Part shown: in pieces, positions 1-64,000 of the stretch
Layout of the letters: every line of letters begins with the position of its first letter
Position numbering within the stretch: the first letter of the stretch is position 1
Source: Lytechinus pictus
Taxonomy: Eukaryota
DNA length: 64,000 nucleotides
Assembly (NCBI RefSeq): GCF_037042905.1
Contig: NC_087260.1
Coordinates: 21,700,001 to 21,764,000, forward strand
Direction: 5' to 3'
The notes under the pieces: model-generated
What the model was told of the DNA's origin: nothing
The model's input: the letters and a program-made list of their open reading frames with translations, nothing else
Databases searched by the model: none
Position numbers and translations under genes: made by a program

Positions 1-87
1 GAAATGGAAATAGGAAATTAAAAAAATTAAAGAAGTAGGCCTCTTGTGCCACACCGGTGCTGAAGGTTGGTATGTTAGAGGTTGTTG

Positions 88-94
88 GTGATTG

Positions 95-158
<64 letters not shown>

Positions 159-167
159 GGTGGTGGT
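88..167. repeat. (GAT)n followed by (GGT)n microsatellite, intronic
   Basis: Direct trinucleotide runs; they explain the poly-D/G/M/V ORFs at 57-330. Confidence 0.95.
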
Positions 168-247
168 AATATTGATATTGTTGATGATGGTGATTATGAC
201 GACAATGTTAAGGACAATGTTGGTCAGCTTTTCTTATTTGATCTTAC

Positions 248-625
248 CATCTCCATGTAATATACAAATTTCTGTGGGTTGTAATATTCCTTCGGTTGGA
301 AAGCCCCGACATAGTACTCGTAGCAATTAAGCCCTGCTACAAACAGTAGCACCAGCACATCACTGACTGCAAGATTCGCAAGGTACATGCTGGGAATCGT
401 CCACATTTCTTTAGTCGCAAGAATGATACCGATTACGAGAACGTTGGCGATGACCCCGAAGATAATGTTGAACAACGTGATGAAGAACATGATGAGGGAA
501 AGGAGAATGGTCAGTTCGCATTCGTCTTCAAGTAAAACGAAGGTGCATGAATGGTTGACTACAGTGTCTGTCGTGTAAGACTCGTTTAACCCGACAGTAG
601 TTGCCATCCTTGAAGTTGCATTCAT
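248..625 (-). CDS. Class A GPCR, kisspeptin-receptor-like, paralogue 1, first coding exon (N-term, TM1, TM2, start of TM3); gene continues left of the window
   Basis: ATG 625-623; motifs GVIANVLVI and YLANLAVSD; phase-0 donor ATG|gtaag at 248/247; acceptor cccacag| at 660/659; 378 coding bp, the same length as and highly similar to the exon at 17324-17701. Confidence 0.88.
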
Positions 626-1285
626 TGAAAATGTACGATGAGCCTACGTTTGTCCAATCCTGTGGGAAGATGAAATATTTAACTCATATCATAAAATAGC
701 GATGTCAGTAATCTTGAAATGATTGATGTTTCAATATCGTTTTAAAATTTAAAAGCTTAGTTGATTTAATTTCAAAACTATTTTGTTACTACGCCTTTAG
801 GTCCTTTTATTGAATTATATTATAGGTCCGATAGAAAAAGAACCAGTACTGAATTTGATATGCTTCATTGAAGTTCTGTACAGTCGTTATAAATATTTGT
901 AAAACATGAGACCACTAACATCCTGGCATATTAAATTGACAAATTCGACACATGAATTTTACCAAAGGTGATACGTAGACCTATGCAATTTTAGCATTCA
1001 TCAAAATAAAGTTTTTACCATCGTGTTAGATGATGTAACATACTTAGAAAAGCATTTGTTTCCTGCTCTTAAAGTGGCAAATGTAGACAGCGACTTTAAC
1101 ACAAAAGGATGTGGGTGCTGCAGTGGCACTGTAATCCGGAACCTTGGGGTTCAAAGTAGGCATTGATTGTACTCATGGTAACGGTGTTTTTTTTTCTCGT
1201 TACAATTATTTCCATTATCTTTAACAAAATTAGACCTGGGTCTCCACGAATATCATGAAATGAAATTAGATTAATAAAAACTCAC

Positions 1286-1810
1286 CTGAAAGTTCAGATC
1301 AGCCTGAATGCGTTTGTCTATACCCCGAAATCTACACAAAATTCTGTTTTAAACCATCAATATATCTCTGGTTCAGCAATGTTCTTCGCAGAATATGGAT
1401 AAACGGCACAGCAACACTATCCCGCTATCTAGAGAGTAACCTGGACATGATGGTTTATAATCGTCATTTTGCGAATCACTCCCAAATCCCAATCGCAGTC
1501 CATTAGCCATTAATATCTAGATCACATAATATTGGACGGGGGAATGAAAAATCTAAACAGACACTGATCTCGTTTTTTATTACAAAAACGTAATTACACT
1601 TCTCACTTGACAGCTTATTATGTGGTCTGATCGGTACCGTTGTATTGTGGTGACATTTCTGTAGATTCTCCTCGACTGAATATTAAGCGGTGGTTGTCAA
1701 ATGGAGCAAATTGTGAGGGGACTTTTTCTTTGACAATCCTAATATTGAAGTCCTATTGACAATTTTGATATGGAGGCCGCGGCTTTTGGTGAAGTAGATT
1801 TCAAATTATG
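1286..1810 (-). promoter_or_regulatory. Putative non-coding first exon and promoter of GPCR paralogue 1
   Basis: Donor TTCAG|gtgag at 1286/1285; TATAAA on minus strand at 1454-1459; blocks align with 27422-28115 upstream of paralogue 2. Confidence 0.6.
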
Positions 1811-2073
1811 CCTTATATGCTCATCGAAATGTATTGATTTTCATACGATCAGTGGCGTAACTACGGGGGGGGCATGGGGGCACGTCCCCCCCCCCCCCCC
1901 CCATCGGCTGACCAAAAAAAAAAAAACGGGGAAAAGGAGAAAAAGAGGGAGAAAGGAAGAGTTATATGTTATGTTATGTTATATTACATAGAAACATTTT
2001 TTTCGAAACTTCATGAAACATAATTTTCTCAGGGCCTATATCTTCACTGATCCTGGTGCTTGCATTGTCTGTT

Positions 2074-2358
2074 TAATGTATTTTAAAGACGACTCGGCGA
2101 TTTAAAATGATTTATAGGTCGGCGAACAAAGCCAGGTCATGAAGGTGTTTGTAATTTGGAATGGCGCGGTTGACGAGGTGATACGTCACAATGGTGCGCC
2201 AGACGGTATTGTTTATGAGCACAATGACAATAATTTATACTGGGCGCAAGGAGCGCCCATATTTTGGCGCGCGCGCCTAGGCGAAGGCGCGAAAAATCCT
2301 TCATTTTAGTCTTGGCTTTCAACGGAGATGAACGTCCAAAATATTCGCTTGTAATTTT
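2074..2358 (+). repeat. Split direct repeat A1
   Basis: Matches 9284-9568 at offset 7210; one mismatch seen (GGTGTTT vs GGTGTAT). Confidence 0.95.
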
Positions 2359-3194
2359 TCTACAAAGTACAACGAGATCTACAAGAATTTTTGTTGAAAC
2401 CATCTTCGATCGGGAATCATCTTAATTTTGCTTAATGCAGCTGTAAATGCTGTCCGAATTACTTGAGGATTCTCTATTTCTTGCCTGGCCTAACGATTAA
2501 CCGTCTGCTTTGAACCGAGTTTTATACGACGGTATACGAGGAGCTACGCCTACGCTACGACTACGTGTTGTCGCTATAACTAGTAGCAGATCGGCTGGGT
2601 CCTAGAACTTTTTGGTTTCCGCAACGATGAGAAATTGACTCGAGCTGCTAGATGGAATTCCGTTCAACGACATACGGTCGACTGGGATTCATCATGATTA
2701 TGAGTATTGAATGTTACGGTAGTCAGAGCCCGAGTCAGAGCCGGGTCCTAGGCCTACTACTACTACTAGCTCCCGAGACCGAGTATGATGTGAAGCCTGT
2801 GGCTGAGCCGAGGCAACGGTCTGGATTAGCAGACGGAACGGGGTCGGTACCAGACAATTTACAAGTTCCAGTCTCTGCAACTGAGTGCAAGACCTAGCCT
2901 ATCCGGTGAGTACGGAAGCAGGAATAGATCTAGGCTAGACTCAGTCTGGATTAGTGTAGTAGTAGGTGCTAGTACTACTAGTAGTAGGCCTACGCCTAAC
3001 TTAAGCCTATTGTTAGTTAGGCTTGTTGAATGATCGAGGCCTGCTACAGTCTTACACATACAGAGTAACAGAGTACAGTGATAGATACTGCTAGTACAAG
3101 TAGTAGGAGTATCGGGGTGATTTGTAACTTGTGGAGTTTTCTTTAGACTAGCGCAGGTAGGCCTGCCTACGGCTAGGCCCTAGTCTGACTCTGA

Positions 3195-3230
<36 letters not shown>

Positions 3231-6200
3231 GTCAGAAGTCGATTAGGCCTAGTTACGCTCTGAGTCTGACACAAATCTCTTTCAATTTCATGGCCCTTCG
3301 ATACCCCCCCCCCCCGGTTTTTTTTCGTTAGCACGCGAAGATCCCATTCCCATGTGCTAGGCAAATTAAATGCCTAGGCCCTAGTTAATGTAGTCAGGCA
3401 AACAGGGGGGGGGGTCTATTTGCCATTTGGCTTGCTAACGCTATTGGGGTCTGTACTGACTGTAGGTCAAATGTCAAGCCATAGATCCTAGACATAACTT
3501 GGACTTGGCCTGGAATTAATTTTAAACTTGGTCCAAGTGTTTTAATTACGATCATGATGGAAAAGGGAGGGGTTAGCTTCAAAATTTAAGCACAGGCCTA
3601 GCCTGGCCTAGACCTGGTCCTACTTGACTACTTGTTTTGGTGTCTGAACCAGGTCCAGGTGTGTCATGATGGAGATTGGAGGTTTTGAGAATGAGTTCAA
3701 CAATTTTAATTTAACGTTGGTTACCGTAGCGTATATTTATAGGCGTAGGCCCTAGTGCATCTGCATGACTAGATCTAGGGCCTAGGCCTATGGTTATACG
3801 GTTGTAATATACAATTTCGAAGCCGGTGGTTTGGATTTGGCCCAGTGAATGCCAACATTGCGGCTCTAAAATTTCGGCTAGTATCGATACTATGTATACG
3901 ATGGAAAATCAAAAGGAAATTGTAGTCTATATTGGCGCTAACACTAACAGCTTATTTTAAAAGGCCTAGTTATGGACTAGGTCTAGGCTAAGATCTATTT
4001 AGGACCATGATTAATTTTAAGCCACCGTTTTTGAAAAATGGTGAGAATAATAAAATAAATAGAGGGTCTACTAGTGATTGGCGAAAAGTTCAAACTTTTC
4101 GGTATTATTGATAAATAATTGAGTGGGAAATGTCACTTTGTTATAAATTTACAAGTAGTCTACTGCAGACACTGCAGCAGTGCATGGTGACACCACAGAG
4201 TGAAACTAGGCTCGGCCTAACGTTAGATCTACTTACATTAGACGCGGTTTTACATGTCTGTTTGGGGATAGACCCTATTATCAGATGGTTAAGTTAGGCC
4301 TATAATTTGACCTCTATGACGTTTTCTGGATTATGGGCCAGCGAGAGCTGTGTTCTTGGTCGCAAAATTATGTGGATAGACCGGTAGCGGTAATAATTAT
4401 AGATTCTACTCAGCTTTCAAATGTTATTGTTGAATCAGTCATTATTTTGGAAAGTAGCAGATGATGCTTATCATTATGATTATGTCATTAGCATTTTGTA
4501 ATAATACACTTTGATAAGCATTATAAATATAAATACCTCCACTTGCACCAAGCAGTTCTGTTTAAACATGTACGCCTTGAAAGGAGGTTGGTTTTGGGAA
4601 TTCACTTTGCATGAATTAAATGCCGATGCTTGGTAGAACTGTGAGCTCGAAGTTTCGAGGAAACATGGTACATGTAAAAGTAAACTTACCATGCACATGA
4701 TAATCGGATGTAATTTCGAATTAGCTTGGAATCCCCAATTTAGTTTAGATTGAAGTCAAGGGGTTCAACGAGCAGTTATTATAATAGTATGGGCCTCCTA
4801 ACAAGGAACCTTGATTTTTTATGATTTTGTATGGTTTATATCTTGTGGAAATGAAACTGAAAGAATGGAAATGCTTAGGCCCTATTGGAATTGAATTAAT
4901 TGTTTTTATATAGCGCTTTATCAACCTCTAACCGCTCAAAGCGCTTCAGAATTGAACCTTACACCTCATGGTTCAAGATATATATCAAATGAAATAGGCC
5001 TATTTGGCTGATCAATGATTTGAACTGAGATAATATCGATAGTATCATTTAAAATAATGATAATATATTATAGATTTGGTATACATGATCAAGGCGGCAA
5101 ATAAAATAATAAATAATGATGATGAGCTTATAATTATGAGCTAATTTCTTGAAGGCATTCAGTAGAAATTGATGTAGTCGATTGACATGGGCCTGTGTTG
5201 CATGGGCCTGTGTTGGAAAGTGTCTGAAATCTTGTACCATACTGTCATTTCCCCTTTGTTGCTTCGGGGGACACAATATACGGATGCCTTAATAATGCAA
5301 TAAGCCATATAGGTATACTGGCCAATCAAACGAAATTTACCGATTGCTCAATCAGAAACCAGGTTCCAAAAAGTATATCTTCTTCTTGGAATTGGACAGC
5401 GTGTGAAATATTCGTGCTGGTGGCCCGTTGATTATGAAAATGTATCTAATGGGCTGGATGCAGTAATTTGGCTTGATTATTTCTGCAGTGGTGTAGAGGT
5501 AAAACCGAATACTGAAATAAGAATAATAAATAATAAAAATGATAAGAGAAGTTATAGTCTAAAATGGAACAGATTATTTGAAGCTTATTGAATCTGGTTT
5601 TGAAATATTGTCGAAGTTGCAACACGCACATATATGCAGATGATATTGCATCGCTGGTTGGGGTTATACTGTAAGGAATTTGAAAATAGCAGTTATAAAT
5701 GAAACATAAGGAGCAGGACTAATGATTACTCTGTGAAGGCGGTTTCAGATGTTTCGGGAAGCTGCTCGTTTCGTATAAAGCTAAAAATTTAAGTACGCGT
5801 ATATTGGAAGCTATGATAAAGAGGGCGAAGGATATACATGTATATATTTTATTTGTTATTTCTGAATAAATGGTACAACTCCATAGGCATTTAGGGGGTT
5901 CAATTGAGCCCCCCCCCCCCCAATACTGGTGAGGATTGTAATCTTCCAAATTGTTTAATATGCTTTTCACTAGTGCTTGTGTGTTTGCAGTAGATGAAGA
6001 AATGTTCATAACCTCTGTTATATACGTCCTTCGGTTTTCGGGCCTACAAGAGTGATAAATCGAAAAGGATAGCAGAGGGACAGACCCGTTTTGGTACTAG
6101 ATATAGAATTTGGTGTTCTGCCCAGGCTTTTTTCTTCTTTTCTTTTGCAGTGCCGGATCTTGGATGAAAGGGATTCAAGTGGGCTACTGCGAGGCAAGGT

Positions 6201-7011
6201 AGGCTGGCAGGAAAGTCTGATGACAATTAGACGGTAGACCTACTATTTCCTGACCAGTTAGCTTAGAGTCCATAGTAAAGGATGTCATTTTGGGGCGTTA
6301 ATACGCTCTTATAATAAATAGAACTGAACTGGGTATTGTTGCCAGCAATGACTCTAATTGGAGCAGTGGTCAACGTCTTCATCTTCATAGAACTAATTTA
6401 CCGACAAGGTGGTTTTGATACGTATTCCAAGGAATAGAGGTTTTTCTTCAGTCAAAAAACTGGTGAACAAACATTTTAGCCTTCAAGCAACAGGGAAAGA
6501 TCATATTTGAAACATCATGATACAGTGGGCTGTCTTGAAGGATAAGTTCATATAATATGAGGATGAATTCGTCATGATTTCAGTTTCAGACTTTTTATGA
6601 GGTCCCCCATATTGTTCACTTGGATGGGATTGGAACTTGAACATGTTGAACATATGAAGAAAGCCCTTTGTACGTATGCTTTTGCCAACAAGAATGGAAC
6701 ATATTGTTCAGGATAAGCATATATGAATGTATCAATGTATAAGCCACTTCAAATTTTATTCATTATCGTTTGAAGGACTACTTGTTCGGATGTTATTTAA
6801 TTTTTGAAATAAATAATTATTTCATGGATGTGGTGAGGATGATAAAACAATAAAAAGGCAGTCATGCTTTACGTTGATATGTGAAAACATTATCGAAATG
6901 ATTCATCCCGGGTAAAGTTCCAGTTTATGTTAACTGGTTCTTAGTTTAACAGCATATTTAATTGAGGAGTGTTGCTCTAACCGAGTAGTCCTGATCGGGA
7001 AGGTTTCATAT

Positions 7012-7843
7012 TCAAATTAGTTTTAGTGCCTTCAATTATCATGATTATACTCCATGTGTTATATGGGGTTATTCTGTGGATGTTACGCAAGCTTTCAGTT
7101 TTTATTTTATCTCATTTCAACAGAACAATTTACAAAATCCATTATAACTCAGGAATGGTATAATTATGTATTTGTTGGAATTAAGTGTGAGGTGACTAAC
7201 TAAATGCTGTGGTTGGATTTTAATTGATCGATTGTCTACAATTGAATTATATTTGTGCATAGGGTTAAATCATGCACTGTTATAAATGGCAAATGGGGCA
7301 ACAAGAAAATGGCAGTACCTCAGTGCGGCATGCATTGCCGGTTTAGCAATGTTGGGATGCTTCTATGTGTTAACTATATGGTCAAACTGATGGCGTTCGG
7401 CCATCAAATTAGTTTTAGTGCCTTCAGTTATCATGGTTATACCCCATTATCCAATGGGTTTTTTTTTGTGGATGTTACTCAAGTTTTCAGTTTCAGATTT
7501 TATTTTATCTCATTTCTAACAGAACAGTATACAAAATCCATTAAAATACAATTATAACTCAGGAATGGTATGATATGTATTTGTTGGAATTAAGTGTGAG
7601 GTGACTACGATAGCTAAATGCTACCTAAATGCTAAATGCTAAATGTTGGATTTTATTGATCGATTGTCCACAATTGAATGATTTGTGTGCATAGGGTTAA
7701 ATCATGCACTGTTATAAATGTATGGTAAATTGGGCAACAAGAAAGAGGCAGTACCTCAGTGCGGCATGCATTGCTAGTTTAGCAATGTTGGGATGCTAGT
7801 ATTTGTTAATTATATTAAGGTCAAACCGATAGCGTTCAGCCAC
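7012..7843. repeat. Diverged ~400-bp tandem duplication inside the SDR element
   Basis: 7012-7403 and 7404-7843 both start TCAAATTAGTTTTAGTGCCTTCA and are collinear with small indels. Confidence 0.9.
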
Positions 7844-8547
7844 CATTGATAACTTATCAAAATTAGTGATGCAATGAATTTCAATTTTGAAGCTTGCAAT
7901 ATGTTTGTATCAAAACCATGATACTTAAAATTGCATATTATCTTGTCTTCCTTCATATGTTTTGTTTAGTTTTGTGCATGGTAATCAGATCTTAATTGTG
8001 AAGGAAGTTCTGACACGGTTTATGTTTAATGTATTTCTATTGGGAGATTGTTTCCAACAATTGAATACATAGAAGTGTTTTCCATGCTCTCATTAAACTT
8101 GAGATGGATATTTGTTCATATACTTGTATTGAATAATTCTATCTGGTTTTTAAATGTCATTTCATGCTGGTTTAAAAGGGGGCTGGTATGTTGGTCAAGG
8201 ATAGAAAGCAGGTATTCTGGAAAAAAAAAAAAAAATAATAATAATATCTAGAGGCAAAGAATGCAAGCCTTCAGGTAATTGTGTCATGAAAGACAGCGAC
8301 GTCAAAGGTTGTACAAAGATGTATATTTTTGATTCATTTAAATTTATTGATGGAGGGCTTGGAGGCCTTCTTGATTATGCATGATAACTGATTTAGCTTG
8401 GCCAGCTAACACAAAACTGGAGTAAATTATGAACGAAGGCTTAAAAATGAATGAAGTGTTTTGGCGGCCGATCATATATATAAAATATATTCTCGTTTGG
8501 CGGTAATTTGTCAAATTATGCCGCCTAAACACTGTTGTCATAAGATA

Positions 8548-9288
8548 TATTGGCATGGAATATGTTCTTTAATCCACAATGGTCACTTTTGCAAGGTGTG
8601 TAAAGCAGTGAATGATATTTTAGCCTCTAGTTATTAGATTTTCCACTTTGATGCCATGTACGTTGATTAATATTTCATATTGAATCGGGTCCTCATTCGG
8701 TACCTAGACGAAGGGGATTTATTTATAACTTTACATAGTACTTTAGGAACGCAATTGTAATTTGAATGTAAGGGTGTCACGCTCGAACTTTCAGTTTAGG
8801 CCTCACCTGATCTCATAGGCGGGGAGGCTGGTATTCTGTATACATTTATATTTTTCGTGAAATTTTGGCCTCACCCAAGTTCTCATGCGGGAAGGCTGGT
8901 ATATATATGTATATTATATGATATAAGTATGCCATCTGTAATCCACCGATTTGCCGATAGCTCATACATGTAGTTAATAGCTGTGCTGGTATTCCTGTCC
9001 GGCTAGCAGAGAACCAGTGGGAAAGCAGCCGTGAAATTTAACGTTGAATTTTCTGGGAGGGGGGCCTTCTAGCCGGGGGTTTAACCCCCCTTCGGGGAGC
9101 TAAACAAAGGCTATCGGTTGGTTCCAGACATACATGAATGTAAGTCTATAATCAGAGGTATTCATATCCATGTTTTATACTTATGTGATTGTGACACCAG
9201 ATTCGGAAAAGTGTTCATCTCTATTGAATAAAGCCACGACATAATCGCATATTATTTTGTTTTGTCATTTTGTTTGCCGAGTATAATG
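8548..9288 (+). repeat. Split direct repeat B1
   Basis: Matches 10024-10764 at offset 1476, near identical; AATAAA at 9227-9232. Confidence 0.95.
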
Positions 9289-9568
9289 TATTTTAAAGAC
9301 GACTCGGCGATTTAAAATGATTTATAGGTCGGCGAACAAAGCCAGGTCATGAAGGTGTATGTAATTTGGAATGGCGCGGTTGACGAGGTGATACGTCACA
9401 ATGGTGCGCCAGACGGTATTGTTTATGAGCACAATGACAATAATTTATACTGGGCGCAAGGAGCGCCCATATTTTGGCGCGCGCGCCTAGGCGAAGGCGC
9501 GAAAAATCCTTCATTTTAGTCTTGGCTTTCAACGGAGATGAACGTCCAAAATATTCGCTTGTAATTTT
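9284..9568 (+). repeat. Split direct repeat A2
   Basis: Copy of 2074-2358; overlaps the end of B1 by TAATG. Confidence 0.95.
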
Positions 9569-10023
9569 CCCACCTCCTCCCCAACAACCATCCATGTCAA
9601 TGTTACGTTTGGGTCAAACAATGTTGGAATGTTTTAACACATGCAATGGGGAAGGTCGAGAATAAAGATACTCTAGGTATCATTCAGAGTTGATTTGTGT
9701 TTTATTGGAGTGTATAGCTCGTTATGAATGGAATAACGGATGTAGAATTGTTATATAATAATTTGGACATTTGAATTATTTTACTTACATGAATTTAATG
9801 TTGATTTATATAACGAAACACGAATTCAAATCCGGGGGCAGTTTGCCTGGTCGCACATCAAAACAATATAAAGATCGTCGTGTATTTAGAAATGTGGGCC
9901 GTAAGGGAATTTTATCCTTCTGATCTATTTTGGTCTGTGGTCAGGTGGGTTTTCGCCCTTACCCGTTTTTGGGACTGGGTGTTCGTTATATTTTGGTAAT
10001 TCACTTGAATAGAGTTCTCATAT

Positions 10024-10764
10024 TATTGGCATGGCATATGTTCTTTAATCCACAATGGTCACTTTTGCAAGGTGTGTAAAGCAGTGAATGATATTTTAGC
10101 CTCTAGTTATTAGATTTTCCACTTTGATGCCATGTACGTTGATTAATATTTCATATTGAATCGGGTCCTCATTCGGTACCTAGACGAAGGGGATTTATTT
10201 ATAACTTTACATAGTACTTTAGGAACGCAATTGTAATTTGAATGTAAGGGTGTCACGCTCGAACTTTCAGTTTAGGCCTCACCTGATCTCATAGGCGGGG
10301 AGGCTGGTATTCTGTATACATTTATATTTTTCGTGAAATTTTGGCCTCACCCAAGTTCTCATGCGGGAAGGCTGGTATATATATGTATATTATATGATAT
10401 AAGTATGCCATCTGTAATCCACCGATTTGCCGATAGCTCATACATGTAGTTAATAGCTGTGCTGGTATTCCTGTCCGGCTAGCAGAGAACCAGTGGGAAA
10501 GCAGCCGTGAAATTTAACGTTGAATTTTCTGGGAGAGGGGCCTTCTAGCCGGGGGTTTAACCCCCCTTCGGGGAGCTAAACAAAGGCTATCGGTTGGTTC
10601 CAGACATACATGAATGTAAGTCTATAATCAGAGGTATTCATATCCATGTTTTATACTTATGTGATTGTGACACCAGATTCGGAAAAGTGTTCATCTCTAT
10701 TGAATAAAGCCACGACATAATCGCATATTATTTTGTTTTGTCATTTTGTTTGCCGAGTATAATG
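10024..10764 (+). repeat. Split direct repeat B2
   Basis: Copy of 8548-9288, ending GCCGAGTATAATG. Confidence 0.95.
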
Positions 10765-12101
10765 AGATATAATCCCGTTGTACTAAAACCTCCCGTTTTC
10801 AAGTCAATATACACCAAACTCGCACTTCGAGTTATTATTGTTTTATGTAGTGACATATGCTTCTTTTTCATGACTACTTGAAGTGATTGCCCCATGTTAA
10901 GATCTTAATATAAAACATTTCCTGTCCGTGATTACGTCTGCATTAGTGGATTGGTGAGATATGTCTGCTCTCCATGAATACGGATCAGTCCTTAAAATGT
11001 CCCCTTTTCTGATCTGAATATCAAAAAATGTTAGCTCGCGCTCGCATCACTTGGTTAGTGAAATACGTATGGTCTTTGAGAATTCCTACAAACAAGCCTT
11101 AAAATGCCCCTCTTCATGTCTGAATTATCTAAATTTTTAGTTCGCGCTCGCAATATTTGATTAGTGATATGCGAATGATATTCATGATTACAATGACTAC
11201 AAGAGCTTCATGTATTTAGATGTAATTCTAACAAAATCAGCAAGCGCTTGGCACTCACATTAGATGACTATGGTGTGAAATGTAGACCCTTAATGGATTC
11301 CTAAAATATAGTCCTTAAAATCTCCCTGTTTGGGGTCAATATATACAAAAATTTAAGCTCGCGCTCCGCGCTCGCATTGTTTAGCGAGATATGTACGTAT
11401 CATGATTACAAAAATTTGATTATAATGTCCCTTTTTAGGTCTGAATATCAAACAATTTTCAGCTCGCGCTTCGCGCTCGTATTATTTGATCAGTGAGATA
11501 CATATCAGTTTAATAGCGTTGTCCTTAAAATGTCTCTATTAGGTCAGTACACCTGGCAACTGAGCGCGCTTCGCGCGCTCACGAAGTGACTCAAAATGTT
11601 TGCTGGTGCCCCCCCCCCCCAATGCCGCGACCCACGGTACGCCACTGCATACGATGTTGATTGTCTCGAGTGGCTTTTCTGCTATTAATCTTTTATAATT
11701 CCATGTGCCGTTCTCAGGGGAGGTTTCAGGGCAAAGAGGGGCTTACAAAAATCTTTGAATTCTCTGAATCAAAAAGGTCTTTAAAAAGGAAATAATAACA
11801 CTCCAGATTTATTTTGATGTTCAGCCGGTCAACAGAACCCCTTTTATTAGACTCATAATTATTATGGAATTCGTCATGGTGCAGAAGTAAACAACACAAG
11901 AAGTTACCTTTTGGCATCTGCAATTATTATAGGTTGAAAAATCTTGATAGGATATGTGCTAGCTCAAGTCAATCTGTTAAGTGTGACGTGCTGTTGTAAG
12001 GGTCCAGACGCTGTAAATGAACCTATTCATGTCTCTGTTTCCTTTCTACCTAGTCATTTCTATATAATATTGCCAATCTATTAAAAAAAGAAACACAACT
12101 A

Positions 12102-12464
12102 ATACCGTGTTTACACTTGATCGGCTTTTGGTTCAGAACCAAAAGCCGATGCAGAATCGGCTTTTGGTTTGCGTTTGTACACGTTGTTACAGCTCGCGGT
12201 TCAGAACCGCGAGCCGATGCAAAAACCTGAAATGATACGCACACCAACAATATACGTCATAATAAAGACAACACTGGATCCGTGCGCTTACAATTACATC
12301 ACAATGGTAAAGTAAATGAAATGCGCACAAATTGCCGATGCAGAATCGGCTTTCTGTTTACACGTTGTAAAAAAGCCGATTCTGCATCGGCTCGCGGTTC
12401 TGAACCTACTACTTTGGTGGTGCAAATTGCCGGTTCAAAAGCCGATTAAGTGTAAACATGGTAT
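12102..12464. mobile_element. MITE with ~28-bp TIRs and internal palindromes (PIF/Harbinger-like)
   Basis: ATACCGTGTTTACACTTGATCGGCTTTT ... AAAAGCCGATTAAGTGTAAACATGGTAT; TSD unclear. Confidence 0.75.
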
Positions 12465-13028
12465 ATTATTGCAAAATGCGCACTCTGTGTGGAGCTAGTG
12501 ACTGCAGTGTGACGAACGATTCCTATTCATTTTTTTCTACAGAGGCTGCAATAAATCGCTAAATACAGAGAAAACCAGCAACTGTTTGGAATTTTGGAGT
12601 TACATTCACTTTGATTTTATATTTTCCTATAAGAATATGAACATAATTTAGAAGTTTAGGCACAAGAAATACTTTTTCTTTGCATGATAAATTGAGTGCG
12701 TAGCTTTAGGACCCCTTCTAATCGGGCGGCGAAATCAAGAGGTGTTCGGAAAACACGGCGGGATTTTCGTATTAGTGAGTTTTGTGATATTTTCTTTTTG
12801 GTTATGAATCTTAACAATATTTAACACAAATTTGTGAAAGATGATTTGTTAGAATATTAAAATTGGCATAGTTTTTATCGTTTGTAAACAAAGTGCGTAG
12901 CTTTAGGTCCCCCCATCATACTTAACTGATACAAAAATGATTGTGAACTTTTGTTGACTTTTTTATTAAGTTAAGTACAAGTTATATAGAGAAAGTCCAT
13001 GAAACATGACATATCAAATGATACTATA

Positions 13029-13321
13029 CAGGGTGTTTCCAAAAAAGGGGCAACCGAAGTTCAAAGGTCGGTTATATCAAGAATACATGATTTACATGGT
13101 TTCGTGCATTTACATTAAAACCCAAAACTTGGAAAAAGGTTTTGTACCCTTTACCTTTGATGGACCATAACTCTGTGATCCGTGACAACTATTACACAAG
13201 CAAGTAGTCAAATAAAATTGATGAGTTACTCAGTCATGAAAAATAAAAATCACAAGAATATATGATGTTGCCTTGATAAAGCTGACCTTTGAATTTCGGT
13301 TACCTTTTAAAAAACACCCTG
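13029..13321. mobile_element. Tc1/mariner-type MITE
   Basis: TA|CAGGGTGTTT...CAACCGAAGTTCAAAGGTC and GACCTTTGAATTTCGGTTACC...AAACACCCTG|TA; TA TSD. Confidence 0.8.
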
Positions 13322-13524
13322 TATGGTTGGAACTACCCCTTATCGACCAACTAATCTTCTAAGCATCGTATCTGCGAAAATATTCATCAATTTTACCCAG
13401 TTTGCGTCTCATTTATGTAGAAAATTGAGCAGATCAGATTCCCATGTTTCGCTCGGCGACTCCGATTCAATTCGCGTATATATCGACGAACAACGAATAC
13501 GACGATGTTACATTTGCTCATTTG

Positions 13525-13930
13525 CACCCGTCTTTTGAAACCGACCACCCGCGTTACGCTAAGTTTACGGCCGATTCTTGTCGCGGTGGCGAAATATTTT
13601 TACTCTTCAAAATCAGTTTTATGTCAACATGCTAAATTATCGTCTCACTACTTCCACTGCAAGATCCGGCACATGATTCGACGATTGACGACGGATATTT
13701 GTTCTAAAGCCGTTTCCTATCGGATTTCTTGGTTTTTCAGCGGGGTTTTGGTCTGGTCAATACAATTTTGATTAATTCTACTAAATTTTTACTTTTTGTT
13801 ACTTCTTTTTTTTCTCGTAAAATCGATTCTTACCATTTCTATGGACACTGTGCCTACTCTCCCGTGCGCGTATCGTTTGTAATACGCAATTATTTTAACG
13901 CGCGCAAGGTGGTCGGTTTCAAAAGAGGTG
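13525..13930. mobile_element. MITE-like element with inverted ends
   Basis: TCTTTTGAAACCGACCACC (13531) and its reverse complement GGTGGTCGGTTTCAAAAGA (13908-13926). Confidence 0.65.
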
Positions 13931-14105
13931 GTCGATATGTGGTAGTCTCACCATATATAGATCTTGCTCCAGAATTGCATTAAAAACCCGCTGAGGTATA
14001 TACCTACGATTCCTGAATACACATTGCCTATATTCTAGATATGGGCGTGGAGGCCTATAATGGAAGTGTTCTAGAAAACTCATCTATTTGTAGATTCCAA
14101 TTACC

Positions 14106-14108
<3 letters not shown>

Positions 14109-14175
<67 letters not shown>
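14109..14175. repeat. (TA)n microsatellite
   Basis: Pure AT dinucleotide run. Confidence 0.97.
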
Positions 14176-14178
<3 letters not shown>

Positions 14179-14351
14179 TATAAGATAGAACAACCATGAT
14201 AAAGAATAAAACAAACTTGTCGGTCTATATCAAACCGAATGCTTAAACGCATCATATCTACAGTAAGCTAATGACTTTGAAATCTTCAATTCGCCACTTC
14301 TGTTATTTATACCGTTAATCTAGCCTAATTATAGTCCAAAGATAAGTTCCG

Positions 14352-15019
14352 TTACAATCTAGTGGAGATTTCTGCCCTGGTGACGTCATAAGCAAGATTA
14401 TAGACCCCTTGCGACTTCCATTCTTCTGTTAAAATGACGTCAGAAACTGTAGATGGGCTTCCTGCACCGTTTGCATGGTTTGTTTTCCTGGTTTGAACTT
14501 GGTGAATTTCCATAGATTTCTTCCACTTGCTGCGGGAAGGTGCACAGGAAAGAACACGCCAGATAGATTGATAAAACTTCTCGTGCGAGAGAGCGTACAG
14601 GAACGGATTGATGAGACTGTTTAGATGATACAGGCCTTGTGCGACGTGGAACTCGATGATGACGACGGATGGCTCCACGAGACGAGACCCTCCGAAAGCG
14701 ATCCACAACAAGGAAGCGATGTAGAATCCCTGGATGATCGCGAACAGGGAAACAACAAACACGGATGCGCGTAGCACGGCGTGCTTTTGTCTAGAGCGTA
14801 TCTTGCGCGTCGCGTCAGATACGCGTTCGTTTGCAACCCTTTCTTTCCAAATTGTGTACATTATTCCCGTGTAGCAACCAAAGATGATGAGTAGGGGGAT
14901 GACGTACATGAATATAGAGCCAAATGGGATCAAATATCTTGTTCTTGGTTCCATCCACGCTTCAAGCATGTTACCTCCAAATGGAACACCAAAGTATAAC
15001 CCTCCAAAGAAGAACGAAA
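14352..15019 (-). CDS. Kisspeptin-receptor-like GPCR paralogue 2, last coding exon (end of TM4 to C-terminus)
   Basis: Acceptor tttccttacatgtttgcag| at 15020/15019, phase 1; YVIPLLII (TM5); LNSLINPFLY (NPxxY); stop TAA 14354-14352. Spliced CDS 378+136+668 = 1182 nt = 393 aa. Confidence 0.9.
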
Positions 15020-15739
15020 CTGCAAACATGTAAGGAAAAAGAAACACATAACTTCAGTTGAGATAATTGGCCCGAATTCACAAAGGTGTTTTCGAAACCA
15101 TCGGTTGAACCCATGGTTTATGCAGATTTTCTTATCAATTACGCTTACATACCTCGTATAATAAAAAGAAAAATGTCCACTGCTGATGCGTGCTTTTGTC
15201 ACAGTGCGCCAAATTGACTTTAAAATCTGCATAATTATTGTTAGGAGCTTGATAATCTATTATCATTATTTTTATTGTTGTTGTTATTATTATTATAATT
15301 GTATCCTAGTTATTATCATCATCAATCATTACAATCATAGCTTTTATAATGATCAGTATTTATAAAATGCTAATGTCTATTCTTAGCGCTTTTCCAAATA
15401 AGAGAGGTATGCTATTCAATCTAATGAAGATATGAACATACACATATAGATTGGTAGTCCAACAATAAAGCGAATTCTAAAAGCACATTCTGCTGCCTTA
15501 GTTGAGTACGCCATTTTATCCATGAGTCCACTGTTTTGAAAAGTGGATTCATTAATAAAGATAGCATGCTTAACCATAGCAACAGGCGTTAATTTGGCGT
15601 ACTGTGAGTAAGCGCGGATCAGTATCGTCATATTTTTTAGATGTAATTTTAGGCCGATAGATCTTTCGTAAAGTAACGTCGACCTAATGATCTGTCCGCC
15701 AACTCTTCTGTGGCATTCGTAAATTCCCTCATTAGATCT

Positions 15740-15869
15740 GGGTCCCGTAACACAAAGGTAAGTGATTGATCGTCGCTTGATTTTCACGATTGATTGTACA
15801 TTGTAGTCAATGCAATCAATCGTAGAAATATGCTCTACGATCATTGCTAAGTTTTGTGTTACGGGCCCC
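15740..15869. mobile_element. Short PIF/Harbinger-type MITE in GPCR intron
   Basis: GGGTCCCGTAACACAAA ... TTTGTGTTACGGGCCCC inverted ends with CTG/CAG flanks. Confidence 0.7.
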
Positions 15870-16751
15870 AGAATTCGACAAGTTATCACAAAAAAGGATC
15901 AGAGTATAGGGAAACGACAAAATAATCTGTATAGAAGAGCAATTCATACAAAATCATGAAAGGTCTTCAAGAAGCTCCCAAATTATGACGAGGAATGGCG
16001 TAGAGAGCGCTTTCTCTTCTCAAAACATCAGTGACGTTGAATTTGCAACGAACACCGACTATATAACACGTTAATCTAATTCTATGTATATAGCTTAAGT
16101 AATTCCATGTTACAGGAAATATGGTGGGCACTACCAACATACACACATCTCACACATCGTCATACACACACTCACCATTATTCACACACTCCCTATCCTT
16201 TATAGTCCCACCCACCCACACGTTTCCAATCCACAATTTCACACACACACACACTCACCTATACCATACACACACATCTCTCTCACACACTCACACGCAC
16301 GATCTACATTTATCCGGGAGGGGGGCACTTGCATTGATGAAGAAAAGCATAAAAGGGATCTCTTTTTCGAGATTGGGCACGTTACCTACGTAACGTAATT
16401 AATAAGAGTGTCAAAAACACTAAAATACTGAAAAGGGTATGTATTTCGCTAGGAACATGAGGAAAGCTACGTGTTTACGGTCAAATTTGAATGTGCGAGG
16501 GTATAAAAAGAGTCCGATTTGAGCGAGGTGTGGGAGGTGGGGCGGTACTAAGTGATGGTAAAGCCGACGTCCGTGACATAAAAATGACATTGAAATATCG
16601 CTGTACTTGTTTAGGGAGTCAATACAGGGAATATTCGGGTTTGTTTCCGATACTTGTTAAGGGTAGGGTTTCACACGCCAATATAAATTAATTGTAATCA
16701 TTGGAAATGTAAATCAACGAAACGAAATTGATATGAAATGAAATATCTTAC

Positions 16752-16887
16752 AAATCCAGACAACAACGCAAACTACGATAGCAGTTTTCTTGGTCCGAAA
16801 CTTCTTTGATCGTAAAGGATAGACAATAGCAAAGAATCTGTCAATGGTAAGTGCGATCATCATCACAACGGTTGCAGCGGCAGTCAC
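16752..16887 (-). CDS. Kisspeptin-receptor-like GPCR paralogue 2, middle exon (TM3-TM4); absent from the ORF track
   Basis: ttttttaaag|VTAAATVVMMIALTIDRFFAIVYPLRSKKFRTKKTAIVVCVVVWI+T|gtaag; 136 bp, phase 0 to 1; DRF motif. Confidence 0.92.
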
Positions 16888-17035
16888 CTTTAAAAAATGA
16901 ATAAGTTAATAGAATTAGAATATTCAATTCAATTTTCAACGAATTGAAATGTATTCAAATATTTTACGATGTCAAGTTGTTATATTGACTAATAGAAAAT
17001 GGTAATCCATTTTTTATGTTCTTCACATTAATAAT

Positions 17036-17217
17036 NNNNNNNNNNNNNNNNNNNNNNNNNNNNNNNNNNNNNNNNNNNNNNNNNNNNNNNNNNNNNNNNN
17101 NNNNNNNNNNNNNNNNNNNNNNNNNNNNNNNNNNNNNNNNNNNNNNNNNNNNNNNNNNNNNNNNNNNNNNNNNNNNNNNNNNNNNNNNNNNNNNNNNNNN
17201 NNNNNNNNNNNNNNNNN
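17036..17217. other. Assembly gap (182 N) inside GPCR intron
   Basis: N run. Confidence 1.
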
Positions 17218-17323
17218 CAAAAACTAAATAACAAAATCATCAAAGGTATACAGTTGTAGCAGTGATGATGACATTTTTCATATTCGTCAATAAAGGTTGA
17301 AATCATTTATTTTCGAATCTTAC

Positions 17324-17701
17324 CAATTCCATGTAATATACGAAAGCTTGCGGGATGTGGTATTCCGTTGGTTGGAAAGCCCCGATATAATACTCGTAGC
17401 AATTAAGCCCTGCTACAAACAGTAGCACCATCAGATCGGTGACTGCAAGATTCGCAAGGTACATGCTCGGAATCGTCCACATTTCTTTAGTCGCAAGAAT
17501 GATACCGATTACGAGGACGTTGGCGATGACCCCGAAAATGATGTTGAACAACGTGACGAAAAACATGATGGTGGAAAGAAGAATGGTCAGGTCGCATTCG
17601 TCTTCAAGGAAAACGAAAGTGCAGGAATGGTTGGCTACGGTGTCTGTCGTGTAAGACTCGTTCAATCCGATAGTAGTTGCCATTCTTGAAGTTGCATTCA
17701 T
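17324..17701 (-). CDS. Kisspeptin-receptor-like GPCR paralogue 2, first coding exon
   Basis: Acceptor gtctacag| at 17737/17736; ATG 17701-17699 (MNATSRM...); YLANLAVTD; donor TTG|gtaag at 17324/17323. Confidence 0.9.
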
Positions 17702-17888
17702 TGTCAATGTGCAATGGAGCCTACGTTTGTCCAAACCTGTAGACATAATTTATCAAGCGAGGAATAATAAAAAAAATATGATTGTGGTATCGATATCAAC
17801 ATAATTAGGATAGATGTTTGAAGATTAGATGCGAATGCTTGGATTTATATTTCTATATTCTAATATTCTAACCATGCTATGTATTATT

Positions 17889-18717
17889 AACAAGTGGAAC
17901 GCCTCTGGCAGTCTCGCCTGCATTACGCAATTCGATATAGCAGCAGTGCTGCTGCTTTGAAAACAGCTAATGAATAATTATTCACAAAAGAAAGCACTAA
18001 TATGACTTTGACCATGATCTTAAGACCTAAGACATGTGCAAAACAATCATTCATACTTGATTACCCTTATGTCGATGTTTCATGAGCTAGAGCTAGATCA
18101 ATAAACTTTCCAAGTTATGATGACAATTCCACAAATACCATCAACATTACCAAAGTTTGTTGACCCGAAATGACGTTTGACCTTGGTCATGTGACCTGAA
18201 ACTCGCAAAGGATGTTTAAAGATACTTGATCGCTCTTCTATCCAGGTTTCATGAACAAGATCCATAGAATTTCAAAGTTATAATGACAATTCCTCAAATA
18301 CCCCCAACATGGCCAAAGTTCGTTGACCCTAAGTGACATTTGATCTTGGTCATGTGACCTGAAATTCGCACATAATATTTAGGGATACATGGTTAGTCTT
18401 ATGCCCAAGTTTCATGAACTAGATCCATAAACTTTTAAAGTTATGATGACAATTCCTCAAATTACCCCAGCATTGCCAAAGTTTATTGACCCTAAATGAC
18501 CTGTGACCTTAATCATATGACTTGAAACTCAGGCAGGATATTTAGTGATACACTATTACCCTTATGTCCAAGTTTCATGAACTAGGTCTATATACTAGTT
18601 CTTTCTAAGTTAGGATGACAAAAACTTAACCTTGTTTAAGATTTCAATGTTGACGACGCCGGCGTCGCCGTCGGAAAAGCGGCGCCTATAGTCTCTGCTA
18701 TGCAGGCGAGACTATAA
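17889..18717 (-). mobile_element. Helentron-associated non-autonomous element (HINE/DINE-1-like) with internal ~140-bp tandem repeats
   Basis: Subterminal inverted repeats GTCTCGCCTGCA / TGCAGGCGAGAC; reverse-orientation relative of 24849-25839; TGACCTTTGACC-type repeat units. Confidence 0.7.
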
Positions 18718-18917
18718 AAACAAGAAGGTACTGGATTATCGCAGTACAGACCCTAAAGATTATAGGTCAATCGCAAAAGTGGCAAAAATAAAATTTAACA
18801 AGCAAGAGAAAAGGTTTCGTCACTGCCAAAAGGTACCTATTTGCAGTTTCAAAAATAACATAGCAAAAATAAAAAGACAAAAGCAAATACTACAAGTATT
18901 TCCATGGATATCTTCAT

Positions 18918-21850
18918 GGTATATTCTCGGTGCCGGGTAAAAATGGCAGAGGTAATAATGGAAAAGGTAAAAATGGCAGAGGTAATAATGACAGAGGTAA
19001 AAATGGCAGAGGTAAAAATGGCAGAGGTAAAAATGGCAGAGGTAAAAATGGCAGAGGTAAAAATGGCAGAGGTAATAATGGCAGAGGTAAAAATGGCAGA
19101 GGTAAAAATGGCAGAGGTAATAATGGCAGAGGTAAAAATGGCAGAGGTAAAGATCATGACATGCTAGATCAGCAAGGAAAAGATAGAGTCTTTCCAGTTA
19201 ATATCAGTCATAATTATTGACCTTGAATAGACTCCTATCGACAAAATGAGTATTATAAACTGATGAGATAGTATTTGGATTTTTTTATCATTTTATGTCT
19301 ATACTTTATTGTTGATATGATTAAACTCAAACATTTTCATGCCAAAATGATTTCAATTAGTGAGTGATGAAAGGATTTAACTTGGCCAGTTCGTATAGTA
19401 GAACAGCACTTCATCACATACATACCAAACGAATTGTAATGTAAACACCAATGTGCGCTACCATTAAAACACTGAAATAGACGAGTTCGGGATTTCTTTG
19501 AACCACTTGCATAACATGGATAACAGAAAAATAACAAAACGTTCTGTAATACAAGTAATTGTTCATATTTCAACATCATAATGGATCCAAATAGTGTAGT
19601 TGCAGACTTGTTTGAGAGTTCAAATAAAACAAAGACCTCGACGGGAATTTAAAGTTTCATGTCATTTCTTTATTATTCATTCTTTGACTTTTCAATTCCT
19701 TGAATACTTGACACATTCCATGAAACCCTTCCATTCCTTTAATCCCATGAGAACAAGTAAATTCCGTGAAAACTGTGGGTTGAAACAGAGTACAAGAAAG
19801 TAACAAGTACAAGAGCAACATAAATCCTTTACATCATCTATGACTTTAACCAGTGTGATACAATAACTATCTGACTCTGAATGTAAATAATCACAATCCA
19901 GCTCAAATACGACCTATTTAGCAATAAAAGGATATTTGTAACCAAAATGCATACAGCTTAATAACCTTGACAAATGATATTCAATCTAAGTTACATAATT
20001 AAGTGGCATTCATGTATTTAACACCAACACACAAGATGCTTATAAGATGCATGTCTTATCATCATTTAAAATTACTCTATAGCATTATCGGGTGTTTGCC
20101 TTTCAAGTGATATGCATAAATTGACACACATGCTTTCTGTGTAAACTGGTTATGTACTTTCACATACATTAATGCATTAAGCTTTCTTGTGCCATGTCGA
20201 TATGCAAATCAAATTAAATCAGTCTTTCTTGCAATATACATTCATAATTCTTAAATACATATAAATCAATGTTTTAACTAACATCTTTGCCTCCAAAAAT
20301 CTTCTTATAAAAAGCAATCCCGTTTAGGATGCTTCAGATTGATGTAGATTTTACTCCAAAACAAAATCGCCAGCACTGATTCCATTTTATCACCTCTATC
20401 ACCTCAGTTGACCAAGAGATGGCGCTAACAATAGAAACCTCAGGCAAGGCATACACATCACATGCACTGTGTGCACTATGTACAATATATACAAAGGTGT
20501 GTGTGTGCTCACCCAAGCACATTACATATAGAACAAGCATCAAATACCATTAGTCTGATCCTCAGACCCAAGGAGATTCAATTTAAACTGTTGATGGTTT
20601 TTCAGAACAAAACATATTAACAAAGTTTGTACTCAAAACAGCTTTCATAATATTGACATGATACGTATATAGTTTAATATAAATGATATAATAATAGCAA
20701 CTAGTGTTCATTTTTTCAGAGTAATACCTTATTGCAGCTAGTCCTAGTGGATATCAGGTTCATTAGCTAGTTTCTATAGTAACGGTTACCGCATGAATTT
20801 TGAAATGTGTAGTGTATCAGGGATTTAAATGTATAGGTGTTTCTTAGGTACCATTCTATCGACCTGTTTTGAAGGGGAATTCACCCTGACAAATGGTTTA
20901 CTGTGAAAATTGCAGAAAAAAAAATATTGGTGAAGGTTTGCGGAAAACCCATCAAAGATTAAGACAGTTATTAGAAGTTTGAGTTTTTGATCTGTGACGT
21001 CTTATACTAGTAACTACCCCGTATTTTATGCACCAAAATGTCTACTTTTCAATTTTTTTAATCAGTGGTTCATGATTGCTAATAAAAAATCTTTCAGGAG
21101 CGGATGTGAAATCATTTGTATGTTAATATACTTTTCATTTTTTTTTTGAAAATTACATTTCATTGATATTTTTTATTACACCATATATGGTGAAAACTGC
21201 TCGCAAATGACGTCCCCATTAACGTAAAATTTTAGTAGCTTTTTAAATCTTTGATGGATTCCCTAAAACCCTCACCAATATCATTTTAATAAACTTTATG
21301 TCAGTGTGAATTTCCCCTTTAATGAATTAAGTACAATATTTGGGATTCAAAGTGTTCTTCAAATTTGAATATTAGAAGAGCGATTTGACATGAGAAGGTC
21401 GTGCATGTAAGTCCAGGAAAAAAATAAGAAATACCAACTCAAGTGTTATCATTTTTACCTCAGTCATTTTTACCTCTGCCAGTATTACCTCTGCCATTAT
21501 TACCGCTGCTGTCTATTCCTCTGCCATTTTACCTTTGCCATTTTTACCTCTGCCATTTTTTACCTCTGCCATTTTTACCTTTGACATTTCTACCTCTGCC
21601 ATTTTTACCTCTGCCATTTTTACCTCTGCCGTTTTTACCTTTGCCATTTTTACCTCTGCCATTTTTACCTTTATTTTTACCTCTGCCATTTTTACCTTTG
21701 CCATTTCTACCTCTGCCATTTTTACCTCTGCCATTTTTACCTCTGCCGTTTTTACCTTTGCCATTTTTACCTCTGCCATTTTTACCTTTATTTTTACCTC
21801 TGCCATTTTTACCTCTGCCATTTCTACCTCTGCCATTTTTACACCGAGCC
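18918..21850. mobile_element. Foldback-type DNA element with arms of 15-bp tandem repeats (AAAATGGCAGAGGTA)n; Mutator-like TSD
   Basis: Left array ~18937-19150 and inverted right array ~21450-21841; ends GG..CTCGGTG / CACCGAGCC; flanking ATATCTTCAT (18908-18917) and ATATTTTCAT (21851-21860). Confidence 0.75.
20873..21318. mobile_element. Kolobok-type MITE nested in the foldback element
   Basis: AGGGGAATTCACCCTGACA ... TGTCAGTGTGAATTTCCCCT|TTAA; same family as 36249-36693. Confidence 0.75.
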
Positions 21851-22119
21851 ATATTTTCATGCTCTTTTAATTACACTGCCGCATGAAGAGACACTAATCA
21901 CCCTAGGGTCATATGTATAGCTTTGGACTTGTGCCCCAGCCTCCCCCATCCTCCTCCAATCCCCGTACCGACGCCTTACTAAATATATACATTTGTATCT
22001 GTTTACTGATTCTGTTTTTTTGCTTTTTCATCTTTCTCTCTCCGAAACCAGGATGTAAGGACTTACGGCTGAAATATAAAGAAACTTGAGTATAATGTGT
22101 CTGGGTGTCAAATTGTTGA

Positions 22120-22222
22120 TCATAATAATGATAATAATAATAATAATTATAATAATTATAATGCTTTATTTACCCAGGGTAGCCGCTTCAGTAAGAATAC
22201 TGCTTTTCCGGCGGGCCCCTGC
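22120..22222 (-). mobile_element. SINE/LINE 3' tail fragment with (ATT)n
   Basis: Reverse complement of the GCAGGGCCCGC...GGCTACCCTGGGTAAA tail seen at 33365-33420. Confidence 0.6.
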
Positions 22223-24184
22223 ATATATGCATATGACATAACATGTTATTCCAATTTAAATGCTAAATGCATAAGCAAGAAGGCAGAAGGTCCCATTTTT
22301 ATACTTCTTTGGTATGACTCGGCCGAGGATCGACCAACGACCTCCCGTTCATGGGGAGGGCGCTCTTGCATTCAGTCACCATGCCCGTTTATCGTATATC
22401 ATACGGAGCCAGACTGCTGACTGCTCAAAATATTTCTTGCAATGCACTTTAAAAAATTAAGGGCAACAATGCAATAATTTTCTGTATATCACTTTATTAA
22501 CCAAAACTCTTTTTTACGCTTACTTCAACTTTCTAAATAATTGTGTATCCCATCTTCACATAGTAACACACATGTATTCACCCACATTGTAGAGATGTCC
22601 ACAGTGTGGAACCATCATCACACTAACTTTAAGCATTTTAACAGTGTGTATCACTTCTTCACACCATAGTGCCACGTAAACACAATGATAACTCTCACAC
22701 ATTAGAAGTGTGTACAGTGTGGGTCGCATATTCACACACAATCCACTCTGCATGTGAACACACTGTAAACACACTGTGGTGGTAGGCCTACTGTGTTCGA
22801 ATTCCTGCATGGATACTTATACTGTTCACCTTAACCTCCTGAATACCAAATTCACATATTTCCATTGAGTATATACAGGGGATACTCGGTTCCTGTTGGT
22901 CATGGTAGGCAACAGGTTAATTCAGTGTGCAAATTGCTTATTCGTTCTTTAAGCATGTGTGTAGATTAAGAACACGCTTACTTCCCTGGATGCAGCGTCG
23001 GCTTTCCGTTGTCATGGTTACAAATTTTGTAAAGAAAGTAATCCTCAAACTTAACCCATTATAACTTCAGTTGCTTCCAAATCACGTACAGTGCATGTAT
23101 AATAATGAGCATTAAAAGCGAAAACAAAAATTGAAATGCTAATAGCGAGAGAGAGATCATGCTTCAATATACCTAAATAAATACCCCTCGCAGCATTCAA
23201 ATGAAATTTCAGTTAAATTGAAAGAAATTGCACTCTATTTTATTCAACTTGTAGACCTATAGAAATCGAAGTGACAGATCACTCGTTGCTTTGGAATTGA
23301 TATTTAAAACATTTTTCGATTGTATGTATGTGTCATATCAAAATAACCACATTGACATGATTCATTAACCTTGAATAAAGAGACTGTAGTGTTTCTTACT
23401 GCATTTCTTTATCATGTATTCATGATCTTTCTTTATTCATAATATTGTCCACCTGTTCATTTATTCATTGTATATCGAACGGACTTTAACTTCTTAATTT
23501 CGTTTGCAAATGGTAGAAATTAAGATGTTTAATGCCCCTTTACCATCCCACTGGAAGAACAAAACTCGCTAATGTGTGCCTGGATTACTTCAGTTTCGTA
23601 GTATTTCTTCATCGATTTTTTTTTTATAGTACGACGCCCATATTCTCAGTTTTGTTTTTGTATCTTACTATCATTACCGCCTGTTATGTAGCTGTATTAA
23701 TTGTCAAAATGATGACAATAATAATAATACGTTCTTCGGTGCGGAACCCATCAATAAAAAAGAGTACGTAACCCCTATATCATTTATCAAATTCTCCAGA
23801 GCCTAATTAGTTCCCATAACGCCTTAATGGAAAAGGACAATGATTAACGAAGATGGACAATAATCAGACGATGCTAATCAAATAGGGCAGATACGCTGCA
23901 TAGAAGAAAGTTATTTACCAAATTAGAAACCTTGGTACACTTCATGAATATATCATGAAGAGAATGAATATGAGACTGTTTTAATTTTCATCGGCGAGGA
24001 TAGCAGGCATGGACATGATGGATGGTGGATCATTCGTTTTGAAAATGATGATTGCCTGAATCGTTATTATATTGATGTCCTGTTACACCAATGAAACAGA
24101 TTTTAGACAGACCACATCTATTACATTATTTCCAATGATATACTATGGGTCGATTTGGAGTCGGTGATCGTTTGATGTGACTGT

Positions 24185-24430
24185 CGTCTTTCAATCTGAG
24201 GGACATGGGGTTGATTCCTAGCCATGGTGTCTTTACCTTCAGCAAGAAATCTACTCACATTGTGCTACACTCAACCCAGGTGAGGTGAATGAGTACTCGG
24301 TAGGAAGAGACTCCTCGAACGCTTGTGCGCCTCGGTAACTGAGCAAAGGCCGGGTGTAATAATATCAGGGCCTGCTGCATAGAAGACCAGTTTTCGGAAC
24401 TGATTTGGCTACCCTTGGTAAATAATATTT
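24185..24430 (+). mobile_element. Degenerate tRNA-derived SINE
   Basis: Decayed B box plus CCTTCAGCAAGAAAT...CTCAACCCAGGTGAGGTGAATG core shared with the copies at 33158 and 62673. Confidence 0.75.
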
Positions 24431-24848
24431 CACATTATGGTTTTGCCTGTTCCTTTGTCAATGGTTTTATTACACTTCTCTTGCATTGAATTGATGCTTT
24501 GTATCCCTTCTTCCAAAAATCCTCTTTTTCTTTCATTTCTTTTCTTTTTGTCTTTTGTAAATAATTACTCGATTTGTATTCTTCTCTCTCTATCAATATA
24601 ATTGATATCAATCTATCTACCCAACGATCTATCTATTAATCTATCTGTCCGAGTCTGTCTATCTATCTATCGATCTATTTTTCTATCTTTCTATCTATCT
24701 ATAATCATATCTATCTAATGGTCTATCACACTGTCGCCCTCTTTCTCGCTTGCTTATTCTTTTTTCTATTTCTCTCCCTTGCTTTTTTTCATTTCCGTCC
24801 TCCACATGACATACATGTCATAAACTTCCCTCTCTCTATCAATCCCAT

Positions 24849-25839
24849 TATAATTGTCTCACCTGCATAGCAGAGTGAGACTATAGGCGCCGCTTTTCCG
24901 ACGGCGACGGCGACGGCGGCGGCGGCGGCGACGGCGACGGCGGCGGCGGCGTCAACACCAAATCTTAACCTGAGGTTAAGTTTTTGAAATGACAGCATAA
25001 CTTAGAAAGTATATGGACCTAGTTCATGAAACTTGGCCATAAGGTTAATCAAGTATTACTGAACATCCTGCCTGAGTTTCATGTCACATGACCAAGGTCA
25101 AAGGTCATTTAGGGTCAATGAACTTAGACCATGTTGGGGGAATCAACATCAAAATCTTAACCTAAGGTTAAGTTTTTGAAATGTCATCATAACTTAGAAA
25201 ATATATGGACCTAGTTCATGAAACTTATACATAAGGTTAATCAAGTATCACTGAACATCCTGCATGAGTTTCACGTCACATGACCAAGGTCAAAGGTCAT
25301 TTAGGGTCAATGAACTTTGGCTGAATTGGGGGTATCTGTTGAATTACCATCATAACTTTGAAAGTTTATGGATCTGATTCATGAAACTTGGACATAATAG
25401 TAATCAAGTATTACTGAACATCCTGTGCAAGTTTCAGGTCACATGATCAAGGTCAAAGGTCATTTAGGGTCAATGAACTTTGGCCAAATTGGGGTATTTG
25501 TTGAATTACAGCCATAAATTTGAAAGTGTTGGTCTAGTTCATAAAACTTGGACATAATAGTAATCAAGTATCACTGAACATCCTGTGCGAGTTACAGGTC
25601 ACATGATCAAGGTCAAAGGTCATGTAAGGTCAAAGAACTTTGGCCACGTTGGGGGTATTTGTTGAATTGCCATCATATCTCTATAAGTGTATTGGTCTAG
25701 TTCATAATTTAACGTGGAAATAAGAGTAACCAAGTATCACTGAACATCTTGTGCGAGTTAAAGTAGTTTTCAAAATCAGCACTGCTGCTATATTGAATCG
25801 CGTGATGCAGGTGAGACGGCCAGAGGCATTCCACTTGTT
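24849..25839 (+). mobile_element. Helentron-associated non-autonomous element (HINE/DINE-1-like)
   Basis: 5' GTCTCACCTGCA with short hairpin (GTCTCAC..GTGAGAC), (CGG/CGA)n microsatellite, about five 140-190-bp tandem units with CAAGGTCAAAGGTCA, 3' TGCAGGTGAGAC then CCACTTGTT. Confidence 0.75.
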
Positions 25840-27075
25840 TACTCATGCTTGTCAAATCTTAATTAATGTTTGGTTGTTTGGCCGCGCAATGTTTGCAAAT
25901 ATACTCATCTAAAATACTACCGCTTTCCTCACATGAGTGATTCTCATTGCTTTGAAATGAAAATGGGGATCCCATCTAGGGTACCTTTATTAATGATTAG
26001 GTCCACCTCCAACAACAAAAAACCGATTTGAATAAAAAGAAGAAAATCAAACAAGCCTTGTGCTGAAAATCTCACCAAAATCGGAGCTAAAATAAGGAAG
26101 TTGTGATATTTTAAACTTTCTCTTATTTTTCGCAAAAACAGTTCAAAGTACGACCCAACGACGTGTCACTCACTATTTCCCTTGCTTTTGTTTTGTTTTT
26201 ATTTTTTAATTACAAAATATTTCAAATTTTAAAAATATGACAATAAGGATCGTTTTCATTGAACCACACCATGCTAATACAATGGTAATTTCATCAAAAG
26301 TCATGTTTAGGGAAGACCAAAACTTTTTTTCACAAACAATGTGGAGAAAATAACATGTTTCAAATGATGAAATACAAAAGAAATAGATAATTCAGCCGTC
26401 TGGCTACGATGATAGTTTTTTTTTTAAATACATGCATGTACCTGTATTATCAAATATTACTAATATGTTTCTCGGTATTTCAATCTATAACTATCAGCAT
26501 AATTATCAATACCTCACAATATACTCTTACATTATGACTATAAATGCACCTTGAAGCATGGGATTACTTTTGTACAGGTAATCACCCTCCTTCTCGAATG
26601 TACCAGTATAATTTACAACCCCCCCCCCCCCCCATCCCACTCTCTTTGTTTGCGCTAATGAAAAAGAAACATGTGTTATGTTTATAATATTAAAGGCTTA
26701 ATTAATGATTGCAAAAGTTGGTAGAATTACACAATCAAAACTTTAATAATGGCAAAAATGCTGTCATGATGCAGTGAATATATTTTTTTTTAATTGATTA
26801 ATAAGTTTTTTTTTAACTGATGGTTATGATTTTTTTTTCGAAATATTAATGTTCAAGCTTGGGCGACCGGCTCGGAGCCAGAGCATTTTAGAAATTAATT
26901 TGATAATTAAAGATACTGAAGTATCTTAACAGTATTCGAAATGGAAGCCTTTTAACAGTGATATCACTCATTTGGAGATATAAGAATTTCAAATCTTTTT
27001 CTTGGAAGTTAGGGGCACATTTTCGGGGAGAGGATACCTCCCCTCCGGGATTGTGCCATTCCTGTGAGGGTTATA

Positions 27076-27242
27076 CACTGTAAAAAAAGTGCTAATTTAG
27101 AACTTAAAGTGCTTGTATAGTTACTGCACTGCGAGTGCTGATTTTCTAGTTTAAATTTGAACTAAAAACAGCACTCGCAGTGCAGTCACTATATTAATGC
27201 AAGCATTGTAAGTGCTAAATTAGCACTTCATTTTTTACAGTG
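27076..27242. mobile_element. Fully palindromic MITE with CACTG ends (EnSpm/CACTA-like)
   Basis: TA|CACTGTAAAAAA...TTTTTTACAGTG|TA; arms pair nearly to the centre (ACTGCACTGCGAGTGCTG / CAGCACTCGCAGTGCAGT). Confidence 0.8.
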
Positions 27243-27421
27243 TATGATTTCCTTGTTTTACCGACAGAGGTCTCTATTTAGCCTCATTACTTTGTCGGAT
27301 TCGGTGGTAATAATACACTTTTCTAGGCACAAATATTTTCGTCATTATTTCAATTTGTAATAATACGAGCTTTTTGACTCCCTGACAGCTGTGATATAAA
27401 AATAGGTCAATAACATCTTAC

Positions 27422-28115
27422 CTGAAATATTAGAAGATTGAATTACAAAATGGTTTTCCTGTAAAATCTTGGTTTCGACTGAAGGTTGGTGATATACCTT
27501 TCATTCTGTCGGATAGGGTTTCTAGTTCCGCGATGGCTTTGGCCGAAATGATGTCAGCTTACAAAAATGCCAGAAAATGCTTCTGCAACTTGTAAATATT
27601 GATAATCTATACTACACAACATCACTGTATAAATGGAGCGTAACATGGTTGATGATAATCGTCACAGTGTGGTTTAAATCACTTCTAAACCCCTATCATA
27701 GTCCATTAGCCATTAGCATACATCTCATAATATCGGACGGGAATTTAAAAAAAAAATCTAGACACGTTATTCATTCAGCACATCGCTACAGTCACACCAA
27801 GGCAACCGACTCCAAACCGACCAATAATATGTCGATGGAAATAACGTAATATCTTTAGCCGATCTGGAGTCAATTTAGCTGGTGTGACCGAGCATTATAT
27901 TGCGACACGATATTACATGCTACCAGCCTATTATCTGGTAGCAGCATTGTTGACACATCTCTCGAGTTTACTCGACCAAAAAGATAATAAAAAAATGGGG
28001 TTGTCAAATGAAAAGAATGTGGGGGGAGATCATCGGAGACGCTTTGACAATCCTGATATGGAAATTCTATTGGCAGTTTTTAGTTGAAGGCCGTGGCTTT
28101 TAATGGGGTAGATTT
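27422..28115 (-). promoter_or_regulatory. Putative non-coding first exon and promoter of GPCR paralogue 2
   Basis: Donor TTCAG|gtaag at 27422/27421; homologous to 1286-1810 (GTCCATTAGCCATTA, GGTTGTCAAATG, TTTGACAATCCT, AGGCCGYGGCTTTT). Confidence 0.6.
27788..27888. mobile_element. ~105-bp hairpin mini-MITE (other copies near 24085, 35546, 36165, 42933)
   Basis: GTCACACC...GGTGTGAC ends with internal GACTCCA/TGGAGTC inverted motif recurring at several sites. Confidence 0.65.
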
Positions 28116-30489
28116 TAGTTGTATATTACTTCCTCGGCGACATATATATCTACACTGCGAAGGCAATTGCCATGAATATCTGTAGTCTTCTCATTTTTTT
28201 TTATAAATATCTTTTTTTCAGCGGTGGATCCTTGGATCCAAAATAGAAGGGGTTGGCCTATTACAAAAAAAAAACCTTTGAATGTTCAGACAAAATACTC
28301 CCTGATAGCACAAACAATCAATCCATAAAAAAAAACAGGGAACACACTGCTGATGTTGTTTGTATTGTATGTTCATTTCGATTTGAACTTCAGCTTTATT
28401 TCACAAGCAAAATAGGCAAAATAAACAACATAAATACAAATAATGTTATCATGGCTATATACATTACGGACCGGTAGACAAAGAAGCTCATCCCTGAAAT
28501 AATACTACGAAACATTAATGTATAAACAAATGACAAATTACTAAAACAAACAAAGAAAACTAATTGTGTTCTACAATAATATGATCTGTGAAGCACACTT
28601 CAACAGGCCTGAAAGACCTTCTTACAAGGATTTTGTGTTTTTAATTTCTTTAGCAGTCAAAGCCCGGCCGAAGAGCTTCATTGGTACATCTCCCATATAA
28701 AATTATGAATTCAGTGTCGATTTTCTCCCCTTTCTGGTGCAAAGTTAGACACCAGGGGCCCGTTTCATAACTACTTACAACTATCGTAACTTTGCCATTA
28801 TTGTAACTGCCATGGAACCCTTAATTGTGATTGGATGCTCAGCCTTGTTGCCCCTTGTTGCCATGGTAGTTGCGATGATGCAAGGTTCTAAAATCCTTTA
28901 TGAACACGGCCTTTCTGCAATCGTAAGTGCAAAAATACCACACCAATTTTACCAATAACAATATTTGAATTCGGGTCTGTTTAGACACTCAACCGTGACA
29001 TGGAATTTAAACATCCCTTTTTGCTAACAATCAGATCAAATATTGTTTGAAAGCAATCAAAAACAAGTAAACAAAGATATTTACACATGGAAATAACTGT
29101 ATTTCTATCTCTCCCCTCTTTTTTTAATCCTCTGTCACTATCTCACCAATTTTTTTCTCCTCGTCCTCCCCCCACCTCTCCTTTGTTATATTTTCTCTCC
29201 CTCCTACTCCCCTTTCTCCCCCTCACACACACACTCTCTCTCTCTCTGTAACTTCCTCATGGAATGTCAAGAAACAGACATTTTATTACTCATGATTTTA
29301 TATAGTAATGTACATTTTTCTAACCATTTGTGATTAATGTTTATTTTTTTTTATCTTATATAGAATGCACTATCAAGGTGTTGGATCAAACAAAAACATT
29401 TCCGGTAATTTTGTTCATGCAAGCACACCATATAAGTTAATTTCCTTATTTTTGTAAAACTAACGCGTCGCATCTGTCCTCAAACGATTTGTGATATCGT
29501 CTTTTAACCATTTGTGATTATCGAATCTCTTTATTTCTTCAATTTTTATCTTCGATCGCACCATGAGGGCGTTGTTTCTCACAACAAACTAGTTGATCAA
29601 TGTTTCTTCTTACCGTTTGTTTTTATCGTGATTATAGAATCTTATTTCCTTTATTTTTGTTTTTATCTTGGAATTAAATCTTTACCATAGGATGTTAGAT
29701 CTTCCGAGGTGGATCTTCTCACCTTGGCGTTGTTCCGGGTTATTGATCTACTTTTAAGCATTTATTAATACTGAATATGACGTTACACATTCGTTTGGTT
29801 CACTTATCAGCAGGAATTAAATCAAAATCACAAGATATTTACTACTGTTAACTTAAATAGTATGAAAAGGGAGTTTGAGAGAGGGAGGGGGAGAGGGGAT
29901 AGGACCCCCCCCCCCTCCCGATCAGAAGAAGAGGGGCACGAGAAGAGACACAAATCAGAGGCAGGGAGGGAGAAAGAAAGATGCATGAGAGCTAGAAAAT
30001 AAAGATAGATAGAAAAATGAAGGGAGTTTGACTAACCAAAAGTCTGGAACTTATACCAAACCGAAATATTGTAAGATCAGATAAAAAATCATTCCTGACA
30101 GACTTGAGACTTGACATGTAAAGCTTAAGTAAACGACTCTTCAAATGTTTAGTGACTGATAAGTGTCGACAAGTGAAACTTAAACAGCAAATTAATGTGA
30201 AAAATAAGAAAATGTTCTTCGATCTCTATGAACATGATGAAGTTGGAGTCTCGATGTAACTTGATAACTTTTATAATATACCAAATTTATGATTTTTATT
30301 TTAAAGGTGATTAGTTGCAGGAAACCAAATAATGAGGAAGCAACCTGTACTGCTCGTGCGGTATGACAACTCTGCATTCACATAATCAAATATGTAAATG
30401 ATGTTTAAGGGTTCGAAGGTATTCTTAATCTCAATATTTGTGTATCATAATATCATGTTTATAATCTTTATGAACAACGGTACGCACCA

Positions 30490-30756
30490 GGGCCCCGTCT
30501 TACAAAGAGTTACGATTGATCCAATCAATCGTAACTCTATGGAAATCCATCAGTGTCATAATTTTTTCCATAGAAAATTTGCACAATGTCATTTGTAAAC
30601 AAAGAGAAGCACAGTGAATTTTCATGAAAACAATGAATGCGTGAATATACATCATAGTTAGAAAATATTTTGAACAAACAATGTATTTTAGATGTTGACG
30701 TTGCTGGCCTTCCATAATTGTGATCGATCGGATCAATCGTAACTCTTGGTAAGATG
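30490..30756. mobile_element. PIF/Harbinger-type MITE, right end truncated
   Basis: GGGCCCCGTCTTACAAAGAGTTACGATTGATCC start; same family as 63407-63675. Confidence 0.7.
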
Positions 30757-33157
30757 TAGTCCGGCAGCCCAGGAGGTTTATTTAACCGAAAGCCGGACAA
30801 GCAAATGACCCCATAGCTGGATGGCATAGACCCTGACGTTTACAAAAATGCATTGCTGCCGGGTTCTATTCGTGGTCTTCCCTCCAAAATGACGTAATAT
30901 ATGACGTCACTACAAAATGGCCCTATTTCACTATTTTTCAGACATTTTACACATAGCATGAAGTCAAGGGAGAATATCTCAGCCAAACCATGCTTGTTTT
31001 GTATGAAACTTTCAAAATATATTGTTCAAATAATGCATAAGAGATATGCAAAATTTCACGAACAGATATTATTGTTTACATATGCAAATTACGTAATGAA
31101 ATTTGCATATCATTAGTTTGGGAGATTTTTTGCATCAAAAATTTTCGAGAATCGATTCAGAAATTTATTTTCTTTTTTAGTGTACTTTATTTGATATATT
31201 TCCTCTTAAGCATAATATCATTCTCTTTATCTATATCTCTACTTTTAGAAAATATATGTCAGTAATTGGAAATGACATTATAGACTGTGATTTCAGCCCC
31301 CTTTTCAATATGGTGCGCACATAGAAATCGTGCGTTTTGGGCTTATTTTCACCATATAGCTGAGGTGTGCGAACGATATGCCTACTTTATTGATGCTTCC
31401 TGCATTTTGCATGATATTAAATCTTCCTAACAACATATTTTCATCTCCATTATGTCTCTGCTGATAAATAAATGATTTCAGCAAAGATTGATTGCCCACT
31501 GGGCAGTCTATAGGCTTCGTTTTTAGCCTAGTTTTCAACAAAGAACCTATACCATGTATGACTGCATTATTGTAGTCGATTCGGAAATGGGAGTTCCTTT
31601 GCACCATCATAATATATTTTTCACTCAACGTTTTTGTATTTGCCTGAAGTGTCTAGTTAATGAATCTTGATGTTCACTTCGCAAAATCGTGTCCAACGGG
31701 GTTCAAAATTGATATATTTGGCGGTCCTCTTGGATTTTTTTAATGAAAAGTAATTATTTTCATATTTTTTGCACAAAGTGTGACAATGGGACAATCTTAA
31801 ATGAATAAGCATTTACAGGAGATTTGCACATCGCGGGCACATCGTCTCGCTGAAAACACAAAGGTGCATATTGAATTCTTAAGTGAATTATCATGTCATG
31901 ATGAGTAGGCCTATATATTATATTATATTATGCTAAAAAAACAACTTTAAACTGTCATATACATTCTAGATGTGCACGTGGTTGCTGGTTTCTATAGTTG
32001 CGAATAATTGGATCAATCGCTATTCGTAATACGGGGTCCTTGGTTTTAGAAAAATATTTTAGAAAAAAAATTGAGCTTTGGACGATGGGACATAAAAAAA
32101 ACTCAAGGTTTAACTTATCTTGCTTTTAATAATTATATTTCACTCGTTTCGTGTAATTTAATAATTTCTAAATCAACCTTAACATTTTTTGCGATTTGAA
32201 ACGATTAATGATCGCGCTAAATTTTAGTGAGTTATCAGAGTGCGGCTGCGTACAATATTTTCAGTCAGATCTGCATTACTTTCAAACAGTAATAAAAGTT
32301 AAAGATATCCAGGGCAATCATCGCTTCCATACGCGCTTCTTTATTCTTTATGTATGTCTATACAAAATCAAGCACAGGATATCTTGTCGTAAATATTAAT
32401 AACAGTGAATAAGGTCAACTGGGGTATATGCTGGTCGTTCATTCCTCTTGATAGAGTCGGTACAGAGAATGTCTGGTCATCATAATCGTTCGATTATGAC
32501 TGTAAAGTATATAGACCTACATGAGCCAGGACAAATTTTCAGTATGTTCTTCAAAGTATGGACCAGTTCCTTCAATTTAAATTTTAAAAATAAGAATAAA
32601 ATTGCCTCCTGAATAGGGTTATTTATTTCGCTCACTCGCATGTATCCTCAAACATCGTCCGCATTTTTGTGATTGAATATTTTTCAATGCAAAGTCATTT
32701 TTTTATAAACATTTAACATAATAATGCTTGTCACTGACATGAAACTTTTGGTCCGATACATAACCCCGTCACTCAATGTATTTTGCCAAATTTTAAGCAT
32801 GATTCCTGCGATTTAAAAAGATATCGCCACATGGGGTCGAGGGGGAAAGACGGAGAAAGGTAAGAAAGCAGAAAGAATGGAATATATAAACAATCTATAA
32901 TAAAATTAATTTAATGGAAATAGGACATCCACTCTGGGTCGTCTTATATCCCCTAATACCCAGTTTCCACTGCCACGATTCGCGCCATGATTCAAACGGC
33001 GGTCTTAATCGTGGAGAAATCGTAATGATCGTATCAGATCTTATCAGATCGTATCAGATAAGTCGTGGCAGTCGTCTTGATCGTAGAAAACTTTTGAATG
33101 ATTCAAAAATTTCCGCGATCCGTTCCGAAAGGCCAATCGTGGCGTTCGTAACGAATC

Positions 33158-33500
33158 GGGCGCATCGTGGTCTAGTGGTTCTGACTCTTGCCTTTCAAAC
33201 AGAGGGTCATGGGTTCGAATCCTAGCCATGGTTTTCCTTCAGCAAGAAATTTATCCACACTGCGCTGCACTCGACCCAGGTGATCGAGGTGAATGGGTAC
33301 CCGGCAGGATTAATTCCTTGAATGTTTGAGCGCCTAGGCAGCCCAGCTAAAGCCGGGGTAATTAGCAGGGCCCGCTGGGAGAACGGATTTCGGAACGGAA
33401 GTGGCTACCCAGGGTAAATATACCGCTATCATCATTATCATTATTATTATTATTATCATTATTATTAATATTATTATTATTTTTATTATTATTATTATTA
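33158..33500 (+). mobile_element. tRNA(Glu)-derived SINE with (ATT)n tail
   Basis: A box TGGTCTAGTGG, CTTTCAA anticodon-like loop, B box GGTTCGAATCC, conserved core, TTA-repeat tail. Confidence 0.88.
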
Positions 33501-36248
33501 TATACGATCGACAGTGGTAGCGAGGTATTACATAGTATCATGACACCGTATCTGATAATAAGCACCTCTGCTTGAAAAAAAAAACTGAAAAGAAAAAAGT
33601 TGAACTAACTAAAAATTTGTCATAATTAATTGACGGGCTAAATACATCAGAACAAGAATTGTTCACATTTTGTGCAATAAAAGTTTGATACTAAACTGAT
33701 TGACTCTCATGGCCAAAGGTCGTATTTTGAAAATTTTGGTAGGTATCACAAATACAATAGATGTTGACGACTTCGAAATTGCGACAAAACACGATTGTGC
33801 GTTGATAATAGAGCTGGTTTGGGGGCCTTTATGAAGCAAACTTTACAAATCTAGAAAGACACATTACTCTAGCAAAAATGATTGTTTAAATAAAATGTGA
33901 TTGAATGGAGTTGGGGTGCGTATTAGAGTTCAAAGTACTCGAAAATAAGCATCAAATTTCAACTCCGGATTTCAACATGTATTGAATGGGTGTTATATGA
34001 TAGAAGCTATATATACGGTTTCTTAAGGCTCGTAAAATTTCCATGTTTGCTTGAATCTGCAGTATTTTGTAGCTGGCACAAGCGTTGTGGATAAAATGAT
34101 TTTCTGTTCAAGTTGCTTTTAATATTCTGTTTCTTGAGGGATCGCGTTGCATCATGTAAATCTAGGTCCGGTTGGTTTGGTTGAGTTTATAGCACTGATC
34201 CGGGCTTGCGTTGCTTCTTAATCTTAATTAATAAGGAAGGGCATGGCTATGAGTGTCAATTCATTTTAAATCCTGTTCAGCTATTCGTCGTCATTGATCA
34301 TTTAACAATTAGCTGGGTAAGTATTACACCGAATAAGGAGTAGATTTTTTTGTCATTGGGATGAGACGGGTTTCGGATGTAGATTCAGCTAGTTCCTTCC
34401 GCGGAAGGTGTCTGATTCAGAGAGGGGATGTATGATACGAGAGGGGGTGTATGATTAACGTGCAATTAAGGTACATGGATGTAATAGCAATGTTTTTGTG
34501 TTTTTTATTCTTACTTGTCAAGTTAACTTAGCTTACACTGCAACAAGTCTGATGATAGATCACCAATTTTGGTATTTCATTGGAAACCCGTCTGCGTAGG
34601 TATTGCGATGTTTTTCTTAAAATTTCGCAAGATCTGAAAAAGAAAAAACGAGAAAAAAGAGACGGAAAAAAATATATTTATAAAAAAATGTATAATTTTT
34701 AATATAGGATCTGATTGGTTTAACTCTAATTTTTTCCTATTATTCAAATGCGAAAAAAATGACGTCACCGTTTCGTCGTCTTGCCCACCCCTCCCCCTAT
34801 CAAAATACACTGACGTTACCCATGCATGGATGTACTTAAATATTTTGATTTGGGTGATTACTTTTTGTTGTTATTGATTTTATCCTCAACAAGAACAAAG
34901 ATCTTTGCAACTTTGTAACACAATATATATGGCATTTAGGATAAAATTACCACCATAAGCATGATAAGGCCAAGCAGTTCCCAACGTACCATTCACAGTC
35001 ATACGTGTTCAAGGTTTACATGGTAATGTTGTACTCCAGTGTTATTTAAAGGTACCCCTATAAATAATGCAGGTTACCATGTCCAAGGTTTTAAAATTTG
35101 ATAAGCTGGAATGATTGGAAATCGTAATATCGGGTGTCATTCTTTCCCCGTATAAATAAAAAGGGGAATCTTCGGGGACTACACGGAAGATGTCATGACT
35201 ACACGTGTTACACTACTATTATCATTTAAAATGTCTAAATACAGTAATTTTGATAGTTAAAAAAGATATTTATTCTGCAAGGCAGGAAGCTGTTTTACCA
35301 CCTGTTGGAACCATAATAAAACATTGTAGATAATATAGGGAAGAGGAATATAAGATTGCACAAGAGAGGAATACCTTGGCAATACATCTCCAGAAATGGG
35401 AAAAGGTTGATTTAGAGTAACAAATGGATGCGTATAGTTTTGTGATACATGTATGATTTGTTTGACTATGAATATATTGAAATAAAAAAATTGTTTCAAA
35501 AAAGAAAATACATTCTTCAAAATATTTTTTGGTAGTGCCGCATTGCAGTCACACAGGTGAATCAGACTCCAGTACGACTAAATCTATTACGTTATTTGCA
35601 ATGATGTACCAGCAGTCGGTTTGAGTCGGGTTTCGTTGATGTAACTGAAGCATCATTAATTCGCGGATTCTCTTAGTGCCGATAACTAGTTAATTAGTCA
35701 AGGACCGGATGATCTTGTTCAATCGTTATGGAATTATTTACTGCTCACTATTCGTCTGCTTTCGAGGAGTCCGATGTTGATAAGATTTTTCTCTATCCTA
35801 GATCCATTGGCATGACGATAATGGCCAACATCCCCCAAAATAAATGAATAAAATAATAATAATAATAATAATAGAATGAATGAACAAATAGATAAATAAA
35901 TAAACATAAATAAATAATTATACATATATGAATAAATAAATAGATATATAAATAAATAAATAAATAAATTAATTAATTAAATTAAGATAATACACAACTT
36001 AGCTAATAAAACCTGAACATGCTAAAAATGCTTGTGTCATTGTCATGATTATTAGCATAATCAATATACCCCTAGGTTTCTAATTGTGTTGATTGGACTT
36101 CTGATCAGGACTAGATTAAGTTATAAGGAGCCTTTTTTAAAACTGCCAGACCTTCGAAGTTGATTACACACCGCGACGACAGGTTATTACCGATGATCAC
36201 CATAGGTCGGTTTGGAGTAGGTTTCGTTTGTGTGACTGTAAGTTAAAA

Positions 36249-36693
36249 AGGGGAAGTTCACCCTGAAGAAAAGTTTGTTGCAAAATAGCAGAAAAGATTA
36301 TATAAAATATTGGTGAAGGTTTGAGGAAAATCCATTAAAGTATAAAAAATTCTAAGTTTTGGATTGTGACGTCATAAACGAGCAACTGCCCCATTAGTTC
36401 GTGAGGATTTATTTTTGGTTTTCTTTTTAGGAACGGGTGTGAAATAATTTGTTTATTGCAGTGAATGTGCAGTAAAAACCATTTTCAATTTTCTGAGCAA
36501 ATGACTTTTCATTGATTTTTTTTACCGTATGATATGTAGGGAAGCTGCTCGCATATGACGTCACAAATCAAATGATTAAAACTCTAATGACTTTTTTATT
36601 CTTTGATGGATTTTTATCCAACATTCTGCACTATTTGTTATTGTTTTTCTTGCTATTTTTACAATAAACTTTTTGTCAGGGTGAACTTTCCCT
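36249..36693. mobile_element. Kolobok-type MITE
   Basis: AGGGGAAGTTCACCCTGA ... TCAGGGTGAACTTTCCCT|TTAA. Confidence 0.75.
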
Positions 36694-37199
36694 TTAATTA
36701 CAGAGGGGTCTTTGGAGCATTCATGTCACATCAGCACACTGAAATACATGACCAGTGGAGAGAAAAGCTCTTCAAACGGATGTCTAGCTCACACGCTGAT
36801 CATTAATTATTTTTTTATCTAAAGCATTCGTGTCAAGCTCGTTTAACTTCCGCAGATTCATTGAGATTGAAAAGGCTCCCCGTGCCCCCTCACAATAGAC
36901 AAATATCGTGTTTTGATTTAAAATGGTTGATGACATTGTGCCTTCACCATATTCACGTGAAGTTATAAATTATTTGGAAATTTCTTGTTGATATTTTTAA
37001 AAGAGAATCTGCTTTTCTGTCCTTGCTCTTCCTACCCCACCCTATACTTTCTATCTCTCTCTCACACACGCATATTCTCTCTCAGGACTCGACACTCCAT
37101 TTCACACACTTTCCATCTCACCTTCATTCTTCATCTCTGTCTCCATCTATCTCTCTACCTTTCTCTCTACCTTTCTCTCTTTCCTTATCCATCTCACAC

Positions 37200-38520
37200 A
37201 CAGTTCCAACTTGAGCCTTCATTTTACACACCCTTGTTCCTGATTCTCTCACACACCCTCCCTCCCGACTCGATCCTCCATTTCACACACCCTCCTCACT
37301 CCTGATTCTCTCACACACCTTCCTTCCCGACTTTACCCTCCATTTTACACACCCTGACTTCTCCCTCTCACATCCCTCTCACACACCCTCCCTCCTGTCA
37401 CCGTCCCTCTCACACACCCTGCCTCCCGATTTTACCCTCCATTTCACACACCCTCCCTCCCGACTCGACCCTCTCATACACCCTCCCTCCCGACTCAACC
37501 CTCCATTCCACACTCCCTCATTCCTGATTCCCTCCCGACTAGACCCTCCATTTCACACACCCTCCCTCTCACACCTCCTCCCTCCCGACTTTACCCTCCA
37601 TTTCACACACCCTCCCTCCCGACTTTACCCTCCATTTCGCACACCCTCCCTCTCACACATCCTCCGTCCCGACTTTACCTTCCATTTCACACACCCTCCC
37701 TCCTAACTCCCTCCCTCTCACACACCCTCCCTCCCGACTCGACCCTCCATTTCACACACCGTCACTCCCGACTTTACCCTCCATTTCACACACCCTCCAT
37801 CCCGACTTTACCTTTCATTTCACACACCCTCCCTCCCGACTTTACCCTCCATTTCGCACACCCTCCCTCTCACACACTCTCCCTCCCGACTTTACCCTCC
37901 ATTTCGCACACCCTCCCTCTCACACACTCTCCCTCCCGACTTTACCCTCCATTTCACACACCCTCCCTCCCGACTTTACCCTCCATTTCGCACACCCTCC
38001 CTCTCACACACTCTCCCTCCCGACTCAACCCTCCGCCTTTTTACACTCCCTCATTCCTGATTCCCTCCCGATTCGACCCTCCATTTCACACACCCTCCCT
38101 CCTGACCAACTCCCTCTCACACACTCTCCCTCCCGACTCAACCCTCCGCCTTTTTACACTCCCTCATTCCTGATTCCCTCCCGATTCGACCCTCCATTTC
38201 ACGCACCCTCCCTCCTGACCAACTCCCTCTCACACACCCTCCCTCCCGACTCAACCCTCCGCCTTTTCACACTCCCTCATTCCTGATTCCCTCCCGACTC
38301 GACCCTCCATTTCACACACCGTCACTCCCGACTTTACCCTCCATCCCGACTTTACCTTCCATTTCACACACCCTCCCTCTCACGCACCCTCCCTCCCGAC
38401 TCAACCCTCCGCCTTTTTACACTCCCTCATTCCTGATTCCCTCCCGACTCGACCCTCCATTTCACACACCGTCACTCCCGACTCGACCCTCAATCTCACA
38501 CACCATCCCTCCCAACTAGA
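37200..38520. repeat. C-rich, G-poor minisatellite
   Basis: Variable ~30-50-bp units built on CCCTCCCTCCCGACTTTACCCTCCATTTCACACA. Confidence 0.92.
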
Positions 38521-40633
38521 CCATTAATTTTATTTTACACACCATCACTCATGACTCACTTCCACTTACACACTCTTCCTTTCTCCCTCCTCCCCCCCCC
38601 CCCTCTTTCTCTATAGCTAGTTGATATATTAACATCGACCGATCTATCTATCTATCTATCTTTATGTACATCAGTCTACCTACCTATCTATATATCCACC
38701 TTTCTCTGTCTGTTTTTTTTTACTTTTTTTTAATTTCTCATGCGCAATATCTTATTGTATCTGTTTTCTTATGCGTTAAGGACAGACCAAAGATCATTTT
38801 GATATAAATATCCTAAACACAGTTATAAAGCAGACGTTATATCTCAGGTGTGATTTATTGTTTGTAACGGCATCCTAAGTGGATCATTATCAACTATTAA
38901 ATCACGATTTAGTCTTAGAGTCGTTTATAGAAACACACTAGCTGGAGTATAATTTTTTAAAGAAAAACCCACTTGAAATCAATCATCTTGACTTTTTTTG
39001 GGGGGGTTGTTCATTTTCAACATATCATCATATCGTCTTGTGGTCTAAAGTTCTGTCTAAACTTTTTGATATTTGTATTTAGGACTATTTTATTTTGTAA
39101 TATGTGGTAAAAATATATTTTGCATTTAAACATGTAGTATCTGATTAAAGACTAGATGATCTATTAATAGATAATTGTATTATTAATAAATCATATAAAC
39201 AAATGTGGAAGCTATTCGGGGTGAATGTACAGACATGGTATTCTATAAGAGGCTTGCCCGACAAAGCAACTTTTTTTGATAATATGCGTCACTCATGGAT
39301 GGGTAAATCGATATTTTATTATTTCGTTGATTTTTGTAAATTAATTTTATGACTTGATTTCTCAAATATAGGTATAACAATTTTAAATGTACTAATTGCA
39401 TTATTCACTTCCAATATTCAATTTCCATTATCTGATACTACTTCACTATAAGAGCTCAATCTTATACAACCATGCATGCAGAAATCGTTATCATTTCCTT
39501 TTAAACTCCAGTTCAAAATAAGGTGTGGCCGATTTCCGATGTTTCATTTATTAATGGTGGTAGATGAATATTTTGTATTTAATATTAAAACACAAGACCC
39601 AAATTTCTGTCAACTGTCAAAGTTAGTATAATGATCTTATCCATGGATGTGACCGTTTGTTTAATCCACAGAGCATGTCTTCCACTTCAAAACACTATCA
39701 TTTCCTGACACTATACCAAACCCATGATGCAGCGGAAAGAGCTAGGCCGGATGATATAACCTTGGTTTTCCACCGCTTCCAGGCCGGTTTCAGACCTATA
39801 TCTTCTCTGGTTAACCCACATGGTTCCAGAACGGATACCACCACCTGATATATACGATAATATTATGTGTATATCCGAAAGGCCAGTACTACAGCACTAA
39901 AAGGATTCGGGGCGTTCATCATTCCCTAGGCCTAGAAAAAAAAAGACCGTCATTGACTTTTTTAATATGTGACATTATAAACCAGAATGACATCAACGAA
40001 GGATATTGGGTGACACGAGCTTGGTGCTGCTCAGGCGCACACATAGAGGTTCTACATTTTTTAAAAGCCCGCATTTTTCTTGTCTCCGAGCATTTTTACG
40101 AACCATGCCACTTTCTTCACAATATCATATATCGAGTTACACCCGACCTGCCTATATACATGATAGCTCTTGACCTGATCGTGGTATGCGTATGAAAAAT
40201 TACATACATTCGTAATTTTATTTTACGACATGTACGACATTGATCGATTGAGAAAGTGATACTGATCGGTGTTTGAGTTTGTCACTCTCTAACTTGCCTC
40301 CCGCGGAAGATATACCTCTCACAATAACTGGATTCGATATCAGTAGTGACTTAATGCCAAGACAAGTGTGCACGAGTTTTATTTATTGCTCGACAACATG
40401 TGTTTATTAGATGAATAGATCATGTAATATAATATATATTGGGAACATAAACTGGGTACATTTATATATCATCTGTGCAGTTTCCAGGAATAGTATATCT
40501 CTGTGAAGGAACCCGCTGAAATTGGTTCATAAACTGTTTGCAAACCTTGTCACATTTGGAATTTCTTAAGCAGAATAGAAGGAGGGATTTGTGTGGATAT
40601 TTAAGACAGGATTTGATAGATCTTGAAGCGATC

Positions 40634-41785
40634 ATGGATAACGTGTCAATATCAACACCCGTCACTCACGGGACAATCGAGGTCATACACAACCTGAGCG
40701 CAAACGACATCGTCTCCATCGTCATGTACGTGATCATTGGGACGTTCGGTATCATCGGAAACACCCTTGTGATGATCGTCTTCGGATTGCTAACACAGAA
40801 GAAAAGTCAGGTGAATATGTTCATATTCGACCAGGCTCTTATTGACGGGTGCACCTCCGTGTTGCTCATCCTGTTCGGAGTCGTCAACGTGTTCAGACCG
40901 AAAATCATGGCCTTTGAAAAGGATATCGATGTCGGCAATGGCACCAACACCTCCAGCATTACGGGCCATTTCCTCTACCTTTCTCCGTCGACGGCGGAAT
41001 TTTTGTGTCGATTCTGGTGGTCGCGTTTCTTCCTCTTTGCATGTTTTGCCATCTCGACATGGAACTTGACGGTGATGTCGATAGAGCGGTACTTCGCAGT
41101 CCTTCATCCGATGACGTACTCCAGGAATTTTAGCAAGCGGCGCGCCATGATCATGATGGGATTGATATGGCTAATCGCTCCCATCATGCAGTATATCCCA
41201 ACGATTTTCCAGTACACATGTGGTCCTGGTTCATGTGCCTTCCAGGAATCTTGGTCCAATGCTGCAGGAATCGTCGTAGGATTGGCCTTGTTTGTCTGGG
41301 AGTTCGTCCTCCCTGTCTGTATCATGGCTTTTGTCTACTACAAGATCGTTACGGAGATGAGGAAAAAGAAAATGGCCTTGCGACAGAAGAAGAAGCTGGT
41401 AGATCCACCAAGTGCCACAAGCACCCCTACCAGGATGCCTAACAGAGGAGCCTCCAAGATTGTTCATCCCTCCAGTAATATTACCATGACACTATGCATC
41501 CTCTTCGCCGTCTACACCTTCTGCTGGGCGCCCAACCAGATTACCTTCTTGCAGTTCAACTTTGGAGGACCTCTGAACTTTACCGGTGCCTGGTATCATA
41601 TCACTGTGACCTTGGCGTTCTTGAACTGTTGCGTGAATCCCTTCATCTACGCTCTCAGGTTACAAAAGTTCAAGAAGGGTATGAACATGTTGATGAAGGG
41701 AAAGTGGCATCGGAGAACTCGGGAGAGCAGAGCGAAGATGACCGAATCGACCAGTTTCAATGGCATTGACTCGAATACTGTGTGA
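40634..41785 (+). CDS. Intronless class A (rhodopsin-like) GPCR, allatostatin-A/galanin-receptor-like, 383 aa
   Basis: First ATG at 40634 (MDNVSIST); seven hydrophobic segments; GN, QALID, TM3 Cys (LCRFW), ERY, W4.50, CWAP, NPFIY. Confidence 0.92.
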   Translation: MDNVSISTPVTHGTIEVIHNLSANDIVSIVMYVIIGTFGIIGNTLVMIVFGLLTQKKSQVNMFIFDQALIDGCTSVLLILFGVVNVFRPKIMAFEKDIDVGNGTNTSSITGHFLYLSPSTAEFLCRFWWSRFFLFACFAISTWNLTVMSIERYFAVLHPMTYSRNFSKRRAMIMMGLIWLIAPIMQYIPTIFQYTCGPGSCAFQESWSNAAGIVVGLALFVWEFVLPVCIMAFVYYKIVTEMRKKKMALRQKKKLVDPPSATSTPTRMPNRGASKIVHPSSNITMTLCILFAVYTFCWAPNQITFLQFNFGGPLNFTGAWYHITVTLAFLNCCVNPFIYALRLQKFKKGMNMLMKGKWHRRTRESRAKMTESTSFNGIDSNTV

Positions 41786-43080
41786 AGTCTTATTGATATA
41801 GAGGAATGGACTCTTCGAAACATGAATTATCGAGAGAAGTTTGATATTTCTAAGTTTTTCATGTTTGTCAATTTCGTATTATTTTGGGAGAGTTACTCTG
41901 TAAATTCTGTTTGATATTAGAGAAATCGACTCTGCAAAACATACACTATCAAGAAATGTTTGATGATTCTTTGTTTGTTTATTGTTAAAAATCTTTTATC
42001 ATTACATATTGCGTGTACTTGGGCATTACAAGGATGAAGTCGCTGTAGATCACCACATTTTCCGAGTACAGTAATATTGTGGTTTAGGAAAAATTGCAAA
42101 TATGAAGGAATTTCTCTGATTGGATCCTTGTCAGTGTTTTGGACAGAGTGTGCATGATACGATGATCTTGATTGGTCATTTTCATTTACAAATTGATTAC
42201 AAACCTTATGTTATAGAGCTCAGGACTGGATTGCAATCAAGACATATATGATGGAACTAGACTTATCGGGAAGGACAATTAAAAAAAATCTTTCCCACAC
42301 TTCTGCAAACTTATCGATGATGTATATTGAATTTATCTGCAACCTTGGTGCTATCATGGCGTTGGTTCAGTTTAACATTACCTGTCTCTTTTACCTAAGA
42401 CAACAATAATTTCATAAAGTATATGTTGCCAATACCTTCACCAAGTGCTGATTATTTTATTTCCTCGGTAAAAACTGTCCAAAAATTTACATTTTTATTG
42501 AAATGTATACATACAACTATATTTGGTACGTTACATTTGTCATGACCATCAAGACTAATAAATACAATTCCTGTCAGTTTATTCTGAACTCAGGCTAACA
42601 TTAGCTTATGAGTGTACCACACTTATTCCCTCAATAACATCATGCAAAGAAAGTACCACTACAGATATGGAAGTTCATGCATTGTGGAAAGAAAGAAAGG
42701 TCCTTAAGAAAATGCCCGCTAATTTTTCCCCTTATTTTGGTTTTGGTTTTGTTTTTGTGTTGTTGTTTTGTTGCTTGTTTGTACTGTTAATTCATTATAG
42801 TGAAACTGTAAAAATATGTACTAACATCAGTAAGCGATACCGTGAATCATATTGCAATATATCTTTTTGTATCATGTGTTATTTTATCATTTGTTTCGTT
42901 TTATCACAGGATTTAGAGTAATCGCAAGAGTTACAGTCACACCGTCGAAACTGACTCCAGTCCGACCAAACAACCTATTGCCTTATTTTCAATGACGTAT
43001 CAACGATCGGTTTGGAATCGGCTTCGTTGGTGTGACTGAAGTACAAGCTACTATTCAATTCCAAAGTTTAAGGCCTATTG

Positions 43081-43400
43081 ATAGCGCGTTTTCGCACCGC
43101 CACGCGGGACGAGTTCAATAACACAGTTAATGTATTGAAAATGCTCGTCAAATCACAATGAACCGCTAAGAGGTCTTTGTCGAAAACTGGTTAACCGGAA
43201 GAGCAGATGTCCTAAGATTTCGGAGCTGATGAAAAATTGCAAATCAGTCGTTCATCCGGAGTCCAGGTCGAAACTGAAGTTTTGATTCACCAATTTCGGA
43301 CAAAGATTCATTCGGAGCTCATTGTCACGAAGGGCATTTTTTACAATAGGTTTTCCGTGTTCCTAAAAGCGTTCTGCATCGTGGCGCAAAAACTCGCTAT
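43081..43400. mobile_element. MITE with short imperfect TIRs
   Basis: ATAGCGCGTTTTCGCACCGCCACG ... CGTGGCGCAAAAACTCGCTAT. Confidence 0.55.
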
Positions 43401-46400
43401 TCACGGCTGAAAGTGAGTCGCACTTCTTTATCTGAATGCCTTGGCGGAATTTCCGGGGTGACATATCTATTGACATTTCCCCTGACCTAACCAAACAGAA
43501 ACCACACGCAAGTTCTGAGCAGAGGATGCGTCACGGGTGGGTGGGGCACAAAGGACTGACCCCCCCCCCTCTCATTATTTTTAAAGTCGTGAAAATATAT
43601 GAAAAAGAGGAGGGATAAAAGAAAGGGAAAGAAAGTAGAAAGAAGAGCATAAGGAGATTTTACCCTTATTATTCAATATAGGAAAACATTCAGGGACCTA
43701 TCCACGGAGGATTAGTCTATTGTTACTGGGGGTGCTGAGCATTGTTACAGCACCCCCAGTAACAATAGTTAATCCTCTGTGGCCAGGTCCATGAAAACAT
43801 TTCATAACCTTTAGGACGTCTTGCCAATCCTCCCCCCCCCCCCCCCATCCAAACACCCTGATGCCGCTCCTCTGTGAGTTATCAAACAGTTCTTGCTTTA
43901 TTGGTATCACACTGAGATTGTTAATTTGAATTTTTGCCAAAACTTATATAATGTTATCACCATGGACATATTAATGAGTTTGATTTTTTGATTGTTTTTA
44001 CAATTGTTTTCCTGGTTTTAAACTTATTTTTTTATCTCATTTTTTGTTCATTGTCTAAGAAAATATACATGTGCCTTGATAACCGTGATCAACCCCCGAA
44101 TAATACGTTCAGGCGAAAGTTTCGCTCCGTCTTGGGAAGAATAAGACTTTCTTTTCGCTGGAGTTTAAGTTCTTAATGTTTAAAAGTGGCATACCTAATA
44201 CAGCAACGAAAAATATCTTGCAATGTCTGTTGAACACGAGCTGCTTTGAAGAGATCATATTAAATATGCGCATTCTGTATATACTATTAAACTATTCTTC
44301 AAATCATTAATCATAATGGTGTCCGATTCCTATTTTTAGAAGACAAAAACAAGATGATACAATTCAGTTTCACATATTCTTTCGAATACAATTTGTCATT
44401 AACGCATTTGAGCTCTTAGTAGGAAGCTTTCGCACGGTGAAGTTACAGGGGATTAAAAAACACAGATCATGTATCGTCAAATGCGTTTCATGACAAAGAA
44501 CAACCAAGAAGTCTTTGTCGAAAATCGGTGTATCAAAACAACAGTTTCATCCTGGAGTTTGGACAAACGACATATTTGCAATTTTTCGTCTTCTCCGCTC
44601 AAATTTTCGACAAAGACCTCCCATCTTTTTATTTTGTTTTCTTTCTTTTGTTGTCATATGACGGGCATTTTCAAAACTTTTACTTTGTTCTTGAATCTAT
44701 TGCAAAAACTCCCTATTCATGCTATTGGCACGATGGTGATGTGCTAGACTCTACTAAGACCATAGTAACTGTTATATTATATTCATTAATCAGTGGAACA
44801 CGATACATCAAATATGCAACAGGTTTTGATAATCACTTTTGCAGGGAATCGCCCGGGGCAACAGTGCTTGTCAAGAACCAGGAAGTGCCTTTGAACTCTT
44901 AACGGCTTTCAAAATAATATGTGAAATCGATATCGGGGTTCATTTCACAAAACAATTCATGAAGTGAAGTTTGCATGTAAATTTGACGAATCAATTATGA
45001 CTTTACTTGACAGACCAGTGAGATTTGAATCAGTTCGATCGTTTTAGATACAACTTAAAAATGCAAGAATATGTTAGTTTCTTAGGACTTTTATGGTTAA
45101 CAACAGACCATTTTAAATAGTAATAATTGTGTAGATTTGTAGAGCGCTCACACCGTTCAAAGACGCCCATGGAGCTAACTCATCAACAGTTCTCTTGTAT
45201 AAACAAGCTGCGAACATTAAAAAAAATCTAGAAATTAGTTTGAAAATACACCAGACCTCTATAATTTATTTTTGGCCACGATTTACTTCGAACTGTTGGA
45301 AATACATCTTTATTATTTTTTTTAATCAGAAGCATGGCCCTGGGAAGCGAGGGTGCTGGGGTGCTGAAGGCTTGGGGTGATGAAGCACCCAAGATTTTCC
45401 TTGGGGGTGCTGCGTGTATTATTTTCCATAGGCAGCACCCCCTCGAATTCTTGAGGGTGTGAAAAATTGAGAATTATAAATCAAAATGACCTTCATTTTG
45501 TAGTGAAACCCTTATGATGACAAATAGCTAAACTGTACATTTTTAACAAATCTATATCTCGATATATCGAGTTGCTGAAAATGTTGGAATTATTGCTGAC
45601 GACTTTATCAACGTTGATGGGCTCGAAGGTTGGTAAGGGTTGGATAATAACGCCCCTCGAAAACGCACCTCCTGCCGCATGGTCCCCGTCGATCAGGTCA
45701 AAATAAGATACCCAAAAATTAAAATTTCGCAGAAATGGTAGATAAGACCTTTACAAATTTGGATTCATATCAAATTAAGTCCAACTTTGCACAGTAACTA
45801 TACTCATGTATAGTTCAGTAACTATACTAATGTATTTTAATGAAGAAAAATAAATGTTTTTTTTTTTCTTCTGGGAGTTTGACGTTTGCCCACGGAAAGT
45901 CGGGCAAAATGGCCAATCAAGTAATTTGAGCCTCTGTTAAACCTCAAAGAATCACAATCAGGGTTACTGAATTACAAACGACAATCAACTCATCTCTGAT
46001 GAAACGAGTAGAACTTTTATTGAAAGTTAAAATAGCCAGATGTTATGTAAATCCATTCATCCAAACTATGCTTTTGCACTAATTTGAATGAAAAAGTTTG
46101 CAGAAAGGCCCGTAATCTATTCATACCATTAAAAAAAGAGTTGTCCATTGCTTGCATTTTCTTCGTCGAAATACCCCCAAACTAATTAATTCATCAATTA
46201 CGATTCAGGCATCTTGTTGTTTATTACCTCTCATTTATTTTCGATACATTTATTCATCTTTCTAATTCTTGTTTGAATGAAATCTCCATTTATCAATTCT
46301 TCCCCCAAGCAATTTGCTCTCAAGAAACTTAATACTGCAGAATGTTATGTCTAAAAAATACACATCCTTGACAATTCGATATATTTTTCCATTGTATTGT

Positions 46401-47695
46401 ATTTTTATCTATAGGTGTATCACACCAAAAGCCTCAGCTTTTAGGATATACGCCTTCTTCTTTAAACCCAACATGTACCTATTTATATTCTTCATAATGA
46501 ATTGATTTTTGCATGAATTAATGTTTACGAAAAATGCAATAAAACGGAAGAAAATAATTGTTCGTTTGAATTGAATTGAATTGAAAGTACAGATATTTTA
46601 ACATTCCATGCGAGGGCTAATTTTATTAGAAATCATTAAGCTTTGGTAAAGGTTAAAATATACATTCCTTGGGACTATAATCATTTCTTTTATCTCAAGT
46701 TTACCGAAAGTTAACTGACTGCTACTTCAACTTCTGTTGATCATCTCTTTGACGAGAAGAAAATAATTGTACTTATGATCCAGTTGAGCCCTCTCTCGGC
46801 AATTACAATAATAAAAACAAGACCTTATGATATAGCATGGTGGGTTAGCCGTATCCAAAAGCGATCGAATGTTTATCTTCCTCTATTCCGATCTTTGAGA
46901 ACTGAATTCATACCAACAGGGAGGGGAATCTATTATGTCGGAGACTGGACTCATGAAAAGGTATTGGGATAAATATCCATGAATTCTCTTTTGTTCGTTT
47001 TATCTGAACAAGAACTCACAACTTGAAGGCAATTCCAAATCCCCAAACTCAAGTCATGTTGCAATTTTATCATACACATTTTTTTCTGTCTGTTTGTTTA
47101 ATATTTGCCTTTGACATTTCTCGTTTCAAAAATTGATCTACCGTTTTTGCTTTTCAAATTATTATTAGGTTTTCACCAATGACAAAATAGATTTCTCCTA
47201 TCAAAAATAATATTTTTTTTCATGAGTCACCTGTTAACAACGAATATACATTTTTCACTATAACCTAAAGGATTTGTGTCAAGTAAAACGAAATTGCATC
47301 TTAATATTTCATTTTAGCCAAGAAATTTGCACTTTCTGATTTTGATATAGATTTGAATAACAATTTCTAATGCGTTGAGATTGTGAATCTCTGCAAGAAT
47401 GAATTCTGCTCTGCATAATTCCGGCAGGCTACCAAAGCACACGCTTATAATTGTGTAGGCTTTCTGTTATCATCTTCGATAGCATAACATCATAAAAATA
47501 TAAGATTTTCTAAAAAAAAAAACTTGTTGCAAGAAATGAAATAGGATTAAGCGCACAGCGCCTGATAAAATACGATCGAGCAGCAACAAGCTACCCCGCA
47601 AACATTTTCTCTCCGCCGTTAGCATCGAGTCAAATGATTGCTAATCGCGATTAAAAATAGTATTTTAAAAAAGATCACTTTAGCCTCAATCCATC

Positions 47696-48918
47696 TTATA
47701 AGCCTTTCATGACTGCGCCGCGAATGCTACGGTAATACCTCAACATACCAGCGTCGTTAAAGTGGAACCCATCCGACGAGAAAAGTCTGCCGTGATTGAG
47801 TGCAAAAGAACGATGGCGCCAAAAATGCACATTAGGCAAACTTTCGAGAAACTTTGCGAGCAGCCGGTTGGTGTCCTGCACGTTCGAGTTGAAATTCGGC
47901 TTCCAATTCGGCACGAACAGACGAGGGATAATACCACATACGAGTACATGGCGAATGCCAGGTATGCGCGAAATACGAAGCGCCAGGTCGACAATTGAAA
48001 GCACCGTGGAATCGGTAGTCGCGCGCCCGTCACACAGGTCGTTGGACCCGAGATCTAGCACCACGGCATCTGGAGAGAGATTCCAGACGAGATCGAGCTG
48101 CGCTGCCGCGGAAAATACACTGCCCGGTTGATCGTGGCCGACATCGTGCATGAAAGTGAGAACGGAAGATTTCTCTAGACCGAGATTATCCCTCTTGGGA
48201 TCGGGCGCGATGTACTGATTAAGACGGCTGATGTAACTATGACCGAGTACAAGGACGACGGGCGATTCACGATCATCGCAAATTTCAGGAGAGCTGCTGT
48301 GAGAGCTTTGATCACATCCAGAATTGATTATGCAAACTCCCTGCTATGTGGTACATCTTCGGCTAACATCCAGCGACTTCAACGAGCTCAGAATCGTGCA
48401 GCCAAATTGGTATTCCTTGCCAAGAAGCGAGATCATGCCTCTCCCCTTCTAGATCAATTACACTGGCTCCCTGTCTATAAGCGTGTCACATACAAAATCC
48501 TCACCATTGCCTACAAATGCATCCATAATTGTGCTCCACCCTATCTTAATGACTTAATTTCTCTGTACCAGAGTGAAAGGCGTGGACTACGATCGGGTAC
48601 TGATACAACTCTGTTGGCAAGACCAAGAACTGCTACCTCCTCAGGGGACCGATCGTTCGCTGCTGCCGCGCCACGCCTCTGGAACCAGCTCCCCCGCTGC
48701 ATTCGTGAATCGTCATCTCTGGGAGCATTTCAGCGGTCATTAAAGACATTTCTTTTTAATAGTTAATTTATTTGTTATTTATGTATGTATGTATTTTGTT
48801 TTCACAATTTTGATTTTGCTCATTTTGTAAAGCGCTGTGATACAATCATTGTGAAGAGCGCTATATAAATACTTATATTGTATTGTATTGTATTGTATGA
48901 CATGCTTGAGGTAGACAT
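47696..48918 (-). pseudogene. SGNH/GDSL hydrolase ORF (205 aa when rejoined) of the transposon-associated type, interrupted by an L2 fragment
   Basis: Blocks VLVLGHSYISRL, VVLDLGSNDL and DGFH in one frame 48292-47696; removing 48293-48897 joins MSTSSMS (48918-48898) in frame to SPEICDDRE. Confidence 0.8.
48293..48897 (+). mobile_element. 5'-truncated L2-clade LINE fragment
   Basis: ORF2 C-terminus (SRIDYANSLL, LHWLPV, GDRSF, LWNQLP); AAGCGC..GCGCT tail and (ATTGT)n. Confidence 0.92.
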
Positions 48919-50369
48919 AATCAATTCGAAAAACTGCGACCACAAGTGTGAGCGAAAGAAGAAACCAAGTACGGGTAATTCAAGAACGAAAATGGCACAG
49001 CGTGTTGGCAAGCTCAAGAAGGTCTAGAAGTAGACTGAATTTGGAGAGGGAAATTGCAGTATTTATCCATGCCATCCTCATTGAATACGCTGCAGAGTTT
49101 GCCCCTTAATTGCATTGCGACGGGATTAGCCAAGACTTTTGACCAATGAGAAAGCTCCACTGCCAGTATAATAGAAGTTGACCAATTAGCGATCCTTTAA
49201 CGCCGGGGCATAATGGCGCGAAGACCAGCTAATTGCACCCATAAATACAATAGGACAATAGCAGGTGGACCTCATGTTACGTAACTCTCACACCTTCGCC
49301 CCCATAGTTCTGGGCTTGTTATTCAAAATTAATTGGAAATCTTTCATAATTTGGTCAAACGTCTCGGCCAATCACATTGCTCGGCTATATTAGAATTTTA
49401 ATGTATCAGTATTATTCTGTAGCTTAATTCGATACATTCCTGGCACCAACAATGTCTTTCTTAAATAAAGATGAATGAATGTATTGCATGCACGTGATTC
49501 GAATGCAAGGACCAAACACATTTTTTTCAAGAAGTTGCCGTTCAAATCCTAACTCCCTCAAAACTAGTAAATTTCATTATTTTTTAAACTTTATGTCAAA
49601 AAGTAGGCCTGTATCAAGGATGCCGAATCAAGTGCCTTCACTTGTGCCGAATTACTCCCATGTCTGAAACCGATGCGAAATTATAGTAATTTTTAAAAAT
49701 GTCTCAATAGTTTGAAATCTCCATAGAAAAAAAAAATTTCACTCTTTCTTAATTATGGTTGACACACATATTCAGTCACCCACTGATGATGAAAATGATC
49801 GTATGATAGTTACATTTTCATATGGGACATTAGTGTGTTTTTACAAGCAGCAATTCAGTACTTCCAGCTTCCTACAGACAATTGACACCCCAAACCTTTG
49901 CCAACTGTTTCCGGTTCCGGCCGCTTCATGTTTTGATAAGATCAATTGCCTACACACCTACATCATGGTCGATATCAAAATATGTTGGCAAATCCCTGAT
50001 AATATCTTAAAACAATAATTGTGAATGTGCTTGATTGCATATTAATTTCATCTATGCAGTTTTATAAAGGTTTTGCAATAAATCAATAGTTTTGCCATTT
50101 TGGGAGAAAAGCATGCAGCAATAAGCCTGTGCAGATTGAAGAAAGTCAAAAGGCAATCTCCTCCAATCATTGTTGGCGATCTCGGGGGTGTTTCAAAATA
50201 TAACATTTAAATAATTTTTTATAATACAATAATATCATGAAATCGAAAGGGAAGGAGACCAACTAAAAAAGCAGAGCTTGTAGGGTAAAGGCCCCCTTTT
50301 ATAAGTACATTTTATGAATAAAAAATAAGATAAAATAAAGAAGTAAACAATATATCAGTTCAGTTCAGT

Positions 50370-52380
50370 TCATCTATTTTCCATTAAAAACTCAATCAAA
50401 ATAAATACATACAAAATTCATGAATAGAAATCGGAAGGACCCCAAGAAAAGCATAATAAATAAATAATAATAAAAATAAATGATTAAGTATACCAGTATA
50501 CCATAGTATACAGAAATCATAAAACTATTAAACATAATTATATACAAATAGACATTTATAAATACATTTACATATTAAGTTCTGAATTACATTACTTTGG
50601 GAAAAAACGATAATCTAATATGAATTCAGAAGATATTTTTCAAGTTTTCCTTTGAAATTTTGTATTGAAATATATTGTATAATATCCTTTGGAAAAGAAT
50701 TCCATAATTTTGGACCAGTAAAAACAAATGTCTTCTGTGCAAACGATGTTTTATTCAGAGGTAAATGAAAGGAACTCGCCTGGCGAGTGAAGTGCTTATG
50801 AATTGTATCATTTTTTGCAAACATATCATTTAAAGGTAACAGTAATAGTTTATTGATAAACTTGTACATTAACTGTCCGAGTTGAAAAGAATATAAATCT
50901 TTAACTTTCAAGACTTTATTTCTCAAAAACAGAATATTTGTATGTGCCCTGAATTCTGCATGACTAATAATACGAATCACTCTTTTTTGTAATATAAAAA
51001 GTCTATTAAAATGAGAATTCGCTGCGTTACCCCATGCAACAACTCCGTAATTCAAGTAAGGTAAAATTAACGTTGAATTATAATGATAAATAAATATAAT
51101 GGGGTAAGAAGTGACTTCATTTTCTAATGACACCAATGTTGCTAGCAATGGTTTTACAAATATTATCAATATGTGCTTTCCAAGAAAGTTTTTCGTCAGT
51201 GATCAGTCCCAAAAATTTAGTAGATCGCACTCTTTGAATGACAGTATCATTTAAAATTACATCTTTTGGTACAGTCGTAATCTTGTTGCCATAAAGCATG
51301 TACCTAGTTTATTCTAGGTTAAGAGAGAGTTTGTTAGCTGTTATCCAATTAGAAACATTTTTTAGTTCGTCATTGAGTATTTGCATCAATTGCTCTGTGT
51401 CGGGGTGTGACAGAAATATATTAGAGTCATCAGCGAAAAGTAAAAATTGAAGCAATCTAGATGACATATCAATATCATTTATATTAGTAAAGAACAAAAG
51501 TGGGCCAAGAATGATGACCTGTGAAACTCCACAAAGGACAGGTTTACGTTCAGAAATATTACAATCAAGTAAAACGAACTGTGAACGCCCGGTTAGATAA
51601 TTCTTGAACCACTTTAGTGGTTCCCCTGTAATTCCATATTGAGAAAGTTTATAAATGATCAACTGTATCGAATGCTTTTGATAAATCTAAAAACAAACCA
51701 ATCGTATTTGAAGACTTGTCATAAGCTTTGGCAACTGTTTGAACTAAAGAAAGTATTGCATGGGAAGTGCTACTCTTTTCCCGGAAACCAAATTGAGTAT
51801 CGGATAGGATGTTGTGCTTTAAAAAAAAACATATGGTTCGTATGTGAACCAATTTTTCAAGAATTTTAGATAAGTTTGTAATCAATGAAATGGGTCTGTA
51901 GTTACTTGCTAAAGAACTATCACCCATTTTGAAGACTGGTATTATCGAAGAAATTTTCATTGATTTTCGAATATTTCCCGATGATACTGACAAATTGAAT
52001 ATATAAATAAGAGGTTCAATTATATAATTCATAGTTTTCTGTAGAAGGTTGTTATCAATGTTATCAAATCCTGCATTTTTTTTTAATTTTAGGCTAGATA
52101 TAATTCTAATTATCTCCTGTGTGTTCGAAGGAGAGAAAAACATAGAACTTTGATTTCTATCCCCCCCCCTAGATATTGATGAAATTAATGGGAGTTTGTT
52201 GATATACTTCTAGAGAGCTTAAATCCAACTTGTGAAAAATAATTGTTGAAAACATTTGCCATCTGAACTTTATCTTCAATAATAGAATCAGTATGCATAA
52301 GCTTAGTTATCTTTGAAAACTTTGGTCTATCATCGATGGTAGAATTGATAAATTTCCATGTTTTTTAAAGATCATTCTGC
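50370..52380 (-). mobile_element. Degenerate, 5'-truncated CR1-group (Crack/Daphne-like) LINE, RT region
   Basis: NYRPISL, QFGFR, FLDLSKAFDTVDH, GVSQ..LGPLLF, LFADDSN spread over four frameshifted ORFs (50615-52143). Confidence 0.9.
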
Positions 52381-52555
52381 CACTTACTACGAAAGAAAGA
52401 AAAAATGTCTCTGCGAGTCGGAAATTGAAGGATATGCGGTGTGCAGCTATAGTGATGCGCACAAATTTCAACCGAATATTGAAATTGTACTTGATTTTTT
52501 TTTCATGTATTTCTAAGAAGAGTATGAATTAGGCCTGCTAATCATCTTAAGAAGA

Positions 52556-55500
52556 AATCATCTTGTGAAGGGTATCACCTATCATCTCAAGAAGAGTACG
52601 AATCACTTATCACTTTTGTTGTGCGCCTCCATAGAGGTAGCCTCTTTCATTTAGGGCTCTGTTCATTTTGTTGATTTTTTGCCTTATTTTGAGGTTATCT
52701 TGAATTTAGTTGTTAACACTGCATTCTGTATATGTCAAGGATCTTGCTAGACCTTTTTTATTCAATATTTTGGTGAGTAAGCTCAGTATTGAGAAGTTGT
52801 ATTTTATGTACCATATCTGAACTTGCTCAACACTGCCATTTTCAGTGTCCTGTGTTACACTCATGCCTCTATTCACTGTCTATTTTACTTATTGTTCAGG
52901 CAGTTCAGTTTGTACTTCACTTCTGCCTCTTTAATCACAGACAGTAGTGACATTCCATCTACAATGGAGGGGATTAAGTTCCTTAGGTTCTTCTTTTGTG
53001 TATCATTGATTGTATTTCTTTTGAATATTAACCATGTATTCACTCTGCCTTCTGATGCCAGAGTTACCTATTCATGTTCTGTTATTCCTGTATACAGGCA
53101 TCTGAAGTACTGTAGTAGGCCTATTGCTTACTATAGCAATACAAGTGCCTGTTTTCAGTTAGCCATTTTACTATCAGGTGATATTCATATGAATCCAGGC
53201 CCACGCTATGATGTTGATTCATTTAAATCTACTAATGAATATTGTAACAGTTCACAGTCAGATCGTATTCAATATGATGTTCTCACTCTCCATCAGTTAG
53301 ATAGGAAGCCTTCTCATCATCTTCCTCTGACTGTTTGGAAAAGGATTTGTGACCTTGGTATCCGCCGACATGGTCCTACTCATCGCGGACACAGGCGTAT
53401 GGTCTCAAGGCCGCATCCCCTTCCTTCGAGGCCTACTGGTACTCGTTTAGGTTTATGGAATGCACGATCCTTGACAAACAAGATTGATGTAGTGACTTCT
53501 TTGATCATAGATAATGATATTGATGTATTAGTTATCACTGAGTCTTGGTTTTCAGGTGATCACAGAGATGACCCTACTATTGCGCAGTTGAAATTGTCCC
53601 TTCCAAATTACAACATTATCAATCGTCCCAGGAAGACTAGGGGAGGAGGTATATGTGTCCTCTACAGGTCCACAGCACGCTGTGTTGTAAATGAAACCTT
53701 CAATTGTTCCTCATTTGAATTTTTGGATCTAACCGTCCATCTTACCCCATCATCTCCTGTTAAACTGTATTGCATTTACCGCCCACCCCAATCCTCCCGG
53801 CACACTTTTTCAAGTGGTGATTTTCTTGAAGAGTTTCTCACTCTTCTGGAAAGTGCTGCTGTGGATGTTCATCCTCCTATTCTTCTTGGTGACTTTAATA
53901 TTCACGTGGATGATTCTTCAGACAATTTTGCTAGATCTTTTCTTAATGGAGTGGAAGCCCTTGGATTCAAACAACACATCAACGGGCCTACACACAAGGC
54001 TGGTCATACACTCGACCTTATCCTTAGTAGAAATTCGGAAGATATTATCTCCCAGCATAGCATTTTACCATCTCTGCCATCTGATCACTCTGCTATTATA
54101 TGTACTATTAATCTCAAAGGGCCCCAAAACCCCAAGAAGAAAGTGACTTTCAGGAAACTTTCTAACATTGACCCTAAATATTTTAGTCTGGATGTTAAAG
54201 ATGTCTTAGATTCCATTCAATTTCCCTCTTGCCCATCTGAGGCTGCTTCTCTGTATAACGACTGTCTTGGTAAACTGATGGACAAGCACGCCCCTCTGCA
54301 GACTGTGACTGTTACAGTTAGACCAAAAGCTCCCTGGTTCTCTGCTGAAATTAGGGAGGCACGGCGACTGAGGCGACGCGCAGAACGTCGAATGATGAAG
54401 TCTGGCCTGCAGGTTGATAAGACATTATATCGTCAAGAATGCGAAACTTACTACAATCTCCTCACTGATGCCAAATCAAAATACTTTAGATCTGAAATCG
54501 CTAACGCCGACTCCAAACAGCTATTTAGTATTGTACAGAAACTCACCACCCCCTCTCAGTCCTCCATTTATCCTGAACACTCATCTGCTTCTGATCTCGC
54601 CAACAAATTCAGTGAATTCTTTAGCAAGAGGATCAGTGATATTGTGTCCTCTTTTGCACCTGACGTTCCTAGTGATCAACAACATCCTGTGGGCTCTTTG
54701 AATTGCAAAATGAGTGAGTTTACTCCAGTGACTGAAGTTCAACTTCGCCATCTCATCAAGTCATTACCACCGAAGTTATGCAGTCTTGATCCTCTTCCAA
54801 CTTGGTTGCTCAAAGACTGTATTGATGAACTTCTACCGCTTCTCATAAACATTATCAATTCATCACTCACAACAGGTGTTGTCCCTGAATCATTCAAATC
54901 ATCACTAGTTCTTCCTCTGTTGAAAAAGCCCAATCTTGATCCGAATGACTTTGGCAATTATCGCCCTATCGCCAACCTGCCATTTGTTAGCAAGGTTTTG
55001 GAGAGAATCGTCGCATCCCAGCTCATGTGCTATGTGGACAGTCATCATTTACTTCCTGAGAAGCAGTCAGCATATCGCAACTTTCATTCAACAGAAACGG
55101 CTCTCTTGAAAGTACTCAACGATCTACTGCTTACCGTCGACAAGGGTAACGAAGCTGCACTCCTTCTACTGGACTATTCTGCGGCGTTTGACACTTTAGA
55201 CCACTCAGTGTTGCTCCAGCGTCTTGCACATGACTACTCCATTACCGGAACGGCTCAAAATTGGATTGAGTCATACCTGCAAGATCGTACTCAGCGGGTG
55301 ATTATCAATGGAACTTTCTCAGCACCTTTCGCTTTGAGCTGCGGAGTCCCCCAAGGTTCTGTTGTGGGCCCTCTCCTATTTCTTCTGTACACTGGTCCTC
55401 TCGCAAAAATTATCACTAGCCATCGGGGTGTGAGTTATGAGTTATGCCATGTATGCAGATGACACGCAAATCTACGTATCCATGGCATCCGACCAGAAGA

Positions 55501-56286
55501 CATATGCTGTTAATCTACTGAGTGACTGCCTCAAGGACATCAAGGTCTGGTCAGCGAAGAACAGACTCCGTCTCAACGAAGCCAAATCAGAACTGGTACA
55601 TCTTTCTCCGCAATTTAGAGCTACGGAGCCTCTGCCAGACTTCAATATGGGAGAGGGCATACTTAAGATGTCTGACTCTGTCAAAGACCTTGGTGTCACT
55701 TTAGACAAGCACCTTACCCTCCAGCCACATATCAGGAACATCTGCAAATCAGCATCATGGGGTTTATTTAGGATTGGTAAGGTCAGGCGACTACTCGACC
55801 AAGCCTCTACTGAAAAACTCATTCATGCCTTCGTCTCATCCCATCTAGACTATTGCAACTCCCTCTTTGCCGGCCTCCCAATTTCTTCCATCTCTCCCCT
55901 CCAGCGAATCCTCAACACTGCAGCGAGAATGGTAACCTTGAGCAAGAAACACGAACACATCACCCCTATTCTCCGATCACTTCATTGGCTTCCGGTTCAC
56001 TCTCGCATAACGTTCAAAATTCTACTCATTGTATACAAAATTACCCATAATATGTCACCCAAATATCTCCAAGACCTTATTTCCCTTCGTTCTTCCTCTT
56101 CTGTCAGATCCTTACGTTCATCATATTCCAATAATTTAATTCATGGCCCTCGCACTAAGACCCGATATGGTGATCGTGCATTTTCTGTAATTGCTCCCAC
56201 CCTCTGGAATAAACTCCCAATTCATATCCAAAATGCTCCCTCCGTAGAAATTTTCAAATCGTCACTTAAAGCTCACCTTTTCTCAT

Positions 56287-56344
<58 letters not shown>

Positions 56345-56417
56345 ACCGATTGACTGTATATTATTATAATCTGCCAACCTGTGCGCTTTGAAACACCAGT
56401 ATAAAGCGCCCTACAAA

Positions 56418-56448
<31 letters not shown>
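52556..56448 (+). mobile_element. Near full-length single-ORF L2-clade LINE
   Basis: 15-bp direct repeat ATCATCTTAAGAAGA at 52541-52555 and 56449-56463; APE+RT ORF; 3' GCGC stem-loop and (TTA)n tail. Confidence 0.92.
52964..56288 (+). pseudogene. L2 ORF (2A-like peptide + APE endonuclease + reverse transcriptase), 1105 aa if one 7-bp duplication is removed
   Basis: DIHMNPGP; GLWNARSL, ITESW, IYRPP, GDFNIH, TLDLI, SDH; NYRPIANL, DYSAAFDTLDH, GVPQGS, YADD; frameshift at 55431-55444. Confidence 0.92.
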
Positions 56449-56450
<2 letters not shown>

Positions 56451-56823
56451 CATCTTAAGAAGAGCAATTAAGTTCGGAAATCTTCAATGTTAAAAATCAA
56501 ATCGAATTATTGGGTGATGGGTCAATACACGGAGAATGAAGGAGATAGCGCAGGATGTTTGGAATGGATCAAAGGACAAAAATATACACCCAAAAAGGAA
56601 GTAAAGAAGGAAAATTGATATCGACTGTCTTTTATGATGCATAATAAAATCATATTGGGTTTCCTCCGAATCAGGTACTCAAAGCACTTGCCCCGAACAT
56701 TGCCCTGGGAATTGGTGGTGCTGGGGGTTCTCCGTATACCATAAGCAGCACCTATAGTAATGAGTCTGGTATGCCAAAGTATATAATATGTGATCAAAAT
56801 CGCCTTTATTTTCGAGCAAAAAC

Positions 56824-56865
<42 letters not shown>

Positions 56866-57023
56866 AATCACGTTCAGTTTGGAGTAAAGACTTTTTTTGA
56901 GGGGGGGGGAGCTTGTCAACTTTTTTTTGTAAACCAAAACCTCCTCTTCAAAAATCGTACCCATGCAGGCCCCTATAGCAGGCCCCAAATAGGATTGGTC
57001 GTATATAATTCAATTCTAATTCA

Positions 57024-57202
57024 CAGGGGCCGCGGAAGGGTTTGATAGTGGGGGGAGGGGCTGAGCCAAAAATGACCGGGGCTGATCATACAAAAACTCA
57101 CAATCAGATAACAAGTTTTAAGTTTGTGTACACGGTTTTGGAAAAAAGTGGGGGTGCAGCCCAACCAGCCCCCCCCCCCCCCTCTCGTTTCCGCGGTCCC
57201 TG
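57024..57202. mobile_element. Small hAT-like MITE
   Basis: CAGGGGCCGCGGAA ... TTCCGCGGTCCCTG; no clean TSD. Confidence 0.6.
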
Positions 57203-59685
57203 AATTAAATTCCAAAGGCGCATTGCTTGTGGTATTTTGCCAGTTAAATTCATTATTTCAAATAGTAACAGTCCCTTCTTTAGTCAGTCATGGAAGTGAT
57301 TGACCCTGGTAGTGTGACAAGTTAACAGGCAAAGTTCACCTTTAAACGCCATTGAATGAATAAATAATGGCGGGGTTAATTGAATTAAATATTTTATTTT
57401 CTCCTCATTGTCTTATGAAACAATATTAGGCCTATTTTTTTATTCCTCACTGAACGGAATTACCATTTTTTAAACACTTTATGGTCAGTCAAGTTGGCCT
57501 CCCTTGTCAAATGTGTAAAAGTGGAAATATTGTATAATTCAAACAATAAAAAAGAACTAAAGAAATAGTGAGTGAAGGACATCATCAACCCTCTCATTTG
57601 CATGTCACTTTATTGTGCATATAACTGTTAGTGAAAAATAAGCGAAAATCTAAAATGTCGTAACTTTCTTATTTTACATCCGATTTGGCTAGTCAGAAAA
57701 CTGTTCTGACCGCAGAGAGACGTTGTAAGCGCTAACAATGTACTAACAAAGGCCCTGTAACGATAGCTAATATGACAGCGATGCCCAATGTTACAACAAT
57801 GTATTACTTAATAAATGTTTTGACTTCAGAATCCGGAAGATGTTACTGGTCTTACTGTTAGCGCTCTGTTGACGTTTCTGTGCGGCCGACGCTAGTTCTG
57901 GACGAACTAGGACTAGACCCTATAATGATACAAAGATCACCCCCATCTTACTTTAAATTAGACAGACTGAAGCAAATATATTCCCTCTCAGTTTGCCAAA
58001 CGTCCAAACACTTTAAAAATGCATAGTCTATTTAATACTAAAATTCCCAAAACACTGTCAAAACTTGCCAAGTTTGTTAATATTATTATGACACAGTTTC
58101 GTAGATAAGTACCAAATGTATATACCTGTATATTAATCTGTTATTATATCCTTTTTCTATCTCTTTTTGCTATTCATGTGTTCAAAAGTATTATCTTTTG
58201 CATTCAAAGCTTTCTTCACCTCTTTTTGCCATCTTGTTATAGCTTTTTATATTTATTCATGTTTTGTTATGTATGTATTTATGTACGTATATGCATACTA
58301 ATGTATGAATGTATGATGTATGTATGACTGTGTATATTCTCATACTCCGAAAGGGGTCGACAGAATAAAGTTTCAGTTTCAGTATCTGCATCTTGTAATA
58401 ATATGCTTCTATAAAAACCTGATTTCTCAACTATACACCCCCCCCCCCCCTAATATTAAGGGTGTGCTGTCAGGAAATCGATTTTTTTTTTCTCTCAAGG
58501 GAATTTGGAAAAGAAAAGAGAAATTAATTTAAAAAAAATAGAATTAAAAGAAGAAAGTCTGGAAAGATATAAAGAAAAGTTTATATAAAAAAAGAGTCAT
58601 GGAGACATGATAGACCTACCGTATTTTTTATTTATTTATTTTTTCTGTGCATCATCATACGAATACAAAATTAATTTCAGGGTGATCGAGCTCCGTGATA
58701 ATCTCACCCTTACTCTATATTTTGTTTCTACTAGGCCTATCCTTGGGGACCGTTTATTAGCGTTTCATGATGAAAGGACTTGTCGGACGTTTTATCTGAC
58801 AAGTCTTTTATACCGACAGTTGTCATAGTAACAATGCTTCTCATCCAATCAAAATCAAGGAAAGTTGTCGGATGGAACTTGATGAAACGCTCCCATGATC
58901 ATAATTGCATAGATTGCGCTGCATTGTGCAATACTATATATAGCGCTACTATTATTAATTTTGTTTATTTTATTTTTTCCTTAAGCTAAGAGGGCGCTCT
59001 AACAATTAATTTGGTTGATGTAACTCGAAGTCAAGCTTCTGCTGGCATTTTGCCCGGGAATTCGCCGCTATCTTTCCAGGTAAGATGTTTATGATAGCAC
59101 TTGAATTTTGAAATTTCATAAACCATTGTTGGGAGGAGACTCCTGTGATGTTAACCCATGGCTGTATTGGTACGATTTGCACATCAAAATCTTGTTATTT
59201 TATAATATCACCATCGCAGCTCGTTACATCATTCGGAGCCCTCCTCTCCCGCTGCCCGGGCGGGCTGGAGATCGGAGCAATAGTGGTGCGTGTGTGTACA
59301 GTGTGGCGTGAGTCGCTGTTGGAGAGGGGGAGCGAGTGATACTATTACTACACTGGTTTTGGTGCTCATTTTCCTGGTTGTTTAATGGGTTAAGTAGCAG
59401 ATGATGTGGGGTGTAAAGAATAAAAACATATTCTGAGTGTCTACTGTTAATTATTTAAGAATGAAAGAAAGAAGGAAAGGAAAGAGAAAGAAAGGAAGGA
59501 AAGAATAGTGAACTAAATTTCATAAAAGGATTGGTGTTAAATCTATGATATCTGATCTACACTCTAACATAAGTATTTTATTTTTTAAGGAAAGAAGCTC
59601 TTAGCTCATGGAATCAATTCTGTCGTGATAGCTGATGGATGAATGAAACGGCCTTCTCCTCGCTGTAGGCCTATCGTAGATCACA

Positions 59686-59773
59686 ATGGGAGTTCAAGGA
59701 TTGTGGCGATTGGTTGAATCAACTGGAAGGCCTGTCAATCTGGAATCCCTTGAAGGCAAAGTGATCGCTGTTG
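59686..59773 (+). CDS. ERCC5: ERCC5/XPG DNA excision repair endonuclease, coding exon 1
   Basis: [29 protein letters not shown](D), the XPG N-domain start; 88 coding bp. Confidence 0.95.
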
Positions 59774-60607
59774 GTATCCTTTGATTTGAGTTCCAGATAG
59801 TGATTACAGAATCTGATAAAAATACTCAAATTTTAACATACAGCTCACTTTTCGAAGTCAACCACAAAAATCTGTTCAATATGGAAGAAATTTGACTCAG
59901 AAGAGGCATTATCTGGTGAAAAAAATTCTTTTGACTTGGGCAAATGTTTGAATTGTCACTTCTGGAAGGTCCTCCTCTGCAAGGTTACATGTATAATCTA
60001 ACCATTCTATTTTTTTTTGAAAGATTTATGTCAAAAGATTATGGTAGAAAAATTAGAAATTGCATAGGAATAAGAAAGTGGACTTTCATGGTAGATTACC
60101 CAGTAGGCTGTGAAAAGTAGTCCCTAATATATATTCTTTTTGCATGCTAGATAGGATTGATACATGTATAACATATGCCCATCATTTATCATGCTGGTGG
60201 TTTGCAGGAAATTTTCAGAATTAATGAATTGGCTTTTCAAAGAAGAACTTTGTCTTTTCATACTCGAGGTCAAGTTCTTAAGTCCTTTTTCATTTCTGAT
60301 TTTTAAAAATGTACAAAGAATAACTACAGAGGACAAACATATTAATATGATATCATTTCAGATTTGATCATAGCAATAATTTATAAGACTTGACCCTGAC
60401 ATACGTGTGTACTGAGAGGCATACATGAAAACAATAAGTCAATTGAAGAAGTAAGATCTGAGAAACTGAAGTTTTCTAGCTTTCCCCAATAGTAGGCCTA
60501 CATTGTCAAAATAAGTATGAATATCTTAATGTTACTCGTGGAAGGTGTGAAAGCCTTGAAATAAAGCGACAAGATGTTATTTGTCCTTGACACACTGTTC
60601 TTGATAG
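59774..60607 (+). other. ERCC5: U12-type (minor spliceosome) GT-AG intron
   Basis: 5' site GTATCCTTT; branch site TCCTTGAC at 60584-60591, 16 nt before the exon; AG at 60606-60607. Confidence 0.92.
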
Positions 60608-60774
60608 ATGTAAGTATTTGGTTGAACCAGGCTGTTCTAGGTGTCCATGGTAGTGGCATCACTAATCCACACCTTCAGGTCCTGTTCAACCGCATCTGCA
60701 AGCTCCTCTTCTACCGGATCAAACCAATCTTTGTCTTTGACGGAGCCCCACCTCAACTCAAGAAACAAACATTG
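60608..60774 (+). CDS. ERCC5: ERCC5/XPG coding exon 2
   Basis: DVSIWLNQA...[35 protein letters not shown]|gtaag. Confidence 0.95.
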
Positions 60775-60844
60775 GTAAGAGCTTTAACAAAAAATAAAAT
60801 CATGCAAGAAATATTTGTTTCAATCCATCATTCGTAAAAGGTTA

Positions 60845-61264
60845 GGGCAACCGCACACCTTACAATTGGTCTGTGACCCGATTTTGGAATAAAACCTCAT
60901 AGAATTCAATGCTAGTATGGAGACATGGAATATCTTACTGTGTAATGTTCTATAAAAATCATTGTACGAATACCTATGTTCAAATCTGTGACTGTGCGAT
61001 CAGCCTTATTAGAATCAAAGCGAATGTAATATTTAATCATAATAATATCATAGCAATCATAAGATTGGCTGCGATTTGAAACTAATTTGGCCTTTACTCC
61101 AAAATAAATGCTTGCAATCATCCAATATTTTCATATCAGTGTCCTTTCAATTAATTTGAACCACAAATAAAAGAATACTTTTCATTCAAATTTTAAAAAA
61201 AAAAGCAAAATGCAATTTGGTCAGCAATCGCATCGTGAGCCCTTCATAAGGTGTGCGGTTGCCT
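60845..61264. mobile_element. PIF/Harbinger-type MITE in ERCC5 intron
   Basis: TTA|GGGCAACCGCACACCTTA ... TAAGGTGTGCGGTTGCCT|TTA. Confidence 0.8.
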
Positions 61265-62307
61265 TTAGTAGAATATGTCACTATGATGTGCCCAGAAAAA
61301 AGCATCCTCTAAAGCTAGTCCATTAAAGTTGAATAGATTTTATGCTTGTTGTGTCTTGAGTGTATTATAGCCCCCCACACCTGACCGAATGTAGGCGGAT
61401 GAAGGGTGATGAATGGGAAAAATGCTCGAAATGCACGTGAATTCAACAAATTCAAATAAAATTTCTGTCAAATCATGGGATCATACTATTGTCAAATTTT
61501 ATCAACGAACGGTAAGCGAAGGATAAATATGACATGCGAAGGTTATCGATTTTTCGGTTTACCTCTTTGAGAAAATCGCAGCCGAAGACAAGCGAAGGGT
61601 TGGTATAACCCAATGAGATGAACGAACAGTGAGCAATGGTTTGATATGGCGTGCAATTAGAAACGAAGACAAGGGAATAGATCGGGCGTTCTTGTACGTT
61701 TGTGTCATCATGTTGCTTCGTTAAGGGTTCTTACGAGATTAGTCCACTTTGGCAAAAGCGCAATGAGGGACTATGTGCGACAATAACACACGAACGATAA
61801 AGGAAGGATTACTGCAGACTAAATAAGAGATGCGAAGAAGATGACCAACAATTTTTCAATTCATCTGGAAATTTTAAACTTGTTCAAAATTTCCTTGGAA
61901 TTTGAATAATCGCAGCTGTTAGTTCAGAAGGTGTACGAACCCAAACACGAAGGGTAAATATGATTTACTATCATTTACCATTGAAAACAATTTTTTTTTC
62001 TTTTAGGTATACTCAGTCCGGTCTGGCAATAAAAAAAGTGAGCATATACACATACACCGAGCTGCCTTTGAGCCGGGCTCTGTCCACCTTTATCACATAT
62101 GGTTATCGTGGGCCCTAGATGCTATATATATGATACCTAGTAGGGCCTATTCAGTGCTAGATTCTTCCTCTTCTAGATGGCTCCCTCACTGGCTGGCTCA
62201 ATTTTCTAGTATTACTCGCAAGCAATATGAAAACTATGACCAGGATCAATGACAACTTCATAATACACTATGATACTATGGGTGTTTTTTTTTCTTTGAT
62301 TCTTTAG

Positions 62308-62423
62308 GCTGCTAGACGTCAAAGGAAGGATCTTGCTGCTGCTAGGACAGAGAAGACCACGGAGAGACTTGTTACGAACTACCTCAAATCACATGCCATC
62401 CAGGCTGTAATTGAAGAAAGTGG
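62308..62423 (+). CDS. ERCC5: ERCC5/XPG coding exon 3
   Basis: tctttag|AARRQRKDLAAARTEKTTERLVTNYLKSHAIQAVIEES+GG|gtaagt; 116 bp, in phase. Confidence 0.92.
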
Positions 62424-62672
62424 GTAAGTTCACTTGGAGCCTCTTTTACGCTCTTTCAGGTAATACTTTAGGTTTGCATAGTGGAACAGATAACGTAGAA
62501 AGAGTTAACGGTTCGCCATACATTGGTTAGTCCTTTTTAGGACTGTTGGATGGCAAATTTTGACCTTGAGGCCTGCCTTGGCCCCATCCCTGCACAGAAG
62601 TTGTCACATAGTGTAAAACTGTCTATTGTGTAGTGGGATCAGGGAACCACATTGCACAAAATTGTGCAGTGT

Positions 62673-62957
62673 GGGCGCATCTTGGTCTAGTGGTTCTGAC
62701 TCTCGCCTTTCAAACAGAGGATCGTGGGTTCGAATCCTAGCCATGGCGTGTTTTCCTTCAGCAAGAAATTTATCCACACTGTGCTGCACTCGACCCAGGT
62801 GAGGTGAATGGGTACCCGGCAGGATTATTTCCTTGAATGCACTGAGCGCCGGTGATGGTAGCTAGAGCTAAAGCCGGGGTAATAATAGCAGCGCTTTGTA
62901 TCCTCAGGCAAAAAGCGCTTTATAAATCCAGCTATTATTATTATTATTATTATCATT
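62673..62957 (+). mobile_element. tRNA(Glu)-derived SINE with L2-type 3' tail
   Basis: A and B boxes, same core as 33158; tail AGCGCTTT...AAAGCGCTTTATAAAT...(ATT)n. Confidence 0.9.
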
Positions 62958-63122
62958 AAAATGTATCATAAATAGAGATTGGCCATAACAGTTTAAAGCT
63001 ACTGAATCCTTCAATTTGATTGGCTGATAGTAAACTTGTAGAAATTGTGAATTTGTTAACGTAACAAATTTTATGAAATAAGACCCAGTCCATTAATCAA
63101 ATTCCATTGTTTCTCTATGCAG

Positions 63123-63230
63123 TGAGGGTACCTCAAAGGAACTGCCTCCCCTGCATATCCCAAGAAAGAATGAAACAGATTTATTTGAGCTGCCACCATT
63201 GTCATCAGCTGATCTTCAAGAGAGGAATAG
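63123..63230 (+). CDS. ERCC5: ERCC5/XPG coding exon 4 (gene continues beyond the window)
   Basis: ttctctatgcag|T EGTSKELPPLHIPRKNETDLFELPPLSSADLQERN AG|gtaagt; phase 2 to 2; DLFELPPL motif. Confidence 0.85.
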
Positions 63231-63406
63231 GTAAGTTGACATTTTTGCCTTCTCCCGTCTTTTTTTTTTCATATTTTTATTTCAACAATACCATGATAAT
63301 TCATAACCACTTGGTCTTGCATTAGCCTCTGTGTAACATAATCATGCTATTGCTACAATTCTCCTTTCTCATATACTAAGCACATGGTTAGATAATAGAA
63401 GACCTG

Positions 63407-63675
63407 GGCCCATCTTACAAAAAGTTAGGATTGATCCAATCAATCTCAACTGTAGGGAAATTCATCCATACCATCATTTTTTTTCTACAGGGAATTAGCT
63501 CAATCTCCTTAGTAACAAAAAAATCACACTGAATCTTCAAGAGAATGATGAATGTATGAATATACATCATATCTAGAAAATATTTTGAACATATTTGCAT
63601 TTTAGATGTTGACGTTGCTGGGCATAGATAGTTGTGGTTAATCAGATCAATTGTAACTCTTTGTAAGATGGGGCC
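63407..63675. mobile_element. PIF/Harbinger-type MITE
   Basis: CTG|GGCCCATCTTACAAA ... TTTGTAAGATGGGGCC|CTG; 3-bp TSD CTG. Confidence 0.8.
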
Positions 63676-63911
63676 CTGTACTTTACTTCTTGGATGTGAT
63701 TTGTTGGAAGATGGTTGAATTCGCAACCTCCCATAAAGACAGGCACACAAATTTTCAACCAGCTCAGATGCTCTTTAGTTTCATGTCCGATAGACTACCT
63801 TTTATATTTATAGGCATATCTCACATCTAATTGCATGCTGATATCATATTTTGGTTTGAAATATTCAATTTTCAGTAAAGATTATCCATCTATATTTTCA
63901 TATATCATAAT

Positions 63912-64000
63912 TGCCTTCAGCAAGATATTTTTCTGCATTATGCTGCACTCAACCCAGTTAAGGTTAAAGGGCACCTGGTAGGATTAATTCCCTGAATGCA
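63912..64000 (+). mobile_element. Partial SINE core
   Basis: CCTTCAGCAAGA...TGCTGCACTCAACCCAG matches the SINE core. Confidence 0.65.

What the first reader, a model, noticed from the sequence alone, without database searches (positions are those of the whole stretch)
2074..10764. 8.7-kb non-coding retroelement with Ngaro/PAT-type split direct repeats: candidate non-autonomous tyrosine-recombinase retrotransposon
Seen: order A1(285 bp) - 6.2 kb internal - B1(741 bp) - A2 - 455-bp spacer - B2, each repeat pair differing at only one or two positions that I could see. It sits in the middle of a hAT MITE that rejoins on removal (GTT-TAATG-AGAT). The longest internal ORF is about 100 aa, with no RT, RNaseH, YR or Gag motifs. 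Known: A1..B1-A2-B2 is the diagnostic structure of Ngaro and PAT elements of the DIRS order, which integrate as circles via a tyrosine recombinase. Inference: a recently mobile, large non-autonomous parasite of such an element (a DIRS analogue of LARDs) carrying kilobases of non-coding cargo. I do not know of a description of such a family.
Basis: partly seen in the sequence, partly recalled or inferred. Interest (0 to 1): 0.85.

Follow-up and report, generated by a model that had tools for sequence, protein, structure and literature searches.

The report
Non-coding split-repeat retroelement in sea urchin
An 8.7-kb mobile element without genes, built A–interior–B·A–spacer–B like the tyrosine-recombinase retrotransposons already known from sea urchins, sits inside an older small transposon; it is a clean, young example of a kind first described in 1988 (TOC1 of Chlamydomonas), not a new class.

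Summary
A1 2074-2358 matches A2 9284-9568 with 1 mismatch in 285 bp. B1 8548-9288 matches B2 10024-10764 with 2 mismatches in 741 bp. The interior is 6,189 bp and the spacer 455 bp. B and A overlap by TAATG, and the same pentamer bounds both outer ends. The host is a hAT-like MITE with a CAGTGGCGTA terminal inverted repeat and a perfect 8-bp target duplication, CATACGAT.

The element has no coding capacity. There is no RT, RNase H, recombinase or Gag signal, and the longest stop-free stretch is what shuffled sequence gives.

The best reading is a non-autonomous split-direct-repeat retroelement of the DIRS order (Ngaro/PAT type). It would have integrated as a circle by a tyrosine recombinase supplied in trans, crossing over at TAATG. 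Three features fit one plus-strand transcription unit: uniform G>C strand bias, a CpG-rich A, and an AATAAA plus GT-rich poly(A) site about 40-55 nt before the end of B.

Not shown: other copies, an autonomous partner, or RNA or circle intermediates. The genome (cited as Lytechinus pictus, GCA_037042905.1) could not be searched here. A tandem pair of Crypton-like DNA elements is not excluded.

The novelty claim fails. TOC1 (partner TOC3) and SIRE (VIPER) are described non-autonomous relatives. This is a new member of a known kind, of modest interest.

The parts
1842..1849 (.). left copy of the 8-bp target-site duplication (CATACGAT) of the host MITE
   Evidence: identical to 11648-11655
1850..2073 (+). 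left part of the host hAT-like MITE, starting with the terminal inverted repeat CAGTGGCGTA followed by G/C runs
   Evidence: 10/10 match to the reverse complement of 11638-11647, with partial similarity to about 31 nt
2074..2078 (+). TAATG, left copy of the 5-bp crossover/overlap motif (attL-like core)
   Evidence: the same pentamer is at 9284-9288 and 10760-10764
2074..2358 (+). repeat A1 (285 bp including TAATG); CpG-rich (observed/expected 1.71); inferred promoter and 5' end of the transcript
   Evidence: 284/285 identical to A2. CpG and strand skew
2359..8547 (+). non-coding interior (6,189 bp). It contains a CTAG/TAGGCCTA palindrome-rich zone at about 2500-4400, an A28 run at 3200-3227, and an old ~400-bp tandem duplication
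   Evidence: no coding capacity; composition and palindromes
7012..7845 (+). internal tandem duplication (7012-7406 / 7404-7845, 80% identical), far older than the insertion
8548..9288 (+). repeat B1 (741 bp including the terminal TAATG). It carries a ~36-bp motif twice at 68-bp spacing (8799, 8867) and an AATAAA at 9227
   Evidence: 739/741 identical to B2.
9265..9340 (+). B|A junction region with nested dyad symmetry around TAATG (9284-9288). Arms: GCCGAGT 9276-9282 / ACTCGGC 9302-9308; TTTGTTTGCCGA 9269-9280 / TCGGCGAACAAA 9329-9340; TCATTTT 9265-9271 / AAAATGA 9314-9320. Inferred template of the circle junction and recombination site
   Evidence: inverted repeats; single-stranded DNA fold -11.3 kcal/mol, z = -3.85, 0 of 200 shuffles as stable
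9284..9568 (+). repeat A2
9569..10023 (+). unique 455-bp spacer between A2 and B2, unrelated to the interior
10024..10764 (+). repeat B2, ending in TAATG (10760-10764, attR-like core)
10703..10759 (+). plus-strand poly(A) site in B2: AATAAA at 10703-10708, CA dinucleotides 12-20 nt downstream, then a GT/T-rich tract (TATTATTTTGTTTTGTCATTTTGTTTG). The same site is in B1 from 9227. Transcripts would end about 40 nt before the end of B
   Evidence: positions; sequence read directly. A has no AATAAA on the minus strand (read)
10765..11647 (+). right part of the host MITE, with ~106-bp sub-repeats at 10987-11500 and the right terminal inverted repeat
   Evidence: (family D3)
11648..11655 (.). right copy of the MITE 8-bp target-site duplication (CATACGAT)

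Best explanation
This is a non-autonomous, gene-less retroelement of the DIRS order with split direct repeats (Ngaro/PAT type). It is an animal counterpart of Chlamydomonas TOC1.

Inferred life cycle:
1. Transcription starts in the CpG-rich A1 on the plus strand, reads through B1-A2 and the spacer, and is polyadenylated about 40 nt before the end of B2.
2. A reverse transcriptase supplied in trans by an autonomous Ngaro or PAT element copies this RNA.
3. The internal B1|A2 junction is the only place in the RNA that holds the untranscribed start of A and end of B. It serves as the template to rebuild both ends and close the cDNA into a double-stranded circle with a B-TAATG-A junction.
4. The partner's tyrosine recombinase crosses that junction over with a TAATG in the genome, here inside a hAT-like MITE. 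TAATG is left at both ends and no true target-site duplication is made.

Shown: the architecture, the 5-bp overlap at all three junctions, the absence of coding capacity, the clean insertion into an intact MITE, the youth of the repeats, the uniform strand bias, the poly(A) site, and the dyad symmetry at the junction.

Inferred: the RNA intermediate, the trans-acting partner, the circle, and the recombinase.
For: 1. The exact A1-int-B1A2-sp-B2 layout is the published diagnostic of Ngaro, PAT and VIPER elements.
2. B and A overlap by TAATG, and the same pentamer is at both outer ends. The chance that an internal junction matches a 5-bp flank repeat is about 1 in 1,024. The DIRS integration model predicts such a motif shared by circle junction and target, with no target duplication.
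3. The host is an echinoid. Ngaro and an 'echinoderm-form' Pat1 were described from the sea urchin S. purpuratus.
4. There is no coding capacity at all, yet the repeat pairs are 99.7% identical. The element was therefore non-coding when it inserted.
5. GC skew is +0.12 to +0.19 in A, interior, B and spacer alike. Every other 8.7-kb window downstream of the element gives -0.21 to +0.03. This indicates that all four parts share one strand-asymmetric history.
6. A has CpG observed/expected 1.71. B ends with AATAAA plus a GT-rich downstream element on the plus strand only.
7. Dyad symmetry is significant at the B|A junction.
8. Non-autonomous precedents exist: TOC1/TOC3 and SIRE/VIPER.
Against: - Only one copy was seen. 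There is none elsewhere in the 64-kb window.
- No match was found through predicted proteins or exact 24-28-mers in viral and metagenome contigs. These collections would hardly contain sea-urchin repeats, so this is weak evidence.
- No RT/YR partner was found. The only RTs in the window belong to LINEs, and there is no recombinase domain.
- B1 carries the same poly(A) site as B2, so the model needs read-through of B1.
- The dyad arms are spaced 19 nt apart with TAATG off-centre. That is not the classic 6-8-bp spacer of tyrosine-recombinase sites quoted.
- Near-identity of the repeats could be maintained by gene conversion rather than reflect youth.
Confidence: 0.62

Rival explanations
1. Two separate non-autonomous tyrosine-recombinase DNA elements (Crypton-like) share the same ends. 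One is A-interior-B (about 7.2 kb) and one is A-spacer-B (about 1.5 kb). They integrated one after the other as DNA circles at the same TAATG core, giving a head-to-tail tandem that mimics split direct repeats. No RNA step is involved.
For: Cryptons have 4-6-bp direct repeats at both termini that are thought to be the recombination substrate, with 5-bp cores such as TATGG. Non-autonomous Cryptons are known, and a Crypton-1_SP exists in sea urchin (PMC3212892). The TAATG at all three junctions fits this model equally well. Interior and spacer are unrelated, as expected for two different deletion derivatives or cargoes.
Against: It needs a rare double hit at one site, whereas every copy of a split-direct-repeat retroelement has this layout by construction. 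Animal Cryptons were reported to have no terminal repeats at all. The uniform strand bias of all four parts and the plus-strand poly(A) site at the end of B are not expected of a cut-and-paste DNA element. No recombinase gene is in the window.
Confidence: 0.12
2. Assembly artefact or local rearrangement. The interleaved repeats come from mis-joined reads or haplotypes, or from a tandem duplication by unequal exchange at a 5-bp target duplication followed by replacement of the second interior.
For: Only one assembly was seen, and no read-level data can be examined here. An assembly gap lies about 6 kb away at 17036-17217.
Against: The repeat copies differ at 3 positions, so they are not one sequence used twice. 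All breakpoints fall exactly on TAATG. The flanks are not duplicated, and the MITE halves with their inverted repeats and 8-bp duplication are intact. The spacer shares nothing with the interior. A duplication model would therefore need complete replacement of 6.2 kb within the time that produced 0.3% divergence.
Confidence: 0.06
3. An ordinary LTR-type relic (LARD/TRIM-like, with B+A as a 1,021-bp LTR) or a partial tandem of a Penelope-like element with pseudo-LTRs.
For: There is a 5-bp direct repeat at both ends, as LTR integrases make. Direct repeats bracket a non-coding interior. MRC1 of Chlamydomonas shows that such non-coding elements get misclassified.
Against: An LTR model needs two truncations at exactly the same base, with the flank pentamer inside the 'LTR'. 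There are no TG...CA ends. There is no tRNA-complementary primer site after A and no purine tract before B (read directly). Rfam found no hammerhead ribozyme or any other family at E<=0.1. There is no poly(A) or simple-repeat tail at the 3' end.
Confidence: 0.05
4. A decayed autonomous Ngaro/PAT copy whose genes eroded in place.
For: The size (8.7 kb) is in the range of autonomous elements.
Against: No trace of RT, RNase H, recombinase or Gag was found at E<=1. Stop-free lengths equal those of shuffled sequence. The flanking repeats have diverged by only 0.3%, so in-place decay cannot have erased 5-6 kb of genes.
Confidence: 0.03

Closest known systems
TOC1 of Chlamydomonas reinhardtii (non-autonomous PAT-group DIRS element; partner TOC3)
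   Same: [quoted passage not shown] 1988). It is classed as a non-autonomous DIRS retrotransposon mobilised by a recombinase-encoding partner. From my memory, not checked here: its layout is also A-interior-B·A-short spacer-B, with repeats of about 217 and 237 bp and a spacer of about 123 bp.
   Different: The host is a green alga, not an animal. TOC1 is active in laboratory strains and its partner is known. Here no partner, copy number or activity is known. The repeats here are larger (285 and 741 bp) and the spacer is longer (455 bp).
Ngaro and echinoderm-form Pat1-like elements (e.g. of Strongylocentrotus purpuratus)
   Same: They have split direct repeats A1...B1A2B2, with the internal repeats near the 3' end, and a sea-urchin host.
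   Different: Those elements encode Gag, RT/RNase H and a tyrosine recombinase (plus a methyltransferase in PAT). This element encodes nothing. Sequence relatedness of its A/B repeats to any of them could not be tested.
SIRE / VIPER of Trypanosoma cruzi
   Same: SIRE is a non-autonomous derivative of a split-direct-repeat recombinase retroelement, and it corresponds to the A2-B2 region of VIPER. The A2-spacer-B2 block here (1,481 bp) is the equivalent module.
   Different: SIRE is short (about 0.43 kb) and highly repeated. This element keeps the full four-repeat layout and a 6.2-kb interior.
DIRS1-like elements (circular-junction model)
   Same: A short motif is shared by the overlap of the internal repeats, both element ends and the target, and integration occurs without target duplication.
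   Different: DIRS1-like elements have inverted terminal repeats plus internal complementary regions and a 3-bp junction. Here the repeats are direct and the overlap is 5 bp.
LARDs (large non-coding derivatives of LTR retrotransposons)
   Same: Both are large non-coding interiors carried between the terminal repeats of a retroelement and mobilised in trans (established knowledge).
   Different: LARDs have complete LTRs at both ends and use a DDE integrase with true target duplications. That is not the case here.
Non-autonomous Cryptons
   Same: [quoted passage not shown]
   Different: Cryptons are DNA-only and lack long terminal or split repeats. They would explain this locus only as a tandem pair.

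Membership tests
Split-direct-repeat YR retrotransposons (Ngaro / PAT / VIPER; DIRS order) | Split direct repeats A1 ... B1A2 ... B2, with A1 matching A2 and B1 matching B2 | tested here: met
   284/285 and 739/741 identical. The order is exact and B1 abuts A2. Definition.
Split-direct-repeat YR retrotransposons (Ngaro / PAT / VIPER; DIRS order) | Encodes reverse transcriptase / RNase H | tested here: not met
   no RVT or RNase H hit at E<=1 in 62 six-frame pieces; stop-free lengths are as in shuffled sequence. It is therefore not an autonomous member, only a candidate non-autonomous derivative.
Split-direct-repeat YR retrotransposons (Ngaro / PAT / VIPER; DIRS order) | Encodes a tyrosine recombinase | tested here: not met
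   no Phage_integrase-type hit in the element; none anywhere in the window.
Split-direct-repeat YR retrotransposons (Ngaro / PAT / VIPER; DIRS order) | Integration without target duplication, through a short motif shared by the circle junction and the target | tested here: met
   TAATG is at the left end, at the B1|A2 overlap and at the right end. With one copy this cannot be told from a 5-bp duplication plus coincidence (p about 0.001).
Non-autonomous derivative of such an element (TOC1-like) | Termini shared with an autonomous RT/YR element in the same genome | not testable with these tools
   The host genome (GCA_037042905.1) cannot be searched by DNA here, and no DIRS-order protein was available as a seed.
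Non-autonomous derivative of such an element (TOC1-like) | Dispersed copies with the same ends (a family, i.e. evidence of mobility) | tested here: inconclusive
   No second copy in the window. No hits in protein, viral or metagenome collections, but these are unsuited to sea-urchin repeats.
Non-autonomous derivative of such an element (TOC1-like) | No coding capacity at the time of insertion | tested here: met
   together with 0.3% divergence of the repeats.
PAT versus Ngaro assignment | Methyltransferase domain present (PAT/DIRS) or absent (Ngaro); phylogeny of RT and YR | not testable with these tools
   The element has no proteins, so the assignment depends on the unidentified partner.
Crypton (non-autonomous) | 4-6-bp direct repeats at both termini, with no long terminal repeats | tested here: inconclusive
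   The TAATG repeats are met. The locus fits only if it is read as two tandem units. Animal Cryptons are reported without terminal repeats.
LTR retrotransposon derivative (LARD/TRIM) | Complete identical LTRs at both ends with TG...CA, a tRNA primer-binding site, a polypurine tract, and a 4-6-bp target duplication | tested here: not met
   the ends are A only and B only. There is no TG...CA, no primer-binding site after A, and no purine tract before B.
Penelope-like element with pseudo-LTRs | Hammerhead ribozyme motif in the repeats; partial tandem with a 5'-truncated upstream copy | tested here: not met
   no Rfam family at E<=0.1 in 1500-11500.
hAT-type MITE (the host element) | Short terminal inverted repeats, 8-bp target-site duplication, no transposase | tested here: met
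   CAGTGGCGTA inverted repeats and the CATACGAT duplication. The MITE is 1,112 bp without the insert. Superfamily assignment rests on the 8-bp duplication and the CAG-type end only.

The most novel reading that the evidence does not exclude
The A...B units are independently mobile circles. The 7.2-kb A-interior-B and the 1.5-kb A-spacer-B each integrated by a tyrosine recombinase at the same TAATG core. This locus would then be a split-direct-repeat architecture caught at its birth by tandem integration, a living intermediate between Crypton-type DNA elements and Ngaro/PAT-type retroelements.

A milder novel reading is that a large, recently active family of gene-less split-repeat elements with a defined 5-bp crossover core exists in echinoderms, which to my knowledge has not been described for animals.
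Probability: 0.1. Interest if true: 0.65.

Novelty: new member of a known kind. Interest (0 to 1): 0.3.

Why it matters
Tyrosine-recombinase retrotransposons are the least understood order of retroelements. Their circle intermediate and the specificity of their recombinase have barely been tested experimentally (PMC7192593).

This locus offers three things:
- A very young, gene-less copy whose three junctions all read TAATG.
- An insertion site that can be reconstructed exactly, because the host MITE is intact.
- A concrete donor site (B-TAATG-A, with nearby dyad symmetry) and target site, so recombinase specificity could be tested in a laboratory sea urchin.

It also shows that the TOC1 type of parasitism, in which a non-coding element rides on a split-repeat retroelement, probably occurs in animals. 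As classification it is ordinary. It should be annotated as a DIRS-order non-autonomous element, not as a new class.

Tried and rejected
1. Looked for other copies through predicted proteins. The A-repeat ORF was searched against 5.8 billion proteins, and nine element ORFs were looked up exactly. Nothing was found. The collection calls only a few gene-like ORFs on this genome, so this route is blind to the element.

2. Ran exact-pattern scans with a 24-mer of A in viral contigs and metagenome contigs, and with the 28-mer B|A junction in metagenome contigs. There were no matches. These collections are not expected to hold sea-urchin repeats.

3. Looked for an autonomous partner in the window. 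Pfam on 93 further six-frame pieces and the long ORFs found only LINE APE/RT, a GDSL esterase and GPCRs, and no recombinase.

4. Could not obtain a DIRS/Ngaro protein seed by reference from any tool. No homology search for the partner in this genome could therefore be launched, and I did not type sequences from memory.

5. Tested whether the spacer is a deletion remnant of the interior, as a tandem-dimer model requires. There is no similarity.

6. Tested whether the A28 run at 3200-3227 marks a nested retroposed insert. No flanking direct repeat was found.

7. Looked for a paralogous empty site. The left flank 1205-1834 resembles 27344-28147 at 65-68%, but the similarity stops before the MITE, so it says nothing about the TAATG target.

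8. Rfam and tRNA scans were negative.

9. Day et al. 1988 (PMC454463) and Goodwin & Poulter 2004 are not held. The details of the TOC1 layout are therefore from memory.

Full report
**1. Observation**

The repeat structure is exactly as described.
- Ungapped extension and blastn of the element against the window give A1 2074-2358 = A2 9284-9568 (285 bp, one mismatch at 2149/9359).
- B1 8548-9288 = B2 10024-10764 (741 bp, mismatches at 8559/10035 and 9060/10536).
- The interior (2359-8547) is 6,189 bp and the spacer (9569-10023) is 455 bp. The spacer has no detectable similarity to the interior.
- Reading the junctions shows that B and A overlap by five bases. The three junctions read CTGTT-TAATG-TATTTT at the left end, GAGTA-TAATG-TATTTT at B1|A2, and GAGTA-TAATG-AGATAT at the right end.

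**2. The host site**

- CAGTGGCGTA at 1850-1859 is matched by its reverse complement at 11638-11647.
- G/C-run-rich subterminal similarity extends to about 31 nt.
- Both ends are flanked by a perfect 8-bp duplication, CATACGAT, at 1842-1849 and 11648-11655.
- Without the insert the MITE is 1,112 bp.
- No second copy of the MITE lies in the window. The continuity GTT-TAATG-AGAT therefore could not be checked against a sister copy, but the intact ends show that the MITE predates the insertion.

**3. No genes**

- The longest start-to-stop ORF is 100 aa.
- The longest stop-free stretch is 125 aa. Block-shuffled versions of the element give 116 +/- 22, and 25% of shuffles reach 125.
- All 62 six-frame pieces of at least 45 aa were scanned against Pfam at E<=1. 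None hit a reverse transcriptase, RNase H, integrase/recombinase, Gag or zinc-knuckle family.
- Rfam (E<=0.1) and tRNA scans were empty.
- The A and B pairs differ at only 3 of 1,026 positions, so in-place decay cannot have removed 5-6 kb of genes. The element was non-coding when it arrived. Gene conversion between the repeats could make it look younger than it is, but it would not change this argument much.

**4. Further anatomy found here**

(a) Strand bias. A, interior, B and spacer all have G>C on the plus strand, with skew +0.12 to +0.19 (+0.155 overall). Every other 8.7-kb window downstream of the element lies between -0.21 and +0.03. The four parts therefore share one strand-asymmetric history, as expected of a unit that is transcribed and copied as a whole.

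(b) Ends of the transcription unit. A is CpG-rich (observed/expected 1.71, against 0.75 for the rest of the window). The last 60 nt of B hold a well-formed animal poly(A) site on the plus strand: AATAAA at 10703 (9227 in B1), CA dinucleotides 12-20 nt downstream, then a GT/T-rich tract. The minus strand of A has no such signal. The plus strand is thus the likely sense strand, with a start in A and an end about 40 nt before the end of B.

(c) The B|A junction is embedded in nested dyad symmetry. The arms are GCCGAGT/ACTCGGC, TTTGTTTGCCGA/TCGGCGAACAAA and TCATTTT/AAAATGA. As single-stranded DNA the junction folds at -11.3 kcal/mol (z = -3.85), and none of 200 shuffles folds as well. This may be a recombinase-binding arrangement or a structure in the cDNA. 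The spacing (19 nt, TAATG off-centre) is not that of classic recombinase sites, so I treat it as suggestive only.

(d) The interior carries three notable features: an old tandem duplication (7012-7406/7404-7845, 80% identical), an A28 run at 3200-3227 without flanking repeats, and a zone at about 2.5-4.4 kb strongly enriched in CTAG and TAGGCCTA palindromes.

**5. Where it comes from**

- An intronless rhodopsin-type receptor in the window has its best named relatives in sea urchins (Diadema 74%).
- The identical protein lies on chromosome CM073241.1 of assembly GCA_037042905.1. PMC11082199 cites that assembly as Lytechinus pictus.
- Sea urchins are known hosts of this order. Ngaro elements and an 'echinoderm-form' Pat1 were described from S. 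purpuratus (PMC4157794).

**6. Mechanism**

The literature gives A1-[ORFs]-B1A2B2 as the hallmark of Ngaro, PAT and VIPER elements. For DIRS1-like elements the accepted model has three steps. The internal repeats overlap on a 3-bp 'circular junction'. The rebuilt circle then recombines with an identical trinucleotide in the genome. The element therefore begins and ends with that motif and no target duplication arises (PMC3266345; PMC7192593).

The present element shows the same logic with a 5-bp motif. The chance that an internal junction reproduces a 5-bp flanking repeat is about 1 in 1,024.

My best explanation (confidence 0.62) is a non-autonomous split-direct-repeat retroelement:
- It is transcribed from A1 to the poly(A) site of B2.
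- It is reverse-transcribed by a partner's enzyme.
- It is completed and circularised using the B1|A2 junction as the template for the untranscribed ends.
- It is integrated by the partner's tyrosine recombinase at TAATG.

A circle of this kind contains two identical B|A junctions. The model therefore predicts that sister copies may occur in either permutation (A-int-BA-sp-B or A-sp-BA-int-B). It also predicts that recombination between the repeats leaves A-sp-B, A-int-B or solo BA remnants. 'Isolated AB repeats' of this sort are reported for Cafeteria Ngaros.

The RNA step, the partner, the circle and the recombinase are all inferred. A weakness is that B1 has the same poly(A) site as B2 and must be read through.

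**7. Rivals**

- *Tandem pair of Crypton-like DNA elements (0.12).* Two elements sharing A and B ends, integrated successively at one TAATG, would look the same. Cryptons have 4-6-bp terminal direct repeats as recombination substrates, have non-autonomous derivatives, and occur in sea urchin. This reading needs a rare double hit and does not explain the strand bias or the poly(A) site. Only other copies can decide.
- *Assembly artefact or local rearrangement (0.06).* This is unlikely because the copies differ at three positions, all breakpoints fall on TAATG, the flanks are not duplicated, and the spacer is unrelated to the interior.
- *LTR-type or Penelope-type relic (0.05).* This fails on the ends (no TG...CA, no primer-binding site, no purine tract) and on the absence of hammerhead motifs.
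- *Decayed autonomous copy (0.03).* This fails on section 3.

**8. Comparison with what is known, and novelty**

[quoted passage not shown] - From memory, not verifiable here because the paper is not held, TOC1 has the same A-interior-BA-short spacer-B layout and no long ORF.
- SIRE of T. cruzi is a non-autonomous derivative of VIPER and corresponds to its A2-B2 region.

This locus is therefore a new member of a known kind. It may be the first clearly documented gene-less split-repeat element in an echinoderm, but I could not check Repbase.

**9. Limits**

- The host genome could not be searched at the DNA level.
- The protein-index routes are blind to this element.
- The exact-pattern scans of viral and metagenome contigs were negative, as expected.
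- Copy number, the partner element, polymorphism and expression remain open. The decisive tests are listed separately.

**10. Verdict**

The architecture, non-coding nature and insertion context are right. The non-autonomous recombinase-retroelement reading is the best explanation but is unproven in its trans-acting parts. The claim of an undescribed kind is wrong. Interest is 0.3.

Noticed in passing
window 18095-25759: Nested inverted arrays form a foldback-like structure of about 7.7 kb. 163-bp units at 18095-18596 face their reverse complement at 24974-25759 (about 80% identical). 15-bp units (GGTAAAAATGGCAGA) at 18936-19151 face their reverse complement at 21450-21842 (93-95%). Translated, the 15-bp array gives a spurious Pentapeptide Pfam hit.
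   Followed up: partly
window 10987-11500 (inside the host MITE): The right half of the hAT-like MITE consists of four or five degenerate sub-repeats spaced about 106-110 bp (63-78% identical), each ending in GCTCGCGCTCGC.
   Followed up: partly
window 2500-4400 (interior of the element): This zone is strongly enriched in CTAG and TAGGCCTA palindromes. The element has 1.5 TAGGCC per kb against 0.24 per kb elsewhere, with 24 of its 26 TAGGCC/GGCCTA sites between 2001 and 5000. It has many short hairpin-forming inverted repeats, including a C12...G10 hairpin at 3301-3419. Origin and meaning are unknown.
   Followed up: partly
window 1205-1834 vs 27344-28147: The left flank is 64-68% similar to a second region of the window. 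The similarity ends 16 bp before the MITE's terminal inverted repeat. It is probably an old duplication within the receptor gene cluster that predates the MITE.
   Followed up: partly
window 227-643(-), 14352-15047(-), 17306-17749(-), 40538-41785(+): A cluster of intronless rhodopsin-family receptor genes or fragments. One copy (14352-17749, minus strand) is split by the assembly gap at 17036-17217. The complete one (383 aa) is 74% identical to a Diadema 'nociceptin receptor-like' protein.
   Followed up: partly
window 47696-56343: LINE debris. An APE+RT ORF at 52823-55462 continues in another frame to 56288 and is followed by a poly(A) run (matches span 56287-56343). An RT fragment lies on the minus strand at 51652-52209. 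A GDSL-esterase ORF lies at 47696-48151(-). An unannotated 175-aa ORF at 48239-48766 is called as a gene in the public record.
   Followed up: partly
window 37238-38495: A C/T-rich minisatellite with periods 34, 50, 84 and 113 bp. It is open in all three plus-strand frames and has no Pfam match.
   Followed up: no
window 60565-60834(+): An exon-like piece with a strong XPG N-terminal nuclease domain hit (E = 5e-17), presumably part of a FEN1/XPG/EXO1-family gene at the right end of the window. A weak PARG helical-domain hit elsewhere in the window was not located.
   Followed up: partly

Follow-up and report, generated by a model that had tools for sequence, protein, structure and literature searches.

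A candidate folded single-strand attachment site at the internal repeat junction of a non-coding DIRS-order retrotransposon

Positions 9274-9310 of the stretch of DNA analysed here (64,000 nucleotides, hereafter the window) form the B1/A2 junction of an 8.7-kb non-coding element with split direct repeats. The attachment site represented by this junction may be a folded single strand of DNA, similar to integron attC and CTX attP(+) and used as such by a recombinase, a reading that we hold to be about evenly balanced on the basis of insertion flanks, predicted folds and related families. The element lies on the forward strand in the order A1-internal-B1-A2-spacer-B2, that of split-direct-repeat elements. 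A1 (2077-2358) starts at TG and holds the upper stem and 3' arm of a predicted hairpin; the non-coding internal region (2359-8544) has a longest stop-to-stop frame of 125 aa; B1 (8545-9286) ends in ...GCCGAGTATAA; A2 (9287-9568), delimited by sequence comparison, is followed by a spacer (9569-10019) that adjoins the junction in 47/47 cases; and B2 (10020-10762) closes the element with ...ATAA, host DNA starting again from 10763. In the window copy, A1 and A2 are 99.3% identical over 288 bp, and B1 and B2 99.6% over 745 bp. Among 36 complete elements, the divergence of paired repeats is 0.05% inside a copy versus 0.5-1.6% between copies, and this far lower value inside copies indicates that the repeats are rebuilt at each jump, as they are in split-direct-repeat tyrosine recombinase (YR) retrotransposons. 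A genome-wide search (812 Mb) with the pattern of two inverted arms around TAATG found at this junction returned 47 exact matches, all from one family, and none with the reversed control, while the sequence of the A start gave 128 matches with at most 3 mismatches, of which 100 were examined.

We are very confident that the family belongs to the YR retrotransposons. Ngaro/PAT-like elements of the order DIRS have split direct repeats arranged as A1-[ORFs]-B1-A2-B2 (PMC4157794, PMC9210276, PMC8969392, PMC8547959). The present element resembles them in its repeat order, its near-identical repeat pairs, the absence of a target site duplication (TSD) and the existence of solo A-B units, and a spacer between A2 and B2 is also present in the autonomous families of this genome. 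Unlike them, it contains no ORFs over 8.7 kb, offers no protein by which to assign it to Ngaro or to PAT, and has no DNA in common with the autonomous families fetched. The 8 longest of its 43 frames had no match in a Pfam search, and screening found neither a long ORF in the window copy nor an element-matching ORF in 7 further copies. The element therefore lacks the gag, RT/RNase H and YR ORFs of autonomous members, as well as the MT of PAT and the SGNH hydrolase frequent in Ngaro elements, which have no MT, and its longest frame of 125 aa, Pfam-negative, excludes it from the autonomous Ngaro or PAT elements. It is a new non-autonomous member of the known order DIRS and, judged from sequence, likely a non-autonomous YR retrotransposon of the Ngaro/PAT type. 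TOC1 of Chlamydomonas reinhardtii is likewise described as a non-autonomous DIRS retrotransposon (PMC9940879), but comes from a green alga.

Other forms of the family were also observed. Twenty unpaired A starts correspond to solo A-spacer-B units and to deleted or longer copies, none of them autonomous. The solo units, which consist of A-spacer-B or of A-B and measure about 0.7-1.6 kb (L135, L137, L139, L142-L148, L152 and L153), keep the end rules of the element and may have arisen by deletion between A1 and A2 or be mini-elements that move on their own. In three different families (L058; L130/L164; L210), copies carry one more A-spacer-B unit in tandem (A-internal-B-A-sp-B-A-sp-B). One long copy carries a 1232-aa open frame (L156:204-3899, reverse strand), whose sole Pfam match is a weak Rab5-bind and which is probably a nested insertion. 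The internal region of the window copy includes a diverged tandem duplication of about 400 bp (7012-7842, 81%).

The host of the window copy is a DNA transposon that is itself non-autonomous (1850-11647, forward strand). It has short terminal inverted repeats and is flanked by an 8-bp duplication (1842-1849 and 11648-11655) from which we presume a hAT-type origin. The right part of this host transposon has 2526 candidates in the genome, and all 14 paralogues read for the empty site are uninterrupted, with the core present once. The ends therefore stem, as the original prediction proposed, from a crossover between the junction and a core in the target, rather than from a TSD. A palindromic repeat lies at 12102-12464, another copy of which is the insertion site of L031 and provides a second readable empty site. 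Further along the window are a LINE-type endonuclease/RT ORF pair (52793-56288, forward), another RT fragment (51649-52209, reverse) and a GDSL/SGNH hydrolase frame (47696-48343, reverse), a domain also found in Ngaro elements here. Rhodopsin-family GPCR frames (40520-41785, forward; 14352-15053, reverse) and a duplicated segment (230-529 and 17306-17605, 89% identical) are present as well, suggesting that the insertion may be surrounded by a receptor gene cluster.

The flanks of the family resolve the crossover. At 65 left ends, the three bases left of it (2074-2076 in the window copy) are TAA in 60 cases, TAT in 4 and CAA in 1, followed by TGTATT in 64/65. The 57 right ends all finish in ATAA, after which the sequence is variable (first base T in 35, A in 15, C in 4 and G in 3) and is never TGTATT. 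One junction row of L116 was left out of these data, and one L116 right end is shifted by one base in the alignment. Core deviations are thus confined to left ends (5/65 vs 0/57), and the same type of census gave the same result in an autonomous Ngaro family, with 5/17 deviating left ends (TAA in 12/17) vs 0/16 at an invariant right end (16/16). Five deviations among 195 sites greatly exceed the 0.05% divergence accumulated after insertion, so they derive from the target; there is therefore one crossover position, TAA^TG (9286/9287), of which we are practically certain. The target preferences that pass Bonferroni correction are TAA itself, A(-4) in 45/65, G(-8) in 27/65, G(+2) in 24/57 and T(+1), giving the consensus G(-8)...W-TAA^(T)(G), in which G(-8) matches G9279 of the B end. 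No TSD extends beyond the shared core, and the junction motif is common to element and target, in line with the known model for the order, in which the 3-bp junction of a circle recombines with an identical motif in the genome and leaves no TSD (PMC3266345, PMC7192593). The surroundings of the crossover may also resemble bacterial core sites.

The sequence of 9274-9310 is as the original prediction gave it, and TAATG lies at 9284-9288 in the junction and, where that prediction placed it, at 2074-2078 and 10760-10764 at the element boundaries. The prediction had taken the site to mark the attachment point, which the end counts bear out. It had also regarded TAATG as the target preference of the recombinase. 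This part holds as a preference, since TG after the core is enriched (17/57 right ends; also 6/16 in the autonomous Ngaro family, despite an element start of TA there), and not as a requirement: the flank alignment finds TAATG at both ends in only 16/56 two-ended copies, the near-invariant part being TAA. A strict TAATG target is thus ruled out, and the occurrence of TAATG at the right end of the window copy is partly luck.

The same count bears on the inverted arms noticed at the junction, GCCGAGT (9276-9282) and ACTCGGC (9302-9308), which are indeed perfect inverted 7-mers 19 bp apart and which had been taken as recombinase sites, TAATG being the required target. Arms of 6-7 bp are present in all 47 junctions, and L044, in which the upper stem is mutated, is predicted to switch to arm-arm pairing, so that an alternative fold is possible. 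Nevertheless, the flank census largely refutes this version, which we consider very improbable. The arms are asymmetric with respect to the crossover (-11..-5 and +16..+22) and are not echoed in the targets, where the mean match is 1.51 and 1.65 of 7 vs 1.46 and 1.48 expected. In a second subfamily, the inner arm pair is lost (T9282A) without compensation among the arms, and C9305T is common in another organism's contigs among the matches listed. No equivalent arms were found at the five autonomous split-repeat junctions screened. Their pairing probability is at most 0.02 in DNA folds vs 0.8-1.0 for a longer hairpin, although one RNA fold of the opposite strand gives 0.38. Of 1200 arbitrary points of the element, 91 (7.6%) lie between the halves of a perfect 7-bp inverted pair, and 18 (1.5%) between those of a pair with at least 5 G/C. 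Moreover, the overlap of a YR core is 6-8 bp, which a 19-bp spacer does not fit. The 7-bp arms are therefore unlikely to be the working pair.

The B end is instead predicted to pair elsewhere in A, likely with a second TCGGC copy and not with the ACTCGGC arm. Of the two TCGGCGA copies in A, the second (9329-9335) matches the B end better. In DNA folding, the junction strand forms a 28-pair hairpin (9269-9340, -16.8 kcal/mol, z -5.0). The predicted 5' arm of its lower stem (9269-9286) is the B end, with the left 7-mer and the TAA core, and the 3' arm (9322-9340) lies in A and carries the second TCGGC copy. Between them, the upper stem and loop (9289-9319) consist of nine pairs (9289-9297 with 9311-9319) and a 13-nt loop (9298-9310), into which the right 7-mer falls. 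The predicted lower stem stops exactly at TAA, which puts the crossover at its top, just before a 2x2 internal loop (9287-9288 and 9320-9321). This coincidence of stem end and crossover base leads us to propose that the element was likely pasted in from a folded single strand.

Several observations make it quite likely that the hairpin is maintained by selection. The fold is kept in 46/47 junctions, the exception being L044. T9282 pairs with A9326, and subfamily 2 carries T9282A together with A9326T, a compensatory change from T-A to A-T, while its C9333T turns a G-C pair into G.T. This covariation within the family is one event, and 31/500 shuffles score as high. In contigs of another organism, T9275C, A9335G, A9324G and C9333T (unphased, among the matches listed) all keep pairing on this strand, and C9305T falls in the loop. 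The fold is rare and not unique, with z <= -4 reached by 5/216 windows of the element.

The junctions of other YR families of the genome provide a broader comparison. The autonomous families fetched were PAT-like (RT, MT, YR), Ngaro-like (RT, YR, with an SGNH/GDSL ORF in two families) and DIRS1-like (inverted repeats and ICR), and their crossovers were set from the flanks (for L097, from the right end only). On the RNA-sense strand of the internal junction, the crossover is preceded by AA in 11/13 families and by AC in 2/13, whose targets are xAA. DIRS1-like termini have been tabulated as NTT (PMC3266345), the complement of the xAA found here. Ten of the 13 YR families, DIRS1-like included, have junction folds with z <= -2.9, and in folding families the 5' arm mostly has an internal loop or bulge 0-2 nt away from the crossover. 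Two Pat1-type families have no significant fold (L124, z +0.4; L214/L217, z -0.9); L089 shows the same shape at only z -1.3, and the junction-spanning stem of L121 forms with RNA parameters only. When three further split-repeat families were fetched after the hypothesis had been fixed, two fitted (L182 and L206) and one missed. The DIRS1-like junctions show 7 pairs with two-sided changes in 8 distinct rows, and 0-1/500 shuffles score as high, a count that takes the structure from one row and is inflated by the kinship of the rows. Finally, stem mismatches are G.T rather than A.C by 31:8 on the strand written xAA^ first (24:4 without the two non-folding families), although this bias and the shuffle counts overstate independence because the families are related, and the forward strand of the present element is G/T-rich.

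Further features of these loci are worth recording. In the Pat1-type family of L214-L217 and L222, the B1-A2 junction lies between the RT and YR ORFs. In one Ngaro family, L131, L133, L170, L171, L177 and L180 have both ends intact, and no internal B1-A2 block was found in the stretches covered. L128, L129 and L132 carry DUF3504 and YR ORFs without RT and may be Crypton-type elements or derived genes.

The G.T bias is explained equally well by G.U pairing in RNA, and since the favoured folding strand is RNA-sense, a function in RNA is a real rival. The hairpin, with the B end pairing with A, would act in self-priming, template switching or packaging; the stem top would set the element end during reverse transcription, and the recombinase would act on ordinary DNA. 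Both the bias and the lower energy on the RNA-sense strand, in split-repeat and DIRS1-like families alike, speak for such a role, and Poulter and Goodwin, cited in PMC7192593, suggested that a hairpin at the 3' end of DIRS-1 mRNA serves as primer. We regard this as the main rival, though rather unlikely. By itself it leaves unexplained the AA before the crossover in targets, the G(-8) common to the target and the B end, and the one-sided inheritance of mismatches. It also needs a transcript ending at the element end, while two RNA runs of low depth gave no start or end peaks, their sparse reads falling mostly on A-spacer-B and apparently coming from one read-through locus.

The one-sided inheritance also weighs against a canonical double-stranded YR core. 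Such a core would lie on a double-stranded circle, with TGTATT as the 6-bp overlap between two 11-bp arms (9276-9286 and 9293-9303); both strands would be exchanged and the heteroduplex repaired almost always towards one strand. The proposed arms are symmetric at 7/11 positions, a value reached at 1.4% of 8400 element positions, TT follows the 6-nt gap in 5/8 split-repeat families (the present one counted in), and the preferred target G(-8) falls inside the left arm. In addition, L036, whose A1 and A2 differ at just one of 256 sites, carries the base of its target at that site (+5), hinting at an occasional heteroduplex across the 6-nt overlap. In contrast, 55/56 informative left ends show no target base within +1..+6, as would follow from the exchange of one strand or from biased repair, L036 being the one that does not fit. 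Homology in the overlap is not required either, TGTATT being found in 0/57 targets, and the compensated 28-pair stem has no explanation in this scheme, which we regard as rather improbable.

A second argument against a double-stranded circle comes from the internal junction. A circle of A1-internal-B1-A2-spacer-B2 contains two junctions that are identical for hundreds of bases on both sides, and a crossover at the internal one would yield the order A-spacer-B-A-internal-B. Such permuted insertions were found in 0/47 elements, the spacer following the junction in every case. Because the internal junction is never used, local sequence alone is insufficient to define the site, and the reactive junction must differ in state, not in local sequence. 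A terminal junction that is single-stranded, folded or still open would fit these data, and a linear intermediate fits too.

The folded-site reading can be put together as follows. The element RNA would be reverse-transcribed by an autonomous helper of the Ngaro/PAT type, and the end-to-start junction would be rebuilt with the internal B1/A2 copy as its template. Only this rebuilt junction would be single-stranded and fold into the 28-pair hairpin. A borrowed recombinase would then cut the hairpin at the top of the lower stem, TAA^TG, and exchange one strand pair with a double-stranded TAA target, replication or repair finishing the insertion. DIRS-1 cDNA is reported to be single-stranded, antisense and able to complete integration (PMC7192593). 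Given that the favoured strand here is RNA-sense and the reported cDNA antisense, the split-repeat elements would have to pass through a plus strand or a cruciform.

The predicted structure resembles integron attC, whose folded strand has a paired box, an unpaired spacer, a second stem and a variable loop and exchanges one strand with a double-stranded target; the cut in its 5' arm follows AA, between A and C of AAC, next to the unpaired spacer (PMC3458562, PMC2727003, PMC4792948). The junction, too, is predicted to fold, with covariation in support, into an imperfect hairpin that has all four of these parts, and its crossover follows AA at the top of the first stem, the flanks fixing this position and not the strand cut. 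The attC sites, however, are bacterial and need the I2 helix of IntI and extrahelical bases, and their use as single strands has been shown by experiment, whereas here it is inferred. The element is not an integron attC site proper, as its predicted upper stem has no unpaired single bases and the YRs of five autonomous families match Xer-type models weakly or not at all. CTX attP(+) offers a second likeness, with a folded strand, a mismatched overlap, a single strand-exchange pair and XerC/XerD, which lack the I2 domain; it differs in using host Xer and a fixed dif site, whereas the target here is any W-TAA (PMC3442271). Within the order DIRS, the element resembles DIRS1-like elements in that a short junction motif recombines with the same genomic motif, but those have inverted repeats and an ICR instead of split repeats, and passages of the papers that describe them place the trinucleotide on a double-stranded circle and mention no hairpin as recombinase substrate, whereas the flanks here narrow the trinucleotide down to one crossover point (PMC3266345, PMC7192593).

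We also searched the genome for a helper, with Pfam PF00589 and one YR protein query. The YR searches scored 98/200 and 120/182 candidates, and 10-kb stretches around 53 YR places plus 30 search loci were compared with the element (16 upstream stretches were used solely for DIRS1-like left ends). None of the 53 YR stretches and 30 search loci shares DNA with the element beyond simple repeats, so that the partner tyrosine recombinase assumed in the original prediction was not identified among the YR loci fetched. In the Ngaro family of L130, the B end resembles that of the element and the target preference is the same, but the two have no alignable DNA in common. The YRs of five autonomous families gave weak matches to XerC/XerD and Cre or nothing, and none of these helper-type YRs matched the model specific for integron integrases.

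The trinucleotide junction is already known for the order, and the folded-site reading was not found in the literature searched. No link between DIRS/Ngaro elements and integrons, and no junction hairpin, emerged from this shallow search, which extended to neither the original Ngaro paper nor the 2005 and 2015 reviews, where the fold may be described. New here are the large flank census, the extension to DIRS1-like and PAT junctions, which share one polarity, the two families that do not fold and the lack of permuted insertions. In the prevailing model of YR integration, a double-stranded circle recombines at the trinucleotide, while the circle junction was not amplifiable and the cDNA was single-stranded (PMC7192593). 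As a tentative generalization, to which we give somewhat less than even chances, Ngaro, PAT and DIRS1-like elements and their gene-less dependants may all integrate through attC-like folded single-stranded DNA, cut after a conserved AA at the top of the first stem, with one strand exchanged, which would make this a eukaryotic system of single-strand recombination; this would explain both the single-stranded DIRS-1 cDNA and the unused internal junction. The 72-nt junction is a substrate on which integration can be tested, since its crossover is fixed, compensatory variants of it occur naturally, and 65 left plus 57 right ends define the consensus of its targets. Should the folded-site reading prove false, the junction would still be a well-resolved one, though ordinary for a non-autonomous member of the order DIRS. 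Should it hold, structure-specific single-strand recombination, as in integrons and CTX phage, would extend to animal genomes and would there require a target of very few bases.
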